The notes below the pieces were generated by a model. That model worked only from the letters and a program-made list of their open reading frames with translations, ran no database searches and was not told the origin of the DNA. From Candidatus Kaiserbacteria bacterium (GTDB taxonomy: Bacteria > Patescibacteriota > Minisyncoccia > Phycocordibacterales > Phycocordibacteraceae), in contig CAWEXP010000010.1 of assembly GCA_963813065.1 (NCBI GenBank), forward strand, positions 7,276 to 71,275: DNA of 64,000 bases, given 5' to 3'. A program made the position numbers and the translations under genes. Within the stretch, counting starts at the first letter, position 1. Each line of letters starts with the position of its first letter. Below, one piece after another: positions 1 to 64,000 of the stretch.

Positions 1-18
1 TTATATCAAAAGGTAGCT

Positions 19-321
19 ATGCTTGAGCAGAGTTCTCCATCTGTAAAACAACAGGAAGTGGCGGCAATAGTTGCAAAGGTTGGTAAGCTCATTGTGCTTC
101 CCGAGGGTGAGACGCCAACGGTCGCAACTGTTACGGATCCGGAAAAGCTCAAGGACCAAGCATTCTTCGCGAATGCGAAATCTGGCGACAAGGTGCTGAT
201 ATATGCGAACGCGAAAAAAGCATTTCTCTATGATCCGGTGAACGACAAACTTATTGATGTCGCTCCGCTCAATATTGGCACAGGGACTTCCACGACGACC
301 ACGAAGTCGGGCACCCTTTAG
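19..321 (+). CDS. hypothetical protein
   Basis: ATG-initiated 100 aa ORF with a Thr-rich C-terminus. No family recognised. Confidence 0.35.
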   Translation: MLEQSSPSVKQQEVAAIVAKVGKLIVLPEGETPTVATVTDPEKLKDQAFFANAKSGDKVLIYANAKKAFLYDPVNDKLIDVAPLNIGTGTSTTTTKSGTL

Positions 322-896
322 CCTGCGGTAGTGGTTCGCAAAAAAGGTTATTGTGCAACCCCGATCCATCAAATCAGACAGATCCAATCTGTCCCTCCGT
401 CTGTCCATTTTGTCCAATTTGTACCCGATCCATTTTCCTGAATTATTGGCATTTATTGGCATTTTAATTCCCGCAAATGAGACACGTCACATACCCTGCT
501 GTACGTCTCATTCGTCTCATGTTGAGCAAATAAGCCACGCTGTGGAGGGCACGTGAGACACATGTCTCATGAATTGGACGCCCTCCTCTCTCCAGGACCG
601 AACAGAAAGCGAACACTCAAAATATGCTCTTTCGTGTTCGGTTTGTTCGCTTTTTGGTGCGGTACCGTAGGACTCCCTCCCGGGTGCGCGTTTAGGGCGC
701 TGAAGCTCTGAAATACCCCTAACTGCTTGTTGGAATCGCTAAAATGGGACACATCTACACTATGCGTAAAAGTGTCCCAAGTGTCCAATTCCGATCCTGA
801 CCGTGGGGCCTCATGTGGTACGTTGTATAGGTCGCCAAAGCACCTTGCAATTGCCTCACCTGGTGTTTTGCGGTACCGTGCGGGGGCACTCATAAT

Positions 897-1430
897 ATGC
901 TCTACACCGGCAAAGGGGATGGTGGCACGACCAAAGTGTTTGGCTGTGATCAGCAGAGAATCTCGAAATCATCGGAACTGCCGGAAGCGCTTGGCGCGCT
1001 CGACGAACTGAATGCGTTCGTGGGGTTTGTCAGAATGCGCGCACAGAACGACGCGCGGATTTCATTTGTCCTGCGCGCTGTCCAGGAACAACTATTCATC
1101 GTCCAGGCAGAAGTCGCCGGAGCAGAGAAGCGCGTGAAGCCCGAGGAAGTTGACGCGACTGAACAAATTGTGAATGCGATCGAAAAAGAAATCCCGAAGG
1201 TGACCGGATTCTGCGTCGCAGGCGGGACCGAACTCTCCGCGCTCCTCGATGTCGCGCGCACCCTCTCGCGCCGCGCCGAGCGGCGCGTGGTGGCGGTATT
1301 CGAGGCAGGCCTTCGCGACGTCTCGCCGCCGACGCGCGCCTATCTCAATCGTCTCTCCTCACTCCTCTTCGCGCTCGCGCGCCTCGCGAACCATCAGGCA
1401 GGCGTCGCAGAAGAGAATCCAAAATACTGA
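897..1430 (+). CDS. PduO-type ATP:cob(I)alamin adenosyltransferase
   Basis: N-terminal MLYTGKGDGGTT signature and ~177 aa length are typical of PduO/MMAB-type corrinoid adenosyltransferases. Confidence 0.8.
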   Translation: MLYTGKGDGGTTKVFGCDQQRISKSSELPEALGALDELNAFVGFVRMRAQNDARISFVLRAVQEQLFIVQAEVAGAEKRVKPEEVDATEQIVNAIEKEIPKVTGFCVAGGTELSALLDVARTLSRRAERRVVAVFEAGLRDVSPPTRAYLNRLSSLLFALARLANHQAGVAEENPKY

Positions 1431-1489
1431 ATCTGTGCTATAAAAAGCGCACCCGCCCCCGCTCTTCGAGCTTCGGCGAGGCGAAGTAT

Positions 1490-1563
1490 GGCGGCTATAG
1501 TTTAGTGGTAAAACTCAGGTTTGTGGTACCTGCGTCGAGAGTTCGATTCTCTCTAGCCGCCCC
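1490..1563 (+). tRNA. tRNA-His (anticodon GTG)
   Basis: Cloverleaf with D-arm AGTGGTA, T-arm GAGAGTTCGATTCTCTC and anticodon loop TTGTGGT. An extra 5' G(-1) opposite discriminator C73 is the tRNA-His hallmark. Confidence 0.7.
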
Positions 1564-1661
1564 GCGAAGGGAAGTATTGACTTTTTGAATACTAACTGCT
1601 ACATATATAGGCAGTATTAATCGCGTACCTTGTAAGGTGCGTTTGTAGAGAGGAGTCGGTC

Positions 1662-2235
1662 ATGAACTATCATGATTTCATTTGGCCAATAACTGTGCTT
1701 CTCGGCGTCATTTTTGTGGTAATTGGGGTGTCGCGGCTCTATGGTCGCTACGAACTGAAGTACCGCATTGTCCCCGGAAAATTCCGAGAAATGGCGAGAG
1801 CTCGGGCGCGCCAAGATGGCGAAAGAAACAGAGCTCGTCATCAAGAAGTTCACTGATCGCCTCACCGCGCTCGACAAATCGACGCTTACGCCTGAAGTGA
1901 AGCTTGAGGCGATGAAAATCTTTCGGGACGAAGTTAGAGCAAGTGCGCCTGATTGGCGAGTGTTCGGACTCGGTGGTTCGAAGGAAGATGGTCTTGCTCA
2001 GCGCGGTGCGCGGACGATTAACGAGGCCGAAGTGTTAATCGGTGAACTCCAGAAGACCTCCATGTGGACACAGCTCCAACCTCTGCTCCAGCAGTTAGCG
2101 CAAAAGTTCGCTGGGCAAACGGGCGGAACTCCCACTTCTACAACGTCACCTACCACGGCCGTCGCGCCGGCACTACCAGCTCCGGTGAAAGCGCCGCCGT
2201 CAATCGGCGCCGCAGTGGGCAAGCCAGGAAAATAA
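1662..2235 (+). CDS. membrane-anchored hypothetical protein (apparent +1 frameshift near 1790)
   Basis: RBS AGAGGAG precedes the ATG at 1662. An N-terminal TM helix (frame of 1662) continues as a long ORF in the 1768 frame. The C-terminus is low-complexity P/T/A-rich. Confidence 0.45.
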
Positions 2236-2242
2236 ATCATTC

Positions 2243-2271
2243 GCCGCGGATTGTTCCGCGGCGATTTTTTT
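2243..2271 (+). terminator. rho-independent terminator
   Basis: GCCGCGGA-TTGT-TCCGCGGC hairpin followed by a T7 run. Confidence 0.6.
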
Positions 2272-2333
2272 GCAAATGTTCGTATTCTATGGTTATATAC
2301 ATACGGAATAGAACTACGGAAAGAGAGTAACCC

Positions 2334-2912
2334 ATGACAACCAACAAGCCCGTCCGTTTCTTTGTTGGGCACTACATGAGCGAGCCGCGCGTGCTCGAGT
2401 ACTACCGCTCTGTTACGGCCAGACTTGAGCGAGAGTGCGGCGTTCCTTCGCTCGCGAAGACGCACCCGTTGCACAACACACTCATGGGGCCGCCGAACGA
2501 TACGACCCAGACTGACTTCGACACGGCGTGTGAAATCCTCGAAGAGCTTGCCAAAAAAATGCCATCCTATCTTATCGATATCGACGGCATCGGATACTTC
2601 GACATGCCTCTCGAGAGTCAGACGGCATATCTCAATGTGCTGTCTCCCTTGCCAAAGATCGTCAAATTGGCAGAGCATGTGGGCGGACTGTTCTCGCGAG
2701 CAATGCCTGGACGCATCGTCATGCGCAGTCCGTATCGACCGCATCTCAGCATCGCACGCTATCTATCTCCAGAGCAGATGCGGCGTGTTGTGCCGGTGCT
2801 CTCGGCGCAGGGCAGGGTGGTCTTCAGGGATATTAAGATCACCCATATCCACCTCTTTCGCAAACACGGCGCACGGTACGAGGTTGATCGCAGTTTCCGT
2901 TTACGTGGATAA
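2334..2912 (+). CDS. 2H phosphoesterase family protein (RNA 2',3'-cyclic phosphodiesterase / LigT-ThpR-like)
   Basis: Two HxT/S motifs (H-N-T-L around residue 47 and H-L-S-I around residue 147) with the spacing typical of the 2H superfamily. ~190 aa. Confidence 0.6.
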   Translation: MTTNKPVRFFVGHYMSEPRVLEYYRSVTARLERECGVPSLAKTHPLHNTLMGPPNDTTQTDFDTACEILEELAKKMPSYLIDIDGIGYFDMPLESQTAYLNVLSPLPKIVKLAEHVGGLFSRAMPGRIVMRSPYRPHLSIARYLSPEQMRRVVPVLSAQGRVVFRDIKITHIHLFRKHGARYEVDRSFRLRG

Positions 2913-2919
2913 ATAGTAC

Positions 2920-2944
2920 GAGCGGCTCCGGCCGCTCGTTTTTT
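2920..2944 (+). terminator. rho-independent terminator
   Basis: GAGCGGC-TCCG-GCCGCTC hairpin followed by TTTTTT. Confidence 0.6.
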
Positions 2945-2981
2945 ATGGTGAGCTGGTCGAACCATTTGGTATACTTCCACA

Positions 2982-3623
2982 ATGAAAACACTCTGGCTTG
3001 GTATCCTGGTCATCGTCCTCCTCGGCGTCGGCGGACTCGTGTACCGCAATGCGATCGAACATCCGAACCAGCCCATCGCGTGTCCGCTCGATGCGAAAGT
3101 GTGCCCCGATGGCACGGCCGTCGCGCGGGTCGGGAGCACTTGTGATTTCCCCGCGTGCGCGCCACCGAATGTTTCGCTTGAGGCGCTCGGCATCTCCTTC
3201 GCACTCCCGAACGGTTTCGTCGCATCAAGCGCGCCCGACTCGACGACCGTTGCTGAATACGATTTTGGCAACTCTTCTTCAACGCAGGCAGAAGAATTAA
3301 CCATCCGCGAATACTCACTCGCCTCATCAACACCGCTCGAAGTGGTGCAGAGCACGGCGCTCGGGATTGCCTCGGGCGCGCCGCTCTCTGCGACGGCATT
3401 CACTTCGACCAGTATTGGCACCCATCGCTTCACGGTCGCGCAGATTGGCCGCTTTGAAGGCGTCGTGGATACTGCGTACTATCTCGCGCGCGGTACCGAT
3501 GTTATTCGATTCGACGCCATAGACCGGGGTGTTGTAAACTGGACAGACCCCGCGCTCACCACCAGCACATTGCCGGCACAGCAAGCACTTCGGCAGATGC
3601 TCGGGACCTTACAAGGCAATTAA
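2982..3623 (+). CDS. secreted/membrane-anchored hypothetical protein
   Basis: N-terminal hydrophobic signal/anchor (LWLGILVIVLLGVGGLV), Cys-rich segment, Ser/Thr-rich body. Confidence 0.5.
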   Translation: MKTLWLGILVIVLLGVGGLVYRNAIEHPNQPIACPLDAKVCPDGTAVARVGSTCDFPACAPPNVSLEALGISFALPNGFVASSAPDSTTVAEYDFGNSSSTQAEELTIREYSLASSTPLEVVQSTALGIASGAPLSATAFTSTSIGTHRFTVAQIGRFEGVVDTAYYLARGTDVIRFDAIDRGVVNWTDPALTTSTLPAQQALRQMLGTLQGN

Positions 3624-3632
3624 TTATTTTCT

Positions 3633-4439
3633 ATGAAAAACGACTTCATCTCTGATGTGCTCGAGAGCGGGGGCGTCCGCGTCGCCCTCATCGGCGTGCT
3701 CGCTATCCTCGCGCTCTTCCTCCTCGCCGAGACCGCCGTCACCGCGGAGAACTTCGATCGCCCGTCGAACCCAGCGACCGACACCATTACGGTAAGCGGC
3801 TCGGGGCAGGCAACGCTCGCTCCTGACATCGCAAATGTTTCCTTCTCGGTGCAGAACACGGCAGACACCGTTGCTGATGCGCAAGCGGCAACCACCAAGC
3901 AGGCGAACGCGGCGCTCGCCTTCGTCACGGCGCAGGGCATCGCGAGCAAGGATGTGAAAACTACATCATACTCAATCAATCCGCAGTATTCCTACCCGAC
4001 ACCGTGCACCGGCAATATGATGTGCCCCGCGTACACGGGCGCACCCAAGATTACGGGTTACCAGGTTTCTGAGACCGTCGAAGTAACGGTGCGCGATCTC
4101 TCCAAGGTCGGCGCCTTCCTCTCGGGCCTCGGCACCCTCGGTGTGCAGAATGTCTCTGGTCCCAACTTCACACTCGAGAATACCAATACCGGCCCCGACA
4201 CTGCACGCGCCGCCGCTATCGCAAATGCCAAGCAGGAAGCAGAATTGCTCGCGACTCAGCTCGGCGTGCATCTCGGCAAGATCGTGAACTTCAGCGAGTC
4301 CGCTGGCGGCTATCCGCCCATCATGTACGCGACCAGCGCGAAGCTCGATTCGAGCATGGGTGCCGCTCCCGTCCCACAGGTTCCTGCCGGCGAGAACACC
4401 TACAACTCATCGGTTTCTGTCACCTACGAGATTCGTTAA
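3633..4439 (+). CDS. SIMPL-domain protein (DUF541 / BP26-like periplasmic immunogenic protein family)
   Basis: N-terminal TM anchor followed by a ~220 aa domain resembling the SIMPL/26 kDa periplasmic immunogenic protein fold. Confidence 0.55.
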   Translation: MKNDFISDVLESGGVRVALIGVLAILALFLLAETAVTAENFDRPSNPATDTITVSGSGQATLAPDIANVSFSVQNTADTVADAQAATTKQANAALAFVTAQGIASKDVKTTSYSINPQYSYPTPCTGNMMCPAYTGAPKITGYQVSETVEVTVRDLSKVGAFLSGLGTLGVQNVSGPNFTLENTNTGPDTARAAAIANAKQEAELLATQLGVHLGKIVNFSESAGGYPPIMYATSAKLDSSMGAAPVPQVPAGENTYNSSVSVTYEIR

Positions 4440-4470
4440 AAAGCAAGCAAATACGCCACGAACGCGCCTA

Positions 4471-4498
4471 TTGACAAATAGGCGCGTTCGTGTATACT
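4471..4498 (+). promoter_or_regulatory. sigma70-type promoter (TTGACA-N16-TATACT) embedded in a terminator-like hairpin
   Basis: Perfect -35 TTGACA (4471-4476), 16 nt spacer, TATACT (4493-4498). The spacer carries CGTTCGTG immediately 5' of the -10. The flanking inverted repeat ACGAACGCGCCTA / TAGGCGCGTTCGT spans 4457-4492. Confidence 0.55.
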
Positions 4499-4564
4499 AG
4501 TCGGTGGATCAATGGTCCAGAGGTTCGGCATGCTGCCGCTACCTCTTTCCTAGTGGAGACGAAA

Positions 4565-5476
4565 ATGAAGACGAACTGCTTCTACGCCAATGCTCAGGGA
4601 ATGAGCGCAGGCATCCCCCTCTCGTGCGACGGGAAGGGCTACTACATCGATCTTGGTCGCGGACGGCGTTTGCCGGTCTACAGTGCGGCCAGTGTGGTCG
4701 ATGGGGTGATGACCTCTGCGTCGTTCTGGGATTCGGACAAGTTGCACACGTTCGGCATGCGTAAGAACGATGACGCGTCGTTCTACGTGCTGATCGATAC
4801 CAGCTTCGGCGAAGACAAGACGGGTCTGCAGGGGGTCTCTTCCGCCAGCGGCGTCGAACTCGATCGTGGCCGTATCGGCACTGGATCGCTGTTCGTCTAC
4901 CAGCTCAAGGCTGGTGACGACATGGCGTACTGCGTCGCTGGCAACCGCTTGCTCGGCTTCACGGCGACCGAAGAGGGCTTCGAACCCTTCACGGTCGACA
5001 ACGAAGCCGAAGTCATCGGGTCGCTCACGGTGAGCGAGGGCATGCGCCTCATCTCCCTGGAAGGGGAAAAGGCACGTCCGGCCATTCAGGCCGGCGCCCA
5101 CATGCTCATAGATGCTTTCAAAAATGGCGCCGATGCCGGGGAGCAAGTCCTCGACGCGCTGATGTCGGCCCGCGCGAAGCAGCTTCTCGATCATGGAGCA
5201 CTCAACCGCTACACGAACGAGATTGCTCCGCGGCTCATCTCTCTCGTGGAGGGATATGGCTGGCCGATGAAACGTAATGGCGCGCAGGTGTTCTTGGTCC
5301 GCAATGGACACTCGTTCACCTTGTACGATGTTGCCAATCAGCAGAAGCCATCTCGTCAGCAAATCGAAGCGCGGCGTGCAGCCCATCGGGAGGAACGTCT
5401 CGCGGATCGCCCGAAAGGCATCTCGGGCGGTACGGCCGACAAGGGCGGCAAGAAGCAGAAAGGCAAAAAACACTAG
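4565..5476 (+). CDS. hypothetical protein with Lys-rich C-terminal tail
   Basis: ATG at 4565 is preceded by GGAGACGAAA and lies downstream of the 4471 promoter. 303 aa with no recognisable domain. Confidence 0.55.
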   Translation: MKTNCFYANAQGMSAGIPLSCDGKGYYIDLGRGRRLPVYSAASVVDGVMTSASFWDSDKLHTFGMRKNDDASFYVLIDTSFGEDKTGLQGVSSASGVELDRGRIGTGSLFVYQLKAGDDMAYCVAGNRLLGFTATEEGFEPFTVDNEAEVIGSLTVSEGMRLISLEGEKARPAIQAGAHMLIDAFKNGADAGEQVLDALMSARAKQLLDHGALNRYTNEIAPRLISLVEGYGWPMKRNGAQVFLVRNGHSFTLYDVANQQKPSRQQIEARRAAHREERLADRPKGISGGTADKGGKKQKGKKH

Positions 5477-5494
5477 AAATAATCGCACAACTCA

Positions 5495-5527
5495 AAGCCC
5501 CCGGATTCGTTCCGGGGGTTCTTTTTA
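5495..5527 (+). terminator. rho-independent terminator
   Basis: AAGCCCCCGGA-TTCGT-TCCGGGGGTT hairpin followed by CTTTTTA. Confidence 0.65.
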
Positions 5528-5555
5528 TCCAGCAAATACAATGCAATAAGGTCTA

Positions 5556-5583
5556 TTGACAAATAAGTACTTTCAGGTATCAT
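5556..5583 (+). promoter_or_regulatory. sigma70-type promoter (TTGACA-N16-TATCAT)
   Basis: CTATTGACAAATA -35 context, identical to the one at 4471. 16 nt spacer, TATCAT. Confidence 0.5.
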
Positions 5584-5618
5584 AGACATCAGTATATCGG
5601 TTATTTGGAGCATCCCAC

Positions 5619-6029
5619 ATGGGCGAAACAAAACGCCTCGAGGGCCGCGCGCAAGCGATTGGCGTCCTCGAGGAAACCTTTGAGGGGGAAGACGCTCATA
5701 TCCCAACGCGGGATAGAGCATTTCACCACCTTATCGAAACGTCAGTGACGCGAGAAGAATGGGCGGAGACCGTGGAGTTCTTGCGGGTCGCCCGGCGCGT
5801 CGAGTTCGAAGATGCGAAAGGGAACACGACGAGTGACTTGCGTCCCGGCGTTCGGGATGCGTTCGTCCGTGCCTGTCGTGAGGCGGGGTACGATGATCTC
5901 ATCGTCTATGCGCTCATCGACGAGCCACGGAAGCCCAATCTGCCACCGGTCACTATCGACATGATGGTTGATCTGTTCAAGGCGGGGGAACTCTTCTCGA
6001 ATCAGAAGCCCCGTGCGTCCACCACATGA
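5619..6029 (+). CDS. hypothetical protein
   Basis: 136 aa ATG ORF with a downstream GC hairpin (6040-6070). No family recognised. Confidence 0.45.
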   Translation: MGETKRLEGRAQAIGVLEETFEGEDAHIPTRDRAFHHLIETSVTREEWAETVEFLRVARRVEFEDAKGNTTSDLRPGVRDAFVRACREAGYDDLIVYALIDEPRKPNLPPVTIDMMVDLFKAGELFSNQKPRASTT

Positions 6030-6185
6030 AAGAGCGAACCCCGCGGCAGAGCCGCGGGGATTTCTTTATCTTTACCCGACCCGTCCACAGGGCGCGGGGC
6101 GGGCCCTTGACCGTTTAATGCCCCGGTGCTATCCTCTTTTCTATTGAAGCCCGCAGGGCTTTTTTATTTGGCAACCTTACCCGCC

Positions 6186-6374
6186 ATGCATACCCTCACC
6201 ACCTATCTCCGGAATGTGCGCGAAGAGTTTCGTCATATTGTCTGGCCGAGCAATCGGACAGCGGTCGCACACACGCTCGTCGTGGTCCTCATCGCGCTCC
6301 TGGTCGCGCTCTTCGTCGGCGTGCTCGACTTCCTCTTCCGCACAGGCGTCAGCACGATTGTTGGTGGCTACTAA
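6186..6374 (+). CDS. secE: preprotein translocase subunit SecE
   Basis: 62 aa with basic N-terminus, conserved VWPS motif, then a single C-terminal TM helix. Sits immediately upstream of nusG, the classical synteny. Confidence 0.8.
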   Translation: MHTLTTYLRNVREEFRHIVWPSNRTAVAHTLVVVLIALLVALFVGVLDFLFRTGVSTIVGGY

Positions 6375-6385
6375 TATTTTCTCTA

Positions 6386-7023
6386 TGGACGAGAACCAAA
6401 ACTACAACGAGCCGATTCCCGAAGACGAGGAAGTCGGGATGGCCGATATTGCGCCGGAGATGCCCAAGCAGATTCGCGACGAGACCGCGCAAAGCGAGAG
6501 CGATGCGCGTTGGTACGCCATCCACACCTACGCGGGTTACGAGAACGCCGTCGAGCGCAACCTCAAGCAACGCATCGAATCACTCGGCATGGAGGGAAAA
6601 ATTTTCGACGTCATCGTCCCGACCGAGAAGAAGATTCGCGTGAAGGGCAACAAGCGCGTCGTCGAAGAAGAGAAAATTTATCCCGGCTACATCTTGGTGA
6701 AGATGCTGGTGGACGACGATTCTTGGTTCGTGGTGCGTAACACGCCGCGCGTGACGGGTTTCGTCGGCGCAGGCAACACGCCGGTGCCGATGGACGCGGC
6801 CGAGATGGGGACGCTGATGAAGCGTATGACCGCCGACGCGCCCAAGCACCGCATCGACCTCGTGAAGGATGACCCGGTGGTCATCGCGGACGGCCCCTTC
6901 AAGGACCTCGAGGGCAAGGTGGGCGACATCGACGAGGATCGTGGCAAGGTCAAAGTGATGGTCTCGATGTTCGGCCGCGAGACGCCGGTGGAATTGGATT
7001 TCCTCCAAATCAGAAAACTCTAG
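6386..7023 (+). CDS. nusG: transcription termination/antitermination factor NusG
   Basis: NGN domain (WYAIHTYAGYENAVERNL) and C-terminal KOW motif (PFKDLEGKVGDIDED-GKVKV). Confidence 0.9.
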
Positions 7024-7083
7024 TACATCCAATTAAGCACCAAATAACAAGCGCGAAATCTCAAACAGTGCGAAAATGCATTG

Positions 7084-7440
7084 ATGGCATCGGTCAATGG
7101 CCGTTCATTCGACCTTGAAGCGCGCACGCTTGCGTTCGCGAAGGCGGTTCGTGTTTTTGTAAAGGAGCTTCCACGCTCCACTGCGAATATCGAGGACGGG
7201 AAGCAAGTGATCCGCTCGTCAGGCTCGGTCGGCGCAAACTATATCGAGGCAAACGAAGCCCTCAGCAAAAAAGATTTCATCATGCGCGTGAAAATAGCGC
7301 GCAAGGAAGCAAAAGAAAGCCGATATTGGTTGCAGATAGTAGAAGCCGGTTCTCTTGAAAAAGAGCGCACGGCGCTTGAACGCGAGGCGACTGAGCTTAC
7401 TCTAATTTTAAGCTCCATTATCAGAAGGGCAGAAGTCTAG
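7084..7440 (+). CDS. four-helix-bundle protein (TIGR02436 / 23S rRNA intervening-sequence protein family; Avd-like)
   Basis: Strong match to the family core (LPRSTANIEDGKQVIRSSGSVGANYIEANEALSKKDFIMRVKIARKEAKESRYWL). Inserted between nusG and rplK. Confidence 0.75.
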   Translation: MASVNGRSFDLEARTLAFAKAVRVFVKELPRSTANIEDGKQVIRSSGSVGANYIEANEALSKKDFIMRVKIARKEAKESRYWLQIVEAGSLEKERTALEREATELTLILSSIIRRAEV

Positions 7441-7508
7441 CCTCCTAGTTTCTTATTTGATGCTTGGAATTTGGCATTTACCCCACCCCGTGCTAGGGTG
7501 GGGCGACT

Positions 7509-7928
7509 ATGGCAACCGTTGTTAAAAAAATCAAATTGCAGATCCCGGGAGGGAAGGCGACGCCTGCACCCCCGGTCGGCACGGTGCTTGGCCCTGCGGG
7601 CGTGAATATCGGTCAGTTCGTCTCGCAGTTCAACGAGCAGACCAAGGATAAGCCGGGCGTCATCATCCCCGTCGACCTCTCGGTCTATGACGATCGCTCC
7701 TTCACCTTCGTGCTCAAGACCTCGCCAGCTAGCCGCCTCATCCTCAAGGCCGCTGGGCTCGAGAAGGGCTCGGGCAAGACCCCGACCACCAAGGCAGGCT
7801 CCATCACCAAGGCGCAGGTTACCGAAATCGCAAAGGAGAAAATGCCGGACCTCAATGCCGGTTCAATCGAGGCCGCCGAACGCCTCATCGCAGGCACCGC
7901 GCGAAGCATGGGTGTCGACGTTAAATAA
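7509..7928 (+). CDS. rplK: 50S ribosomal protein L11
   Basis: 139 aa. The [22 protein letters not shown] region is diagnostic of L11. Confidence 0.9.
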
Positions 7929-8642
7929 GTTTTTACAAAAAATAAAACCCCGCATGTGCGGGGTTTTATTTTTTCTTCTTAATATCCCTATCGGCCCAGA
8001 GGCGGGGAGGATCATGGTCGGGTGCCAATTCTTTTTTAACTCTGCGAGATTCTTGCCCGGATTATATTTACCCGTCGCGGAATAATCTTTGCCTAGGATG
8101 GGACCGGTTTCGAAAAATACCAACTGCGCGACGCGCCGCCCGACCACGAGCGGGATGGTGTAGTGCTGAGAATTATTCGAAATTTCCATTGTCCAGCGAT
8201 TGATATAGCCAACATCGCCCCAGCCCGCGCACTTGCAGACGGCGACGAAGACGCGGCCCAAGGAGCTCCGCGCCTTCATCATCGTGGTGACGCATTCGCG
8301 CCCGCCGATGAATTCCTGCGTGTGCGCAAGAATGGTCTCGCCGGGGTGGAGGAGAATCACCTGGTCGGTAGGGGCGATGCCGTCCCAGGCGAAGGCGAAT
8401 TCTTTGAACGCCTCCTTCGCGCTCACGGCGCGCTCGGGCTCGGTGCCCCAGACATGGTCGATATCTTTTTTACTCCAAATATTCAGAATAGGATTCTCGC
8501 CCTTCACCGGCCGCTCGTGGAAGTACCACTCGCCGAGGGTGAGGTCATAGCTCGAGGTCGAGAGATTTGCGCGCACGAAGGGATCAATCACAATCGTCCC
8601 CGCCTTCATGTGCTCGAGAATTTTCCGATCGGAGAGTGCCAT
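7863..8642 (-). CDS. dcd: dCTP deaminase / dUTPase-family protein with ~60 aa C-terminal extension
   Basis: N-terminal [22 protein letters not shown] and the beta-jellyroll core ([34 protein letters not shown]...[10 protein letters not shown]) match Dcd. The ORF runs through the complement of the rplK terminator and 3' end, and an alternative upstream start lies at 8684. Confidence 0.7.
7944..7975 (+). terminator. rho-independent terminator (rplK)
   Basis: AAAACCCCGCA-TG-TGCGGGGTTTT hairpin followed by a T-run. Confidence 0.7.
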
Positions 8643-8711
8643 GAGAGTATTGTTGCACCCCCTCGACCGGTTTGCTAGGGTCAATCAGGATCTGCCACGA
8701 AAGGAAATGAC

Positions 8712-9536
8712 ATGGCAAGCCCTTTTGATGAAATCAGTGTTCGCGTTCTCGCACGTACGCAGGTTGACCGCTCCGCCGTTCGCGAATGGCTCGATGAGAT
8801 GGGCGCCGACGAGTTCGAGATTCCGTCCGAAGAGGCGGTCTCCGATCCAGCACTTCTCGTCGCACTTGCCGCGAAGCAGTGTTATATGGCATTTCAGCCC
8901 GGCTTGAATCCGAACGTAACGAAAGTTCGTGCAGACATGGTCGATTACCTCGACAATGTGCTCAAACAGAAACATGGCTCGGTCCTCGAACACTCGGTCT
9001 TCACCTTCGGCATCAACGGCTGTTCACGCGTCTTCACGGGTGAGATGAATCGGCATCGCGCAGGCGTCGGCATCTCCGAGCGGAGCATGCGCTACATCCG
9101 GTACACCGACATCAAGTTTTGGATGCCAGAGTGTTTTCGCGAGCATCCGGATGATACGGCGGAAGTTTCCCGCAAGAAGTGGGAAAGCCGGGTACTCCTG
9201 ACCGACGAATTCGAGAGCCAAGAACGTCTGATGTCGAATCTGGCTGACGTGTGGAAGGAAGAACTTGCGCCTGGCAGCTCCTTCCACAATAAGAAAGTAC
9301 TCACGTCTGCCTTTCGCCGCGGAATCGGCATGGGCATTGCCACGGGCGGCGTTTGGACCCTCAATGCACGCGCGCTTCGCCACGTCATTGCGTTGCGTAC
9401 CGATGCCGGAGCTGAAGAGGAGATTGTGCATGTATGTCGGAAGATTGGTCGGATCATGGTTGAGGAGGTTCCCGAGCTCTTTGGCGACTTCCAAGACGTG
9501 AACGGCGTGTTCGTCCCCAAATACGCGAAAGTGTGA
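8712..9536 (+). CDS. thyX: FAD-dependent thymidylate synthase ThyX
   Basis: ThyX RHRX7S signature (RHRAGVGISERS) plus conserved HGSVLEHSVFTF. Confidence 0.85.
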   Translation: MASPFDEISVRVLARTQVDRSAVREWLDEMGADEFEIPSEEAVSDPALLVALAAKQCYMAFQPGLNPNVTKVRADMVDYLDNVLKQKHGSVLEHSVFTFGINGCSRVFTGEMNRHRAGVGISERSMRYIRYTDIKFWMPECFREHPDDTAEVSRKKWESRVLLTDEFESQERLMSNLADVWKEELAPGSSFHNKKVLTSAFRRGIGMGIATGGVWTLNARALRHVIALRTDAGAEEEIVHVCRKIGRIMVEEVPELFGDFQDVNGVFVPKYAKV

Positions 9537-9542
9537 ATTCAC

Positions 9543-9576
9543 GCGCGGCTCCGGCCGCGCGTTTTTGCTTTTTTAT
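9543..9576 (+). terminator. rho-independent terminator
   Basis: CGCGCGGC-TCCG-GCCGCGCG hairpin followed by a T-rich run. Confidence 0.65.
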
Positions 9577-9622
9577 TGGCGGAGCGGTACGGTGGAGAAC
9601 GGATTCACCATGGAGGTTGTCG

Positions 9623-10297
9623 ATGTTGGACTACCATCTACACGTGCCAGACCCTTCGCTGGGCCGGTTCATTGCATTCGAAGGAGGCGAGGGCTCGGGC
9701 AAATCTACGCAGATGAACTTGTTGCGAGAACGTTCGTCGGTGTTGTTCCCACATGAAGCGTTCATCTTCACTCGTGAACCCGGAGGCTCTCTCTTCGCCG
9801 AAAAGGCTCGAACGCTCCTCGTCTCGGACGATGCGGCTGATCTCGACGGCATTACCCAGCTTTTGCTCGTCGGCTCGGGGCGTGCGGATCATCTCCGTCG
9901 CGTCATTGAGCCGAGCCTCAAGGCCGGGAAGAATGTCGTGACGGACCGATTCGTTCCGTCGACCTTCAACTACCAGTTCTTTTCGTCCGATACGCCGGTT
10001 CTCGAAGCGTTCTTCTGGCAGTACTGCAAAACCCTGAAGTATCTGCCGCACGTCACGCTCATTTTCGACATCGACCCAAAGCTTGGTGCCGAACGTGCCG
10101 CGCGTCGGCGAAATCAGGCCGTCTCGCACTTCGATGCGCGCCGGCTTGAATTCCATGAGAAGGTGCGCGAAGGCTATTTGACCTGGAGCCGGATGTTCCC
10201 GCAGTATTGCGAGATTATCGATGCTGGTTTGTCAGAAGAAGAGGTGCACGAACAGGTTGTCACCTGCCTGAGCGCACTCTGTACGCGCACAAACTAG
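9623..10297 (+). CDS. tmk: thymidylate kinase
   Basis: P-loop FIAFEGGEGSGKSTQ at the N-terminus. GGAGG RBS sits 6 nt upstream of the ATG at 9623. Confidence 0.85.
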   Translation: MLDYHLHVPDPSLGRFIAFEGGEGSGKSTQMNLLRERSSVLFPHEAFIFTREPGGSLFAEKARTLLVSDDAADLDGITQLLLVGSGRADHLRRVIEPSLKAGKNVVTDRFVPSTFNYQFFSSDTPVLEAFFWQYCKTLKYLPHVTLIFDIDPKLGAERAARRRNQAVSHFDARRLEFHEKVREGYLTWSRMFPQYCEIIDAGLSEEEVHEQVVTCLSALCTRTN

Positions 10298-10306
10298 CAG
10301 CGCCAA

Positions 10307-10338
10307 CCCCGCGACACGTGTCGCGGGCTTTCTTTTGG
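10307..10338 (+). terminator. rho-independent terminator
   Basis: CCCCGCGACA-CG-TGTCGCGGG hairpin followed by CTTTCTTTTGG. Confidence 0.6.
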
Positions 10339-10400
10339 CAGCACTTGCATTTATTGAATAAGTGTGATATTAAATAATGAGGCCAACGTAGGAGGATTGA

Positions 10401-10934
10401 ATGGAGTCCAATAGCCATGAACAGGAACACGTCCAGCTAGCACTCAAACTGCTGTCATTTCTCGATCGCCCAGGACAGGGGACGCGTCGCGTTGTGGAAG
10501 CGGCAATGAGAATCGACCCGATGTGGGCTCTCTATGCTGAGGACTTGGCGATATCGTTGATTAGCGGCGACGAAACAATATGGGCAAAGTTGCTCGCGGG
10601 AGTCTTTCGTCCCGAATACCGCTTCATCAGGCGCTATCCCCGCAATGAATTCGGCATCGACTGGTCGAAAGGCGAGAAGCTTGATCTCTACGTGGTATTC
10701 AAAGCATTTTCGCCCTTTGCGGACAACGTTCTAATGTTCTTTCCCATGCAAGAAGGTCTCGCCGAGATGTGCGAAGAAGTCTTGCACAAGTCTCAGTGGT
10801 GTTCCGACTACGACGAGTTTATGTTCGTCGCGGAAGATACGGCATCTGGGCAGAAGATACGCCCGATATGGATTCGCCCGAAGCCCGGCTCACCCTTAGC
10901 AGACCAGCGAACAGGGCCAGCCATTACCGTATAA
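10401..10934 (+). CDS. hypothetical protein (lower-GC gene)
   Basis: AGGAGG RBS and ATG. 177 aa with no family recognised. Codon composition is visibly less GC-rich than its neighbours. Confidence 0.5.
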   Translation: MESNSHEQEHVQLALKLLSFLDRPGQGTRRVVEAAMRIDPMWALYAEDLAISLISGDETIWAKLLAGVFRPEYRFIRRYPRNEFGIDWSKGEKLDLYVVFKAFSPFADNVLMFFPMQEGLAEMCEEVLHKSQWCSDYDEFMFVAEDTASGQKIRPIWIRPKPGSPLADQRTGPAITV

Positions 10935-10940
10935 CCGTTT

Positions 10941-11013
10941 GCCCGCCTCCTCGGAGGCGGGTTTTTCTATCACATGCCTCGAATTCGCCCGCCTCTTCGG
11001 AGGCGGGCTTTTT
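10941..11013 (+). terminator. tandem duplicated terminator hairpins
   Basis: Two near-identical GCCCGCCTC(C/T)TCGGAGGCGGG hairpins (10941-10966 and 10986-11013), each followed by TTTTT. Confidence 0.6.
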
Positions 11014-11029
11014 CATTGGCGCACGTGGT

Positions 11030-12709
11030 ATGCTCGCGGATATGGAGGAGAAGATACGAAAAGCAGTTGCGGAGGCACTCGAAAAGACCGGCGCAGGGGC
11101 GGTCGCGTTTAACGTCGAGCGGCCGACCGAGCTCGCCTTCGGCGATTATGCGACCAACGCGGCTATGGTCGCCGCAAAACAATTGAAGCAGAATCCGCGC
11201 GAGCTCGCGGACTCGCTCGCGCGCGCCCTCGAAGATTCGCTTGGCGACGAGATTGCAAAAATCGACGTCGCTGGGCCGGGCTTCATTAATTTCACTCTCG
11301 CGTCGAGCGTTGTTCGATTCCAGGTCGCGGAAGCGGTGACGAAGGGTGCGGCGTGGGGAAGGGGCGATGTTCTCGTGGGAAAAAAGATTTTGATTGAAAA
11401 AAGTGCACCAAATCTCTTCAAGCCATTTCACATCGGGCACCTCGTGAACATTTCAATCGGGGAGTCCTTGTCTCGACTGATGCGTAGCGCGGGAGGCAAC
11501 GTCACCGATGTGGCATATCCTTCTGATATTTCGCTTGGCGTCGCCAAGGCGGTCTGGGCAATTCTCGATAAAAAGATTCAGGACAACCTCACTATTAATC
11601 TCATCGGGGAGTGTTACGCGTACGGGACGAAAGCGTACGAAGAGAGAGAAGAAGTGCAGCGCGAAATTATTGAGATAAATCAGAAACTGAACGCCGCACA
11701 GCCCGGCCCAGAGTGGGATGCGTACCAGAAGGGGAAAGAGCTTAATCTCTCCTACTTCAAACAAATTACCGCGCGCCTCGGCTCCGATTTTGCCGACTAC
11801 TTCTTCGAGAGCGAGTCGGGGCGGGTTGGGAAAGGAATCGTGGAAGCGCACATCGGCGACGTATTCGAGAAATCGAATGGGGCAGTTATCTTCCCGGGCG
11901 AGAAATACGGACTGCATACCCGCGTGTTCATAACCTCGCAGGGGCTACCGGTCTACGAGGCTAAGGATATCGGTCTCTTGAAGTTGAAGTTTGATAAATA
12001 TAATCCCGATCAATCCTTCGTGTTCACCGACGTTGAACAAAAGCAATATTTTGAAGTAATTAAGCAGGCCGCATCGCTCATCAATCTCGCATGGGGCGAG
12101 CATTCGACCTATTGGCAGCATGGGCGCTTGCGGTTGGTCAGCGGGAAGATCTCTTCGCGGTACGGCAACGTTCCTCTTGCCGAGGACCTTGTTGATCAGG
12201 TGAAAGCACTCGTCTTGGCGAAAATCGAGACTTCCGCACATAAAGAAAATCCGGGAAACGAAATCATCGAGCAAATTGCGATCGGCGCACTCAAGTTTGC
12301 ATTTCTACGCAGTGCTCCGGGCAGTAATATTGTCTTCGACTTCGACCAATCACTCTCGCTCGAGGGTGACTCGGGGCCGTACTTACAATACGCACTTGTG
12401 CGCGCGAAGAAAATCTTGGCCTATGCTGGCGGCGAAGGGGGTACCGAGGTGCCGGACGCGCCCTACGCGATCGAACGCGTGCTCGTGCATTATCCCGAGG
12501 TGGTAGCGCGTGCGGCGCGCGAGCTTGCACCAAACTTGCTCGTAAATTATTTGACCGAACTCGCCGCGGCCTGGAATTCTTTTTACGGGAGCGAACAAAT
12601 TCTCGGCTCGCCCGAAGAGTCCTATAAACAGGAAGTCGCACGCGCCTTCGCGCAGACGATGGTAAATGGTCTCGCGCTCCTCGGCATCCCCGCGCCCGAG
12701 AAGATGTGA
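11030..12709 (+). CDS. argS: arginine--tRNA ligase
   Basis: Class I HIGH motif (PFHIGHL), N-terminal anticodon-binding add-1 region and C-terminal DALR-like domain. 559 aa. Confidence 0.9.
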   Translation: MLADMEEKIRKAVAEALEKTGAGAVAFNVERPTELAFGDYATNAAMVAAKQLKQNPRELADSLARALEDSLGDEIAKIDVAGPGFINFTLASSVVRFQVAEAVTKGAAWGRGDVLVGKKILIEKSAPNLFKPFHIGHLVNISIGESLSRLMRSAGGNVTDVAYPSDISLGVAKAVWAILDKKIQDNLTINLIGECYAYGTKAYEEREEVQREIIEINQKLNAAQPGPEWDAYQKGKELNLSYFKQITARLGSDFADYFFESESGRVGKGIVEAHIGDVFEKSNGAVIFPGEKYGLHTRVFITSQGLPVYEAKDIGLLKLKFDKYNPDQSFVFTDVEQKQYFEVIKQAASLINLAWGEHSTYWQHGRLRLVSGKISSRYGNVPLAEDLVDQVKALVLAKIETSAHKENPGNEIIEQIAIGALKFAFLRSAPGSNIVFDFDQSLSLEGDSGPYLQYALVRAKKILAYAGGEGGTEVPDAPYAIERVLVHYPEVVARAARELAPNLLVNYLTELAAAWNSFYGSEQILGSPEESYKQEVARAFAQTMVNGLALLGIPAPEKM

Positions 12710-13027
12710 TTGCACAAAGGCCCTAAGAGCGGTATCTTCTCGAGCAGGTGTAACCCAAGCAGAAGGGCTTTCATGAGACAAGAACTGCCGATGACCACGA
12801 CCGTACGCGATTCTCTCCGCGAACATTGTGGAGGGCCGCTGATTGATTTCGATCAAGCGCCGCCGCCGAGGCTGGAAGACATTGTCTTAACTGTGGCAGA
12901 TCTGAATCCCAAACCCATTCGCCCCAAAGGCAGGAGTGGCCTCCGCCCGCGCGGTGGCAGAGATCACATGAGCATACGGCGGCCTCGTGGGGCACGTCGG
13001 GCCCGATAGCGAAACCGATTATATTCT

Positions 13028-13059
13028 CGCGCCCACTCGGGGCGCGGTTTCTTTTTTGG
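13028..13059 (+). terminator. terminator / possible attenuator hairpin 24 nt upstream of the ileS start
   Basis: CGCGCCC-ACTC-GGGGCGCG hairpin followed by GTTTCTTTTTTGG. It lies at the 3' end of a ~310 nt non-coding stretch (12710-13027). Confidence 0.5.
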
Positions 13060-13082
13060 CTTATAAACGCTACTCTATTCAC

Positions 13083-16000
13083 ATGCCAGACGTCGAGAAA
13101 TCGGAGGTCGCAAAGAAAGAGGAGGAAACCCTCGCTTTCTGGGAGCGTGAGCACATTTTCGAGAAGTCACTCGCTCAGCCAGCACCGAAGGGAGATTTTG
13201 TTTTCTATGATGGCCCGCCCTTTGCTACTGGTCTTCCACACTACGGCCATATCGTGGCGAGTGTAATCAAGGACGCCATTCCACGTTACAAGACGATGCA
13301 GGGGTATCGTGTGCCGCGCCGGTGGGGCTGGGACACGCACGGTCTCCCAATTGAAAATGTGGTCGAAAAGGAGCTTGGCTTCACACACAAGAAGGACATC
13401 AAGCAGTATGGTGTCGAGAAGTTTAACGAGCGATGTCGCGAGCTCGTGCTCGGATATGTCGGTGAATGGAAGAAAATTATTCCGCGCATCGGGCGCTTCG
13501 TCGACATGGAGCATTCGTACACCACCATGGATGCATCCTTCATGGAGAGCGTGTGGTGGGTTTTCAAACAGATATACGACAAGGGTCTGGTGTATGAGGA
13601 CTATCGCTCGATGCATATCTGTCCGCGGTGCGAGACGACGCTCTCGCAACAGGAAGTGGCCGAGGGGTACAAAGATGTAAAAGACATTTCGGTGACGGTG
13701 AAGTTCAAGGTTACGAACCCCGAGAAGCTCGGCCTCTCGGGCGACGTGTACCTTCTCGCATGGACGACCACACCGTGGACACTGCCGGGCAATGTTGCTC
13801 TCGCCGTTGGCAAGGAAACACCAATCGCGCCGTTTGTGTATGTGGCATGGAAAGAAAATAATGAAACAGTCATTACATCGGCGGCTTATTATGCGAAGTT
13901 GAAAGGCGCAGCGATGACTCCTGGATCAGTTTTGTTTGGGCCGCAAGACCTCATTGGCCTCGAATACGAACCACCATTCGACTACTACAAAAAAGATGCG
14001 AATTTGAAGAACAGAGAGAACGGTTGGAAAGTGTATGCCGCAGATTTCGTCACGACCGACACGGGCACCGGCATTGTGCATATCGCACCCGCCTTTGGTG
14101 AAGACGATATGGTGCTCGGCAAAGAGAAGAATCTGCCTTTCGTACAGCATGTCGCCTACGATGGCACGATGCGACCGGAGGTGACTGACTTCGCTGGTCA
14201 GCCCGTGAAGCCACGCTCGGACGATGACAAAGTGCGCCTCGGTACTGACATTGCAGTGATCAAATATCTGCAGGAGCACGGAACCTTCTTCTCGAAAGAG
14301 AATATTGTGCACAGCTATCCGCACTGTTGGCGTTGCGACACACCGCTTTTGAATTATGCGACGACCTCATGGTTTGTAGAAGTAACAGCGCTCAAGAACG
14401 AACTTATTGAACATGCGAAAAAAATTAACTGGACGCCCGCGCATGTTAAGGACGGACGCTTCGGCAAGTGGCTTGAAGGTGCGCGCGATTGGTCCATCTC
14501 GCGCCAACGCTTCTGGGCGAGTGTCATTCCACTCTGGAAGGATGCGGCGGGGGGGATTACTGCCATTGGGTCGGTCGAAGAATTAAAAAAGCACACCAAG
14601 AAGTCGGGCAATACGTATTTCGTGATGCGGCACGGCGAGGCCGAGCACAATGTCGCAGACATTTTGAACGGGGAAGATCGCGGCCGTTATCCACTCACTG
14701 CCGAGGGCCGTGCGCAGGCAATCGCGGCGGCGAACGTTCTCGCGGGCGAGCGGGTCGGTGCCATATATGCCTCGCCATTTCTTCGTGCGCAGGAAACCGC
14801 GAAAATAATCGCACAGAAGCTGGGTATCCCCGAGACCGCCATCATCACCGACGACCGATTGCGTGAACTCGGCTTCGGCACGCTCGAGGGCACGAGCTAT
14901 AAAAAGTTTCTCGCGTATCGCGATACGCATCCGATCGGCTTCGACGAGCCGGTCGCTCTCGGCGGCGAGAGTTACCAGCATGCGAAGAATCGTTTCGCGG
15001 AGTTTCTCTACGAGCTTGAACGCTCTGTCTCGCATAAAACGATCTTGGTTATCACGCACGGCATCGGTGTCGAGACGTTCGAGGCGGTCGTCCGCGGGGC
15101 AGGGAAGGAGGAGTCGAAGAAATTACTCGGCCCTTTGCACGCGCACCGCGGCGAATTGCGGAAATTTGATTTTGTCCCACTCCCACACAATGCTAATTAC
15201 GAGCTCGATTTGCACTTGCCGTATATCGATAATGTGCAACTGGTGAACGAGACAGGGGAGCCGCTCATCCGCGTTCCCGACGTGCTCGACACATGGTTTG
15301 ACTCCGGTTCAATGCCCTACGCGCAGGCGCACTATCCGTTTGAACATAAGGATGATTTCGAAAAGACATTCCCGGCACAATTTATCGCCGAGGGTATCGA
15401 TCAGACGCGCGCATGGTTCTACTATCTCCATGTTCTTTCGAGTGCAGCCCTTGATACAAACGCGTTCGAGAATGTCATTGTCAATGGCACCGTGCTCGCA
15501 GAAGACGGTAAGAAGATGTCGAAGAAACTCCAGAATTATCCGGATCCGATGCTACTCGTTGATACGTATGGTGCCGATGCGATGCGTTTCTATCTGCTCG
15601 CATCGCCGGTGGTCGAGGCCGAGAATCTTGCCTTCACCGAGGGCGGTGTTGATGAGGTCGCTAAGAAAAATATCGGGCGCCTGACCAATACGCTCTCATT
15701 TTATGCACTGTTTGCAGATGGCACGCCGGCTTCGCCCACTAGTACTGACCTTCTTGACCGATGGATTTTCACGCGCCTCAAGGAGCTGGTGCAGGAGGCG
15801 ACCGCAGGGTATGAGCGTTATGAACTAGACCGTGCGGTGCGGCCAGTGGCGCTGTTCGTTGACGATCTTTCTGCGTGGTACGTACGCCGTTCGCGGGACC
15901 GTTTCAAAGAAGAAGGGGGAGGGAAGACGGCTGCGCTTGCGACATTACGGTACGTACTGAAAGAGTTTTCGAAAGTGATCGCACCCAGTATGCCCTTTAT

Positions 16001-16496
16001 CGCCGAACAGATTTTTCAGAATGTACGTGAGGAAAAGGATTCGCAGAGCGTGCACCTTGCCGAATGGCCCGAGGCACTCGGTATTTCGGCCGAAGAAAAA
16101 ATATTCGTCGCGCAGATGGGACGCGTTCGTGAGATTGCCTCGGCGGCGTTACAGCTACGCCAAAAGGCGAATATAAAAGTGCGACAGCCGCTCGCGAAAC
16201 TCTCTATTCCGGACGGAGACACTCTTTCAGAGGAACTTCTGCAGATTATCGCTGATGAGGTGAATGTGGAAAAAGTAATTCCCGGAGGCGCGAAGGAAAT
16301 AGTGCTCGACACCGATCTTACTCCCGAACTCGTTCTGGCGGGCGACAAACGCGAGATTGTCCGCGCTGTTGCTGAAGCGCGCAAGGCGGAAGGACTTTCT
16401 CTTAAAGACAAGGCGCATCACGAAATACGCGCAGGAGGGAAGTACAAAGTGACACTCTCGACTGGCGCTGTAGAGTTCGACCTCGTCCGCGAATAA
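13083..16496 (+). CDS. ileS: isoleucine--tRNA ligase with inserted histidine-phosphatase domain
   Basis: HYGH (HIGH-class) and KMSKK motifs, CP1 editing region, WSISRQRFW and DTWFDSGS landmarks. 1137 aa, because of a ~230 aa in-frame insertion. Confidence 0.9.
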   Translation: MPDVEKSEVAKKEEETLAFWEREHIFEKSLAQPAPKGDFVFYDGPPFATGLPHYGHIVASVIKDAIPRYKTMQGYRVPRRWGWDTHGLPIENVVEKELGFTHKKDIKQYGVEKFNERCRELVLGYVGEWKKIIPRIGRFVDMEHSYTTMDASFMESVWWVFKQIYDKGLVYEDYRSMHICPRCETTLSQQEVAEGYKDVKDISVTVKFKVTNPEKLGLSGDVYLLAWTTTPWTLPGNVALAVGKETPIAPFVYVAWKENNETVITSAAYYAKLKGAAMTPGSVLFGPQDLIGLEYEPPFDYYKKDANLKNRENGWKVYAADFVTTDTGTGIVHIAPAFGEDDMVLGKEKNLPFVQHVAYDGTMRPEVTDFAGQPVKPRSDDDKVRLGTDIAVIKYLQEHGTFFSKENIVHSYPHCWRCDTPLLNYATTSWFVEVTALKNELIEHAKKINWTPAHVKDGRFGKWLEGARDWSISRQRFWASVIPLWKDAAGGITAIGSVEELKKHTKKSGNTYFVMRHGEAEHNVADILNGEDRGRYPLTAEGRAQAIAAANVLAGERVGAIYASPFLRAQETAKIIAQKLGIPETAIITDDRLRELGFGTLEGTSYKKFLAYRDTHPIGFDEPVALGGESYQHAKNRFAEFLYELERSVSHKTILVITHGIGVETFEAVVRGAGKEESKKLLGPLHAHRGELRKFDFVPLPHNANYELDLHLPYIDNVQLVNETGEPLIRVPDVLDTWFDSGSMPYAQAHYPFEHKDDFEKTFPAQFIAEGIDQTRAWFYYLHVLSSAALDTNAFENVIVNGTVLAEDGKKMSKKLQNYPDPMLLVDTYGADAMRFYLLASPVVEAENLAFTEGGVDEVAKKNIGRLTNTLSFYALFADGTPASPTSTDLLDRWIFTRLKELVQEATAGYERYELDRAVRPVALFVDDLSAWYVRRSRDRFKEEGGGKTAALATLRYVLKEFSKVIAPSMPFIAEQIFQNVREEKDSQSVHLAEWPEALGISAEEKIFVAQMGRVREIASAALQLRQKANIKVRQPLAKLSIPDGDTLSEELLQIIADEVNVEKVIPGGAKEIVLDTDLTPELVLAGDKREIVRAVAEARKAEGLSLKDKAHHEIRAGGKYKVTLSTGAVEFDLVRE
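14590..15130 (+). other. inserted histidine phosphatase (phosphoglycerate-mutase-like) domain inside ileS
   Basis: Complete PGAM-family catalytic signature (VMRHGEAEHN ... ITHGIGVE), in-frame between the WSISRQR and DVLDTWFDSGS segments of IleRS. Confidence 0.6.
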
Positions 16497-16536
16497 AGAA
16501 AAAACGACGCGAAACAATGTTCGCGCCGCTCTTTAT

Positions 16537-17001
16537 TCAACACACCGCATCTCGTTTCGTCCATTCCATCCAGATGCGTGGCGTGCCGCTTTCTTCGTAG
16601 TTCTCGATGGCTGGTCGGTCGGCTTTGGTGAATCCGACTCTTTCGTAGAGGGCAATTGCAGGGATATTGTGAGGATGTACCACCAGATCCACTTGTCGCA
16701 CTGTCGCATGCTGTGAGAGCACCATACAAAGAACGCTCCTGCTTATGCCCTTGTGCTCATTGCCTGGGAGCGTTGCCACCTGACTGATGTAGAGATGTTG
16801 ATCCTGAAAATTGTAGGAAAAGAGTCCGACTGGCTTCGCTTTGCTCATCAGGAAGAACACGTTCTCTCCCGGCTTATTAAGCTCGTCGAGAACATCGTCT
16901 TCTGATTCCGCCATGAGGTTATACGGAGTGACGACTGTTCGCCCAAGTTCGCAGTATTGTCGTGCGGTTTCAAGGCCGACTCGTTGCATGCTAATTTTCA
17001 T
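16537..17001 (-). CDS. GNAT family N-acetyltransferase
   Basis: GNAT fold motifs (HHLYISQVATLPGNEHKGISRSVLCMVL ... NIPAIALYERVGF). GGAGG RBS sits 5 nt before the ATG at 17001. Lower GC than neighbours. Confidence 0.7.
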   Translation of the reverse strand: MKISMQRVGLETARQYCELGRTVVTPYNLMAESEDDVLDELNKPGENVFFLMSKAKPVGLFSYNFQDQHLYISQVATLPGNEHKGISRSVLCMVLSQHATVRQVDLVVHPHNIPAIALYERVGFTKADRPAIENYEESGTPRIWMEWTKRDAVC

Positions 17002-17097
17002 GAGAACCTCCAAAGATGATCTGCCATGATGGTGACACACTATAAGACTTATAGCAATGGTGATTTGGTATGACGTATCATCAGTCGATGCAAGGGT

Positions 17098-17661
17098 ATG
17101 CGACATAACTACACGACGCACGCGCTGGTGCTCGCGCGGACGCCACTCGGCGAGGCGAATGGTTTTATTACCATCCTGACCGACGAGCTCGGGCTCCTGC
17201 GCGCGCGAGCGCAGGGGATACGCAAGCCAGGGGCGAAGCTCGCCTCAGCGCTCGCGACCTATGCCGAGAGCATCATGACCCTCGTGCGCGGGCGCGAAGG
17301 GTGGCGCATCACGGGCGCCACGCTCGAGATGCCGTGGTTCACGCGAATAGGAACGCGCGCCGCGCGTACTCGCGCGGCGCGTATCACTGGTCTCGTCTTG
17401 CGTTTGGTCGCGGGCGAGTCGGCAGAGTCTGCTGTTTTCCCCATCCTTACTACCTTTTTCAATGCGCTCGCGATACTGCCTGAAGAATCGCATGAAGCGG
17501 TCGAGGTGCTTACGGCGCTCGCGATTCTTTCCGCTCTCGGGCTCGACGCCGGCGTCAGTGTCCCGCGCACCTTCGACCCCGCGGCACTCGGCGATTTCGC
17601 CGCGCATCGCCGCGACTATATTGCGCGCATCAACCGCGGTATCGAGGCAAGCGGCCTGTGA
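17098..17661 (+). CDS. recO: DNA repair protein RecO
   Basis: N-terminal OB-fold region (ALVLARTPLGEANGFITILTDELGLLRARAQGIRKPG) typical of RecO. ~187 aa. Confidence 0.65.
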   Translation: MRHNYTTHALVLARTPLGEANGFITILTDELGLLRARAQGIRKPGAKLASALATYAESIMTLVRGREGWRITGATLEMPWFTRIGTRAARTRAARITGLVLRLVAGESAESAVFPILTTFFNALAILPEESHEAVEVLTALAILSALGLDAGVSVPRTFDPAALGDFAAHRRDYIARINRGIEASGL

Positions 17662-19553
17662 GTGCGTTATACTGGCGGGGAATGGAACACGACGGTCTCG
17701 GCTCACTCGAACGTGCGCGCGAAGGTCTCTACGCTCCCAAGCGCGCGGCGAGCACTGCGCGCCCTGGCCTCGACACCGAGGAGTCGCGCGACTTGCCACA
17801 CGCCTGGGATGAGCGCGCGGCTCTGCGCGCCTATCGCCCGGGCCAGCACACTCGCGTCGCGGGGATTTTCTTCGCCGGCGCATTTCTCTTCTTTCTCCTT
17901 GCGCTCGCCGTCTCGGGATATTTCCTCTACTTCGGTGGCAACTCAGTCTCGGTCAACAATGTCGACATTGCGCTCCAAGGCCCGACCACCATCGCCGGCG
18001 GCGACACCTTACCGCTCTCACTCGCCATCACCAATCGCAACTCCGTCCCCATCGAAAACGCGACGATTGAAGTCGATTTCCCCGACGGTACGCGGAGCGC
18101 CGAAAATGTGCTCACCAATTATCCTCGCTACACCGAGAATCTCGGCACCATCGCACCGGGTGCGACCATCACGCGCTCGGTGAAGGCCGTCATCTTCGGT
18201 GGTAATGGCCAATCGCTCTCGCTACCGATTGCGCTTTCATACAGTATCGCCGGTTCGAACTCAGTCTTCGTAAAAAAAAGTTCGTATGCGCTCGGCATCT
18301 CGACGACGCCACTCTCGGTCTCGGTGGAGGGGCCTACCGAGGGAGTGTCCGGTCAGCCAATCACCTTAAAGCTTGTTGCACGCTCGAACGCGGCTACGTC
18401 GCTCCCGAACGTCGCGATCGCCGCTGAACTCCCGAACGGCTTCACGCTCGCCTCATCTTCGCTCGCGCTCCAGGGGTCACTTTTCCCGGTGGGCACGCTC
18501 GCGGCAGGCGCCAGCCGGACGCTCGTTGTCAGTGGCACCCTCTCGGGTGTGAGCGGTGCGCCGCAGGTATTCCATTTCACCATTGGGACTACGGGCGGGA
18601 CGAACGCGAGTGCGCTCGCCGTTTCCTATATGCAACAAGACGCAACCGTTCTCCTCACCGCGCCTTTCATCAGCACGACGCTCTCGCTCAATGGCGATAC
18701 CTCGGGTTCGAGCGTCGTCACGCCTGGTGCGCGGCAGAGCGTGACGCTCTCCTATACCAACACGCTCGACACCGCAGTCAGCGATGCTGTGGTCGAAGTC
18801 ACGCTCTCCGGTGCGGCGATTGATTATTCGAGCATCCAGACCAGTAACGGCTTCTATCAGTCGGCAACACATTCAATCGTCTTCAGTCGCGACACCGATC
18901 CATCGCTTGCGTCACTCGCGCCTGGCGCTTCGGGCCTCGGAACGTTCACCTTCCAGACATTGCCCGCAAGTTCCGCCGTGCGCGACCCGCTTATTGTGCT
19001 CTCGACCTCGGTCTCGGGTACACGCGTTGGCCAAACCAACGTTCCAGAGCAAGTAACCGCATCGAGTGTCGCGACTGCCAAGGTCTCGTCGTCGCTCTCG
19101 CTCAACGCCACGACGCTCCACTCCTCGGGCAGTATCCGCAACACGGGCCCGGTACCGCCGACGCCCGGCACGGCGACCACCTACAGCATCGTCTGGACCA
19201 TTCGTGGTGGCGGCAATGCGGTCGCGGGTGCGAGCGTCTCGGCGACGCTCCCGAGCTATGTTACGTACACCGGCCTCACGAGTGGGAGTGGTTTCTCCTA
19301 CGATGCATCATCGCGTGTGGTCTCGTGGAATGCGGGCGATCTCTCGGCGGGATCGAGCGCACAAGGAGCTTTCCAAGTTTCGCTCACCCCCTCGACCTCG
19401 CAGGAGGGGAGTGATCCGGCACTGACTACTGCGCCGGCCCTTACTGCTTTCGACCGGTATGCGCAGGTCTCGGTAACCGCCTCGGCTTCGCCGAGCACCA
19501 CCGAGATGCCCGCCGATCCGGGCTATAGCCCGACCGAGGCGAGCGTGCACTAA
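17658..19553 (+). CDS. large membrane-anchored repeat protein (surface, Ig-like/DUF11-like repeats)
   Basis: GTG start overlaps the recO stop. One N-terminal TM helix is followed by ~550 aa of Ser/Thr/Gly-rich repeated beta-domain segments. Confidence 0.55.
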   Translation: MSALYWRGMEHDGLGSLERAREGLYAPKRAASTARPGLDTEESRDLPHAWDERAALRAYRPGQHTRVAGIFFAGAFLFFLLALAVSGYFLYFGGNSVSVNNVDIALQGPTTIAGGDTLPLSLAITNRNSVPIENATIEVDFPDGTRSAENVLTNYPRYTENLGTIAPGATITRSVKAVIFGGNGQSLSLPIALSYSIAGSNSVFVKKSSYALGISTTPLSVSVEGPTEGVSGQPITLKLVARSNAATSLPNVAIAAELPNGFTLASSSLALQGSLFPVGTLAAGASRTLVVSGTLSGVSGAPQVFHFTIGTTGGTNASALAVSYMQQDATVLLTAPFISTTLSLNGDTSGSSVVTPGARQSVTLSYTNTLDTAVSDAVVEVTLSGAAIDYSSIQTSNGFYQSATHSIVFSRDTDPSLASLAPGASGLGTFTFQTLPASSAVRDPLIVLSTSVSGTRVGQTNVPEQVTASSVATAKVSSSLSLNATTLHSSGSIRNTGPVPPTPGTATTYSIVWTIRGGGNAVAGASVSATLPSYVTYTGLTSGSGFSYDASSRVVSWNAGDLSAGSSAQGAFQVSLTPSTSQEGSDPALTTAPALTAFDRYAQVSVTASASPSTTEMPADPGYSPTEASVH

Positions 19554-19580
19554 TGCCACCTTTCGTATAAGGTATCCCGT

Positions 19581-20894
19581 ATGGCCGACGCGCAACTGAT
19601 GGAAAAAATTGTCTCGCTCGCGAAGCGACGCGGCTTCATCTACCCGGGCAGTGAGATTTACGGTGGCCTCGCGGGCACTTTCGATTACGGCCCGTACGGC
19701 GTGGTCTTGAAAGAGAATATAAAAAATATCTGGCTGAAAATGTTCCGCGACGACCGTGACGACATGTATGGCGTCGATGCGGCCATTTTGATGAATCCGA
19801 AAGTGTGGGAATCCTCGGGCCATGTCGCAGGATTCTCTGATCCCTTGGTCGAGTGCGCCAAGTGCCATCACCGCTTCCGCGCCGATCAGCTCGACGATGC
19901 GACCAAGTGTCCGGACTGTGGCGGCGCTCTCGGCGAAGCGCGGCAATTTAATATGATGTTCAAGACGCATGCGGGCGCGATGGAGGACGACAGCGCAGTG
20001 GTCTACCTGCGCCCCGAGACGGCGGGTGGCATGTTTGTGAATTATAAAAATGTCGTCGACTCGCTCCACCCCAAGCTACCTTTCGGTCTCGCGCAGATCG
20101 GTAAAGCGTTCCGCAACGAGATCGCTCCGCGCGACTTCGTCTTCCGCGTGCGCGAATTCGAGCAGATGGAGATTGAATATTTTGTACGCCCGGACCAGTG
20201 GCAGGAGGCGTTCGAGGAGTGGCGCAAAGAGATGCATCGTTATGCCGCAATGGTCGGCATTCCTGCTGGCTCGGTGCATGAGCTCGAAGTGCCCGACGGA
20301 GAACGCGCGCACTACTCTAAGCGCACCATCGACTTCGAGTTCGAGTACCCCTTTGGCCGGAAGGAGCTCTGGGGTCTCGCGTATCGCACCGACTTCGATC
20401 TCTCGGCGCACCAGAATGGCTCAAGCGTGAATCTCGAATATCAAGACGAAGAAACGAAGAGCAAATTCTTGCCGCATGTCATCGAGCCGTCGCTCGGCGT
20501 CGATCGCACTCTGCTCGCTATCCTCGCAAGTGCGTATCGAGAAGATGAGATGAATGGGGAAGTGCGCACCTACCTCGCGCTGGCACCGCGCGTGGCGCCG
20601 GTGAAGGCGATGGTCGCGCCGCTGTTGAAAAATAAACCCGAGCTCGTGCAGAAGGCGGGGGAAGTACGTGATGAACTCCGTAGAATACATCCGGCCATCG
20701 CCTGGGACGACAACGGCAACATCGGCAAACGCTATCGCCGCCAGGATGAGATTGGTACGCCTTTCTGCATCACCATCGATTTCGATACGCTCGGCGACCC
20801 CTCGAGTTCCTCGGGGCAGGGAATCCTTAAGGATACGGTCACCCTCCGCGACCGCGACACGGGCACCCAGGACGACTTACGATTGAAGAGATAA
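19581..20894 (+). CDS. glyQS: glycine--tRNA ligase (class II, alpha2 type)
   Basis: Class II motifs with the GlyRS-specific N-terminus (MEKIVSLAKRRGFIYPGSEIYGGLAGTFDYGPYG) and a C-terminal anticodon-binding domain. Confidence 0.9.
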   Translation: MADAQLMEKIVSLAKRRGFIYPGSEIYGGLAGTFDYGPYGVVLKENIKNIWLKMFRDDRDDMYGVDAAILMNPKVWESSGHVAGFSDPLVECAKCHHRFRADQLDDATKCPDCGGALGEARQFNMMFKTHAGAMEDDSAVVYLRPETAGGMFVNYKNVVDSLHPKLPFGLAQIGKAFRNEIAPRDFVFRVREFEQMEIEYFVRPDQWQEAFEEWRKEMHRYAAMVGIPAGSVHELEVPDGERAHYSKRTIDFEFEYPFGRKELWGLAYRTDFDLSAHQNGSSVNLEYQDEETKSKFLPHVIEPSLGVDRTLLAILASAYREDEMNGEVRTYLALAPRVAPVKAMVAPLLKNKPELVQKAGEVRDELRRIHPAIAWDDNGNIGKRYRRQDEIGTPFCITIDFDTLGDPSSSSGQGILKDTVTLRDRDTGTQDDLRLKR

Positions 20895-20928
20895 AAACAC
20901 GGCTCAACCAGGCCATTTTATAGAGGTA

Positions 20929-20956
20929 TTGACAAGTTGTACGATTCGTGTATCAT
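20929..20956 (+). promoter_or_regulatory. sigma70-type promoter (TTGACA-N16-TATCAT) with CGATTCGTG extended -10 context
   Basis: Near-identical architecture to the promoters at 4471 and 46882. Drives the DGR target gene through a ~155 nt leader. Confidence 0.55.
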
Positions 20957-21111
20957 AGCTTCAGGACTCCTGATCCTCGGAATACCTTACGAATTCGCCC
21001 TAGCGCAGAACGGCTTACCTAGGCCCTTCTCCGCTATGGCGAACTGTCACAGCCCCTCAGCTCGCGGGTAGCGAGAAATTTCTCGGCTATCAGCTGGGGA
21101 AAGGACGTGTC

Positions 21112-21729
21112 ATGAAGTATGCGAATATGAATTGGGGCCGCATGGAAGCGATCATCAATAAGCTCGGCGGCGAAGCCGGTGCGGACGATTTCTTGGCTGG
21201 CAAGACTGTCGTCGGCAAGCCCGGCACCGTGACCAAGCTCAAGAGCTCGGCTTCGCCGAAGGTTCTCGCGGGCCTCCTCGAACCAGTCGGCGAGCCAGTT
21301 AAGCTCGTGGCGGCGAACCATTTCGTCGCTCGCGAAAAATTCATTGTGAACGTGAACGGCGAGCTACCGATCTCGGCCTCGGCGACAACTTCAAGACCAA
21401 TTTCTTGGATGTTGTCGAAGAGAGTGTAAGACCCATGACGGTCAGGCAACGCAAACTCTTACGGCGCTCGGTCGACACTCCGATTCTTGCCGCTCTCGGC
21501 GACAAGGACGTGGCGAAGATTGTGAGGGCCAGAATGGCTCTCGCACACGTCTTCAGTTTCCTCAAGACGGCGGATCGTTCCAAGTGGTTCATCTTTTATG
21601 TCGCCGACGCGAAGGGGAATGTCTGGGCCGTGAACGCGGTACTGGGGCGATGGCGGCTGGAGCCTCGAGGCCAGCTCGGTTTTGAACCCGAACGAGTGGC
21701 TTGAGGGTGACCACGTCGTCTCTCGCTGA
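21112..21729 (+). CDS. DGR target (variable) protein, disrupted by two compensating frameshifts
   Basis: Frame 1 (21112-21429), frame 0 (21405 to ~21640), then frame 1 again through the VR to TGA at 21727-21729. The C-terminal VR encodes W-x-DGGW-x-LEA-x-SVLNPNEW, mirroring the TR. Confidence 0.55.
21622..21726 (+). repeat. DGR variable repeat VR1
   Basis: ~105 bp, ~90% identical to TR1 (22048-22152). Mismatches are G/C/T in VR where TR has A, plus a 1 nt indel. The identical GC-rich 3' end CCACGTCGTCTCTCGCT is a putative IMH. Confidence 0.8.
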
Positions 21730-22047
21730 TCCTTCGCAACTCAACATAAGACTCTCGGACCCTCTGAACTTTTGTCGCTTTGGCGGCACTGGAACAGAGG
21801 GTCTTTCTTTTTGGTACACTAATACATGAGGAAGTTATGGTGTGCAGGCTATGGCTCGTACGCAACTCCTCGGGTCTATACGGGAGAGAATCGCGCGAGG
21901 TACGCCAATCGCGAGCGTGTCTGTGCAGACTCTAAAAAAAGAATAGGATCGGTGCACCGCGCTGGCGGACTTCTACGTCCCACATACGATACAGCCCGGA
22001 GAACGTTCGAAGGGCAGTGGCAGAGATGGCGCAGTGCACATACCGTT

Positions 22048-22152
22048 TCTGGGCCGTGAACGCGAACTGGAACGATGGCGGCTGGAACCTCGAAGCCAAC
22101 TCGGTTTTGAACCCGAATGAGTGGAATGAGGGTAACCACGTCGTCTCTCGCT
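22048..22152 (+). repeat. DGR template repeat TR1
   Basis: The adenine-rich copy (many AAC codons: NANWNDGGWNLEANSVLNPNEWNEGNHVVSR). Immediately followed by a GC hairpin plus T-run, and adjacent to avd and RT. Confidence 0.8.
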
Positions 22153-22519
22153 ACCCATTTCTTTCCCCGCCCGCCCGAGGCGGGGTTTTAGTAAGAACAC
22201 CCTTGCGCCAGCCGCCTGTCATACGTCCTATTTCTTCTATACCTTCTGCAATCTGCACGTATTGTGTATTTGACATCAACTTTGACTCCCATGCTATCTG
22301 CAAGAAAAACCGCAACGAATCTGTTGTGCCTATGGAAGTACCAAGGAGAGCGGGCTTATTCGCCATGTCCGCGAAGCTTGCTCTGCGCAGAGTCTCAAGT
22401 AAATCGAGCAGGAGCGTATCTATTCGCGCGCCGATGCCGAAGCGTTCGTCGCGTGACATGTTGCGTCGCACTGGTAGCCAGACGCGGTAGAGGTCTTTGG
22501 TGCGCTCCACGACCGCCAC
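22151..22519 (-). CDS. avd: DGR accessory variability determinant (Avd-like four-helix-bundle protein)
   Basis: 122 aa. The C-terminal QIAEGIEEIGRMTGGWRKG resembles the bAvd C-terminus (LIAEVGRILGSWIARVNRK). Divergent from the RT. The last codons overlap the TR1 3' hairpin, so the true C-terminus is uncertain. Confidence 0.65.
   Translation of the reverse strand: MAVVERTKDLYRVWLPVRRNMSRDERFGIGARIDTLLLDLLETLRRASFADMANKPALLGTSIGTTDSLRFFLQIAWESKLMSNTQYVQIAEGIEEIGRMTGGWRKGVLTKTPPRAGGERNG
22165..22190 (+). terminator. GC hairpin + T-run directly 3' of TR1
   Basis: CCCCGCC-CGCCCGA-GGCGGGG hairpin followed by TTTT. Confidence 0.55.
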
Positions 22520-22554
22520 AAAGGTCCGGGGGGGGGGGTAGAGCTAGATGCTGT

Positions 22555-23536
22555 ATGCAAAACCGCTTCACTCATACCTACGACGATATCATCTCTGCCG
22601 AGAATCTGCTCGACGCATGGAATGAATTTCTAAAAGGAAAGCGCAAGAAAGCCGATGTCATCGAATTCTCGCGCTTTCTCATGCGCCATATCTCCCAGCT
22701 ACATTATGACCTCAAATACAAAACATACACGCATGGTGGATATCAAGCATTCAAGAATCAGTGATCCCAAGCCTCGTGATATTCATAAGGCAACTGTCCG
22801 CGACAGGCTTTTGCACCATGCGGTGTATCGCCAGCTCTATCCTCTTTTTGACAGAACCTTTATTTCCGACTCGTACTCGTGCCGCCTGGGGAAGGGTACG
22901 CATCGCGCGATGAATAGTTTCCGGCGATATGCGTACCAGGCGAGCAAGAATCATACGAAAACACTCTGGGTGCTCAAGTGCGACATACGCAAGTTTTTTG
23001 CCTCGATTGATCACGAGATACTTTTCGCTATCTTACGACGACATATTTCTGATGACCGCACGCTCGTGTTGCTCCAAACTATTATCGAGAGTTTTTGTTC
23101 AACACCAGGTGTCGCACAAAAAGGTCTTCCGCTCGGCAACCTCACCAGCCAGCTCCTCGTGAACATTTACATGAACGAGTTCGACCAGTTCGTGAAGCAC
23201 GATCTGAAAATAAAATACTATGTACGCTACGCGGATGACTTTGTCGTGTTTTCGCATGACCGCGAATCGCTACGAAAAACACTTCCATATATAGAAGTGT
23301 TTTTACGAGACACACTGAAACTAGAAATGCATCCGAATAAAGTTTCAATTGCGACTTTGGCTTCTGGGGTCGACTTCCTCGGCTGGGTACACTTTCCTAA
23401 TCACCGCGTCTTGCGCACGGCGACCAAGCGATGGATACTCAAGGCATTACGCGGGAATCCAAAAGAAACAACTCGCGCGTCGTATCGGGGCATGCTCTCG
23501 CACGGGAATGCACATAAGCTACAAATTTTGCTATAG
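22555..23536 (+). CDS. DGR reverse transcriptase (frameshift near 22750)
   Basis: N-terminal part in the frame of ATG 22555 (YDDIISAENLLDAWNEFLKGKRK...), remainder in the 22655 frame. RT motifs include PKPRDIHKATVRDRLLHHAV, the DGR-diagnostic LGNLTSQ (SQ instead of the group II SP) and YADD (VRYADDFVVF). Confidence 0.85.
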
Positions 23537-23543
23537 TGCCCGC

Positions 23544-24602
23544 ATGGACAGGGAACTGAAAATCTCCATCACGCCCGCCACCATCGTCACGACGCTCCTG
23601 ATTCTCCTGGGCGCCTATATCGTGTGGCTCCTGCGCGACCTCGCGCTCCTGGTGCTGACGGCTATTGTTATCGCCTCGGCTATTGAGCCGGGCATCGCCT
23701 TCTTCAACCGTCGCAAGGTGCCGCGCTTCGTGGCCGCCCTGAGCATGTATGTGGTTGTGCTTGGTTCGCTCTTCGCGCTGATTTATTTTTTCTTTCCGCC
23801 CATCATCGTCGACGCCGCGCAGTTCCTCTCCGTCGCGCCACAATACTTGAACACACTCAACGTCCCCTCGTCCTTCGCCGGCATCAGCAACGCAACTGAC
23901 ATTCTCGGCGGCCAGAATCAGGCGCAAGGCATTGTGCAGACGCTTCTCGCACTCGAGACGTCCTTCTCCTCGGGCTCGACTGGCGTCATCCAGCTCTCGG
24001 CGACCTTCTTCGGCGGCATCTTCTCGCTCCTCTTGGTTATTGTGCTCTCGTTCTACTTCGCGCTCCAAGAAACGGGCGTCGACGATTTCCTCCGACTCGT
24101 GATCCCGAGTGAGTACGAGGACTACGCCGTGAATCTCTGGAAGCGCGCCCAGAAGAAGATCGGTCTCTGGATGCAAGGACAGATTCTGCTCTCGGTGATT
24201 GTCGGCGTGTTGGTGTATCTCGGCATGCTCGTCATCGGCATCCCGTACGCACTCCTGCTCGCGGTCTTCACCGCGATGGCAGAAATTATTCCCATCTTCG
24301 GCTCCCTGGTCGCGGGTGCCGCCGCGGTCGCCGTTGGCTTCTCCACGGGCGGCATCCCGCTCGCGCTCATCGTCGCAGGTCTCTATATTGTGGTGAATCA
24401 GTTCGAGACGAATCTTATCTATCCGCTCATCGTGAAGAAAGTCGTGGGCATTCCGCCCCTGATGGTTATCGTCGCTCTGATTGCGGGCGGTATCCTCGCC
24501 GGTTTCCTCGGCGTCCTGCTCTCGGTGCCGGTGGCCGCGGTCGCGCTCGAGTTCTTGAGCGACTTCGAGAAGCGTAAGCGCCGTCTCGCGGCACATTCCT
24601 AA
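23544..24602 (+). CDS. AI-2E family transporter (PerM/UPF0118)
   Basis: ~8 TM helices with the family-typical length and charged loops. ATG at 23544. Confidence 0.6.
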   Translation: MDRELKISITPATIVTTLLILLGAYIVWLLRDLALLVLTAIVIASAIEPGIAFFNRRKVPRFVAALSMYVVVLGSLFALIYFFFPPIIVDAAQFLSVAPQYLNTLNVPSSFAGISNATDILGGQNQAQGIVQTLLALETSFSSGSTGVIQLSATFFGGIFSLLLVIVLSFYFALQETGVDDFLRLVIPSEYEDYAVNLWKRAQKKIGLWMQGQILLSVIVGVLVYLGMLVIGIPYALLLAVFTAMAEIIPIFGSLVAGAAAVAVGFSTGGIPLALIVAGLYIVVNQFETNLIYPLIVKKVVGIPPLMVIVALIAGGILAGFLGVLLSVPVAAVALEFLSDFEKRKRRLAAHS

Positions 24603-26029
24603 TGGCGCGGTACCTTACCACGACGCTCCCGTACGTGAACGCGGATCCGCACATTGGATTCGCGCTCGAGATTGTGCAGGCCGACGCGCTTGCACGGAGC
24701 TGGCGCCTCGCGGGCGAAGAGGTCTTCTTCAACACCGGCGCCGACGAGCATGGGCAGAAAATATTTGATGCGGCGAAGCAGTCGGGACAGGAAGTGCAAG
24801 CGTATGTTGACCACTACGCGAACGAGCTGGTGAAATTGAAAGACGCGCTCGACCTCTCGACCGACCATTTTATACGCACGACTGACCCCGCGCACAGTAC
24901 GGCAGCGCAAGAGATGTGGAAGCGCTGTACCGACGCAGGCGATATTTATAAAAAGTCGTATACCGGCCGCTACTGCGTTGGGTGCGAAGCATACAAGACC
25001 GACAAGGAAATTGTGGACGGGAAGTGCGTCCTGCACCCTAATCTCGAACTCCAGGAAATCACCGAAGAAAATTATTTTTTCAGGTTTTCGAAATATCAGA
25101 ACCAGCTCCTCGACTATCTAAAGAAGCCCAATGTCGTCATTCCTGAATGGCGGCGCGCGGAGGCGGTTGCGTTCGTCGAGGGAGGCCTCGAAGATTTCAG
25201 CATCTCGCGTGAGAAGGCGCGACTCTCCTGGGGCGTGCCGGTGCCGGGCGATGATGCGCAGGTGATGTATGTCTGGTTTGATGCGCTCACGAGCTATATT
25301 TCCACGCTCGGGTGGCCCGCCGACGCGGACGGGAATTTCAAAAAGTTTTGGGTCGAAGGCACGACACTGCAAGTAGCGGGGAAGGATCAAGTGCGCTTCC
25401 AGTCGCTGATGTGGCAGGCGATGCTTTTCTCTGCGGGCATCAAGAATACCGATCAAGTGTTCTATCATGGCTTCATCAATTCGGGCGGCACACGCATGAG
25501 CAAGTCGCTCGGCAATGTTATCAGTCCGTATGATTTGGTACAGAAATACGGCACCTCCGCGACGCGGTATCTCCTCTTGCGCCATGTCCACCCGATGGAG
25601 GACTCGGATGTGACCTGGGATCGTCTCGACGAGTGGTACACCGCCGGGCTCACCAACGGCCTCGGCAATCTCGTCGCGCGCGTGATGAAATTGGCGGAAA
25701 CGAATCTGCCTGAGCCCATCGAGCGGCCGGAGGAGTCACCCTTCGCTCAGGACTATTGGGATGCGCTCAATGCATTTGAATTTAATACGGTGATGGATAG
25801 CATCTGGGAGCGAATAGGAAAGCTCGATGAGCGCATCACGAGCGAGAAGCCGTTCGCCGTGGTCAAAGAGGATGAAGCGCGCGGGCGCGCGATGATTGCC
25901 GAGCTCGTGCGCGAACTCTACCAGATCGGCCGTTTGCTCAACCCCTTCATGCCGCAGACGAATCAGATCATTAAGAAGTCCATTCTCGAAAACAAAAAGC
26001 CCGAGAATCTCTTCCCGCGCCTCGCATGA
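24602..26029 (+). CDS. metG: methionine--tRNA ligase
   Basis: HIGH motif (PYVNADPHIGFA) and KMSKS (TRMSKSLGN). Anticodon-binding helical C-terminal domain. 475 aa core form. Confidence 0.9.
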   Translation: MARYLTTTLPYVNADPHIGFALEIVQADALARSWRLAGEEVFFNTGADEHGQKIFDAAKQSGQEVQAYVDHYANELVKLKDALDLSTDHFIRTTDPAHSTAAQEMWKRCTDAGDIYKKSYTGRYCVGCEAYKTDKEIVDGKCVLHPNLELQEITEENYFFRFSKYQNQLLDYLKKPNVVIPEWRRAEAVAFVEGGLEDFSISREKARLSWGVPVPGDDAQVMYVWFDALTSYISTLGWPADADGNFKKFWVEGTTLQVAGKDQVRFQSLMWQAMLFSAGIKNTDQVFYHGFINSGGTRMSKSLGNVISPYDLVQKYGTSATRYLLLRHVHPMEDSDVTWDRLDEWYTAGLTNGLGNLVARVMKLAETNLPEPIERPEESPFAQDYWDALNAFEFNTVMDSIWERIGKLDERITSEKPFAVVKEDEARGRAMIAELVRELYQIGRLLNPFMPQTNQIIKKSILENKKPENLFPRLA

Positions 26030-26069
26030 AGTACCTCGCGCTCGCATTTTCGGCATCACGTTTCTCCAC

Positions 26070-26294
26070 ACGCTCGTGCCCGTTGCCATTGGTGCGTGCT
26101 GTCTGGTGGTCGCCTATATGCTCGGGTTGAAGTATGTTCACAACATTTGGGTTATCTCGGCCGTTTCCTTCGGTTCCATCTTGCTCGTTGAACCACTGTT
26201 CGACTTTTTCTATATCGGTCAGACGCCCGAGCTCGGCGCGGGTATCGGTATGATCTGCGGCGTGCTCGGTATCCTCGCGGCGCTGTTTCTCTAG
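26070..26294 (+). CDS. small two-TM membrane protein (start uncertain)
   Basis: Hydrophobic 60-75 aa ORF (…VPVAIGACCLVVAYMLGLKYV…GAGIGMICGVLGILAALFL) directly after metG. Confidence 0.3.
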   Translation, partial: TLVPVAIGACCLVVAYMLGLKYVHNIWVISAVSFGSILLVEPLFDFFYIGQTPELGAGIGMICGVLGILAALFL

Positions 26295-26388
26295 AATTGA
26301 CAATTCAGAAATAAAGTTCTAAGCTCGCGGCAGTTGCGTAGCACTTTGTGGTTCACATACCGGAGCAAATCCGGAGAAAGGCAGACTC

Positions 26389-27519
26389 ATGCTCAAGGCA
26401 TGGCGATACGTACGATGGTGCACACTCCTCATTAGTTTGCTTGTTGAGGCGGGAGTCTTCTGGCTGTCCGCACCTTCGGGCGATTTCCTCACCAAAGCAT
26501 TATCCCCGTGGCCGTGGATATGGATGGGGTTCGTGGCTGGCAGTTTGGCTTGGTTATTCTTCGAGCTCACCATCCTCATCTTCAAAGGCAAGGGGCGAAT
26601 TAATGCCGAGCTGGACGAAGATGGGAATGAGGAGATTCGATACCAAACCGTTCCGCACTGGCTCGAACCCATGCGCGAAATCCGCAAACATTCGGCGACC
26701 TGGTACGGGATTTGGGTCCCGGTGTGGATTGCGCTTGCTTCCACGACCTATCTCGTTGGCTGGGTCGTCTGGTTGGCTTCTCGTTTTCCCGAGGCGCTCT
26801 CGCTCTGGTCAGTCGATGCGTGTGCGTTTATCGAAACGCACTTCGTCGGGTTCTTGGCGATTATCGGCGTTCCGCTCGAAGGCTTGCTCAAGGCCATTCC
26901 AGCATTCCTTACCCAACTCCACGACACTGCTCGCGAGGACACCACCCTCACGTTCGTCCTGGTGGGGGTCGTATGGCTGTCATTGCATGCGTTCGAATGG
27001 GGATTACGGCGCTGGAAGATGCCACACTTCATCACTCGCTTGGCGCATCTTGGCCAATGGATAACGGTGTTGGTTGGCTTCTATGCTCTCATGGCCACAG
27101 AATGGTTTGACTGGCTCGCGCCCGTCTATACCTTCTTGCCACACAATGCGATCGTTGCGGTCGGCTATATGCCTCTTGGTCTCATTGCGCCACTGTATTA
27201 TGTGCCGCATGTTGCCGAGTGGCTTTCCACGCGCTATGCGCTCATCGTCGATCGCAAGTCGTCCGACGCCTATTTGCTCATTTGCTCCGGCGTCTTCGAC
27301 TTCATCAAGGAGCGAATATCCCTCGAACGTGTGGTAGATACCAAACTCTTTCAGCGTTGGTGGCAGAGGCCGCTCAAGATCGGCAATCTGACGCTTATCG
27401 AGACCGGCGGTGAAAAAGAGATTCTCGACATTTGGGATCCAAGGCATCTCGATCGGGAAATCAACAAGTGCATCACTCGTCGGCGGCGTCGGCAACGTGG
27501 TGACGAAATAGTCGATTAG
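26389..27519 (+). CDS. polytopic membrane protein, hypothetical
   Basis: 376 aa with >8 predicted TM helices and an Arg-rich C-terminal tail. No family recognised. Confidence 0.5.
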   Translation: MLKAWRYVRWCTLLISLLVEAGVFWLSAPSGDFLTKALSPWPWIWMGFVAGSLAWLFFELTILIFKGKGRINAELDEDGNEEIRYQTVPHWLEPMREIRKHSATWYGIWVPVWIALASTTYLVGWVVWLASRFPEALSLWSVDACAFIETHFVGFLAIIGVPLEGLLKAIPAFLTQLHDTAREDTTLTFVLVGVVWLSLHAFEWGLRRWKMPHFITRLAHLGQWITVLVGFYALMATEWFDWLAPVYTFLPHNAIVAVGYMPLGLIAPLYYVPHVAEWLSTRYALIVDRKSSDAYLLICSGVFDFIKERISLERVVDTKLFQRWWQRPLKIGNLTLIETGGEKEILDIWDPRHLDREINKCITRRRRRQRGDEIVD

Positions 27520-27530
27520 TTTTTTCTACT

Positions 27531-27558
27531 GGCGGCGCTACCCAGCGCCGCTTTTTTA
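27531..27558 (+). terminator. rho-independent terminator
   Basis: GGCGGCGCT-ACCC-AGCGCCGC hairpin followed by TTTTTT. Confidence 0.65.
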
Positions 27559-27579
27559 TACCTATGGTACGCTCGGGGA

Positions 27580-28407
27580 GTGGAACTGAAATACATCGAC
27601 GCGCACTGCCATCTGCAATTCGAGCAATACGATGCGGATCGCGACACGCTGATAGCCCAGATGCGCGAGCGTGGCGTGGCGGGCATTGTGGTCTGGTGCG
27701 ATTTTGAATCTTCGAAGAAGGCGGTCGAGCTCGCCGAACAACACGAGCACCTGTGGGCCGCGATTGGCCAACACCCCAACGACAACCACACTGAACTATT
27801 TGACGCATCGGCATATCGCGCACTCGCCGCGAGCAAGAAAGTGGTCGCGATAGGGGAGTGCGGACTCGATTACTTCAGGCCAGTCGATGCAACTGATGAA
27901 GTCAAAGCAAAGCAAAGAGAACTATTTACCGAACAGATAGAACTTGCCGCCGAGCTTGCGCTCCCACTCATTATTCATTCGCGCCCCTCCTCCGCCAAAG
28001 CTATGGAGGGCAAGCCGAGCTACGATGCATATTGGGATTTGATAGAGATACTGAAAGAGGCGAAAGAGGGGCACCCCAAACTCGCGGGCGACATCCATTT
28101 CTTCGTCGGTGGCGTCGCCGAGATGCGCGCACTGAATGCGCTCGGCTTCACCGTCTCCTACACCGCTGTCATCACTTTCGCACGCGACTATGACGCGACC
28201 ATTAAAGCCGCACCACTCGACCAGATGCTCGTCGAAACAGATTCGCCCTTTGTCGCGCCCGCGAGCCGACGTGGTCAGCGCAACGACCCGCTCGCGGTCA
28301 TCGAGGTCGTCGCCAAGATTGCGGAGATTCGAGGCGAAAATCCCGAGCTCGTCCGTGCGGCCTTGGCGGCCAATGCCGCACGCCTCTTCGAGTTGCCTTT
28401 TGTCTAG
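27580..28407 (+). CDS. TatD family metal-dependent hydrolase/DNase
   Basis: N-terminal YIDAHCHL metal-binding motif and TIM-barrel hydrolase pattern (GECGLDY, HSR, FVGG). GTG start. Confidence 0.75.
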   Translation: MELKYIDAHCHLQFEQYDADRDTLIAQMRERGVAGIVVWCDFESSKKAVELAEQHEHLWAAIGQHPNDNHTELFDASAYRALAASKKVVAIGECGLDYFRPVDATDEVKAKQRELFTEQIELAAELALPLIIHSRPSSAKAMEGKPSYDAYWDLIEILKEAKEGHPKLAGDIHFFVGGVAEMRALNALGFTVSYTAVITFARDYDATIKAAPLDQMLVETDSPFVAPASRRGQRNDPLAVIEVVAKIAEIRGENPELVRAALAANAARLFELPFV

Positions 28408-28430
28408 AGAGGTGCTAGATTAGCCCAATC

Positions 28431-28913
28431 ATGGCTCGAAATGAGGATGTTATAGAGGTTGAGGACACCGCCGAGGAAGGTGGCGCGCCGCGCGTCTACG
28501 AGCTCGGCTTCCACCTCGACCCGGAGCTCCCCTCCGAGGAGGTGAAGAAGACCTACCAGGCGCTCCGTGCCGCCATCGTGGCCCAGGGTGCTCTGGTTGC
28601 CGAGGGTGAGCCGGAGAAGGTTCCGCTCGCCTACACCATTTCCCGCCAGGAGCCGACCGGTCGTCGCGATTTCGATTCCGCATACTTCGCCTGGATTGCG
28701 TACGAAACCTCTGCCGCCAATCACGCCGAGGTGCTCTCTGCCGCAAATGCCGACCAGCGCATCATCCGTTTCGTCGACCTCGTGACGACGAAAGACGCCG
28801 CCCGCCACGCCGCCGAGATGCACGAGCTCTCGGTCAAGGTCCCTGCGCCGGTTGAAGTGGCCGATGCTACCGATGTCGAGCTCGACGCCGCGCTCGAACA
28901 CGTCGCCGTCTAA
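28431..28913 (+). CDS. rpsF: 30S ribosomal protein S6
   Basis: YELGFHLDPEL...KVPLAYTI core of S6 with an acidic C-terminal tail. First gene of the rpsF-ssb-rpsR cluster. Confidence 0.8.
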   Translation: MARNEDVIEVEDTAEEGGAPRVYELGFHLDPELPSEEVKKTYQALRAAIVAQGALVAEGEPEKVPLAYTISRQEPTGRRDFDSAYFAWIAYETSAANHAEVLSAANADQRIIRFVDLVTTKDAARHAAEMHELSVKVPAPVEVADATDVELDAALEHVAV

Positions 28914-28925
28914 CTTTTCTCTCCT

Positions 28926-29382
28926 ATGTACCTCAACAAAGTAATGCTCTACGGCAATCTCACCCGCGACCCGGAGCTCAAGGCGCTTCCCTCGGGCTCT
29001 AACGTTGCCACCTTTGGTGTCGCGACCAACCGTACCTACAAGGACAAGAACGGCGCGAAGCAGGAAGTCGACCGAGTTCCACAATGTCGTCGCCTTCGGT
29101 CGCACGGCCGAGGTCATCGGCCAGTACTTCAAGAAGGGCCGCCCGATTTTCGTTGAGGGTCGCCTCCAGACGCGGTCGTGGGATGATAAAGAAACTGGCA
29201 AGAAAAATTATCGCACCGAGATTGTGCTCGAGAACTTCCAGTTCGGCGCCGATGGCGGGAAGGGGAGCACGGGTGGTGCGAGCATGGGTGGCTCCTCGCG
29301 TGAGGAACAGCCGGCACCGAAGAGTGACGAGGAGATTAAGTATCCCGACGAAGAAATCAATCCTGAAGATATACCTTTTTAA
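28926..29382 (+). CDS. ssb: single-stranded DNA-binding protein (frameshift near 29068)
   Basis: OB-fold residues MYLNKVMLYGNLTRDPEL...NRTYKDKNGAKQE in frame 0, continuing as TEFHNVVAFGRTAEVIGQYFKKGRPIFVEGRLQTRSWDD in frame +1. Acidic C-terminal tail ends in DIPF. Confidence 0.85.
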
Positions 29383-29413
29383 TTTACATTTTTAAACATT
29401 TAAATATTCAAGT

Positions 29414-29620
29414 ATGGCACACCAAGCTGAACGCGAAGAGATTGAGATCAAGAAATTTATCGACTACAAAGATGTCGGGTATTTGAAGCTGTTCACCAAC
29501 CCGCACGCCAAGATGCCTCTCTAAGCGCCGCACGGGTATGCCGGCACTCAAACAACGCGAAATCGCCAACGCCATCAAGCGCGCGCGCTACATGGCGCTC
29601 CTGCCGTACGTGCAGGCGTA
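29414..29620 (+). CDS. rpsR: 30S ribosomal protein S18 (frameshift at CTCTCT near 29519)
   Basis: IDYKDVGYLKLFTNPHAKM in one frame, then RTGMPALKQREIANAIKRARYMALLPY in another. Together they make a canonical S18. Confidence 0.75.
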
Positions 29621-29703
29621 ACTTGCTTTTCTAAATCGTCAGTGGTATAAACGATAGCGGAAACGGACACACGAACGTGTCCGTAGCAGGGAAGGGAATT
29701 CCC

Positions 29704-29886
29704 ATGTCGATAAAAAATAGAACCCCTGTACGAGTATCTCCGAGTGGCACCGCGCTTGCTTTCACATTGACGGGCGTCGCGTTTGCTGCTCTTATCGGGC
29801 TTTTCATCGCCAACACAATCCACAACCCGACGGCCGCAGAGACTGCGAACATGCACCAAGTGTTCGACTCACAGAACCACAAATAA
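29704..29886 (+). CDS. small membrane protein, hypothetical
   Basis: 60 aa ORF with one TM helix. Followed by a CGCCCGCC-ACTC-CGGCGGGC hairpin and T-run. Confidence 0.35.
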   Translation: MSIKNRTPVRVSPSGTALAFTLTGVAFAALIGLFIANTIHNPTAAETANMHQVFDSQNHK

Positions 29887-29966
29887 TTTCGCCTCCATCG
29901 GCGCGCCCGCCACTCCGGCGGGCTTTTTATTTCCCTCATACAAAAGGCTCGTGATACAGTGAAAAG

Positions 29967-30272
29967 ATGAAGACCGTCTATTTCGTGCGACACGGACAGA
30001 GCGAGGCCAATGCCAGTCAGGGACTTCAATGGCCGGAGTCGCCGCTCACCGAACAGGGAAGGAGCGAAGCTCGTGCCGTGGCGGAGCGTGCTCAGAAGCT
30101 CCCGGTCGAAGCTATTGTTGCGAGCCCGTATGCGCGGGCAAAAGAAACTGCCGAGATAATCGGAGGAAAAATCGGTATGCCCGTGGAATTCTCTGAACTA
30201 TTCGTCGAGCGCGTGAAGCCCAGTAGCTTGAAAGAGCGGCCACACGACGATCCTGATGCCCGGAACATATGA
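29967..30272 (+). pseudogene. histidine phosphatase family protein, 5' fragment (truncated)
   Basis: VYFVRHGQSEAN catalytic motif, but only ~100 aa. Paralogous to the domain inserted in ileS. Runs into the convergent efp. Confidence 0.5.
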
Positions 30273-30305
30273 TGGTGTGGAATGACCACGCGCACCTCGG
30301 TTGAT

Positions 30306-30882
30306 TTATCCCTTCGCGACGCGCTCGACGTAATCGCCGGTATCCGTATTTATTCTGATAGTGTCGCCCGCGTTGATGAAAAGGGGGACGTTCGCGGTTG
30401 CGCCCGAGGCGAGCGTGACCTGCTTGTTGCCACCGGTGGCGGTGTCGCCCTTGATTGAGGGCGGTGCCTCGGTGACTTTCAAATCCATTTTCACCGGGAT
30501 CTGGACCGTAATCGGCTTCTCCTGGTAGGTCGTGATTTCGACGGGCGAGTTCTGCACGAGCCACTGCACTTTGTCATGCACGGCGTCTTCGGGGAATGCG
30601 AAGCGGTTCTTGGCGTTGCCTTCTTCGGCGAACCAGCTCTCGCCGCGGTTGGTGTAGAGGTACATCGCGTTCATCTCGCCGACATCCGCTTCATCGACGC
30701 CTCTCGTTCTGGTGGAAGGAGATCTCGGTCACGCGGCCGCTGATCAGGTGGCGAAGTTTGGTCTGGTTCACCGGCTTACGCATCTGCATGCGGAAAATGT
30801 GCGAGGAAAGCACCTCGTAGGGCTCATTATTATATTCGATAACTTTTTTCGGAAGGATTTCGTTGTATGAGAGGACGGCCAT
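30306..30882 (-). CDS. efp: elongation factor P (frameshift from a GGG->GG-type indel near 30690)
   Basis: The N-terminal KOW-like domain (MAVLSYNEILPKKVIEYNNEPYEVL...KLRHLISGRVTEISF) and the C-terminal OB domains lie in different frames. Confidence 0.8.
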
Positions 30883-30976
30883 AGTAGGGAAACTAAAAAC
30901 GGCGCGCGGAGGTTCTAATGCTTGTCCGGCGCCGGCTAAAGCCCCGAGGGGCTCGCCCATCAAAGGGACGTAGCGT

Positions 30977-31585
30977 ATGATAGCTGAAACCATGACTTTT
31001 TCAAGTCTTTCTAAAGATACCGAGGACCGGGGCTCCCTTTCTGATGCCCAGGTGCTGGCGCGGAGTCGACAGGAGCCCGAGCTTTTCGCGCTCCTCGTGC
31101 GACGCTATGAGGCGCCCTTCTTGCGCCGTGCCCGCGCTATTGTCCGGAGCCAGGAGGATGCCGAAGAGATTGTGCAGGACGCCTTCACCAAAATCTACCT
31201 CTATGCTGATCGCTATCATCCACAAGAGGGCGCGACCTTCGCCTCCTGGGCCTACATGATTCTGAATCGCGTCGCATACACCAAATATAGTAAGAATCGC
31301 GACCGCTATAGCGAGATGGTTGAGCTTGAGCCCGAGCATTACGAATCACTCCCCGATGCGCGCGCCGAGTTCCTCGAAGACTTGTCGATACGCAATGAAG
31401 TTATCTCCGCGCTCGCAGAGCTCCCCGAAACGGCGGCCAAGATTCTTCGGTTACAATTCATCGAGGGGAAGACACAAGAAGAAATCGCCGCGAGCGAAAA
31501 TCTCTCGGTCCCCGCAGTGAAGACGCGCGTGCATCGTGCCAAGAAACTTTTCAAGCACGTATTCGATACCCAAAAATATGAATGA
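30977..31585 (+). CDS. ECF-type RNA polymerase sigma-70 family factor
   Basis: Region 2 (EEIVQDAFTKIYLYADRYHP...FASWAYMILNRVAYT) and region 4 HTH (EGKTQEEIAASENLSVPAVKTRVHRAKKL). Confidence 0.8.
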   Translation: MIAETMTFSSLSKDTEDRGSLSDAQVLARSRQEPELFALLVRRYEAPFLRRARAIVRSQEDAEEIVQDAFTKIYLYADRYHPQEGATFASWAYMILNRVAYTKYSKNRDRYSEMVELEPEHYESLPDARAEFLEDLSIRNEVISALAELPETAAKILRLQFIEGKTQEEIAASENLSVPAVKTRVHRAKKLFKHVFDTQKYE

Positions 31586-31889
31586 TGAAACCAATGTCGA
31601 AAAAATAGTAATGCGCCGCGTGCGCAGGATTTCACTGCTCCGTATCCTTATCTCCGGCGGCATCTTCGCGCTCGCCCTTGCGCTCCTTGCGCTCTACGGC
31701 ATCGGACGGGAAGTGTGGGTCGCGATGATCTTCCGCAATGGTCCGCAGGACTTCTTCGGCCACACGCTCTACCTCGTCTACGCCTTCGAGCACACCCGCC
31801 TCGTTGTCCAGGGGCTTATCCTCGTTTGCCTCATCTCCCTCATCTACCTCGCACGCGAAATCGCGCGACTGCTCACACAAAACTTCTGA
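31580..31889 (+). CDS. membrane protein, putative anti-sigma factor
   Basis: Start overlaps the sigma-factor stop (ATGAATGA). Two TM helices. Position is typical of a cognate anti-sigma. Confidence 0.4.
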
Positions 31890-31965
31890 GGCGTCGCCCT
31901 AGAAGTTACTTGTGTCTTAAACTCACTTAGAGTAAGGTCTGTGACGGAAAGTAAGGGAGTGTGCT

Positions 31966-32253
31966 ATGACAAAAGTTCGGAAACGCCACTGCAAATCCTT
32001 TACGGAACTCGATAAACTTATCCGTAATGACGCGCACGATGGATGGTGGTATGTGACCATACACATAAAAGGCAGGAAAGGCGCATATTGGGGAAGATCA
32101 GTGGCCAAGAGTAAACTGGATGGCACGCTCAAATTTCCTCTTTGGGGTGACCCTTACTTTGAAAGGGGACAAATAGCACAGCTAGCAACTGAATTTGCCT
32201 TTAATTTTCAGACTCCCCCTAAGCTGAAAAAGATTGTGGCGTGGAAAATATAA
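31966..32253 (+). CDS. hypothetical protein (low-GC islet)
   Basis: 95 aa Trp-rich ORF. Local GC is clearly below the genome average. A TAGGACA-TCGAA-TGTCCTA hairpin plus T-run lies at 32355-32382. Confidence 0.4.
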   Translation: MTKVRKRHCKSFTELDKLIRNDAHDGWWYVTIHIKGRKGAYWGRSVAKSKLDGTLKFPLWGDPYFERGQIAQLATEFAFNFQTPPKLKKIVAWKI

Positions 32254-32426
32254 AAGCATCCAACCTCTTGCAACATCCGCATCGTCCGACTTTCTCGGCC
32301 GGTGCGGATTTTATATCAACGTAAACGCCACGGTGCTGGACTTTGCGATAAGTTAGGACATCGAATGTCCTAGTTTTGTTTTAGTGCTAGATAAGAAAAA
32401 CGCCGGGGATACCCGGCGCTCGGTGT

Positions 32427-32732
32427 TCACTTGTCGACGAGGCGATCGATAAGGAGCTGGAAGGCATCACTCATACCTTCATATTTTGCTTCGGCAGCCG
32501 CCAGTCGTGCTTCCAAGTCTGCGATGTCTTCTTTGTCGGCCTGCTCGTTTATTATTGCTTGAATGGACTTCCCTTCAAGTTCGCGAACGGTCGCCTTGAT
32601 GCCGGGTATTTCGGCCTCATACTGTTTCAGTTGACCAGCGACTTGGTCGCGCGCGTCCGAAACTTCTTGCAGACTGCGCTGTAAATCCTCAATCCGCGCC
32701 TCGAGAATAGTCACAGCTTTAATTTTGGCCAT
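32427..32732 (-). CDS. coiled-coil hypothetical protein
   Basis: 101 aa heptad-rich sequence. Terminator hairpin CGCCGGGTATCCCCGGCG plus T5 on the minus strand at 32393-32418. Confidence 0.5.
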   Translation of the reverse strand: MAKIKAVTILEARIEDLQRSLQEVSDARDQVAGQLKQYEAEIPGIKATVRELEGKSIQAIINEQADKEDIADLEARLAAAEAKYEGMSDAFQLLIDRLVDK

Positions 32733-32800
32733 GGGGCCCTCCTTTGCCGACTCACCATCGAGTCTGGAGGGAATCTACACTCGAACCACTGTTTCGTCAA

Positions 32801-33352
32801 TTAAATCAGTGTAAAGGCGACCGCAGAGGACATCGCGGTGTACGAGCCGATGATGAGCGACTTGGCGAGAATCTCGTTCACGCCCGGGAAGTTATTGAAG
32901 AGGAAGAGGCCGAGGAGCTGGACCAGGAGCGCGATGAGGTAGAGGTAGCCGACCTTGCCGAGGATGTAGGGCAGGGGATTCGTCTTCTTGATGACATCCT
33001 TGTCATTTTTATAAATCAACAAGCCGGTGATAAGGATGATGAAGAAGAGGATGCCGAAGATATTCGGCCACGGCAATTTATTCGCGAGGGCGACCGAGTT
33101 GCCGAGCGCCTGGCCGAGACCGACGCCGAGGAACGCGCCCGCCGCGCCGCGCGCGAGCTCGAGCACGTGCGAGCGCTTGATCGCGAGCGAGCCGATGGTG
33201 AGCAATTCTTTGTCGACTTTTTCTTCTTCCTTTTCCATCTTCTCGACCTGCTCCTCTTCTTTGTCGACGAGCCTCGAGAGGTGCTCCTCGATCTTCTCGA
33301 CCTTGTCGAGCTTCGTGTTGATGTCTTCGAGATTGTCAGCGATGCCGGCCAT
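32801..33352 (-). CDS. membrane protein with N-terminal coiled coil
   Basis: Acidic coiled-coil N-terminus, then 3-4 TM helices. The E-rich plus-strand ORF 32744-33376 is its antisense shadow. Confidence 0.55.
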   Translation of the reverse strand: MAGIADNLEDINTKLDKVEKIEEHLSRLVDKEEEQVEKMEKEEEKVDKELLTIGSLAIKRSHVLELARGAAGAFLGVGLGQALGNSVALANKLPWPNIFGILFFIILITGLLIYKNDKDVIKKTNPLPYILGKVGYLYLIALLVQLLGLFLFNNFPGVNEILAKSLIIGSYTAMSSAVAFTLI

Positions 33353-33353
33353 A

Positions 33354-34403
33354 CTATTCCGCCAGCTTCTCCTTGATGCCCTTCAAGAGTTCGGTCGCCA
33401 CCGGCTTGTTGTCGCGGAGGAAGGTGCGCGTCGCGTCATAGCCGACGCCGAGCTTCGTCGTGCCGAACTTGTAGGTCGCACCACTCTTCTCCACCAGGCC
33501 AAACTTCTCCCCGAGCGCGATAAGCTCGCCCTCGCGGCTGATGCCCTCGTTGTAGAGGAGGTCGAACTCGGTCGTCTTGAAGGGTGCGGCGACTTTATTC
33601 TTGACCACCTTGACCCGCGTGCGGCCGCCGACGACTTCTTCACCTTTTTTGATTGAGGCGATGCGGCGAATGTCGAGGCGCACTGAGGTATAGAACTTGA
33701 GCGCCTTGCCGCCCGGCGTTGTCTCGGGGTTGCCGAACATCACGCCGATCTGCATGCGAATCTGGTTAATGAAAATGACAATCGTCTTACTGCGCGAGAC
33801 AATCGCGGTGAGTTTGCGGAGTGCTTGGCTCATCAGGCGCGCCTGCTTGCCGACGTGCTGTTGGCCCATCTCGCCCTCGATTTCATCTTTGGGGGTGAGC
33901 GCGGCGACGGAGTCGACGACGATGACATCCACATTGCCACTGCGCACCAGCGACTCGACAATATCCAATGCCTGCTCGCCCGTGTCAGGCTGAGAAATCA
34001 AAAGTTCTTGCAGTTTGACCCCAATGCGGCGCGCATACTCTGGATCGAGCGCGTGCTCGGCGTCGACGAAGGCCGCGATGCCGCCCGCCTTTTGCGCCTC
34101 GGCAATCACGTGGAGTGCCAGCGTCGTCTTGCCCGATGATTCAGGGCCAAAAATTTCTATGATGCGCCCGCAGGGGAGCCCGTCGACGCCGAGAATGGCA
34201 TCGAGCCCGATCGAGCCGGTGTGGATAGAGGGGATCTTGGCCTGCTTGCCGCCCGAGAGGGTGGTGATGGCGTCGTCGCCAAACTTGGTGCGAATCTCCT
34301 TCAGCGCCTGATCAATCGACTTCTGTCGCTCGCCCTTGTCGGTCGTCGCGGCCGTGAGCGTCTTGAGCACTTTTTCTTTTTTTGGTTTGCCGAATCCTGC
34401 CAT
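33354..34403 (-). CDS. recA: recombinase RecA
   Basis: Walker [11 protein letters not shown]1/L2 loop regions and the conserved C-terminal domain. 349 aa. Confidence 0.95.
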
Positions 34404-34405
34404 AA

Positions 34406-34729
34406 TTATTTTACAAAAATGTCGCGAGTAAGAGTTACTGAGCGGCCGAAGCGATCGGTCGCTACGAAGGTAAGTATAGAGCCTCCCGAGGGGAATGTCA
34501 GAGTTGCGGAGAAGTCACCTTGCTGGTCTGGTAAGAGGGTCGCGCCGTCGAGGGTGAGCGAGGCGGTACGGAGCGCGCGACCCTCTACATCGAGAATCCC
34601 GCCCGGCACGCTCGCGCCTTCAATCGGCGAGCTGATCTGGAGCGATGGCCCGGCGACGAGTGGCCACGCCTCGAACGCGCCGTATCCCACCAAGAGCACC
34701 AGCACGACCGTGATGAGGTATTTGGTCAT
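34406..34729 (-). CDS. small secreted hypothetical protein
   Basis: Signal peptide-like N-terminus, 107 aa. Confidence 0.45.
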
Positions 34730-34732
34730 TAC

Positions 34733-36949
34733 CTAAAACTCCGTATCGCCTTCTTCTTCAGGAGTGGGGGAGGAAGAGCCAGAGCGAGAGAGCACTTCGC
34801 GCGGTTTACTGCCGTCGGCGGGGCCGATGACACCGCGAGATTCGAGTACATCCATCAGGCGCGCGGCGCGTGAGTAGCCAATTTTTAATTTGCGTTGCAG
34901 GTAGGAGGTAGAGGCCCGGCCGGCTTCCTCCACAAACACTTTCGCTTCGGCATAGAGGTCATCGTCGATTTCTTCGTCATCGCTCATGTTCGCGAGGCCG
35001 ATGGTGTCGCCCATATCGTTCGAAACAATACCGGTGCCGCCCATATCGATGGCCGAGAGGTTGCCCGCGTTATGGCTCTTTATATAGTGTGCGACTTTCT
35101 TCACCTCATTTTCAGAAATGAATGCGGTCTGGAGGCGGACCGGTTTCTGCATATCGCTCGAGAGATAGAGCATGTCGCCGGCGCCCAGCAGGGTCTCGGC
35201 GCCCGAGCCGTCGAGGATGGTGCGCGAGTCGATTTGCGAGGCGACCTGGAGCGCCATGCGCGTCGGGACGTTCGCCTTGATGAGGCCGGTGATGACATTG
35301 ACCGAGGGGCGCTGGGTCGAGAGCACCAGGTGGATGCCCACCGCGCGGCTCATCTGCGCGAGGCGGACGATCGAGGCCTCGAGCTCGCGCGGGTAGCTGG
35401 TCATAATGTCCGCGAGTTCGTCGATGACGATGACGATGAAAGGCATGGTCTCGGGTTGATCCTCACCCTTGCGCTTCTTCGCGGGCTCGACGACGGTGGT
35501 GTGATAGGAGTCGATATCGCGCACGCCCTCGGCCTCGAGAATATTGTAGCGACGTTCCATTTCCTTCGCCGCCCACTTGAGCGAGAGGATTGTTTTCTTC
35601 GGGTCGGTGATGACGGGCGTGAGGAGGTGCGGGATGCCGTTGTAAGCGGTGAGCTCGACGCGCTTCGGATCGATCATGATGAAGCGGAGCTGATCGGGGC
35701 CATTACGGTAAAGGAGGGAGGCGATGATGGCATGGATGGCGACTGACTTGCCCGAGCCGGTGGCACCAGCGACGAGTGCGTGCGGCGCCTTGCCGAGATT
35801 CACGAAGTGCGGCAAGCCCGTGATGTCGCGGCCGAGCGCGGCGAGGAGCGGCTTCTTATTGTCGCGCCACTCGTTCGTGGCGAGGATGCCGCCGAGGCCA
35901 ACGGTCGCTTTGGTCGTGTTCGGGACCTCGATGCCGACGAGCGACTTGCCCGGTATCGGCGCTTCGATGCGCACGGGGTGCGCGGCAAGTGCGAGTTCGA
36001 GATTACCCTGGAGCGAAACAATTTTAGAAAGGCGCACGCCCTCGGCGGGCTTCACGGCGTAGCGGCTGACGGTGGGGCCCACCGAGACTTCGTCCATTTC
36101 GACATTGATGCCGAAGTTCTGGAAGGTGCGTTTGATGATATTGGCATTTGCCTTGATGTCGCCGACGCCCGGCTTGCCCTTGTCCTCGCTCAAGATCGAG
36201 AGGGGAGGCGGATCATATTCAGAATCGAATTCGGGAATGCTCGAACGTGTCGAATGGGCGGGCGCGCTATTGAAGACATTCACCGTCGGTTCCTGTTCTG
36301 CGCCCGCTACTTCTTCTAGATTTTCTTCAAGCGGTTCTTCGGGGATGCCGACAACCTCGACCTCCTCATCCTCTTCGATAAAATCTTCTTCAGACGGCGT
36401 GAGTCGTGCGACGCCCCAGCCCCAGACCGCGCGTGCCCAGTGTGCGACTGCTTCCGCGATTGCTTCGATGTCGCTCGCGAGTGCGAATCCGATGGCGAGC
36501 ACGGCAATCAGGAGAACGAATGCGCCCCAGAAGCCGAAGAAACCGGCGAGTGCGCCGCCGAGCCACTGACCAACCTGCCCACCGAAGGTCGCACTCGGGA
36601 AGAGTCCGGCGAAAGCGAGTACACCCGCGAGCATAATAAGGACACCTGAAGCGGTCAGCGCCTCGATGACCGGATAGCCGAAGCCCGCGTAGATGCCAAG
36701 GATGATCAGGGCAATGGGAATACCGAATGCGCCGATGCCAACAATCGTGTATGCAAGAGCGAAGACCGTGCTCCCGACGGGCCCTGCGTTGCCGACCGCG
36801 GCAAGCGCGAGGAGGACACCGGCGGCGAGGAAGACGACGGCACTCGACCAGCGAATCAGCGCATCGTACCCCTCGACCGCGGCCTCTTTCGAAGACGCTT
36901 TACGTTTATTCGGTGCCTTGCTCATAGAAGTATGCAGACATTGTATCAC
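34733..36949 (-). CDS. ftsK: DNA translocase FtsK/SpoIIIE
   Basis: N-terminal TM domain, long linker, motor domain with Walker A (AGATGSGKS) and a C-terminal winged-helix gamma domain. Confidence 0.9.
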   Translation of the reverse strand: MIQCLHTSMSKAPNKRKASSKEAAVEGYDALIRWSSAVVFLAAGVLLALAAVGNAGPVGSTVFALAYTIVGIGAFGIPIALIILGIYAGFGYPVIEALTASGVLIMLAGVLAFAGLFPSATFGGQVGQWLGGALAGFFGFWGAFVLLIAVLAIGFALASDIEAIAEAVAHWARAVWGWGVARLTPSEEDFIEEDEEVEVVGIPEEPLEENLEEVAGAEQEPTVNVFNSAPAHSTRSSIPEFDSEYDPPPLSILSEDKGKPGVGDIKANANIIKRTFQNFGINVEMDEVSVGPTVSRYAVKPAEGVRLSKIVSLQGNLELALAAHPVRIEAPIPGKSLVGIEVPNTTKATVGLGGILATNEWRDNKKPLLAALGRDITGLPHFVNLGKAPHALVAGATGSGKSVAIHAIIASLLYRNGPDQLRFIMIDPKRVELTAYNGIPHLLTPVITDPKKTILSLKWAAKEMERRYNILEAEGVRDIDSYHTTVVEPAKKRKGEDQPETMPFIVIVIDELADIMTSYPRELEASIVRLAQMSRAVGIHLVLSTQRPSVNVITGLIKANVPTRMALQVASQIDSRTILDGSGAETLLGAGDMLYLSSDMQKPVRLQTAFISENEVKKVAHYIKSHNAGNLSAIDMGGTGIVSNDMGDTIGLANMSDDEEIDDDLYAEAKVFVEEAGRASTSYLQRKLKIGYSRAARLMDVLESRGVIGPADGSKPREVLSRSGSSSPTPEEEGDTEF

Positions 36950-37020
36950 TCAAAAAATGTAGACGCAGATACGCACTTGCGCGGGGCCGCCAGCGTCCTA
37001 TACTGTCCAATACAAGCATC

Positions 37021-37776
37021 ATGGACACGCAAGAAAATAAAGGACAAGAAAAGAATCTTGCTACGACCAATAGTCGAACCAAGTATGCTCATATAGAAGA
37101 TTTTGTCTTAGAAAAAAGCATATTCTCCAACGTTTTCGAAAAGGACATACAGAGAGTCTATATCTATAAAAAGACCGAGAGATTGGCCAAAGCGATCCAT
37201 CTCGTCTCGCCGGCGTTTGCCGATGCGGTGTCGCTCAAGAACCGTCTCGACGCCGTCGCAGTCGGACTCATCGACGCAGGGACGCTCTCCTCCGCACTCG
37301 CCCGCACCGCACTCGCGCGTGAACTCTTGGCACTCTCGAGCATCCTCGGTGTGGCACGTGCGAGCGGGATGCTCTCGATCATGAACGTCGAACTTATCTC
37401 GCGAGAAGCCCAGCTTCTCCTCCAAGAAGTGGCCGCCTACGAGGAGCCGCGCATCTTCCTCGAAGATGCGCCAACTCTCGCTCAGATGATGAAGCATGCG
37501 CCACTTTCTGCGCCGGCGCATCCGCCAGCTCGGGCACGCTCAGCCTCAGCACGAATACCTCATAAAGGACAAATAAAGGACAGCGGCACCAGTAATCGCC
37601 AAGAAACTATTCTATCGGTCATAAAGGACAAGAAGAATGCCGGTATAAAGGACATTTCGACGCGCTTGCCTCAACTGAGCGAGAAGACCATCCAACGCGA
37701 GCTCCAAGCGCTCGTGGGGCAGGGGATTGTTCGTAAAAGTGGTGAGCGACGTTGGAGTACCTATTCTATTGTCTGA
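37021..37776 (+). CDS. putative transcriptional regulator with C-terminal winged-helix (DeoR-like) domain
   Basis: The C-terminal ~55 aa (ILSVIKDKKNAGIKDISTRLPQLSEKTIQRELQALVGQGIVRK) resemble a wHTH. The N-terminal 200 aa are novel. Confidence 0.4.
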   Translation: MDTQENKGQEKNLATTNSRTKYAHIEDFVLEKSIFSNVFEKDIQRVYIYKKTERLAKAIHLVSPAFADAVSLKNRLDAVAVGLIDAGTLSSALARTALARELLALSSILGVARASGMLSIMNVELISREAQLLLQEVAAYEEPRIFLEDAPTLAQMMKHAPLSAPAHPPARARSASARIPHKGQIKDSGTSNRQETILSVIKDKKNAGIKDISTRLPQLSEKTIQRELQALVGQGIVRKSGERRWSTYSIV

Positions 37777-38224
37777 GCCCTCGAGTGCGTTGACTTAGGG
37801 GGTCGTAACTGCTAGTATGTCTGTGTGGTAGCGACTCGGGGATAGCTAAACAAAGGAAGGCCGGCAACGGTCATTTTTGCGTTTCTATTCTCGACAAGGT
37901 TATCCACACGCATGATAGGAAATAGCTTGTTGTTCCGCTATACTCTTCTATGAGTCCTAGCGGAAAAATTTTCCTAGGGCGGGTCTTTGATAATTGAATA
38001 GCGACCCTGAAAAGTCGCAGAACCCTTACCAACTAGCCCATGGCAGGCAGGTCGATACCGCCTGCTGTGGGATAGTGTGAAAGTGCGCGTGCACTCAAAT
38101 CAAATTGCTTACCTGCAAATGGAGCGAATCAAAATGAAAGTAATCTTTTGTTTTGATGAGCGAAATGCCGCAGGCAAGTCGAACTTGGACTTATTATGTG
38201 CGCTTAAAAATCCTTACTAACGTT

Positions 38225-41200
38225 ATGCAAAATATGACAACGAAAGCGATGGCGAAGGTTGCGGCAGTCGCAACTGGACTCGCGATTGCCGCGTCCGTGC
38301 TCTCGCTCGCGCCGATGGCGCAGGCGGCGGCTCTGACCAGCTCGCAGGTCTCCGCTATCGTCTCGCTCTTGCAGTCCTTCGGGGCTGACAGCGCGACGAT
38401 CGCAAATGTGCAGGCTTCCCTCACGGGAACCCCCTCGAGCACCACAACGGGCTCGATGACCACGACGACCGGTACCGGCTACACCTTCACGCGCGACCTC
38501 ACGGTCGGCTCGACGGGTGCAGACGTGACGGCCCTCCAGAACGCCCTTATCTCTAAGGGTTATCTCAAGGCATCGGCGACGGGCTACTTCGGTAGCTTGA
38601 CGCAGGCGGCAGTCAGCGCGTGGCAGACAGCGGCCGGAGTAACTCCGACGGCTGGCTACTTCGGTGCTAAGTCGCGCGCGGCCTTCGGCGGCGGCTCGTC
38701 TTCTTCTACGACGACGACCACCACGACGACCACCACGACTCCGACAGCGGGCACGGGCACTGGCCTTAAGGTCATGCTCGCACCGACCTCACCGAACGGT
38801 TCGGTTCTCGTCCAGGGTCAGGGCATTGGGGACCTCGGAGACTTCGTCTTCGCGAACCCGACTTCTGCTCCGATCAATGTGACGAGCTTGAGCTTCATGC
38901 GCACGGGTGTCAGCAACGACTCGACCCTCGTCAACGTGTACCTCTACAACGCAGGTACGCGCTTGACTGACTCGGCGGGCGTTTCTAACTCCGCGTTCAC
39001 CTTCTCTGATCCGGTAGCACTCTTCACGGTGCCGGCAGGCCAGACCTACACGGTCTCGGTCCGCTCGGACATCGCGACTGGTTCTTCGGGCCAGCAGATC
39101 GGTGTTGAGCTCACGTCGGCTACCAGCAACGCGACGCTTGACTCTTCGGTCAGCTTCCCGGTTGTGTCTGGCTACCAGACGGTCTCGGCTGCGAATCTCG
39201 CCGGTGTTGATTACGGCTCGTCGGTATCCCCGGCGCAGACCACGATCAGCCCGCAGACGAGCTTCCCGATCTGGCAGGACACGGTCAGCGTGAACACCAA
39301 CCCGGTTAAGCTCTCTTCGATTCGCTTCACCAATCTCGGCTCGATCGATCCTTCCTACGTTACAAACCTGAAACTCTATGTTGACGGCGTGCAGGTAGGT
39401 TCGACGATCCCAGCGATGTCGGCCCAGACGGTCACTTTTGACCTCTCTGCCGCTCCGGTGACGCTCTCGACTTCGAGCCACACCATCAAGGTGCTCGCTG
39501 ACATCACAGGTGGTGCAAGCCGCACCATCCAGTTCTCGGTCCAGCGCTCTAGCGACGCTATGTTCGTCGACACTCAGTTGAATCAGCCGGTTACTCCGAC
39601 CAAGGGTGGTTCGTCCTTCTCTGCCGCTTCGGCACAGCAGGTGACGATCAACTCGGTCACGACTTCTTCGGGCGTCTCGGTCTCTCTTGACCCGTCTTCC
39701 CCGAACCAGTCGATCGCGGTCGGCGCAACGAGCGTCAACTGGGCAACCTTCGACATGCTCGCCTCGGGTGAGAATGTGAAGGTCTCTGACCTCTACGTCT
39801 ACGCAACTGACTATGTCCACACTTCCGGCGGTCTCGCCAACGGCAAGATCCTCGTGAACGGTGTCCAGGTTGGTTCGACGAAGGCTATCGGCGTGTCAGG
39901 CACTGCCACGGACTTCTCGCTCGGCTCCTCGCTCATCCTCCCCCCGGGTCAAACCACGGTGGTGAGCATTTATGCTGACGCGAAGACCGGCGTTGCCTAC
40001 ACGGGCAATCCGGCGAACACGAACCTCTCTGCGGCGGAGACTGTAACGGTCACGCTCGCGGCGGGTTCGGCGAACGCACAGGGCCAGTCCTCGCTCAACT
40101 CGACGAATGTTCCTGCCCAGGATACCTCGGGTAACACCGTCACCGTCGCGGCTTCTTCGCTCAACGCGACGAAGTACACGGGTTACGGCAACCAGACGGT
40201 AGTCGCGGGTAGCAACAGCGCCAAGCTTGGCGCGTTCACGCTCTCGACTGGTTCGACAGAAGGGGTGACGGTCAACACGATCGCCATTTCTCTCTGACCG
40301 CGAACGCAGCTTCGATCACGAACCTGACGCTCAAGGATGATGCTACGGGTAACATCCTCGGCACCGTCATCACGACGCCGTCGACGGGTAACTCATACTC
40401 GGTGAACTACGATATTCCGGTCTCTTCTTCGAGGACGATTGATATCTACGGCAACATCCTCTCGGGTTCTAACCCGGGTACGATTGTCGCTTCGGTTACC
40501 ACGAGCACGACAGGTATCGGTGATACCACTGGCATCGCGGCTTCTGTTCTGAACCCTACTCAGCTTCAGAACATTGGCGTTGGCTCGGGCACGCTTGCCA
40601 TCACTCGCGGCGCGGGTGATCCGGTGAGCAACAACGTCCTCGCCGGCGCAAGTCAGGTGATGGTCGGTGAGTTTAACTTCGCGGCCCAGAACTCGCAGTA
40701 CACGGTCCAGAATCTCGCGATTCTCGTTCCGAATGCTGCGGCGACTTCGGTCACGAACGTGACACTCTCCTACAAGGACGTGAACGGTGCAACGCAGACG
40801 GTGACTCAGCCGCTCACAGTGAACGCAGCAATGCCGTTCGCAACAGCGACCTTCACCGGTCTCACGATGTACGTTCCGATCAACGACTCGTCTAACCTCG
40901 ACGTCTTCGTCGGGACACCGACGGTCGCTTCGGGGCGCTACCTCGGGTGCCGCGATCAACGTGAAGATTGACGAGGGCAACAGTAATACCGCTCTCGACA
41001 ACACCTTCCGCGCGGTCAACAGCGCGGGCGGCTCGATCACGGTCCCGACGACGAGCGTGGTGCAGACACTTGCCAGCAACGGCACGTTCTACGTCCGCAA
41101 GTCGATCCCGACCTTCGCGATGGTCCCGACGAACAACAGCGTGCCCTCCACTGGTTCTCCGCTCTACAAGTTCAGCATCTCGGCTGACCCTGCGGGCGCG

Positions 41201-41656
41201 ATCGAGTGGACGCACTTGGTGTTCAACATTGGTACCAGCACCATCACGGGTGTGACGAACTTCTACCTGACGGACGATGCTTCGGGCAACAACTTGCTTG
41301 ACAGCACTTCCAACTCTGCGACGACGACAGGCACGACCGTTACAGTTGACCTGACGAAGAACGCTCAGCAGGCGAAGTACCAGCAGGTTGCGGCCGGCTC
41401 GACCAAGACCTATGACCTCTACGGTACGGTCTCTGGCTACGGTGCAACAGGCTCGACGCTCACGATCAGCCTTGCCGCGGACGGTGGCGTCGCCACTAAC
41501 GGCTCGGCAGACGGCACGTCTCCGGCAGTCTCGGGTACTCCGAACGTTATCTGGTCTGACCGCTCGGCTTCTGGCCACTCGGTCAGCACCTTCGACTGGA
41601 CGAACGGTTACCTCCTCAAGAACTTCACGAGCAACGCGCTCAGCTACTCCAAGTAG
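38225..41656 (+). CDS. giant surface protein with peptidoglycan-binding domain and Ig-like repeats (two frameshifts: CTCTCT near 40295 and G-run near 40960)
   Basis: Signal peptide, a PG_binding_1-like segment (GADVTALQNALISKGYL...GYFGSLTQAAVSAWQ), a poly-Thr linker, then >900 aa of repeated beta-sandwich-like units continuing through ORFs 40402-40971 and 40961-41656. Confidence 0.6.
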
Positions 41657-41742
41657 TTGAACGGGTTCTCCTAAGTCTTCCAGCTAGGAATTTGGCCTAG
41701 CAGCCCTCCTTCGCCGAAAGGCTACGGACGGGCAAGAAAAAA

Positions 41743-41765
41743 CCACCCTCACGGGTGGTTTTTTC
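41743..41765 (+). terminator. rho-independent terminator
   Basis: CCACCC-TCAC-GGGTGG hairpin followed by TTTTTT. Confidence 0.7.
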
Positions 41766-41783
41766 GTTCTTATCCACAAACCT

Positions 41784-42568
41784 CTGTTCAGATCTGATCT
41801 AAACAAAAAATCCGTTGCTATGGTTACCGAATGAGAATAGAACCCTTCTCGGTTGGTTCCGTTATTCATATTACGAAACGTGGTACGCGCGGAACTGATA
41901 TTGTTCGTGACCGTGGCGACCGGAACCGTTTCATCAAATCGCTCTTCTTATTGAATGATACCTACGTCAGCCCAAATTGGAATCGAGAAACTGCCGAACT
42001 GCCACTCTTCAATCGACCGGCTCATTGGCCAGAGCGCGAGCCGTTGGTGCACATTCTTGCATGGACACTCCTTTCAAATCATTTCCATATACTTGCGCAA
42101 GAAGTTCGCGAGGATGGAACTGCGAAATTCATCCAGCGTTTCAGTATCAGTTTATCGATGTGCTTCAATCTTAAATATGGCGAGCAGGGGAGTATCTTTC
42201 AAAGCGCGTATCATGCCCGAGCCGTGAAGGAAGATTCGCACATGAATTATCTCGTCTTCTATATTCTCGTGAAAAATGTTCTCGAGATGTATCCTGGGGG
42301 ACTTGTTGCGGCTTCCGAAGATTTCGATTGTGCGTGGGAATGGGCGTCGCACTATCCGTTTTCTAGTTTCAAAGACTGGATCTCGGGTGGACATTCTCCG
42401 ATTACTGATGATCCAGAAGCGATACTCCCTCCCGTCGGGGAAGAGGATAGTGTCAAACAAGAAATGAAAGAGCTTCTCGCACGGCACCAAGCCTCACAGG
42501 GAGAAGAATTCCAAGAAATCGCACTTGAGCCGTGGTAATCACTGTTTAGATCAGATTTAAACAAAACA
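41784..42568 (+). mobile_element. IS200/IS605-like (HUH Y1 transposase) element bounded by 27 bp imperfect repeats
   Basis: Flanking repeats CTGTTCAGATCTGATCTAAACAAAAAA (41784-41810) and CTGTTTAGATCAGATTTAAACAAAACA (42542-42568) contain palindromic AGATCNGATCT cores. Interior GC is low. Confidence 0.55.
41831..42538 (+). CDS. IS200-like / REP-associated tyrosine transposase (HUH)
   Basis: HxH motif (SNHFHILAQ) and a downstream catalytic Tyr region (QSAYHARAV), in the order seen in Y1 transposases. Confidence 0.55.
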   Translation: MRIEPFSVGSVIHITKRGTRGTDIVRDRGDRNRFIKSLFLLNDTYVSPNWNRETAELPLFNRPAHWPEREPLVHILAWTLLSNHFHILAQEVREDGTAKFIQRFSISLSMCFNLKYGEQGSIFQSAYHARAVKEDSHMNYLVFYILVKNVLEMYPGGLVAASEDFDCAWEWASHYPFSSFKDWISGGHSPITDDPEAILPPVGEEDSVKQEMKELLARHQASQGEEFQEIALEPW

Positions 42569-42581
42569 TTTCGGAAGGATT

Positions 42582-43403
42582 TTGTTGTATGGTATTCTTG
42601 GTTCTATGAATCTCTCGAATACTCAAAAAGTCTTTCTCTGGGCGGGGTTGATTATCATTATTATTGTCCTCGGCGCTCTCTGGCATTACGTGGGGAAGTC
42701 GACGCCAGCCACCACCATGCCAGCAGAGTCGACCACCACACCAGTCGCGGTCGCTACCACCACACCGGGCGCGCCCGCGATGGCGAAGCAGTTCCCGATT
42801 AATCCCGCCGATTCGATTGCCTCGTGGACGTTCACCGGTTCGTACTCAGGCAATGCCACGCTTGTCGCGCAAGCCAATGCCGACATTGCGCACCTCCAGG
42901 GCCTCGTGGGGAAGGGCCACTATAATGACTACGACCTCTACGACGGCATCGCCAACGACGAGACCAACCTCGGCCAGGGCCAATCTGCCTATCGCGACTA
43001 CAATCGCGCCATCGATCTCTATCCAGGCACCGGCCTCGCCTACATGAACCTCGGACACCTGATGGACATGCTGGGTGCCGAGCAAACAGCAGCCGACGCG
43101 TATGCCAAGTCCGTCGCCGTCGAGCCGGGAACACTCGCGTATCATCTCGCGCGTCTTACGTTCCTCACCACGCGCCTCCCGAGCGATTCTGCGCGCATCA
43201 TGTCTGCGTTCTCCGACGCGAGCAAGCAGTTCGGCGACTCGGCGCCAGTCTTGAGCATCGAGGCCGAATGGCTCACGGGGCAGGGCAGATACGCGGACGC
43301 CATTACTGCATGGAAAAAAGTAGAACAACTCTCGCCCGCGAGCAGTCAAGCTTCTATCGAGTCGGCCATCGCGGCGCTCCAAGCAAAATTGAACACCCAC
43401 TAA
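42582..43403 (+). CDS. membrane-anchored TPR-repeat protein
   Basis: TM anchor, then TPR-like helical repeats (AYRDYNRAIDLYPGTGLAYMNLGHLMDMLG...). An alternative ATG lies at 42606. Confidence 0.5.
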   Translation: MLYGILGSMNLSNTQKVFLWAGLIIIIIVLGALWHYVGKSTPATTMPAESTTTPVAVATTTPGAPAMAKQFPINPADSIASWTFTGSYSGNATLVAQANADIAHLQGLVGKGHYNDYDLYDGIANDETNLGQGQSAYRDYNRAIDLYPGTGLAYMNLGHLMDMLGAEQTAADAYAKSVAVEPGTLAYHLARLTFLTTRLPSDSARIMSAFSDASKQFGDSAPVLSIEAEWLTGQGRYADAITAWKKVEQLSPASSQASIESAIAALQAKLNTH

Positions 43404-43406
43404 CTA

Positions 43407-45572
43407 ATGAAGTATCTCGAACGCGCATACTCCTGGCTCCTCATAGCACCGGTCATCTTGCCGGTCGTGATTTGGGGCGAGGTCGTCTATCCCTACTTGG
43501 TGCCGAAGACGCTCCTCTTCTACGCGTTCATGCTCATCGCGGTGGGCGTGTTCGCCATCCTGCTCGCGCACGGGCGCTCGTTTTATTGGGCGCGATTGAA
43601 AAGGACGGAGACCTGGATACCTGGCGCGCTCCTCGCACTCGCGTACGGCGCGAGTGCCGCCGGACTCGGGTTCTACCACAGCCTCTGGAGCGTCTTCGTG
43701 CGCGGCGACGGTCTCTTGATGCTCACCGGCGTGGTTGTGAGCTTCTATCTCATCCTGCTCGAAACCGACAAGCAGTTTTTTGATAAATTAATGCGCGCGG
43801 TGGCGGTCGTCGGGACTTTTGTCGCGGTCTATGGCATTGGAGAGTTTTTATTTTTTGGAGCGTCTGATCGTGTCGGTGGATTGCTCGGGAATGCCGCGTT
43901 CTTCGCCGGCTATCTCGCCATCGCTTTCTTCGCGACGCTGATTTCTGCTCAGGATCTCTCGCTCGGCTGGCGCCGCGCCGCGTACGTTGGCGCGGCGCTG
44001 GAGCTCATCGCCGTCATCATTTCCGCCACGCGCGGTAGTATCCTCGCGCTCGGTCTCGCGGGCGTCATGGTGCTGTTCTACATTGCCTTTTGCCGGACAG
44101 AATCGGCAGAGGCATCAAAGGTCGCGCTCCGGGCCGCTAGGCCAAGTCTTACTACCTTTGCTACCTCCGCCTCTTCTGTCCGTACGTTCGCACGCGCCGC
44201 ACTGCTCGTGTTGATTGTCGCGGGTGGATTATTTTTTGTGTTTCGCACCGAGCTCGCACACGCGCCCTTCGAGCCCCTCGCGCGCATCGCGTCGATAGGG
44301 CTCAGCGACAACGACACGGCGAGCCGTCTCTTTATTTGGAAAAATATGCTTGGGCAGATTGCGCAGTCGCCCTGGCTCGGCGTCGGCGCGGAGCATATCG
44401 ATGCCGTCTTCAACCGTTTCTACGATCCTACGCAAATTGTCGAACAGTGGTTTGATCGTTCGCACAACGCCTTCCTCGACTATGCCGTGCAGTATGGCAT
44501 CGGCGGACTCCTCCTCTATCTCGGCTTCATTTTCTCCTTCTTCACCGCCGCATTCCGACTCTATCGTCGCGATGAAAAAGTAATCGCCGGTCTCGCCGCA
44601 CTCCTCGCGCTAACCTATTCTGCACAGAACTTCTTTGTCTTCGATACCATTTCCTCCTTCTGGCTTTTTGCCGCACTCCTCGCGGTCGTGCTTGCGCGTT
44701 CATATCCTGGTGCGTCACGCGAGTCGTTCCCCTTGCCGGGCTACACGCGGCCGCTCTCGTGGCTCGCAGGGCTCGTACTCGCGGCTCTTATTATTCCCGT
44801 TTCTATTCTCCCGATGATGGCGGCCTACGATCTCGCACAGGCCTATCATTATCAGCTCACCGATCCCGCGCGCGAGATTAGCTTCCTCTCGCACGGTGTG
44901 GCACTCGGGACCTACGGCGATATCGAATACGGCTACGAGGTCTACGAAATGTATACGAGCCACCAACTCAATTATCTTTCGGGCACGACGCTCGTCGATG
45001 TCTATAAAGCCTCGCTCGCAATTCTGACGAACGATTTCAATGCGTACCCCTACGATGCGCGCACCGCGCTCTATCTCGCGCATGTACTCTCGCTCGCGCC
45101 GCCGGGCGTCGCCATCGACGATAATCTGCTCTCGTCGGCGCTCGAGCGGACCATCCGCCTCTCGCCGAAACGTTCTCAGCCCTGGTATATCCTCGTGAAC
45201 CTCTCGCTCAATCAGGCGAATGCCAATCCTCCCGGCTCTGCCGAGCGCACTGCAGGCTATGCGGCGGCAAAAGATATTTTGACTCACTATATTGCGCTCG
45301 TGCCGACTCTCGCAGAGCCGCACTTTGTCCTCGCCGAACTCGAGCTCGCGGCAGGCGACGCGCCTTCTGCCACCACCGAGGCGGCGCTGGGGAAGCGGTA
45401 TTACACTTCTGACCTCGAGACCGCCCTCCGCGCCGTGACCTACTACGAGACCGTGCGTGATCTGCCTGACGCCGCATTCTTTTTGAATGACATCCTCCGC
45501 ATGGACCCTACCAACATCTCGGCCGCCGAAGACCTCGCAAAAATAAATGCCTATGAACAATCCGCGCAATAA
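43407..45572 (+). CDS. O-antigen ligase/polymerase (Wzy_C) family membrane protein with C-terminal TPR-like domain
   Basis: ~12 TM helices with a periplasmic loop carrying the Wzy_C-type SHNAFLDYAVQYGIGG motif. The C-terminal ~250 aa are soluble and helical. Confidence 0.6.
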   Translation: MKYLERAYSWLLIAPVILPVVIWGEVVYPYLVPKTLLFYAFMLIAVGVFAILLAHGRSFYWARLKRTETWIPGALLALAYGASAAGLGFYHSLWSVFVRGDGLLMLTGVVVSFYLILLETDKQFFDKLMRAVAVVGTFVAVYGIGEFLFFGASDRVGGLLGNAAFFAGYLAIAFFATLISAQDLSLGWRRAAYVGAALELIAVIISATRGSILALGLAGVMVLFYIAFCRTESAEASKVALRAARPSLTTFATSASSVRTFARAALLVLIVAGGLFFVFRTELAHAPFEPLARIASIGLSDNDTASRLFIWKNMLGQIAQSPWLGVGAEHIDAVFNRFYDPTQIVEQWFDRSHNAFLDYAVQYGIGGLLLYLGFIFSFFTAAFRLYRRDEKVIAGLAALLALTYSAQNFFVFDTISSFWLFAALLAVVLARSYPGASRESFPLPGYTRPLSWLAGLVLAALIIPVSILPMMAAYDLAQAYHYQLTDPAREISFLSHGVALGTYGDIEYGYEVYEMYTSHQLNYLSGTTLVDVYKASLAILTNDFNAYPYDARTALYLAHVLSLAPPGVAIDDNLLSSALERTIRLSPKRSQPWYILVNLSLNQANANPPGSAERTAGYAAAKDILTHYIALVPTLAEPHFVLAELELAAGDAPSATTEAALGKRYYTSDLETALRAVTYYETVRDLPDAAFFLNDILRMDPTNISAAEDLAKINAYEQSAQ

Positions 45573-45837
45573 AAATAGACAGCGAATGCTCCCGTTCGTC
45601 GTCGAGTTCGTCAAATTTTCGACCGGATTCGCCGCGGTCATCGCGCTCGCGTTGGTGACACTCCGTTTCGTCTCGGTCGCAGGGCAGGTTGCCACGGCAA
45701 TCAAGTTCTGGTAGGGTAGCCCGGTACGAACCAAAGACCGCTGGCATGCATAAGTCCGGCGTAGGGAGACCTCTCGATTAATACTCGAGGTAAACCAGGT
45801 CGAACTCTCCTTTAATGTTTCGTTCGTACGTACACCT

Positions 45838-46332
45838 ATGGCAATTACGAAAGCGAAGAAGCAGGACATCATCGCGAAACTCACTGAAGCGCTTATTGGC
45901 GCAACGGCGGCAGTCTTCGTACGCTTCAATAAACTTACCGTTGCCGATGTCTCGGCGATGCGCAAGAACTTGAAGAAGGATGGTGTCGAATATTATGTCG
46001 CGAAGAAAACACTCTTGAAGCGCGCGCTCACGGCGCGAGGCTTCGCGGGTGACATTCCCGAGCTCGAGGGTGAGATTGCGATTGCCTGGTCTACAGGCGA
46101 CGACGCGACGCTCCCCGCGCGCGAAGTGCACGGATACGCCAAGAAGCTCAAGGGCGCCGTTGCGCTCGTGGGCGGCGTGTTCGAGAAAGCGTTTGTCGAC
46201 GCCGCGGGTATCCTCGCCATCGCGACGATCCCACCGGTGCCGGTCTTGCGCGGTATGTTCGTCAACGTGATCAATTCGCCCATCCAGGGCCTCGTGGTCG
46301 CTCTAAATCAAATCAGCCTGAAGAAGAGCTGA
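45838..46332 (+). CDS. rplJ: 50S ribosomal protein L10
   Basis: 164 aa L10 pattern, immediately upstream of rplL. Confidence 0.85.
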   Translation: MAITKAKKQDIIAKLTEALIGATAAVFVRFNKLTVADVSAMRKNLKKDGVEYYVAKKTLLKRALTARGFAGDIPELEGEIAIAWSTGDDATLPAREVHGYAKKLKGAVALVGGVFEKAFVDAAGILAIATIPPVPVLRGMFVNVINSPIQGLVVALNQISLKKS

Positions 46333-46423
46333 TTTGATCGGCCGAACATTTTGCCGGGCAAAATGTTTTAGGCGCTCGACAAGATTCGTGAACAGAAGTC
46401 TTAAACCTTAAATACAAATTACT

Positions 46424-46840
46424 ATGGCAGATGAAATGAATGCAGTTCCCGCCGCCGAAGCGGTCGTCGAGGTTCCTGCGAAGTTCAAGAAGCTCGTCGA
46501 GGAAATCGAGACCATGACGGTCCTCGAACTCTCCGAGCTCGTGAAGGTGCTCGAGAAGAAGTTCGGCGTCTCGGCCGCGGCAGTCGCGGTTGCGGGCCCG
46601 TCGGCCGCCGCTCCGGAGGAGGCAGGGAAGTCCACGGCTGACGTGGAGCTCACCGACGCGGGCGCACAGAAGATCGCCGTCATCAAGGTGGTCAAGGAGG
46701 CGCTCGCCCTCGGCCTTAAGGAGGCCAAGGACCTCGTCGACGGTGTTCCGTCGATGCTCAAGCAGGGGCTCAAGAAGGAGGATGCTGAAGAGCTCAAGAA
46801 GAAGCTCGAAGCCGCCGGTGCGAAGGTTACGCTCAAATAA
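46424..46840 (+). CDS. rplL: 50S ribosomal protein L7/L12
   Basis: N-terminal dimerisation helix, Ala/Pro hinge and C-terminal domain ending [13 protein letters not shown]. Confidence 0.9.
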
Positions 46841-46853
46841 ATTAGAAAATACA

Positions 46854-46909
46854 AGACCGCGCCAGCTCTGCTGGCGCGGTCTTGACATATTACTACGTTC
46901 GTGTATCTT
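46854..46909 (+). promoter_or_regulatory. rplL terminator hairpin fused to a TTGACA-N16-TATCTT promoter
   Basis: AGACCGCGCCAG-CTCTG-CTGGCGCGGTCT hairpin (46854-46882), whose last bases start TTGACA (46882-46887). ACGTTCGTG precedes the -10 TATCTT (46904-46909). Confidence 0.55.
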
Positions 46910-46969
46910 ATATGAGGATGTTTTGCGACATTCCGTCGCTTCAATAGAGGCCAAAGGAGGGCCAATACA

Positions 46970-47503
46970 ATGCGTACACTCTTTAGCGGCATAGCCGCTC
47001 TCGTGCTTGCCTTTACTCTCGGCGCGTGTGGTGACAGTTCTGGCCCGACCACGATTCAATCCGTCGGCCAGATTACCGTGGACGGCACACAAAACCGTTC
47101 ACAAGCCATTTTTCTAGGCCGTTATGATTGGGCCAACAGCAACATCAATGACGCGAATTTCCCTGCGCACCCGCAAGGCATTCGCGCCGAAGCAATGGTG
47201 CTCGTTGCATTCAATCGCTCGATTTCGTCCGAGAATGCAGATGCCGAAATACGAGCCCGCGGCTTCCGCGCAGCGAATCTTGATGAGTGTCTCGCATATG
47301 GAGCGGCAGTGGCAAGAGCCAGAGGGATTTACAACCTCGCTCCGCCGAGTAACCCGATCGTGTGTCTTGGGCAGTCGGCGCAGGTTGACGGCAATCGCTG
47401 CGTCCCTGGGTTCTGGAGCGGCTTTGGCTACTGGAGGCTCGACCTCGGCCGCTGGGCGAGTGACTGGCGCTCCGACTTTCGCTTCCTCGCCGCTCGCACT
47501 TAG
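46970..47503 (+). CDS. lipoprotein, second DGR-type target protein
   Basis: Signal peptide with lipobox (LAFTLGAC). The C-terminal 43 aa are encoded by VR2 (SAQVDGNRCVPGFWSGFGYWRLDLGRWASDWRSDFRFLAART). Confidence 0.6.
   Translation: MRTLFSGIAALVLAFTLGACGDSSGPTTIQSVGQITVDGTQNRSQAIFLGRYDWANSNINDANFPAHPQGIRAEAMVLVAFNRSISSENADAEIRARGFRAANLDECLAYGAAVARARGIYNLAPPSNPIVCLGQSAQVDGNRCVPGFWSGFGYWRLDLGRWASDWRSDFRFLAART
47375..47500 (+). repeat. DGR variable repeat VR2
   Basis: ~126 bp homologous to TR2 (47851-47976). ~22 mismatches, ~18 at positions where TR2 has A. Shared 3' end TCGCTTCCTCGCCG. Confidence 0.75.
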
Positions 47504-47561
47504 TCCTCACGATCCTCTGTCCTTTTGCAAGGGACACTTAGGACTTAGACACTTTGAACTT

Positions 47562-47592
47562 CCGCGCGGCTTCCCAGCCGCGCGGTCTTTGT
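47562..47592 (+). terminator. GC hairpin + T-rich run 60 nt after VR2
   Basis: CCGCGCGGC-TTCCCA-GCCGCGCGG hairpin followed by TCTTTGT. Confidence 0.5.
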
Positions 47593-47850
47593 ATAAAATA
47601 GATCCGACAGGTGAATAGTCACCGGCGGTTACGGCTTCCGGCTACCTGTCCGCAACCTCTGTTGCCAGAATTCGAGCGGCCACGGCTTCTCGGAGCGTGT
47701 GGCGGAGATTGTCCAAAATCGAAGGACTTGTTGGTGCGAGATGCTGGCGGATTAGAGCTTTTTGTAGCTCGAGATCCCAAACAAGATTCAATCCGGAGAT
47801 CAGCCGCAAGGCTTTCTATGGATGGTGGCATGGATGGCATCTCGTACTCA

Positions 47851-47976
47851 TCGGCGCAGGTTGACGGCAATCGCAACGTCCCTGAATTCTGGAACGACAA
47901 CGGCAACTGGAAGCTCGACCTCGACAACTGGGCGAATGACTGGAACTCCGACTATCGCTTCCTCGCCGTTCGCAAC
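47851..47976 (+). repeat. DGR template repeat TR2 (no adjacent RT)
   Basis: Adenine/AAC-rich copy encoding NRNVPEFWNDNGNWKLDLDNWANDWNSDYRFLAVRNN. Followed by a strong GC hairpin plus T-run at 47993-48036. Confidence 0.7.
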
Positions 47977-48067
47977 AATTATTGATTTACCGCGCGACCC
48001 CGGCGATTTTCGTCGGGGTCGCGGGTTTTTGCTTTTATCTGCCGAAGCGACTACACTACCTCGGTCT

Positions 48068-48634
48068 ATGGAATCACTGTCTCGCATTATGGGCTCCTCG
48101 GCGCGTTTGCGCCTCTTGCGCCTCTTCCTTTTTAATCAGGACCTATCGCTCACGCTCGCCGAGATTGCCGAACGAGCAAAAATTTCGCCCTCGGCCGCGC
48201 GTGGGGCAGTCGCCGAGCTTTTCGCCGCTGGGCTTCTCCGCAAGAAGGCGGGCACGCCCGTGAAGTATCAGGTCAATCCGCACTATCAGCATCGCGCGGC
48301 GCTCGAGACCTTTATCCGGCAGACCACCAACATTCGTCCTGTCGATGTCATCCGGATACTGAAAAAAGCGGGCGCTCTGCGACTCGTCGTCCTGTCGGGC
48401 CTCTTCACCGGCTCCGTCGAGCCGCAGATTGATCTCCTTGTGGTGGGGGATTCGCTCAGCGATCGTGTGCTCGCGAGCGCCGTACGCCTGCTCGAGGCCG
48501 AGCTGGGGCGCGAAATTCGCTATGCCGCTTTCTCCACCCCCGACTTCCGCTACCGGCTCGGGGTCTATGATCGCCTGATTCGTGACGTTTTGGACTATCC
48601 ACACCAGGTCCTCTTCGACAAAATCGGCCTCTAG
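48068..48634 (+). CDS. putative winged-helix DNA-binding protein
   Basis: N-terminal wHTH-like segment (LSLTLAEIAERAKISPSAARGAVAELFAAGLLRKK). ~188 aa. Confidence 0.4.
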   Translation: MESLSRIMGSSARLRLLRLFLFNQDLSLTLAEIAERAKISPSAARGAVAELFAAGLLRKKAGTPVKYQVNPHYQHRAALETFIRQTTNIRPVDVIRILKKAGALRLVVLSGLFTGSVEPQIDLLVVGDSLSDRVLASAVRLLEAELGREIRYAAFSTPDFRYRLGVYDRLIRDVLDYPHQVLFDKIGL

Positions 48635-48702
48635 AACTTGCTACACTTGACCCTAGGCGCTCGCCCTGTGCGAGTCTTTAATCGACTAATTCCTCGCGTA
48701 TT

Positions 48703-49386
48703 ATGGTTTTCACTACCTGGGCCGATGTGCTCAACCAGTCCTTTCAGAGCCTGTTCTACGGGCTGGTTGCCTTCATCCCCAATCTTGTCGTTGCGATTAT
48801 CATCTTCATCGTCGGTTGGTTGATCGGCGTTGGCCTCGGGCGCGTCGTCGCGCAGATCGTCAACTCGCTCCGCATTGATGCGGCGCTTCGTGCCGCCGGT
48901 GTTGAGCGGGTCCTCTCTCGCGCGGGTTTCGAGCTCTCTGCGGGGAAGTTCCTCGGTTTCCTCGTCGAGTGGTTCTTCATCATCGTCTTCCTCGTTGCCT
49001 CGCTTGAGGTCCTGCACCTCGACACGGTGAACCTCTTCATCCGCGATGTCGTGCTCGGCTACCTCCCGCAGGTTATCGTCGCGGTGCTCATCTTGCTTGT
49101 CGCGGCGGTCATCGCCGAGGCGGCCAAGAATGTCGTGACCGGCTCGGCCAAGGCGGCGGCGATCCATTCTGCCGGCTTCCTCGGTCAGGTCGCACGCTAC
49201 GCAATCTGGGTGTTCGCGATTCTCGCGGCACTCGACCAGCTCCAGGTCGCGACGGCTTTCGTCCAGACCCTCTTCACGGGCATCGTGATTGCAGTCTCGC
49301 TCGCAGTCGGTCTCGCTTTCGGTCTCGGTGGTCAGACTGCCGCGGCTCGCTGGCTCGAAGACGTGCGCACAGAGATCAAGAAATAA
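48703..49386 (+). CDS. membrane protein with conserved TM-helix repeats (mechanosensitive-channel-like)
   Basis: Two copies of a PF05552-like 'conserved TM helix' unit. 227 aa. Confidence 0.45.
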   Translation: MVFTTWADVLNQSFQSLFYGLVAFIPNLVVAIIIFIVGWLIGVGLGRVVAQIVNSLRIDAALRAAGVERVLSRAGFELSAGKFLGFLVEWFFIIVFLVASLEVLHLDTVNLFIRDVVLGYLPQVIVAVLILLVAAVIAEAAKNVVTGSAKAAAIHSAGFLGQVARYAIWVFAILAALDQLQVATAFVQTLFTGIVIAVSLAVGLAFGLGGQTAAARWLEDVRTEIKK

Positions 49387-49399
49387 ATTCAGGTTCAAA

Positions 49400-49440
49400 A
49401 AGAACCCGCGCCCCAGAGGGGCGCGGGTTCTTGCATTTTC
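49400..49440 (+). terminator. rho-independent terminator
   Basis: AAGAACCCGCGCCCC-AGAG-GGGCGCGGGTTCTT hairpin followed by a T-rich run. Confidence 0.65.
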
Positions 49441-49489
49441 CATTATCTAAGATATAGTTCTCGCCAGAACCAACGAGAGGAGACTCGAT

Positions 49490-49858
49490 ATGTTCTGGAA
49501 TTGGAAACGCGGCGTCCCGTACGTCGTCATCGCCGGACTAGCATTCGCGAGTACTTTTGTACTCGTCTATATGTTTGTGTGGGCAGACTTCTTGCCCTCA
49601 CTTGAGGCGGGACTGTTCATCGGATTCATGCTCGGCGTGTTAGCGGCCGTGGTTTCGCTCTCGATGGCGATGGATCGGCCCGGCGCAGTACGCCTCGGTT
49701 CTCTATTCATCTTCGGCACGTTTGGGGTCATGATACTCTTTACGCAATCGATGCCCACACTCGCCATTCTCTTGGCCGTCACGATGGTCATCCTGGAGAT
49801 TCCGTTCGTCTTCGAAATGCTGGCACCTGCTCGCTGGCGTCTCGATCCCGCCGCCTAA
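49490..49858 (+). CDS. small 4-TM membrane protein, hypothetical
   Basis: 122 aa hydrophobic ORF with a downstream CGCCCC-TCCTT-GGGGCG hairpin plus T-run. Confidence 0.45.
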   Translation: MFWNWKRGVPYVVIAGLAFASTFVLVYMFVWADFLPSLEAGLFIGFMLGVLAAVVSLSMAMDRPGAVRLGSLFIFGTFGVMILFTQSMPTLAILLAVTMVILEIPFVFEMLAPARWRLDPAA

Positions 49859-49903
49859 TCAATCCGCGCCCCTCCTTGGGGCGTTTTTCTTTGCCCCAGC
49901 CTG

Positions 49904-49932
49904 TTGACAGCAAATTGGGCATACCCTATACT
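49904..49932 (+). promoter_or_regulatory. rRNA operon promoter (TTGACA-N17-TATACT)
   Basis: Consensus -35 and -10 lie ~240 nt upstream of the mature 23S 5' end. The leader contains a long processing-stem-like hairpin (AACGCGAACCGCCC...GGGCGGTTCGCGTT). Confidence 0.6.
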
Positions 49933-50733
49933 CGCTTCTACGTGTCTAGAAACAAAACAAACCAGCACCAATCGGGGTTAGGCCTTTGATGGCCGCGCGT
50001 TTGTAACGCGAACCGCCCTGATGGGGCGGTTCGCGTTTCTAAAGGACGGCACGCGCTCTCTGACACACGAATACGATAGAGAGGTAAACCCGTACACTCA
50101 ATGTGAGTGTCGGGTAAACACTTCGAAAGAGGTGTGTGAAAAAGTGTGCGTGTGTGGTGTGCAGGATTCTGCACGAGAGACAGTAAGAGTGCGCGGTGGA
50201 TGCCTTGGCCTAGGATGGCGAAGAAGGACGCGACTAACCGGCGATACGCTTCGGGGAGGTGGTTTGTAACCTTTGATCCGAAGATGTCCGAATGGGGAAA
50301 CCCGCCCGATCTTGTATCGGGTACTCACGGGGTAACGCCTGTGAAGAGCAAACCCAGGGAAGTGAAACATCTCAGTACCTGGAGGAAAAGAGAACAATTG
50401 GAGTTGCGTTCCGTCGGCGCGTATGTTCGTGCTGATGGAACGCGACTCTCGTGATACCCCGAGTAGCGGCGAGCGAAACGGGAGAAGCCCAAACCGAAGT
50501 CTTCGGACTTCGGGGTTGTAAGATGTGGACCGCATGTAGAATGCAAAAAGTTATCAATCGTCGGCATAGCAGAAGCTGTTGGAAAGCAGCGCCCCAGAGG
50601 GTAATGGCCCCGTACGCGAAATGCCTGACGACTTTTGTCCATATTCTTGAGTAGCTCGAGACATGAATAGCTCGAGCGAATCTGCCGGAACTAACCGGTA
50701 AGGCTAAATACATCCTATGACCGATAGCGAACT

Positions 50734-50764
<31 letters not shown>

Positions 50765-52208
50765 GAGAGGGGAGTGAAATAGAACTGAAACCGCGTACTT
50801 ACAAAGGGTGGGAACGGATGGCGCAAGCCATACCGCGACCGCGTGCCTATTGAAGAATGAGCCGGCGAGTGTGTCCATGCTGCGTAGCTAAGCCCTTCCG
50901 GGGCGGAGCTGTAGGGAAACCGAGCGTTAATAGCGCGTTCGTAGCATAGATACGACCCGAAGCCAGATGAGCTTGCCATGAGCAGGGCGAAGTTCCGCGA
51001 AAGCGGAATGGAGGCCCGAACCCGTAGATCGTACAACGTCTTGGGATGACTTGTGGTAAGGAGTGAAAAGCTAATCGAATCTGGGAATAGCTGGTTCTCT
51101 CCGAAACAGCTTTTGGGCTGGCGTCGCGAAAACGTGCACACGGGGGTAGAGCACTGGCAGGGACCAACAGGGAGAAATCTCGTGGTTCCTATCAAACTCC
51201 GAATACCGTGTGCTCCGCGCGGCAGTTAGACGGTGGGGGCGAAGCTCCACGCGTCGAGAGGGGAAGAGCCCGGATCGCAAATTAAGGCCCCAAAATCGAT
51301 GCTCAGTACATCACAAGGAAGTGAGGATCCTTCGACAATGAGGATGTTGGCTTAGAAGCAGCCACCATTTAAAGAAAGCGTAACAGCTCACTCATCGAGG
51401 GTCCTTGCGCCGAAGATGATCGGGGTTAAGCATCGTGCCGAAATTGCGGGCTTGAGCAGGTGCATGCATCTGCCAAGCGGTAGGAGAGCGTTCGCATCTG
51501 CGATGAAGGTTAAGGGGTAACCCAAGCTGGAGTGATGCGAAGTGAGAATGCCGGTACAAGTAACCACAATGCGGGTGAGAACCCCGCACGTCGAAAGATT
51601 AAGGTTTCCAGAGCCATGGTGATCAGCTCTGGGTTAGTCGGGCCTAAGGGGATGGCGAGAGCCGCACCCGATGGACACAGGGTTAATATTCCCTGACCGA
51701 CGCATGGGCGATGGAGTGACGGACTGCTGTATATGTTGCCGGTAATTGGATTCCGGTCAGTTACATGAGGGTGTGATGTAGGGAAATCCGCATCGCATAA
51801 GCCCGAGTGTCGCCGCAATTTCCTTCTTCGGAGGGAGAGAGAACATAAAGCGCGGTCTCGAGAAAACCTTCTACGCGTAACCATGCGTTCGACCGTACCG
51901 CAAACCGACACAGGTGATCAGGGCGAGTAGCCCAAGACGAACGAGTGAGATGTCCTCAAGGAACTCGGCAAAAAAGCGGCCGTAAGTTAGCGATAAGGCC
52001 TGCCCCTCGCAAGAGGGGCCGCAGTGAAAGTTTTCCTGGCAACTGTTTACCAAAAACACAGCTCCCTGCGAACTCGTAAGAGGATGTATAGGGGGTGACA
52101 CCTGACCAATGCCGGAAGGTTAAGTACGGGCGGTGAAACTACTTCGGTAGTCAGCTGGACTGTATATGCCCCGGTGAATGTCGGCGATAACTATAATCGT
52201 CCTAAGGT

Positions 52209-52386
52209 TCGCGGCACGACCAGTGTCGCGCCGCGAAGGACTAGGACGATTGTAGGGTGAACAGATAAACACCAAGTTACCTTTGCAGAAAGTAATTTCT
52301 GCATTGTCCAATCATGGCACGAAGAGACCATACGCCATGCTCCGCGCAAGCGGATGAAGATATGGCCCAGGTTAGAGAAATACCTG
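52209..52386 (+). other. 23S intervening sequence A (site ~L1917, no ORF)
   Basis: 178 nt inserted between GTCCTAAGGT and AGCGCAATTCC (E. coli GGTAGCGAAATTCC). Confidence 0.55.
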
Positions 52387-52407
52387 AGCGCAATTCCTTG
52401 TCGGGTA

Positions 52408-53362
52408 CGGAAGATGCCCGTTCTGGAAGCGATTCCAGAAGCAAAATCGGCTATATCGGTGAAGTCCTCGCTGGAGCGCCACACAAAGGATGGCGCAGTG
52501 AAGGCAGGAGAATACCGAGGGAAGTTCGTGCACTTCAATGGGGGAAAAGAGAGAGGAGAGAAAGATGCAAATCTGGGATGAAGATGGCTTCTTCACCAAG
52601 AACGGAGCGAGGTTAGCGTTCGGATGTCTGGGACTGGCGATACTGCTCAGTCTCACTCCCGCAATCCTGGCCGCCTTCGGTCTAATCAAGTAGCCATAGA
52701 AATTGTTGCCGATCTTTCGGCGGGAGTTTTAAGACTCCCGCCCCCATTGAAGTGCACGAACCCCGTATCGACTTTGGTCACCACCATCCATTGGTGACCA
52801 GGATGGTGCTATCATATACAGATATGAAGCGCCATAATACGCCGACGCTGAAGACGAAAGTGCGAGACGTGAACGAATATATTTCCGGTTTTTCTGACGG
52901 AGAAGGATGCTTTTCAGTATCCTTTTCCAAGCGCGATAAATTCTTGATTGGATGGGAAACGAAACCAAGCTTTTGCGTGGCGCAAAACCACGACCGAGCA
53001 GAAGTGTTGTTTCTTATGCAAAAGAAGTTCGGGTGCGGATTCATGCGGCGAGACGCGAAGGACCGGACTTTGAAATACGAAGTTCGTTCGCTCGACGACT
53101 TGCTGACAAACGTGATTCCGCATTTCGAACGCTATCCGCTCCTGTCAGGCAAAGCAAAAGACTTCAAGCTATTCAAGCGCGTATGCCTTCTGATGGAAAA
53201 AGGGAAGCATACGACGTTTACTGGCCTGAAAGAAATCACCCGACTTGCATTCCAAATGAATCCGAGCGGGACGAGGAAATATAAACGGCACGAGATTCTC
53301 GCGCATGCTCGTCATCAGATGAAGATATAGTCAGTGCCCGCAGAAATGCGGGAAGAACATGA
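52408..53362 (+). other. 23S intron B (site ~L1931) carrying a LAGLIDADG homing endonuclease gene
   Basis: 955 nt between CTTGTCGGGTA and AATTCCGACGTGCACGAATGG. Confidence 0.65.
52824..53330 (+). CDS. LAGLIDADG homing endonuclease (single-motif)
   Basis: ISGFSDGEGCFSV motif. ~168 aa, Lys-rich. Lower GC than the rRNA exons. Confidence 0.75.
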   Translation: MKRHNTPTLKTKVRDVNEYISGFSDGEGCFSVSFSKRDKFLIGWETKPSFCVAQNHDRAEVLFLMQKKFGCGFMRRDAKDRTLKYEVRSLDDLLTNVIPHFERYPLLSGKAKDFKLFKRVCLLMEKGKHTTFTGLKEITRLAFQMNPSGTRKYKRHEILAHARHQMKI

Positions 53363-54002
53363 AATTCCGACGTGCACGAATGGTGTAATGACTGGGAAAC
53401 TGTCTCGAGGACTCGCTCGGTGAAAATGCACTTCCGGTGAAGATGCCGGATACCTGTAGTTAGACGAAAAGACCCCAGGAGCTTTACTACAGCTTCGTAT
53501 TGTCAGTACGTGCTGCATGCGTAGCATAGCGGTGAGAGGTTGAAGTATTGGTCTCGGCTGATATGGACTCGTCAGTGAAATAGCCGTCTTGCTGTGTGTA
53601 CTGTCTAACCCCAGTGGGATCCATTGGGGGACCGTGCGTGGCAGGTAGTTTTGGTGGGGCGCTATCCTCCTAAAAAGTAACGGAGGAGTCTATTAAGGTT
53701 CTCTAGCCGCGAATGGAAACCGTGGCGATAGTGTAATGGCATAAGAGAGCTTAACTGCGAGGGGTACATCCCGAGCAGATGCGAAAGCAGAGCATAGTGA
53801 ACTTCTGACATGCCTTAGACGCATTCAGAAATTAACGGATATAAGTTACCCTGGGGATAACAGGCTAGTTCCGCCCAAGCGTCCATAGCGACGGCGGAGT
53901 TCGGCACCTCGATGTCGGCTCACCATAGCGCGGGGCTGGAGCAGGTCCCAAGCGTTTGGCTGTTCGCCAATTAAAATGGTACGCGAGCTGGGTTCAGACC
54001 GT

Positions 54003-54337
54003 TCAGCATCTCATTATCGAGGTTTAACCTCGATATGGGGGATTGAACGGTCTGAGCCCCGAGGCTAGAACACTTTGGTGTTCGCCCGACCCGAAAGGGT
54101 TTAGGGTTAGTAACGACAAAATCACGGCGGCCTCATGCAGGAATGCATGGGTGCACATCAACTTATATCGGTAAAACCCGATCTCGTTGTGTACGAGAGG
54201 GCAATACCGAGGGAATGAGTGAGATTTAAATGTTTAAATATTTAAATCTCACTCGGCCCGTAGAGACTGAATGTTGATTATCCAGAACGGATAAAGTTAC
54301 AGTCCGATCCTTGCAGTAATGCAAGCAAACGTAGATG
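54003..54337 (+). other. 23S intron C at the I-CreI-type site (~L2593, no ORF)
   Basis: ~335 nt inserted within the GGGTTCAGACCGT|CGTGAGACAG context. Contains the AT palindrome GAGATTTAAATGTTTAAATATTTAAATCTC. Confidence 0.55.
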
Positions 54338-54401
54338 CGTGAGACAGGTTGGTCTCCTATCTACTACAGGCGTTGATTCTTGAGGAGGGTCGTCCCTAGT
54401 A

Positions 54402-55197
54402 AAGAATTGCTACTTCAGGAAGAGATTCCTGATGACAACGCGGCTTATAACGGTGAAGTCTACGGCGCGTCTGGTATTAGAGTGCGGTATCCGAAGGTCC
54501 AGTGGATATCGAACTCGCTTGAGGACCAGAATGACGCTATGATAATACCGTGGGAAGTCGATCAGCTATCAAAGCAGTGGAACTTGCGTATATCGCGGGC
54601 TTCCTGGACGGAGACGGAAGTCTCATGCTCCAGGTCAAGAAGCGTGGCGACTCGGCGAAGGGTGTGCGATTCATGGCGACGATATGTCTCTACCAAGACA
54701 GTCGCCATGATGCGCCGCTCTCGTGGATTCGCCGGCGACTCGGGTGCGGATATGTTTCCAAGCGAAACGATGGCATGACGGAGTTGCGCATCAACGGTTT
54801 CTCGCAAGTGCGAGCGACCTTGTCAGCGCTTCTGCCGCACCTTCATTTCAAAAAGAAACAAGCGCGGTTGTTAGTTCGAGCATGTATCATGCTTGAACGG
54901 CAAACGCTCCGTACGATGCCCGCAAAAGATATACGGAAACTCGTTGACCTCCTCCTGCTCATACAAAACGAAAACTATATGAGCAAAAGACGGAAGACGA
55001 AAAATGAACTGCACAAGATACTTGGTTTGACCCCGTAACGACTTGCGTTGAAAGACACGCAGAGTCATAGGTTTGAGGAATCATTTCGTTGAAAATGACT
55101 GCTCCTATGGCTAAGATGCCGCCGTCCTAATCCACCAAGCTGGCGGAGAGGATGAAGATATAGTCTGCGCTCCTGGAAACAGGGGAAAAACAAGCGA
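54402..55197 (+). other. 23S intron D (site ~L2656-2660) carrying a LAGLIDADG homing endonuclease gene
   Basis: ~796 nt between CCCTAGTA and CGAGAGGACCGG. Confidence 0.65.
54550..55038 (+). CDS. LAGLIDADG homing endonuclease
   Basis: LAYIAGFLDGDGSL motif. GTG start. 162 aa. Confidence 0.75.
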   Translation: MGSRSAIKAVELAYIAGFLDGDGSLMLQVKKRGDSAKGVRFMATICLYQDSRHDAPLSWIRRRLGCGYVSKRNDGMTELRINGFSQVRATLSALLPHLHFKKKQARLLVRACIMLERQTLRTMPAKDIRKLVDLLLLIQNENYMSKRRKTKNELHKILGLTP

Positions 55198-55567
55198 CGA
55201 GAGGACCGGGATGAACTGACCTCTGGTCTACCAGCTGTCCTGCCAAGGGCACCGCTGGGTAGCTATGTCGGGTCGTGATAACCGCTGAAAGCATATAAGC
55301 GGGAAACATGCTCCAAGATTAGGAATCGTTCGAGGCCCCTGGGAGATGACCAGGTTGATAGGCTCTAGGTGGAAGTGCCGCAAGGCATGGAGCCGAGGAG
55401 TACTAATACGCCGAGTCTCTCGTGCGGAATCGTGCACAACACAAGCCGTCACTTTTTCTGTACCTCCTGCGCCCTTCGTAGCTCGTCCGCGAGCGAAGTA
55501 GGGTCGTATTCGCGCGTGCCCTGCGTAGCTTTATGCGAAGCAGGGTAAGTAATCTCGAGTGTTCAGT

Positions 55568-55682
55568 TCTGGTGGTTTGGCGAGAGGGTCACACCCGATC
55601 CCATTCCGAACTCGGAAGTTAAGCCTCTTAGCGGCGATGGTACTCACTGTTACAGGTGGGGAGAGTAGCTAGCCGCCAGAAC
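55568..55682 (+). rRNA. rrf: 5S ribosomal RNA
   Basis: Aligns along its length with the bacterial 5S (…CCCGATCCCATTCCGAACTCGGAAGTTAAGCC…GGGGAGAGTAGCTAGCCGCCAGAA). Confidence 0.8.
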
Positions 55683-55707
55683 CGAGCACTTGAGATTTTG
55701 TTTTAAC

Positions 55708-55788
55708 GTGGGTGTAGCTCAGCATGGTAGAGCACTGATTGTCCTAGCAATCGGAGGCCGCAGGTTCAAATCCTCGCCACCCCGACCA
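55708..55788 (+). tRNA. irregular tRNA-like element downstream of 5S (possible tRNA-Arg(CCT)-like or pseudo-tRNA)
   Basis: Canonical D-arm (TA-GCTC-AGCATGGTA-GAGC), T-loop GGTTCAAATCC and 3' ACCA. The anticodon stem is GATTG/CAATC with a 6 nt loop TCCTAG, and the acceptor and T stems pair imperfectly. Possible indel damage. Confidence 0.3.
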
Positions 55789-55833
55789 TTTTCCATCGCC
55801 GCAATCGCGGCGATTTTTGTTATACTGGTCGAC

Positions 55834-56598
55834 ATGTCCTGGGCGGCGCGGAGACGGCTGATTATTATGCTGAGTATCGGCGGCGTTGTCGTCGCCATCT
55901 TCGGTAGCATTATTTTTACCCTCACCTATCGAGCGCCATCGTGCAGTGATGGCAGGCAGAATCAGGGCGAGCTGGGTATCGACTGCGGCGGGCCATGTTC
56001 CAATCTCTGCTCCGCTCTCGAGGATGCGCCGACGGTCCTCTCGACGCGCGCCATCCCGAACGGAGCCGGTCGCACCGATGTCTTGGCTTTTGTTGAAAAT
56101 CAAAATGCGAACGCCGCCGCGCGCGCGGTGCCCTACACCATCACGCTCTATGACGCGAGCCACAGTCTCATCCAGCGGGTCGAGGGAACCGTCAATCTGC
56201 CGCCTTCGTCGACCGTGCCGGTGTATGTGCCCGGTGTCGCCTCGGGGAATCAAGTTGTTGCTTCGGCGTTTCTCTCTATCGATGCGACAGCGATACCGTG
56301 GTTCACCTACACCGAGACGCGCGCTCTGCCAAGCTACAACAACGACGCAACGCTCACCAACGCTACCGCCGCGCCGCGCATCACCGCGACTCTCTCTAAC
56401 GCGATGCCGACGCCAGTGCAGAATGTGCATGTCATCGTCGCGGTCTATAACGCCGCGGGTAACGTCATCGCCGCATCCGCTACCCTCATCCCGAGCATCC
56501 CCGCGCAAGGGCGCGCGACCGCGACCTTCACCTGGAATCAGCCTTTCGCGGGCAATGCGGCCTCGATAGGCGTCCTGCCCGTTACGATGCTCCCATAA
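55834..56598 (+). CDS. membrane-anchored hypothetical protein
   Basis: TM helix followed by a Cys-containing, Ala/Thr/Asn-rich ~220 aa ectodomain. Confidence 0.45.
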   Translation: MSWAARRRLIIMLSIGGVVVAIFGSIIFTLTYRAPSCSDGRQNQGELGIDCGGPCSNLCSALEDAPTVLSTRAIPNGAGRTDVLAFVENQNANAAARAVPYTITLYDASHSLIQRVEGTVNLPPSSTVPVYVPGVASGNQVVASAFLSIDATAIPWFTYTETRALPSYNNDATLTNATAAPRITATLSNAMPTPVQNVHVIVAVYNAAGNVIAASATLIPSIPAQGRATATFTWNQPFAGNAASIGVLPVTMLP

Positions 56599-56599
56599 C

Positions 56600-57766
56600 A
56601 TGCCGACTCTGGCCCGACCGCGCCTGCCCGCCCACCAACCTGGTTGGTGGGCGGGTGAACGCATCCATATCGAGTGGACACTGCTCGCGCCTGCGGTTGC
56701 GCTCGCGCTTCTCGGCATCCTGACGATGAACACATTCGGTGTTGGGGTGTCCCTGGCGGGGCGACAGATGCTCTGGCTCGTCGCGGCAATCGCGGTCTAC
56801 CTCGCAGTCGCGGCGATCGACGTGCGCTTCATTCGCCGGACCACCGTCATTATGAGTGCGTACGCGCTCGCGCTCGTCTTGCTCGCACTCGTGCTCGTGA
56901 TTGCGCACCCTGTCCTCGGTGCGAAGGCGTGGTTCACGCTTGGGCCCGTCTCCTTCCAGCCCGCGGATCTCGCCAAGCTCGCATTGATTGCGCTTCTCGC
57001 GAAATATCTCTCGCGGCGTCACGTCGAGATTGGTGACTTCCGCCACATCATCGTCTCGGGTGCATACGCGTTCGTTATTGTTTTGCTGGTGCTCGTCGAG
57101 CCCGATCTCGGCAACGCGATTATTCTCGGCACCGTCTGGCTCGGGATGATGCTCGTCTCGGGCATCTCGAAGAAACATCTCGCGGTGCTTGGTTGTGTCG
57201 CGCTTGTTGCGGCGGCCGGGCTCTGGTTCGGCGGTCTGCATCAATATCAGCGCGCGCGCATCATGTCCTTCGTTAATCCCGCGAGCGACATTCGCGGCGC
57301 AGGCTACAACGCCTATCAGGCGAAGATTGCCGTCGGCTCGGGTGGCCTGGTGGGGAAGGGTATCGGCTATGGCACGCAATCGAAATTGCGTTTCTTGCCG
57401 GAATATCAAACCGATTTTATTTTTGCCGCGTTCGCCGAGGAGTGGGGATTCGTCGGCATCTGCCTCTTGCTCGCGGTCTATGCGCTCCTCTTCTGGCGGA
57501 TGGCGCAGATCGCGCGTGCCTCGGCGACCAACTTCGACGCGTTCTTTACGCTCGGGGTGCTCGTCCTCTTCGCTGCGCACGTGGTGATTCATTCCGGCAT
57601 CAGCCTCGGGCTCTTGCCCGTGACCGGTACGACAATTCCTTTTATGAGCTCGGGCGGCTCGCATCTCGTGATGGAATTTGCCGCGCTCGGCATCATCACC
57701 TCGCTCGCGCGTTCCGGCCGTGGCGCCGCGCGTGATGCGAGCGCGAACGAGTACTTGGGCGGCTGA
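56600..57766 (+). CDS. SEDS family peptidoglycan glycosyltransferase (FtsW/RodA)
   Basis: 10-TM topology and conserved C-terminal region (PVTGTTIPFMSSGGSHLVMEFAALGII). Confidence 0.85.
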   Translation: MPTLARPRLPAHQPGWWAGERIHIEWTLLAPAVALALLGILTMNTFGVGVSLAGRQMLWLVAAIAVYLAVAAIDVRFIRRTTVIMSAYALALVLLALVLVIAHPVLGAKAWFTLGPVSFQPADLAKLALIALLAKYLSRRHVEIGDFRHIIVSGAYAFVIVLLVLVEPDLGNAIILGTVWLGMMLVSGISKKHLAVLGCVALVAAAGLWFGGLHQYQRARIMSFVNPASDIRGAGYNAYQAKIAVGSGGLVGKGIGYGTQSKLRFLPEYQTDFIFAAFAEEWGFVGICLLLAVYALLFWRMAQIARASATNFDAFFTLGVLVLFAAHVVIHSGISLGLLPVTGTTIPFMSSGGSHLVMEFAALGIITSLARSGRGAARDASANEYLGG

Positions 57767-57810
57767 ATAAAAAACGAAAGCGCCTGCGGAAGCAAGTGCC
57801 TCCGCAGGCG

Positions 57811-58128
57811 TCAGATCTCAACTACAGCATAATCAAGTATCGGAATATCAGAAGCCGGACCTTGCCCGAGATTTTTCGACATTATCGGAATAATGTCGAA
57901 TTGTTTCCCCGGGAAGAATTCACGTAGTTCCGCGCGTGCTTTCGCGAGGATTTGCGCGGCAAAGCTCTCCATGAAAGCATTTCCATATTCGCGACGAATC
58001 GCGCCGATGGTAGAGATGGTAAATGCCAGTGGTTGATTAGGATCACTTACCATTGTGAGAGCGTGCCAGGATGCACGACCCTCACCATGCTCTTCTTTAC
58101 CGCAGATACTGCATATCTTCGACTTCAT
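57811..58128 (-). CDS. hypothetical protein with N-terminal CxxC
   Basis: ~105 aa ORF (MKSKICSICGKEEHGEG...). A bidirectional GC hairpin lies between it and rodA. Confidence 0.4.
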   Translation of the reverse strand: MKSKICSICGKEEHGEGRASWHALTMVSDPNQPLAFTISTIGAIRREYGNAFMESFAAQILAKARAELREFFPGKQFDIIPIMSKNLGQGPASDIPILDYAVVEI

Positions 58129-58262
58129 TTTTCGTCTCCACAATGTATGCGGTGAGTAGCCGCAGGAACCTCAAACCCGACTTATAACTTAGCACACCAA
58201 AATAGATTTGTCAATACATTTTGGAGATGGAAGTCGGGGGCAAAAGAGACCGCAAATAAAGG

Positions 58263-59395
58263 CTATTTGAGCGGGCTGGCAGAAGAGTAACAAGCGAATG
58301 TCGCGTCGAGCATTTTGGATTGGGAAAAATTGGTGAGGACGCAAGTGTGGAGTGCTGTGCCGAGTGCGTGCGCCCTGGCGGGGTCGGTGATGAGCGATTC
58401 GAGCGCGGCGGCGGTCGCGTGGGGATTGTGTGGCGGAACGAGGAGCCCCGAGACGCCGTCCTCGATAATCTCTGGGATGCCGCCGACTCTTGTCGCGACG
58501 ACGGGGAGCGAAGCACAGCCAGCTTCGAGGATGGCGTAGGCGAGCGCTTCGCTCTGCGAGGTGTGCAAAAAGATATCAAATGCTTTTTCGTATTGCGGCG
58601 CATCGGCGACGAAGCCCCGCAAGAATGCGCGATCGCGCAGGCCGAGTGCGCCAATAAGTGATTCTAGTTTTGCGCGTTCACTACCTTCGCCGAGTACGAC
58701 GAGGAGCAGGTTGGGATAGATGCCCACGAGCATTTTCAGCGCATGTAGCGCATCCTCGATGCGTTTAGTCGGGTGGAGCTCCGAGACCATACCAATCCAG
58801 AAAGCGTGCTCGTGGCCGGGCAGAAGCGATGCGCGCGCGTCTGCGCGCGCGCGAAGTTCTTTGCACAAAATGCCGTTGTGAATGACCGTAAATTTTTTCC
58901 CGATAAAAAGAAAGCGCACCACATCATCACGCACTTTCTCGGAGACGCAGATGGTCTCGTGCGAGAGCAGGATGGTCAGCCAGGAGAAAAAGCGCATGCC
59001 GATTTTCGAGAGGGTTCCACGCGGTGCATTGAACTCCCATCCGTGTGCCGTGAATAGTATTTTCTTAATTCCGGCCATGCGCCCCGCGAGACACCCGAGC
59101 CCGCCCGCCTTCGCGCTGTTGGCGTGTACCACATCCGGTTTTTCTGTGCGGATTATGTGCAGGAGCGAAAAGAGGGAGCCAAAGGTGAGGAGGTCGCCGA
59201 CGAAACTGCGGCGTTGTCGCGCACCAAAGGGCACGGTCCGGACGCCTGCCACCTGGAGCTTCTCGGTCAACGGGCCTTCACTCCCCACTGCCACGACGAC
59301 GTCGTTCCCGCGTCTCGCGCCGCCGTCGCGAGGTCGTAGACATACCGCTGGGCGCCACCCCAGTTGGCCTTCGTGATCACATAGAGGATTTTCAT
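58263..59395 (-). CDS. glycosyltransferase family 4 (frameshift in a G-run near 59300)
   Basis: N-terminus MKILYVITKANWGGAQRY and the GT4 C-terminal motif (EALAYAILEAGCASLPVVATRVGGIPEIIEDGVSGLLV). The 747 aa ORF 58263-60506 is an artefact fused to the antisense of the next gene. Confidence 0.7.
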
Positions 59396-59456
59396 GTAGT
59401 ACAAAGGATAACCTCCCGTTGCCGCGTGAAGTTATATACTGTATAAGCCTAACACA

Positions 59457-60807
59457 ATGATTATCGGCGGTAGACGAGCTTCGGCCCTGCTTCTTGCGGG
59501 CGATATTGCGACATTCGCCGTGTCGCTCTTCCTCGCGCTCTGGGTGCGTTCGGGCGCAGTACCGACGCACACGCTTGCGCCCTACCTCGCACCCTTCACT
59601 TTCCTCTTCGCGCTCTGGATTCTCGTGTTCTATATGGCTGGGCTCTACAGCAAGCGCCTCGCACTCTTCCCGAGTCGCGTGCCCGACACTCTCCTCGCAA
59701 CACAATTGCTGAACATTCTGCTCGCCGGACTTTTCTTCTTTTTCATTCCCATCTTCGGCATCGCGCCCAAGACCATCCTCGTGGTCTATCTCCTGGTCTC
59801 GCTCGCACTGATTTATTTCTGGCGATTGGTGCTCTATCCGAAAATCTCGGTGGCGCCGCGCCCCGAGCGCGCGCTCCTCATCGCCACCGGCCCCGAGGCA
59901 GAAGAGCTTGCCGCTGAGGTGAATGGCAATCCGCGTTATGGGCTTATTTTTTCGATTCGGCCCGATGGTGCAATCTCGCCCGAGACGCTCTTGCGCGACA
60001 TCAAGGCGGCGCGCGCCACGACGCTCGTCGTCGATACGTCGTGCTCTGCGGCGGAGCCCGTGCTCGCACTCATTTACACGCTCACACACGTCGAGCGACA
60101 ATTGCAGTTCGCCGCATTCGAGGATATCTACGAAGAAGTTTTCGATCGCGTTCTGCTCTCGCAGATTGCCCACGCGTGGTTTCTCGAGAACGTGCTCTCT
60201 TCGCGTTCGCCGCTCTATGTATCGGCTAAGCGACTCATCGATATTGTCGGCGGCGTTCTCATGGGCATCGTGACGCTCATCATACTGCCGTTCGTAGCGC
60301 TCGCTCTGCAGTGCGAATGGCCGGGGCCAGTCTTTCTCGCGCAAGAGCGATTCGCCAAGGGCGGGCGGAAGATGCGTACGTATAAGTTCCGCACGATGCG
60401 GTACGGCGATCGCGCCGCATGGCAGGGCGAAGATGAAAATAAAGTGAGCGCGGTGGGCGCATTCTTGCGCAAGACGTCGACTCGATGAATTTCCACAATT
60501 TCTCAATGTGCTCAGCGGCGAGTTGTCACTTATTGGCCCGCGGAACGACCTTGTCGCGCTCGGTACGCGCCTCGCGGAGTCGATTCCATATTACAACGCA
60601 CGGTACTTGGTCCAGCCGGGCATCACCGGCTGGGCGCAGATTAATCAGCAGTACGAGCCGGGCAATCTCTCGCCGCAATCGATTGAGGAAACAAAGCGCC
60701 GTCTCGCCTACGATTTCTACTATTTGAAACACCGCTCGCTCGGTCTCGACATTGTCATCGGATTGAAGACGGTGAAACGAATGTTCTTCCGCTTGAGTTC
60801 TTGGTAA
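59457..60807 (+). CDS. polyprenyl-phosphate glycosyl-1-phosphate transferase (WbaP/EpsB-type bacterial sugar transferase; frameshift near 60483)
   Basis: N-terminal TM helices, then the sugar-transferase domain (KRLIDIVGGVLMGIVTLIILP...YKFRTM...FLRKTS | LDEFPQFLNVLSGELSLIGPR) split across two frames. Confidence 0.8.
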
Positions 60808-60808
60808 C

Positions 60809-61933
60809 ATGAACAGTATGAAGCACACGGTTCTGATTACGGGCGCGGCAGGCTACATCGGCGCGATGCTCGTCGAGCGTTTCGCCGCGCGTGCTGACGT
60901 CGCGCGCGTTATTGGCCTCGACAAGGAACCGCTCCCCGATTTCCTCGCGAAGGAGCCGAAGCTGGTCTACCTGCAGATGAACACCGTCGACGATTGGCAG
61001 GAGCAGGCACGCGCCCATCATCCGGATATCGTCATCCATACCGCGTGGCAGATCCGCGAACTCTACGGCAAGCGCGCGCTCGAGTGGCATTGGAACATCG
61101 ATGGTTCCGACAACGTCTTCGACTTCGCATTCGGCGACTCAGTCGCACGCCTCATCCATTTCTCGACGGTTGCATCCTACGGCGCCTTCCCAGAAAACTC
61201 AGTCGATCACTTCTTCATCGAGGACGAACCATTTCGAAAAACGAATTATTTGTATGCAGAAGAGAAAAGAATCGCCGAGGAACACCTCAAGGCGCGCTAC
61301 GAAAAAAGCGACAAGAGGACCATGGTCGCAATTGTGCGACCTGCCGCGATTACCGGTCCGCGCGGGCGCTTCATGCGTATTCGTTTCGGGCTCCAATCCG
61401 CGCTCTCCGGACAGCTCTCGGCTAAAACCGCCGAAGGCGGTTCGCCCGGCGTGTCGCAGAGCGACGCGCTTAGGGGTTCCTTCGTGTACAGTCTCGTCTC
61501 GGCGATGGTCGGCTTCGTCCCCGTGACGCCGAAGTGGCTCAGACAATTTATTCATGAGGATGATGTGGTCGCCATTGTCGAGAAACTGGCGTTCGATCCG
61601 CTCAACTTCGACTACGAAGCATTCAATATTTGTCCGCCCGTATCAGTCGTGCGCGGCGCCGATATGGCGAGGGCGGTAGGGAAGCGGACACTCCCTATCT
61701 ATCCGTGGATGGTGCGTACCGCCTTTTTCGTCTTCTGGCATCTAACGCGCGGCAAGGTACCGACCTGCCCCGGCTCGTGGAAGGGCTATTCGTATCCGAT
61801 TGCGGTGAATGGGTCGAAGCTCACCCGCGTGATTGGCTATCAGTATCGCTATGCCGGCCTCGATGCATTCCGCTATACTGACGGTATGTATGAATCTTTC
61901 GTGCCCGAACAGGCGCGGAGGCACAAGCCATGA
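60809..61933 (+). CDS. NAD-dependent epimerase/dehydratase family protein (SDR)
   Basis: Rossmann motif TGAAGYIG at the N-terminus and SDR architecture. 374 aa. Confidence 0.7.
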   Translation: MNSMKHTVLITGAAGYIGAMLVERFAARADVARVIGLDKEPLPDFLAKEPKLVYLQMNTVDDWQEQARAHHPDIVIHTAWQIRELYGKRALEWHWNIDGSDNVFDFAFGDSVARLIHFSTVASYGAFPENSVDHFFIEDEPFRKTNYLYAEEKRIAEEHLKARYEKSDKRTMVAIVRPAAITGPRGRFMRIRFGLQSALSGQLSAKTAEGGSPGVSQSDALRGSFVYSLVSAMVGFVPVTPKWLRQFIHEDDVVAIVEKLAFDPLNFDYEAFNICPPVSVVRGADMARAVGKRTLPIYPWMVRTAFFVFWHLTRGKVPTCPGSWKGYSYPIAVNGSKLTRVIGYQYRYAGLDAFRYTDGMYESFVPEQARRHKP

Positions 61934-62760
61934 TCATCGACGGCAACGCTATCGCAAAAGAAATTCTCGCCCGGACCAAGGCGCGTGCCGATGCGCTCCC
62001 GCAGTCGCCGCGTGTGGTGGCAGTCGTCGTCAACGAGACGCCCGCGACGCTCTCCTATTTGAAAATAAAAGAATCGCGTGCCGAGGAAGCGGGGTGCCTG
62101 TTCTCTGTCGCGCGTAAGGACGGCCTTTTCACCGCACCTTCGCTCGTCACCGAGGTCCAGAATACACCGGGTGATGCCCTCATCATCCAGCTCCCCTTGC
62201 CGCCCGCACTCAATACGCAATTTGTTTGCGACGCGATACCGCTCGCCAAAGATGCCGACGTGCTCTCGTCTGCGGCACGAGACAAGTTCGAACGCGGCGA
62301 TGCACTCGCACTCCTGCCGCCCGTGGTCGGTGCAGTCCGCCAGATACTCGCCGTCGGCTCGGTTGATCCAAAAGGGAAGAAGGCGGTGGTGATTGGCGCA
62401 GGATTCCTCGTCGGCGCACCGGTCGCCGTCTGGCTTACGCAACAAGGTGCGGAGGTTATGGTCATCACGCTTGAGTCAGGCACCGAAAATCTTTCGACCG
62501 CACTCGCGACTGCGGATATTATTGTCTCGGGTGCCGGTTCGCCGAAATTAATAACACCGGAGATAATTAAAGAAGGTGTCGTGCTGATTGATGCGGGCAC
62601 GGCCGAGTCCGACGGCACCATTGTCGGCGATGCTGATCCTGCCTGTGCCGCAAAGTGCGCGATCTTCACGCCCGTTCCGGGTGGTGTCGGCCCTATCTCG
62701 GTCGCCTGCCTCTTTGAGAACGCAGTACTTCTCGCAGAAAGCAAACCCTTTATTTCTTGA
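61930..62760 (+). CDS. folD: bifunctional methylenetetrahydrofolate dehydrogenase/cyclohydrolase
   Basis: N-terminal IIDGNAIAKEI and the C-terminal NAD(P)-binding region (VVIGAGFLVGAPVA ... PVPGGVGPISVA). Confidence 0.85.
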   Translation: MIIDGNAIAKEILARTKARADALPQSPRVVAVVVNETPATLSYLKIKESRAEEAGCLFSVARKDGLFTAPSLVTEVQNTPGDALIIQLPLPPALNTQFVCDAIPLAKDADVLSSAARDKFERGDALALLPPVVGAVRQILAVGSVDPKGKKAVVIGAGFLVGAPVAVWLTQQGAEVMVITLESGTENLSTALATADIIVSGAGSPKLITPEIIKEGVVLIDAGTAESDGTIVGDADPACAAKCAIFTPVPGGVGPISVACLFENAVLLAESKPFIS

Positions 62761-62783
62761 GTAATTCGTTTATACTCCCCTCC

Positions 62784-64000
62784 ATGACTCGCTATAAGGT
62801 CGTCGCACTCATTGCCCTCGTCGTGGGCGTTTTGCTTGCCTACTTCGTCTCCGCGACCGAGGCGAATCCCTACAGCGCCTACCACTTCAAGCTCGGCCTC
62901 GACCTCGCAGGCGGCACCGAGCTCGTCTACAAGGCCGATATGAGCCAGACGGCGCCCGCCGAGCAGTCCGACGCGCTGGCGGCTCTCCAGGGCGTCATCG
63001 AACGACGCGTGAACCTCTTCGGCGTCGCCGAGCCCTTGGTCCAGACCGATAGTGCGAGCGCCCTCTCGGGCACCACCGAGGACCGGCTCATCGTCGACCT
63101 ACCGGGCGTTGCAGATATTAATGCCGCCGTCGCCGCACTCGGCCAGACGCCGACCTTGGAATTCAAACTCGCCACCACCTCGACAAGCTCGGGGCAAGCC
63201 ACCTCCACAATCAGTTACGTATCAACTGGTTTGACCGGTCGCTATCTCTCGAAGGCCGCGCTCCAGTTCGGTACCGGCGCGACCGCCGGTCTCGCGTCAC
63301 CGCAAGTTTTGCTCACCTTCAACAGCGATGGCGCAAAACTGTTTGAACAAATCACCGCCGCCAATGTCGGCCACACCCTCGCCATCTTCCTCGACGGCCA
63401 GCCGATTTCGACCCCAACCATTCAAGAGGCGATTCCGGGAGGGCAGGCGACCATCACCGGCAATTTCTCCGCCGCCGAAGCCCGCGACCTCGTGCGCAAT
63501 CTTAACTTCGGTGCGCTCCCCGTTCCGATTTCACTTGAGAGTTCCTCGGCAGTCGGCCCGACGCTCGGCTCGGCGGCGATTGCGGCGGGCGTCGCGGCAG
63601 GTCTCGTTGGATTCCTCATCATCGCGCTTTTCATGATTGCGTGGTATCGCTTCGCGGGCGTCATCGCGGTGGTCGCGCTCGCGGAGTATCTCGCCTTCAT
63701 GCTCGCGGTTATCAAAGTGATCCCGATTACGCTCACCGCCTCGGGCATCGCGGGGCTCATCATCTCACTCGGCATCGCGGTGGATGCCAACGTGCTTATC
63801 TTCGAGCGCACCAAAGAGGAACTCCGCGAGGGCAAAGAACCGCGTGAGGCAGTGCACATCGGTTTCAATCGCGCGTGGACGGCGATTCGCGACGGCCACC
63901 TCACGATGATTATCGCGGGCGTGATTCTCTTCTGGCTCGGCACTTCCATCGTCCAGGGCTTCGCGCTCGTCTTCATCCTCGGCGTGCTCGCCTCATTCGT
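62784..64000 (+). CDS. secD: protein translocase subunit SecD (3' end outside window)
   Basis: Signal-anchor then periplasmic domain (LGLDLAGGTELVYKAD...), followed by the SecD/SecF TM bundle (AIAAGVAAGLVGFLIIALFMIAWYRFAGVIAVVALAEY...). The ORF runs off the window end. Confidence 0.75.
   Translation, partial: MTRYKVVALIALVVGVLLAYFVSATEANPYSAYHFKLGLDLAGGTELVYKADMSQTAPAEQSDALAALQGVIERRVNLFGVAEPLVQTDSASALSGTTEDRLIVDLPGVADINAAVAALGQTPTLEFKLATTSTSSGQATSTISYVSTGLTGRYLSKAALQFGTGATAGLASPQVLLTFNSDGAKLFEQITAANVGHTLAIFLDGQPISTPTIQEAIPGGQATITGNFSAAEARDLVRNLNFGALPVPISLESSSAVGPTLGSAAIAAGVAAGLVGFLIIALFMIAWYRFAGVIAVVALAEYLAFMLAVIKVIPITLTASGIAGLIISLGIAVDANVLIFERTKEELREGKEPREAVHIGFNRAWTAIRDGHLTMIIAGVILFWLGTSIVQGFALVFILGVLASF

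Follow-up and report, generated by a model that had tools for sequence, protein, structure and literature searches.

Few enzymes are as conserved as the aminoacyl-tRNA synthetases, whose accessory domains include the CP1 editing domain and the GST, WHEP, and EMAPII appendages of eukaryotes. Extra catalytic domains are rare in bacterial synthetases and, where they are understood, have usually meant new biology (editing, signalling, or resistance). To our knowledge, synthetase appendages serve editing, RNA binding, or protein interaction, and no synthetase is known to us to harbor a phosphomonoesterase domain; full-text literature searches found no description of an isoleucyl-tRNA synthetase (IleRS) that contains a histidine phosphatase. 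An IleRS with an extra catalytic domain has a precedent in the NCBIfam model NF040702 ([quoted passage not shown] ileS_w_GNAT). Here, we analyzed a 64,000-nucleotide (nt) stretch of DNA from a Candidatus Kaiserbacteria bacterium, termed the window herein. Like the synthetases with appended or inserted domains, its IleRS consists of a core to which a further folded domain has been added at a site that tolerates it, but the accessory enzyme is a phosphatase and not the GNAT of NF040702.

The ileS gene lies within a plus-strand open reading frame (ORF; 12987 to 16496), and translation probably starts at the ATG at position 13083, which gives a product of 1137 amino acids (aa) and the same initiator methionine as in Logan protein P0051, which stems from an independent assembly. 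A first-pass annotation made from the letters of the window had proposed that this product of ~1137 aa carries a complete, in-frame histidine phosphatase domain. Our analysis bears this out, as the ORF is not disrupted anywhere across the insert and Pfam His_Phos_1 (PF00300) matches aa 513 to 665 (E value of 6.7e-31, 107.9 bits versus a gathering cutoff of 21.7). The gene is composed of the following parts.

13083 to 16496, plus strand: ileS, type-2 IleRS with an inserted domain, 1137 aa (ORF; TIGR00392; best solved relatives 8C8U and 1ILE)
13083 to 14603, plus strand: N-terminal IleRS body, comprising the first half of the Rossmann fold, the CP core, the CP1 editing domain, CP2, and the first half of CP3 (Pfam tRNA-synt_1, aa 16 to 508)
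14604 to 15185, plus strand: branch-1 histidine phosphatase module, aa 508 to 701, with the junction motifs SGN-Y-F-MRHG and F-PLPHN (PF00300, AlphaFold2 [AF2], Foldseek, and junction conservation)
15186 to 16496, plus strand: C-terminal IleRS body, comprising the second half of CP3, the second half of the Rossmann fold (WFDSGS, KMSKK), the anticodon-binding domain, and DUF5915 (Pfam; alignment to 1ILE restarts at residue 488)

Apart from the insert, the protein resembles a regular synthetase. It scored 840.5 bits against the ileS equivalog model TIGR00392 (cutoff, 621.4), and its translation shows the IleRS landmarks HYGH (aa 53), WSISRQRFW (aa 470), DVLDTWFDSGS (aa 733), and KMSKK (aa 811) as well as the editing-domain motifs WTTTPWTLP and GTGIVHIAPAFG, followed by Pfam Anticodon_1 (aa 892 to 1038) and DUF5915 (aa 1047 to 1115). 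The presence of DUF5915 and the match to the IleRS2 of Priestia megaterium (8C8U, E value of 3.7e-209) and to the Thermus thermophilus enzyme (1ILE, 3e-204), compared to 4.8e-87 for the type-1 enzyme of Staphylococcus aureus (1FFY), place it in type 2. With 685 and 633 bits, it stayed below the NCBIfam exception-model cutoff of 1900 for the mupirocin resistance enzymes MupA and MupB, respectively, and with 319 bits it stayed below the cutoff of 1999 for ileS_w_GNAT; Pfam likewise detected no GNAT match in the protein. The body is that of an ordinary type-2 IleRS with HIGH, KMSKS, CP1 editing, and anticodon-binding domains, which presumably charges tRNA-Ile.

Both 8C8U and 1ILE share the domain order, HIGH, KMSKS, and the editing domain with the window IleRS and align to it over the full length except for the insert, which also splits the Pfam tRNA-synt_1 match into two stretches that flank His_Phos_1. 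Alignment of the N-terminal body stops at chain residue 481 of 1ILE and 498 of 6LDK, and the module of ~195 aa occupies the place of residues 482 to 487 in 1ILE (481 to 488) and of a single residue in 8C8U (478 to 480). The first-pass annotation, which had described the architecture as nonstandard and the host loop as short in Escherichia coli IleRS, was right on both points (the loop has 1 to 6 residues in these two structures); its coordinates for the insert, 14590 to 15130, gave the correct place but ended ~55 nt before the C-terminal junction at 15185. The insertion point is the tip of the CP3 subdomain, which comprises residues 473 to 534 in Candida IleRS (PMC7191050).

According to structure prediction, the module would fold on its own. 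AF2 modeled it alone with a pLDDT of 93.9 and a pTM of 0.91; in the full-length model, it retained a pLDDT of 90 to 97, but the catalytic core of the synthetase was below 50 and the overall pTM was 0.43, so that the structure prediction suggested earlier as a check supports the domain itself but does not place its phosphatase pocket relative to the synthetic site, the editing site, or the tRNA. The best Foldseek match of the module was PhoE (1H2E; E value of 7e-14, TM score of 0.76), and other leading matches were a riboflavin-pathway histidine phosphatase, the phosphoserine phosphatase PspA, and glucosyl-3-phosphoglycerate phosphatase (GpgP). TM scores of 0.71 to 0.78 to PhoE, PspA, GpgP, and CobC identify the phosphoglycerate-mutase-like alpha/beta fold. 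The label "PGAM-like" used previously holds for this fold and for membership in branch 1 of the histidine phosphatases, but not for a mutase identity, since the structural neighbors are phosphatases and the models for dPGM were all missed (NF038349, 88.7 versus 225; TIGR01258, 22.8 versus 81.7; GpmB, 53.7 versus 261). Identities as CobC (TIGR03162, 77.8 versus 162.9), SixA (43 versus 74.5), and PspA (50.5 versus 350) were rejected on the same grounds. Since the module reaches none of the NCBIfam equivalog cutoffs for characterized phosphatases, homology gives no specificity. PhoE (YhfR of Geobacillus stearothermophilus), PspA, CobC, and GpgP resemble the module in fold, in size (~195 to 210 aa), and in the RHG/Arg/Glu/His set, but PhoE-type phosphatases are only 22 to 28% identical to it and are free proteins, whereas the module is embedded in an IleRS loop with conserved junction motifs.

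The catalytic residues were compared across 80 aligned inserts.

14628 to 14636, plus strand: codons of R516-H517-G518 (RHG motif; H517 is the predicted phospho-acceptor), with R and H in 80/80 inserts each and G in 78/80
14784 to 14786, plus strand: codon of R568, the predicted second phosphate-binding arginine, 80/80 inserts
14865 to 14867, plus strand: codon of E595, the predicted general acid (RLRE motif), Glu in 79/80 and Asp in 1/80 inserts
15057 to 15059, plus strand: codon of H659, the second catalytic histidine (THG motif), 80/80 inserts

The modules in this alignment are just ~45% identical, yet the catalytic set (R516, H517, R568, E595, and H659) is kept in 79 to 80 of the 80 sequences, in agreement with the earlier claim of an intact RHG and second His, and the junction residues are kept in 76 to 80. 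Position N523, on the other hand, is variable (65/80 aligned IleRS inserts). By the mechanism of the family, phosphomonoester hydrolysis would proceed via a phospho-His517 intermediate, with R516, R568, and H659 gripping the phosphate and E595 acting as the general acid.

The same site was examined in relatives without the module. The CP3 tip of close insert-less relatives forms a CxxC...CxC zinc knuckle, and the zinc ligands found there and in T. thermophilus IleRS are missing from the window IleRS. All four knuckle cysteines were lost in 126 of 149 IleRSs with a single module at this site (site A), compared to retention in 76 of 81 IleRSs without a site-A module, suggesting that the module may substitute structurally for the knuckle. 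This pattern might be taken to mean that the module is catalytically dead and serves in structure or RNA binding, its pocket stabilizing CP3 or gripping the tRNA backbone. We regard this as very improbable, since the nucleophilic histidine, the general-acid glutamate, and the second histidine are invariant or nearly so, none of which pure binding needs, and since fifteen site-A proteins hold both the knuckle and the module.

The most likely reading of these data, and one that we consider probable, is that one polypeptide combines two enzymes, an IleRS and a phosphomonoesterase. We infer that the module has catalytic activity and is kept by selection in a physical or stoichiometric tie to IleRS. 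As all of its close structural relatives are phosphatases of small molecules, our guess for the substrate is a small phosphorylated compound, either a metabolite or a nucleotide; any one specific substrate would be at best a rather unlikely choice. The data do not favor the substrates suggested in the first-pass annotation (an Ap4A- or ppGpp-like nucleotide signal or a tRNA end).

A survey of orthologues, as had been proposed, detected the same insertion in at least 224 species-level genomes (GTDB species representatives), nearly all of them labeled Patescibacteria/Paceibacteria, and IleRS with the module made up 82 of the best 150 representative clusters. Across these genomes, the inserts are 41 to 57% identical, indicating that the insertion is old and ruling out the recent domain capture that had been considered. 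Due to the embedded phosphatase, many such genes are named merely "class I tRNA ligase family protein" at NCBI. Counting gains and losses on neighbor-joining trees, which had no outgroup and near-zero internal branches, gave Fitch counts of 2 to 11 over the bootstraps, a spread that we ascribe to mosaic recombination.

The breadth of this distribution also bears on whether the junctions are genuine. Single-base insertion errors do occur in other parts of the window (29068, 29516, and 30700, in comparison to an independent assembly), and an assembly chimera or sequencing artifact could in principle create such a fusion. The chance of this is negligible: the ORF is unbroken, P0051 from a different assembly is identical to the window IleRS over approximately aa 1 to 1004, both junctions included, 79 of 80 related genome loci each have a single uninterrupted ORF of ~1100 to 1170 aa with the insert, and the same architecture was found in 33 metagenome loci. 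Misassembly was ruled out on the basis of P0051 and the 79 intact loci.

Histidine phosphatase modules are found at four loops of IleRS, namely A in CP3, B following WFDSGSMPYA, C where the anticodon-binding domain begins, and D, and also in tandem with up to four modules per IleRS, and nearly all of them retain the RHG, R, E, and H residues. Among the long multi-domain matches checked by Pfam, all eight bear a class I synthetase domain and five of the eight bear the IleRS-type anticodon-binding and C-terminal domains. One relative, P0309, combines a His_Phos module and a GNAT domain in a single IleRS. A split form exists as well: the stand-alone homologue P0003 is encoded 12 nt upstream of an insert-less ileS, and in four further distinct metagenome arrangements (five loci), a stand-alone homologue lies between argS and an insert-less ileS. 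No stand-alone copy of the module was found within 6 kb of any of the 80 insert-bearing loci.

Such split forms show that the enzyme is workable as a separate protein, its nearest relatives are metabolic phosphatases, and the host loops are peripheral and variable. It could hence be a housekeeping metabolic phosphatase that is carried on ileS for co-expression only, as an economy of a reduced genome and without a functional link to aminoacylation. We consider this improbable, because it gives no account of why the same type of domain entered IleRS specifically (as in the long matches above, with a synthetase domain in 8/8 and IleRS-type C-terminal parts in 5/8), at four loops and in tandem, or why the stand-alone form stays beside ileS. 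Regarding the coupling of both enzymes, co-expression alone, lacking any mechanistic connection to aminoacylation, would account for the fused and split forms, and the multiple sites might just be loops in which insertions are tolerated.

Outside its core, the module is hypervariable. In a comparison of two related loci (L009 and L074), the flanking genes are 78 to 96% identical and the IleRS body is 90 to 94% identical, but the modules are merely 43% identical, and nucleotide identity drops from 80 to 96% to 48 to 56% exactly across the module. More generally, module identity stays at ~0.43 while body identity ranges from 0.35 to 0.90. IleRS core segments are likewise exchanged between genomes, and the recombination histories of the module and the IleRS core are separate. 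For the proposed coupling, hypervariability of the module could also mean relaxed constraint.

An exchangeable cassette that has repeatedly been inserted at several loops, in up to four copies, would also fit a countermeasure driven by conflict, in which the phosphatase (and, in relatives, the GNAT) shields IleRS and the module diversifies in an arms race. It might undo an inhibitory phosphorylation of IleRS or tRNA or destroy a phosphorylated toxin directed against IleRS. The histidine phosphatase superfamily includes protein and phosphohistidine phosphatases (SixA, PGAM5, and Sts-1), and HipA-family kinase toxins inactivate other aminoacyl-tRNA synthetases. The GNAT domain of P0309, the existence of the ileS_w_GNAT model, and the swapping of IleRS core segments between genomes are further points in its favor. 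However, the analysis turned up no toxin, kinase, or inhibitor, small-molecule phosphatases account for all of the closest folds, and hypervariability could reflect relaxed constraint plus recombination. In addition, the enzymes of this superfamily act on terminal phosphoryl groups and cannot cleave aminoacyl-adenylate mimics at their diester-type phosphorus. We therefore judge the countermeasure unlikely. The same low likelihood applies to its broader version, that the IleRS of this lineage is a platform for exchangeable "defense" cassettes (one to four modules spread over as many as four loops, in some cases plus a GNAT) that would be retained and diversified for countering an attack on isoleucine charging, for instance by taking an inhibitory phosphate off IleRS or tRNA-Ile or by inactivating a phosphorylated inhibitor; if it were true, the mosaic swapping of modules and core segments between close relatives would be the footprint of this conflict.

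Returning to the reading as an IleRS with a phosphomonoesterase, hundreds of Patescibacteria species, all uncultivated, have kept an apparently active phosphatase within a synthetase that is essential. Its retention together with repeated insertion, multiplication, and cassette exchange argues for an unrecognized connection of isoleucine charging to some phosphorylated molecule, or at least for an unusual gene organization in minimal genomes.

The gene neighborhood of ileS is conserved, with an argS-ileS-recO block in the window.

11033 to 12709, plus strand: argS, upstream member of the block (Pfam Arg_tRNA_synt_N, tRNA-synt_1d, and DALR_1)
17098 to 17661, plus strand: recO, downstream member of the block (Pfam RecO_N)

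In addition to the window, argS is present at 65 and recO at 71 of the 80 related genome loci. The GNAT gene of the window (16537 to 17121) was considered as a partner of ileS and rejected, since it has no specific relationship to the GNAT domain of P0309 (E value of 0.015) and does not lie beside ileS in the other loci. A search of the whole window against Rfam at the gathering threshold found rRNA and tRNA alone and no RNA element upstream of ileS.

Outside ileS, the window contains a second gene of the superfamily.

29967 to 30272, plus strand: truncated histidine phosphatase gene (remnant), 101 aa (positions 1 to 80 of 194 of His_Phos_1 only, E value of 2e-21)

The first-pass annotation had taken this gene for a truncated paralogous copy of the insert. 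It is indeed a truncated histidine phosphatase without the second catalytic His, and its product shares 42% identity with the insert across 74 aa (E value of 3e-15), but it belongs to another subfamily: its closest relatives are stand-alone phosphatases of 147 to 177 aa, and none of its 21 database matches is an IleRS. Descent from the insert was ruled out on this basis, and the gene is the remnant of a different, stand-alone histidine phosphatase subfamily. A frameshift as the cause of the truncation was also ruled out, as the stop codon lies just 34 nt from the end of efp and the identical 101-aa gene is present in two other (Logan) assemblies.

The plus-strand open reading frame at 12987-16496 encodes an isoleucyl-tRNA synthetase (IleRS) that passes the NCBI ileS equivalog cut-off (840.5 versus 621.4 bits). 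The ATG at 13083 is likely to be its start, which gives a protein of 1137 aa; P0051, an independently assembled database protein (Logan assembly of a public run), has the identical N terminus, MPDVEKSEV. Pfam places tRNA-synt_1 in two stretches of the protein (E 8.3e-132), together with Anticodon_1 and the C-terminal DUF5915 domain; between the two tRNA-synt_1 stretches lies a His_Phos_1 domain (aa 513-665, E 6.7e-31). The landmarks of the window IleRS are as follows.

aa 470: WSISRQRFW
aa 516-518: RHG motif
aa 733: DVLDTWFDSGS
aa 811: KMSKK

The best solved relatives are the type-2 enzymes Priestia (P.) megaterium IleRS2 (8C8U) and T. thermophilus IleRS (1ILE). In residue-level alignments, the match stops at window aa 506-507 and restarts at aa 702-708, equivalent to residues 481/488 of 1ILE, 478/480 of 8C8U, and 498/505 of the Candida enzyme (6LDK), and therefore about 195 aa (aa 508-701, nt 14604-15185) stand in place of a loop of 1 to 6 residues. 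The first-pass annotation had put the insert at 14590-15130, which was right overall, except that the C-terminal junction lies about 55 nt beyond that end. Going by the published boundaries of the CP3 subdomain in Candida (residues 473-534; PMC7191050) and yeast (residues 459-526; PMC7955072), the insertion loop is in the middle of CP3, which in T. thermophilus IleRS carries a zinc-binding motif (PMC7191050).

The insert is a complete phosphatase domain. Modeled alone, it gave a mean pLDDT of 93.9 and a pTM of 0.91, and it was also the best-predicted part of the full-length model (pLDDT, 90 to 97), whose pTM of 0.43 is too poor to orient the phosphatase pocket. The nearest solved structures found by Foldseek were all branch 1 small-molecule phosphatases: Geobacillus (G.) stearothermophilus PhoE (E 7e-14, TM 0.76), a riboflavin-pathway histidine phosphatase (9MMH), the phosphoserine phosphatase PspA, and glucosyl-3-phosphoglycerate phosphatase. 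PhoE was the best solved relative by sequence, too (E 5e-12). The module reached none of the NCBIfam equivalog cut-offs for dPGM, GpmB, CobC, SixA, and PspA; the earlier description "PGAM-like" therefore holds for the fold only, and the substrate is not given by homology.

P0051 is identical to the window protein over about aa 1-1004, so an independent assembly covers both junctions, as expected of a genuine gene rather than a misassembly. When each GTDB species, represented by one genome, was scanned with an insert profile, at least 224 genomes had an insert-encoding locus. The 80 loci returned (41 to 57% identity) were almost all labeled Patescibacteria, Parcubacteria, or Paceibacteria (Kaiser-, Vogel-, and Nomurabacteria and others), and in 79 of them the insert lies within one uninterrupted ORF of about 1,100 to 1,170 aa. 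Across the 80 sequences, R516, H517, R568, and H659 are invariant, E595 is present in 79, and G518 in 78; mean pairwise identity was 45% for the module versus 48 to 59% for the other IleRS parts. The junction residues are almost invariant (S-G-N-x-Y on the N-terminal side, F-x-P-L-P-H-N on the C-terminal side). The gene order argS-ileS-recO is conserved in the window and elsewhere (argS at 65 and recO at 71 of the 80 loci) and recurs on a noisy ENA contig. The module is thus real, old, and under selection.

A whole-protein search returned close insert-bearing relatives of 1,110 to 1,200 aa, many named only "class I tRNA ligase family protein" by NCBI, and equally close insert-less relatives of 925 to 1,000 aa, which are named isoleucine--tRNA ligase and belong mostly to Kaiserbacteria and Paceibacteria. 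The insert-less proteins carry CxxC...CxC around the insertion site, like the CP3 zinc knuckle of T. thermophilus; the window IleRS and the insert-bearing relatives compared with it have none of these cysteines.

Knuckle cysteines in IleRS proteins with and without a CP3 insert
Single module at the CP3 site (n = 149): no Cys, 126; all four Cys, 15; partial, 8
Without CP3 insert (n = 81): no Cys, 0; all four Cys, 76; partial, 5

Likewise, no knuckle cysteines were present in the seven IleRS proteins carrying a double module at the CP3 site. The module evidently inserted at the tip of the knuckle, after which most lineages lost the zinc ligands.

When the module was searched exhaustively against 1.84 billion representatives with HMMER, 17,263 matches had E up to 0.001, and 82 of the top 150 match clusters were IleRS or IleRS fragments. 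All eight long multidomain matches checked with Pfam had a class I synthetase catalytic domain, five of them also with IleRS-type anticodon-binding and DUF5915 domains. In the coordinates of a 940-position IleRS profile, the module occurs at four sites.

Insertion sites of the module in IleRS
Site A, profile 500-508, CP3: the window and about 70 clusters
Site B, profile 547-562, directly after WFDSGSMPYA: P0214, P0229, P0253, P0328
Site C, profile 677-688, start of the anticodon-binding domain: P0214, P0229, P0268
Site D, profile ~433-447, upstream of CP3: P0203

Tandem doubles occupy site A in P0276, P0311, P0248, and P0262, and P0203 has four modules. P0214, with modules at sites B and C, keeps its zinc knuckle; its cluster has six members, each 1,419 aa long, and the contigs encoding them reach 1.06 Mb. 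The RHG, second Arg, Glu, and second His were kept in nearly all modules examined. Recent internal duplication can be rejected as the source of this multiplicity because modules resemble their same-site equivalents in other proteins more closely than they do modules at other sites of their own protein. Among the closest relatives of the module are also two-domain tandem histidine-phosphatase proteins of 360 to 450 aa without an IleRS match (P0232, P0258, P0239, P0294, and about 12 others).

The module also occurs beside ileS. P0003 is a stand-alone protein of 214 aa, 42% identical to the window module, with recognizable remnants of the junction motifs (RGNTYYVLRHGEAE...LPVNGDFE); its gene precedes an insert-less ileS by 12 nt, the local gene order being argS - PIF1 - phosphatase - ileS - recO. 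With P0003 and P0196 as seeds, 41 loci were recovered from metagenomes. At 33, including the three closest to P0003 (44 to 56% identity), the homologue is inside ileS at site A; at five (L105, L107, L108, L110, and L115, with L105 and L107 seemingly the same sequence), a stand-alone homologue lies between argS and an insert-less ileS, on the same strand and 0.8 to 2.9 kb upstream. At the 80 insert-bearing genome loci, no further copy of the module lies within 6 kb, and the fused and split states therefore look complementary, which is the classical signature of two proteins belonging together.

Module identity was flat (median, about 0.43) over IleRS body identities of 0.35 to 0.90. Between the related loci L009 and L074, flanking genes are 78 to 96% and IleRS bodies 90 to 94% identical, the modules only 43%, and nucleotide identity falls from 80 to 96% to 48 to 56% exactly across the module. 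P0059 and L027 share the N terminus (100%), module (96%), and C-terminal domain (88%), with cores only 48% and 40% identical; P0097 resembles P0059 in its first core half (94%) and L027 in its second (81%). Over 2,536 locus pairs, Spearman correlations with argS and recO identity differed among the IleRS segments.

Correlation of segment identity with flanking-gene identity
C-terminal domain: 0.77
Module: 0.44
First core half: 0.32
Second core half: 0.12

The ileS genes of these two sets are mosaics in which core halves, module, and C-terminal domain have separate histories. We read this as recombination, with either another strain or a second copy of ileS as the partner and with the module as a breakpoint and sometimes the exchanged unit. 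The window gene looks mosaic as well, combining an insert-less, zinc-knuckle-type core with CP3 flanks and module of another origin: the insert-less zinc-knuckle-type P0092 shares 77% and 73% identity with its core halves but only 39% and 36% with the CP3 flanks beside the module, and this core type was found in only 5 of 75 classifiable genome loci. Positive selection and cassette exchange cannot be separated as causes of module divergence in these species-level comparisons because synonymous sites are near saturation.

Since the IleRS-defining parts of the body are present, it would aminoacylate and edit as other type-2 enzymes do. The module is probably catalytically active, given its invariant catalytic set: by the established mechanism of the family, a terminal phosphoryl group would pass to H517 and then to water, with the phosphate held by R516, R568, and H659 and with E595 as the acid. 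Repeated independent embedding, multiplicity, the split form adjoining ileS, and retention through core replacements suggest that the module is tied to IleRS for a reason, although co-expression alone could also account for the association. Our first guess at the substrate is a metabolite or nucleotide because all near structural neighbors act on small phosphomonoesters. More interesting alternatives would be phosphate groups on protein or RNA, or a phosphorylated inhibitor, for which the main support is the arms-race-like variability of the module and an accompanying GNAT domain. The latter is seen in P0309, a JGI metagenome IleRS with a zinc knuckle, a CP3 module (site A), and, after WFESGS at site B, a GNAT domain; an IS200-like Y1 transposase domain (Y1_Tnp, aa 340-461) also lies in frame in its first synthetase stretch. 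An NCBIfam model of IleRS with a GNAT domain, ileS_w_GNAT, already exists.

Synthetases with an accessory catalytic domain are a known kind, and the phosphatase-bearing form appears to be new. Full-text literature searches found no paper reporting an aminoacyl-tRNA synthetase that contains a histidine phosphatase, or any unusual IleRS domain architecture in these bacteria; insert-bearing proteins are already in public databases under generic names. The architecture will probably surprise specialists and is directly testable.

A GNAT acetyltransferase gene (16537-17121, minus strand; Pfam E 7e-8) lies between ileS and recO, convergent to ileS. It was rejected as a partner of ileS: it shows no specific similarity to the GNAT domain embedded in P0309 (E 0.015), and at the 80 related loci it does not adjoin ileS.

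The 101-aa gene at 29967-30272, previously taken for a truncated paralogous copy of the insert, is truncated but is not such a copy. Its product matches only the first 80 of 194 His_Phos_1 profile positions, with RHG, second Arg, and Glu present and its end preceding the second His; 34 nt separate the stop from the 3' end of efp, which is encoded on the opposite strand. The truncation is real, since two Logan assemblies contain the identical gene. Its nearest relatives are stand-alone phosphatases of 147 to 177 aa, the two closest likewise C-terminally truncated, and none of its 21 database matches is an IleRS. The product is 42% identical to the module over 74 aa, an ordinary level of similarity within the family, and the gene is a decaying member of another histidine-phosphatase subfamily.

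Around this gene, the window differs from a short-read Logan assembly, otherwise identical over 4.8 kb, by single-base insertions at 29068, 29516, and 30700, which are probably indel errors of the window assembly. The first splits ssb (ORFs 28926-29156 and 29005-29382), the second lies inside rpsR (mapped from the gene calls of L082), and the third splits efp (30306-30674 and 30691-30993), an intact 217-aa gene in other assemblies.

Elsewhere in the window, the 23S rRNA match (50173-54081) spans 3,909 nt against a 2,925-position model, so the gene contains about 1 kb of insertions or introns. The 5S rRNA (55568-55681) is about 1.5 kb downstream, followed by a weak tRNA-like Rfam match (55708-55784) with no ARAGORN call. 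A long GTG-start ORF enters argS through an N-terminal extension rich in Arg and Ser (about 88 aa; 10769-11032), which is probably untranslated; the Arg_tRNA_synt_N domain starts immediately after the Met at 11033. Downstream of recO, 17658-19553 encodes a Ser/Thr/Ala-rich protein of 631 aa with a DUF11 repeat, which looks like a surface protein, and a similar gene occupies the equivalent position in the related contig L001.

Follow-up and report, generated by a model that had tools for sequence, protein, structure and literature searches.

A detached DGR module with its own template RNA in a Patescibacterial genome, probably served in trans

We analyzed a 64,000-nt stretch of Patescibacterial DNA ("the window"), which contains two sets of DGR features. 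Near 47 kb, target gene 2 ends in a variable repeat (VR2), and a template repeat (TR2) lies downstream. We refer to this set as module 2 (46882-48033). Its features are:

46882..46909, + strand: promoter-like site of target gene 2 (TTGACA, 16 nt, TATCTT; 10 of 12 consensus matches)
46970..47503, + strand: target gene 2, encoding a predicted lipoprotein of 177 aa (lipobox LGAC) with a C-terminal VR and a C-type-lectin/FGE-like fold
47375..47500, + strand: VR2, variable repeat, the last 42 codons of target gene 2; changed at 18 of 30 TR adenines and at 3 of 96 non-A positions
47562..47592, + strand: terminator-like hairpin and T-run after target gene 2 (10-bp stem with 9 GC pairs, then TCTTTGTATA)
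47571..47599, + strand: putative template-RNA promoter (TTCCCA, 17 nt, TAAAAT; a weak match to the consensus)
47607..47850, + strand: structured RNA directly 5' of TR2, comprising a 5' domain (47607-47675) and the R1 element (47676-47856)
47755..47770, + strand: lineage-specific 16-nt hairpin insertion in the P2 loop of R1 (GAGCTttttgtAGCTC)
47851..47976, + strand: TR2, template repeat, with 30 adenines
47993..48033, + strand: 3' stem-loop and T-run of the template RNA, terminator-like (14-bp GC-rich stem at 47993-48023, then GGTTTTT)

VR2 is in frame up to the stop codon of the open reading frame at 46970-47503. The product is predicted to be a surface lipoprotein, and an AF2 model of it (pLDDT 87) matches CLec/FGE folds, including that of the DGR variable protein TvpA.

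A sequence-only reading of this DNA had described VR2 and TR2 as a direct repeat whose downstream copy is enriched in A at the mismatches, and we confirmed both points. The repeat pairs 47375-47500 with 47851-47976 (an offset of 476, with a gap of 350 bp), and the downstream copy has A at 18 of the 20 mismatches over 47375-47499. Across all 126 nt, the excess of changes at TR adenines is highly significant (Fisher p = 3e-11). The changes sit on codon positions 1 and 2 of AAC/AAT/GAC codons; TR2 is indeed rich in asparagine codons, with many of its 30 adenines in AAC or AAT. Three relatives of module 2 that we describe below show the same A-biased pattern: L002 (20 of 21 mismatches), L011 (15 of 16), and L118.

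The other set of features, at 21-23.5 kb, includes an RT:

21112..21729, + strand: target gene 1, with two frameshifts in this assembly (at about 21376 and about 21637-21640); VR1 is at ~21618-21727
21896..22048, + strand: R1 structured RNA before TR1 (109.8 bits, E = 7.6e-22)
22043..22152, + strand: TR1; 10 mismatches, 9 of them at TR adenines, plus one indel
22151..22519, - strand: avd, an accessory gene running antisense to TR and RT (Pfam PF22296 bAvd, E = 5.2e-13); the sole Avd in the window
22556..23536, + strand: DGR reverse transcriptase (Pfam RVT_1, E = 5.8e-27 after repair of the frame, which is split by a 1-nt insertion at 22756); the sole RT in the window

The RT is 65-74% identical to Patescibacterial RTs of about 330 aa. 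Its frameshift is due to an extra base that is lacking in an independent contig (L093), which reads through. This is the only one of the three frameshifts in the RT and target 1 that is shown to be absent elsewhere. For target 1, an intact homologue of 205 aa (from L017) aligns to the window's gene in three frame pieces, and searches for independent assemblies of this region via L7/L12, GlyRS, and a target-1 fragment returned no records. The L093 contig ends at the VR1 boundary; we considered this as a sign of heterogeneity in VR1 and dropped it as uninterpretable.

We scanned the six-frame translation of the entire window with profile HMMs. This gave one RT (22195-22761 and 22634-23533) and one Avd (22154-22543, minus strand), and no further RT or Avd in the 64 kb even at E ≤ 10. 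The earlier statement that neither gene lies within ~10 kb of TR2 can thus be extended to ~25 kb upstream and 16 kb downstream.

TR2 is unrelated to TR1, as had been claimed: the longest common matches are 9-13-mers, and there is no significant similarity. Nor could BLASTP detect any relationship between the target 1 and target 2 proteins. The promoters of the two target genes have in common the motif TTGACA-N10-TTCGTGTATC, which occurs in the 64 kb solely at 20929 and 46882 (0 expected).

Both TRs are preceded by R1, an RNA family that we define here. R1 is a structured RNA of ~250 nt that we found ahead of every TR of the Patescibacterial DGR clade. It consists of a long-range helix (P1) that closes just 5' of the TR, two hairpins (P2 and P3), and conserved single strands (GAUACAG and GCAGUGGCA.GGAUGG). 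We trained a covariance model solely on 60 RT-adjacent copies from other genomes, without the window's sequence. In the window, this model has exactly two matches, at 21896-22048 (before TR1) and at 47676-47856 (before TR2). The match before TR2 covers all 154 model positions (89.8 bits, E = 1.6e-17). Across 843 kb of 80 RT loci, the model has 73 matches, every one of which is just upstream of a TR. The sequence-only reading had suggested comparing the flanks of TR1 and TR2 for a shared RT-recruitment element, and R1 is a candidate for this role.

R1 is a real structured RNA. In a MAFFT alignment of the 60 RT-adjacent copies, 95.7% of cells are paired, whereas shuffles reach 72% and slid controls 32-51%; double changes number 329 versus 98, and 20 of 21 pairs covary. 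In three TR2-type cassettes, the structured RNA has 13 compensatory pairs. The hairpin insertion in P2 is lacking in L002 and L011 and is present with compensatory changes in L118. We infer that R1 functions in RNA binding and priming.

R1 is not apparent from comparing the two VR-TR spacers alone: their pairwise local alignment scores 20, versus 16.2±2.2 for shuffles, and 89 of 622 genomic controls score as high. The common element emerged solely from the family-level covariance model. No family in Rfam 15, RT-10 included, matches R1. RT-10 has no match at E ≤ 5, and it has none at its gathering score in 11 canonical loci. The sole Rfam match is a weak one to RT-7 at 47664-47714 (20 bits, versus a gathering score of 116.8). 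We also considered a small ORF shared by the spacers, which a tblastx match had indicated. We rejected it, since the cassettes differ by indels of 16, 1, and 2 nt that disrupt the frame and since the helices covary.

A hairpin and T-run follow both TRs, as the sequence-only reading had noted: beyond the stem-loop after TR2, there is a 7-bp stem at 22165-22185 and then TTTT after TR1. Downstream of 63 of the 66 TRs in the clade, TR2 included, there is an RNA segment with MFE ≤ -12 kcal/mol, mostly a visible GC hairpin and T-run. The 3' stem-loop of the TR2 RNA is placed where the Avd-binding stem-loop lies in other DGRs (bioRxiv 10.1101/2023.10.23.563531). Conservation of the cassette starts ~10 nt downstream of the putative template-RNA promoter, and this site and the terminator-like stem-loop give the putative boundaries of the transcript.

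In sum, module 2 has A-restricted mismatches in a TR/VR near-repeat, a VR at the 3' end of a gene for a protein with a variation-tolerant fold, and RNA elements on both sides of the TR whose functions are putative (R1 and the stem-loop at 47993-48023). The window also encodes an Avd accessory protein, though outside module 2. The RT is not in the same cassette as the TR: the window's only one is 24.3 kb from TR2.

RT-less copies of module 2 are present in four diverged lineages (the window, L118, L002, and L011). In L118, the junction between the TR and an HTH gene is the same as in the window. In L002, which is on the 960-kb contig JBBCGK010000001.1, there is no annotated RT among the called genes within ±10 kb. 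In L011, from sample ERR15949249, module 2 runs directly into a target-1 homologue (its promoter, leader, and start), with no avd-RT in between; this tandem order is visible only as far as the first five codons of target 1. We did not find the target-2 family among GTDB species representatives, and the exact two-block DNA pattern of the TR2-type RNA had no match in JGI metagenomes.

Among the RT-less cassettes, the structured RNA is 75-81% identical and the TR is 79-84% identical. The coding sequence is 62-67% identical, its third codon positions are 40-51% identical, and the unstructured spacer is 41-53% identical. By this comparison, the RNA scaffold and the TR have been under purifying selection in all four RT-less lineages. 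At non-A positions, each VR also stays close to its own TR, with just 1-3 differences in 94-99 sites, and of the 66 lineage-specific non-A differences between the TRs, 63 recur in the cognate VR. Judging from these alignments, TR and VR have evolved in concert in the RT-less lineages, so retrohoming would have continued without an adjacent RT. Two of these TR changes (47887 and 47946) are derived in the window's lineage and are also present in VR2. They arose after the split of the window and L118, when the RT-less junction was already in place. These two sites are the polarised evidence of homing within the window's lineage.

More distant members of the target-2 family (L098, L103, L104, and L117) are ordinary RT-adjacent DGR targets, so module 2 probably descends from a DGR that lost its avd-RT. 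Other members show stages of decay: L099 has R1 and a truncated TR, L008 has a frameshifted VR and no TR, and L006, L107, and L108 have the target gene alone.

We propose that module 2 is a complete but RT-less DGR module that is served in trans, most likely by the RT and Avd at 22.2-23.5 kb; overall, we think that this is probably correct. It would combine a C-type-lectin lipoprotein gene that ends in VR2 with a separately transcribed template RNA, made up of the clade-specific R1, TR2, and the 3' stem-loop with its U-run. An RT-Avd complex that is encoded elsewhere would bind this RNA in trans. The likeliest source of the complex is the window's sole pair, which comes with an unrelated TR1 and target 1 of its own. 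The RNA would be copied into adenine-mutagenised cDNA, which would replace VR2 by retrohoming. As for the history, a target-2-type DGR probably lost its avd-RT while it was beside, or shared a genome with, a DGR of target-1 type from the same RT clade, and then came to depend on that DGR's RT.

The sequence-only reading had offered two explanations, and each is partly retained here. One was that a single RT, at 22.5 kb, serves both TRs in trans: the shared R1 and the adjacency of module 2 and target 1 in L011 argue for this, and we infer that this RT is the enzyme that services TR2. The other was that module 2 is the remnant of a second DGR whose RT either was lost or is located beyond the window. 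Loss of the RT probably describes its origin, given the RT-adjacent distant relatives. But module 2 does not appear to be a dead remnant, since TR2 retains the full clade-specific RNA scaffold, the scaffold and TR are under purifying selection, and the VRs follow the non-A changes of their own TRs.

It is unlikely, in our view, that a different RT and Avd outside the window serve module 2, which would then be a displaced part of a second, separate DGR. The window's 64 kb are part of a contig of 173.6 kb, itself only part of the genome, but any such RT would still be over 16 kb from TR2, so action in trans would still be needed. Three sampled genomes (CAYGEV01, MFLL01, and CAYHDT01) have two RT loci of the clade, and the distant relatives of target 2 each have their own adjacent RT. 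Against this, the module 2 of L011 abuts the start of the target-1 gene without an intervening avd-RT, no RT is annotated among the called genes within ±10 kb of the L002 copy, and one model fits both of the window's R1 elements.

We consider it quite improbable that module 2 is an inactive fossil, with its RT lost, VR2 frozen, and the A-biased differences reflecting past activity only. The two assemblies at hand (the window and L001) have identical VR2 sequences; the rRNA end aside, 2 SNPs separate them over about 6 kb. Four assemblies of nearly one strain share the same L002 VR. Every protein cluster of the target-2 family has a single member. The identical VRs, the decay seen elsewhere in the family, and the frameshifts of the RT-adjacent DGR in this assembly would fit a fossil. 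However, a fossil would not be expected to keep its RNA and TR at 75-84% identity where third codon positions have fallen to 40-51%, or to keep the RNA helices paired via compensatory changes. The target ORF is also intact, and the VRs follow their own TR in 63 of 66 non-A changes, two of them derived after the split from L118. These patterns suggest that module 2 may still be active.

A third idea, that VR2 and TR2 are an ordinary partial gene duplication with an A bias from chance or composition, accounts for the existence of a direct repeat and nothing more, and it is refuted by the strength of the A bias, by its recurrence in L002, L011, and L118, and by the clade-specific R1 positioned exactly upstream of TR2.

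If module 2 is served in trans, then one retroelement enzyme in these ultra-small bacteria may act on two or more unrelated proteins, at least one being a predicted surface lipoprotein. Surveys for DGRs usually seek repeats around the RT gene, so they would miss detached template units and underestimate the number of diversified proteins per genome. The R1 covariance model locates TRs without the need for a nearby RT gene. The detached modules are also a natural deletion experiment, which points to the RNA parts that have to travel with the template: R1, the TR, and the 3' stem-loop. This suggests that the RT-Avd complex recognises the shared scaffold and not the template sequence, which bears on the reprogramming of DGRs with several templates.

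We put forward a broader reading more tentatively, as an idea that could well turn out to be wrong. Satellite modules, consisting of a promoter, target gene, R1 RNA, TR, and 3' stem-loop, might be relocatable, self-contained units, so that a single RT-Avd acting in trans diversifies several unrelated surface proteins in a small genome. The detached copies conserve only R1, the TR, and the 3' stem-loop, which would therefore make up the minimal cis-acting RNA of the clade. R1, upstream of the TR, would then be a previously undescribed counterpart, in permuted topology, of the Sp RNA that lies downstream in the Bordetella phage DGR.

That prototype, from phage BPP-1 (mtd-avd-TR-brt), resembles the DGR features of the window in its adenine-specific transfer from TR to VR, a C-terminal VR in a protein with the C-type-lectin fold, an Avd accessory protein, an RT of the DGR clade, and a stem-loop just downstream of the TR. 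In BPP-1, all parts belong to one cassette, in which the large structured RNA (Sp, Rfam RT-10) sits on the downstream side of the TR, before brt (PMC5737381, PMC6182149). In the window, by contrast, the large structured RNA is upstream of the TR, avd is antisense, and a terminator-like hairpin follows the TR almost directly. Also unlike BPP-1, module 2 has no RT or Avd of its own.

DGRs of Patescibacteria (CPR) have been described as "DGR clade 2" by Roux et al. 2021 (PMC8144416) and as the "CPR set" by Wu et al. 2018 (PMC5758913). The features at 21-23.5 kb agree with this group in the identity of the RT (65-74%) and in their layout, target/VR - R1 - TR - avd (antisense) - RT, which we see in about 60 loci. 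A single target gene is usual in these DGRs. Module 2 departs from this: it is an additional module whose TR is unrelated, it lacks an avd-RT alongside, and the window's sole RT is 25 kb away. Just 1-2 of 73 RT loci have a second R1 within 6 kb (L044 and possibly L072); in L044, two tandem modules precede a single avd-RT.

The sequence-only reading had called it unusual for one RT to serve two non-homologous TRs. This was overstated, given the tandem modules of L044 and the published multi-TR DGRs: Stenotrophomonas sp. SKA14 has two TRs, and multi-TR DGRs make up about 20% of the multi-VR DGRs of Yan et al. 2019 (PMC6642488). Like these, the window would have at least two distinct TRs, each matched to a VR of its own, for one RT. 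In those cases the TRs are in one cassette that adjoins the RT, whereas here the second TR unit is detached and has persisted so in several lineages.

Remote targets or incomplete DGR loci that are served in trans have been reported in Treponema denticola, Legionella, and Thiohalocapsa PB-PSB1 (PMC10907252), and non-adjacent targets are also known (PMC5758913). Module 2 is similar in that diversification would occur at a distance, by machinery that is encoded elsewhere in the genome. Remote targets are usually a lone VR that matches the TR of a complete DGR. Module 2 instead comes with a TR and RNA scaffold of its own, which would leave just the proteins to be shared.

The last 126 nt of the lipoprotein gene known as target 2 (VR2) recur 350 bp downstream as TR2, at an offset of 476. 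Eighteen of the 30 adenines in TR2 are changed in VR2, versus 3 of the 96 other positions (Fisher p = 3e-11). The changes are located at the first and second positions of AAC, AAT, GAC, and AAG codons, and the frame is intact up to the stop codon. The features of this module and of the DGR at 21-23.5 kb are:

46970-47503: ORF of target 2
47375-47500: VR2
47676-47856: R1, a structured RNA, before TR2 (89.8 bits, E = 1.6e-17)
47851-47976: TR2
47993-48033, plus strand: GC-rich stem of 14 bp with a T-run, 3' of TR2
21896-22048: R1 before TR1 (109.8 bits, E = 7.6e-22)
22043-22152: TR1
22165-22189: hairpin similar to that of TR2, 3' of TR1
22154-22543, minus strand: Avd (profile HMM)
22195-23533: RT, in two frames (profile HMM)

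Profile HMMs run against the six-frame translation of the 64 kb found this one RT and this one Avd, and no others even at E ≤ 10. Similarity between TR1 and TR2 is limited to 9-13-mers, and the two target proteins are not related by BLASTP. The sequence-only reading had described the repeat and its adenine bias, the hairpin and T-run after both templates, the unrelatedness of the templates, and the lack of an RT or avd near TR2 (within ~10 kb), and its description was right in all of the details that we checked.

The locus at 21-23.5 kb is a standard Patescibacterial-type DGR, made up of target 1 (carrying VR1), a spacer, TR1, an opposite-strand avd (PF22296, E = 5.2e-13), and the RT (RVT_1, E = 5.8e-27). 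This RT shares 65-74% identity with RTs of ~330 amino acids from Kaiserbacteria, Adlerbacteria, Paceibacteria, and their relatives. It has three frameshifts in this assembly. A single extra A at 22756 breaks the RT, and target 1 is broken at ~21376 and at 21637-21640, as judged from an intact homologue of 205 amino acids (L017). An independent Logan contig (L093, corresponding to 21721-22901) differs from the window only in lacking the extra A, and its RT reads through, so an intact RT allele exists. One of the target-1 frameshifts falls within VR1, where the template has an AA dinucleotide (AA to GTA); it may be a genuine off-frame variant, or it may have arisen as an artefact of the consensus from mixed VR variants. 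The avd gene (22151-22519, minus strand) is antisense to the TR and the RT, its final codons overlap the TR1 hairpin (22165-22185), and a run of ten Gs (22530-22540) lies between the starts of avd and the RT.

We also note a conserved 5' leader of ~160 nt on the target-1 gene that looks structured (window 20955-21111; L011 1160-1310; L017 ~4400-4560). Its stem TTCGCCcTAGCG / CGCTATGGCGAA has compensatory changes in L017, nothing in Rfam matches it, and a leader of comparable length is missing from module 2. Both target genes have the promoter motif TTGACA-N10-TTCGTGTATC (20929-20954 and 46882-46907), which occurs nowhere else in the 64 kb (0 expected); in relaxed form, it is also present ahead of target genes in L002, L008, L011, L021, L054, L064, L084, L096, and L105. 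The shared motif may reflect co-regulation or merely the lineage's consensus for strong promoters.

We examined 80 loci surrounding RT homologues from species-representative genomes. About 60 of them contain an A-biased repeat pair in one and the same layout (VR, ~450 nt, TR, antisense avd, and RT), and all of these ~60 have a conserved structure in the 150 nt 5' of the TR. This structure, R1, has a long-range helix P1 that closes just 5' of the TR, the P2 and P3 hairpins, and conserved single-stranded stretches. In a MAFFT alignment that was not fitted to the structure, 95.7% of cells form standard pairs (72% for column shuffles and 32-51% if partners are slid by 1-3 columns), there are 329 double changes (98 and 31-74, respectively), and 20 of 21 pairs covary. 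A covariance model trained on 60 RT-adjacent sequences and nothing else had 73 matches in 843 kb of RT loci, every one directly 5' of a TR and one per locus (except in L044 and L072). In the window, it has exactly two matches, before TR1 and before TR2. The sequence-only reading had suggested comparing the flanks of the two templates for a shared RT-recruitment element, and R1 is a putative element of this kind. A segment with a folding energy of at most -12 kcal/mol lies within ~15 nt 3' of 63 of 66 TRs from this clade; in most, a GC hairpin with a T-run can be seen, whose sequence varies. Handa et al. (bioRxiv 10.1101/2023.10.23.563531) placed an Avd-binding stem-loop at this position in many DGRs. 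With R1 upstream and the hairpin downstream, TR2 has the full RNA context of a working template for this clade of RTs.

R1 appears to be previously undescribed: neither the window nor 11 canonical loci yielded an Rfam 15 family that covers it. The sole trace is RT-7 (RF03028) at 47664-47714, in the 5' domain of the TR2 RNA (20 bits versus a gathering threshold of 116.8, E = 0.019); it has no counterpart on the TR1 side and may be a chance match. The P2 loop of the TR2-type RNA contains an inserted 16-nt hairpin in the window (47755-47770, GAGCT..AGCTC) and in L118 (880-896, GGACT..AGTCC), with compensatory changes between the two; L002 and L011 lack it.

The close family of target 2 has only 12 members. 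The C-terminal 45 residues of these members vary at codons that contain template adenines. The whole module is found without an adjacent avd-RT in four diverged copies:

Window: module followed by an HTH gene
L118: target 66% identical to the window's; the TR hairpin leads into the same HTH gene at the same junction
L002: target 52% identical; different neighbourhood on a 960-kb contig
L011: target 55% identical; followed by a promoter, the conserved structured leader, and the first codons of a target-1 homologue

In L002, there is no annotated RT among the called genes within 10 kb on either side. Since module 2 of L011 runs into the start of a target-1 homologue, the two modules are in tandem there. 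Similarly, L044 has two full modules in tandem ahead of one avd-RT, with targets unrelated to those here. (The L044 DGR, at 254-6966, has two targets, two R1-TR units, and one avd-RT, and adjoins a tRNA gene and a large serine recombinase, which suggests an integrative mobile element.)

Distant relatives of target 2 (30-40% identity) lie next to an RT, as targets usually do, in L098, L103, L104, and L117, and also, with the RT inverted, in L095, L094, and L097. Other loci are decayed: L099 retains R1 with a truncated TR; in L008 the VR is frameshifted and the TR is missing; in L006 the 2 kb around the target contain no TR repeat; and in L107 and L108 the target gene stands alone, with R1, RT, and TR absent from its flanks. 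The simplest history is that a target-2 DGR lost its own avd-RT in the presence of a target-1 DGR whose RT belonged to the same clade; the tandem modules of L011 probably represent the earlier state, and module 2 would later have relocated in the window/L118 and L002 lineages. In L099 (55-2242), the target gene lies directly 5' of rplJ-rplL, and in the window (45838-48033), module 2 lies directly 3' of rplJ-rplL; ribosomal protein genes inside CPR DGRs were noted by Wu et al. 2018 (PMC5758913).

Module 2 is a genuine satellite DGR module without an RT. Most probably, the RT and Avd at 22.2-23.5 kb serve it in trans. We infer the identity of the servicing RT from its being the sole RT in the 64 kb, from the R1 that both templates share, and from L011 and L044, whose tandem arrangements put two modules before one RT. 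Three sampled genomes carry two RT loci, so a second RT outside the window might serve TR2 instead, but we think this unlikely, and as TR2 would still be over 16 kb away, use in trans would still be required.

That module 2 is an inactive fossil seems more doubtful, given how its RNA and repeats have evolved. Among the window, L002, and L011 cassettes, nucleotide identity is 75-81% in the RNA (245 nt upstream of the TR) and 79-84% in the TR, as compared to 62-67% in the coding sequence outside the VR, 40-51% at third codon positions, 41-53% between the stop codon and the RNA, and 44-58% in the 60 nt 3' of the TR. The helices stay paired, with 13 compensatory pairs among only three sequences. 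These patterns point to purifying selection on the RNA and the TR. Furthermore, in all four lineages, 17-22 of the 27-32 adenine sites differ between a VR and its own TR, compared to just 1-3 of the 94-99 remaining sites. Between lineages, the TRs have 8-16 non-A differences per pair, and where lineages differ, the VR has the state of its own TR in 63 of 66 non-A cases. This concerted evolution indicates that template-to-VR transfer was repeated after the lineages separated. (With ordinary gene conversion, the adenine differences would have been lost as well, yet they persist.) The RT-less junction is common to the window and L118, so the RT-less state is older than their split. By comparison to outgroups, the TR changes at 47887 and 47946 are derived in the window lineage, and both are found in VR2, so retrohoming continued without an adjacent RT, on the evidence of a small polarised sample of two sites. 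Two evolutionary tests say that the detached module has been alive. The window and L001 carry the same VR2 (between them there are 2 SNPs in ~6 kb outside the rRNA end); four assemblies of nearly the same strain agree on the VR of L002; and all 90% protein clusters of the family are singletons. Chance is a negligible explanation for the repeat and its A bias.

The 23S rRNA gene (50173-54081) is 3909 nt long versus 2925 nt for the model, which implies large insertions (~1 kb); such insertions are typical of Patescibacteria, and the gene is thus in keeping with a Patescibacterial source. A 42-nt repeat (76% identity) is present near its 3' end (53318-53359) and upstream of the 5S gene (55151-55192).

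Module 2 is a DGR by its defining features, save for an RT and Avd of its own. The sequence-only reading considered one RT with two unrelated templates to be unusual, which was too strong: several TRs occur in ~20% of multi-VR DGRs, Stenotrophomonas SKA14 has two (PMC6642488), and surveys already list remote targets and incomplete loci with presumed diversification in trans (PMC5758913, PMC10907252). The scaffold Sp of Bordetella (Rfam RT-10) lies downstream of its template, whereas R1 lies upstream (PMC5737381, PMC6182149); a role for R1 in priming and RT binding, as Sp has, is speculative. The main value of R1 is as a marker of templates that does not depend on the RT, and of the module as a natural definition of the minimal cis-acting RNA. 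Published remote targets usually consist of a VR only, whereas module 2 brought along its own template and RNA scaffold; unlike the published multi-TR and remote cases, it persists detached in several lineages, and sequence evolution offers an argument for its continued use.
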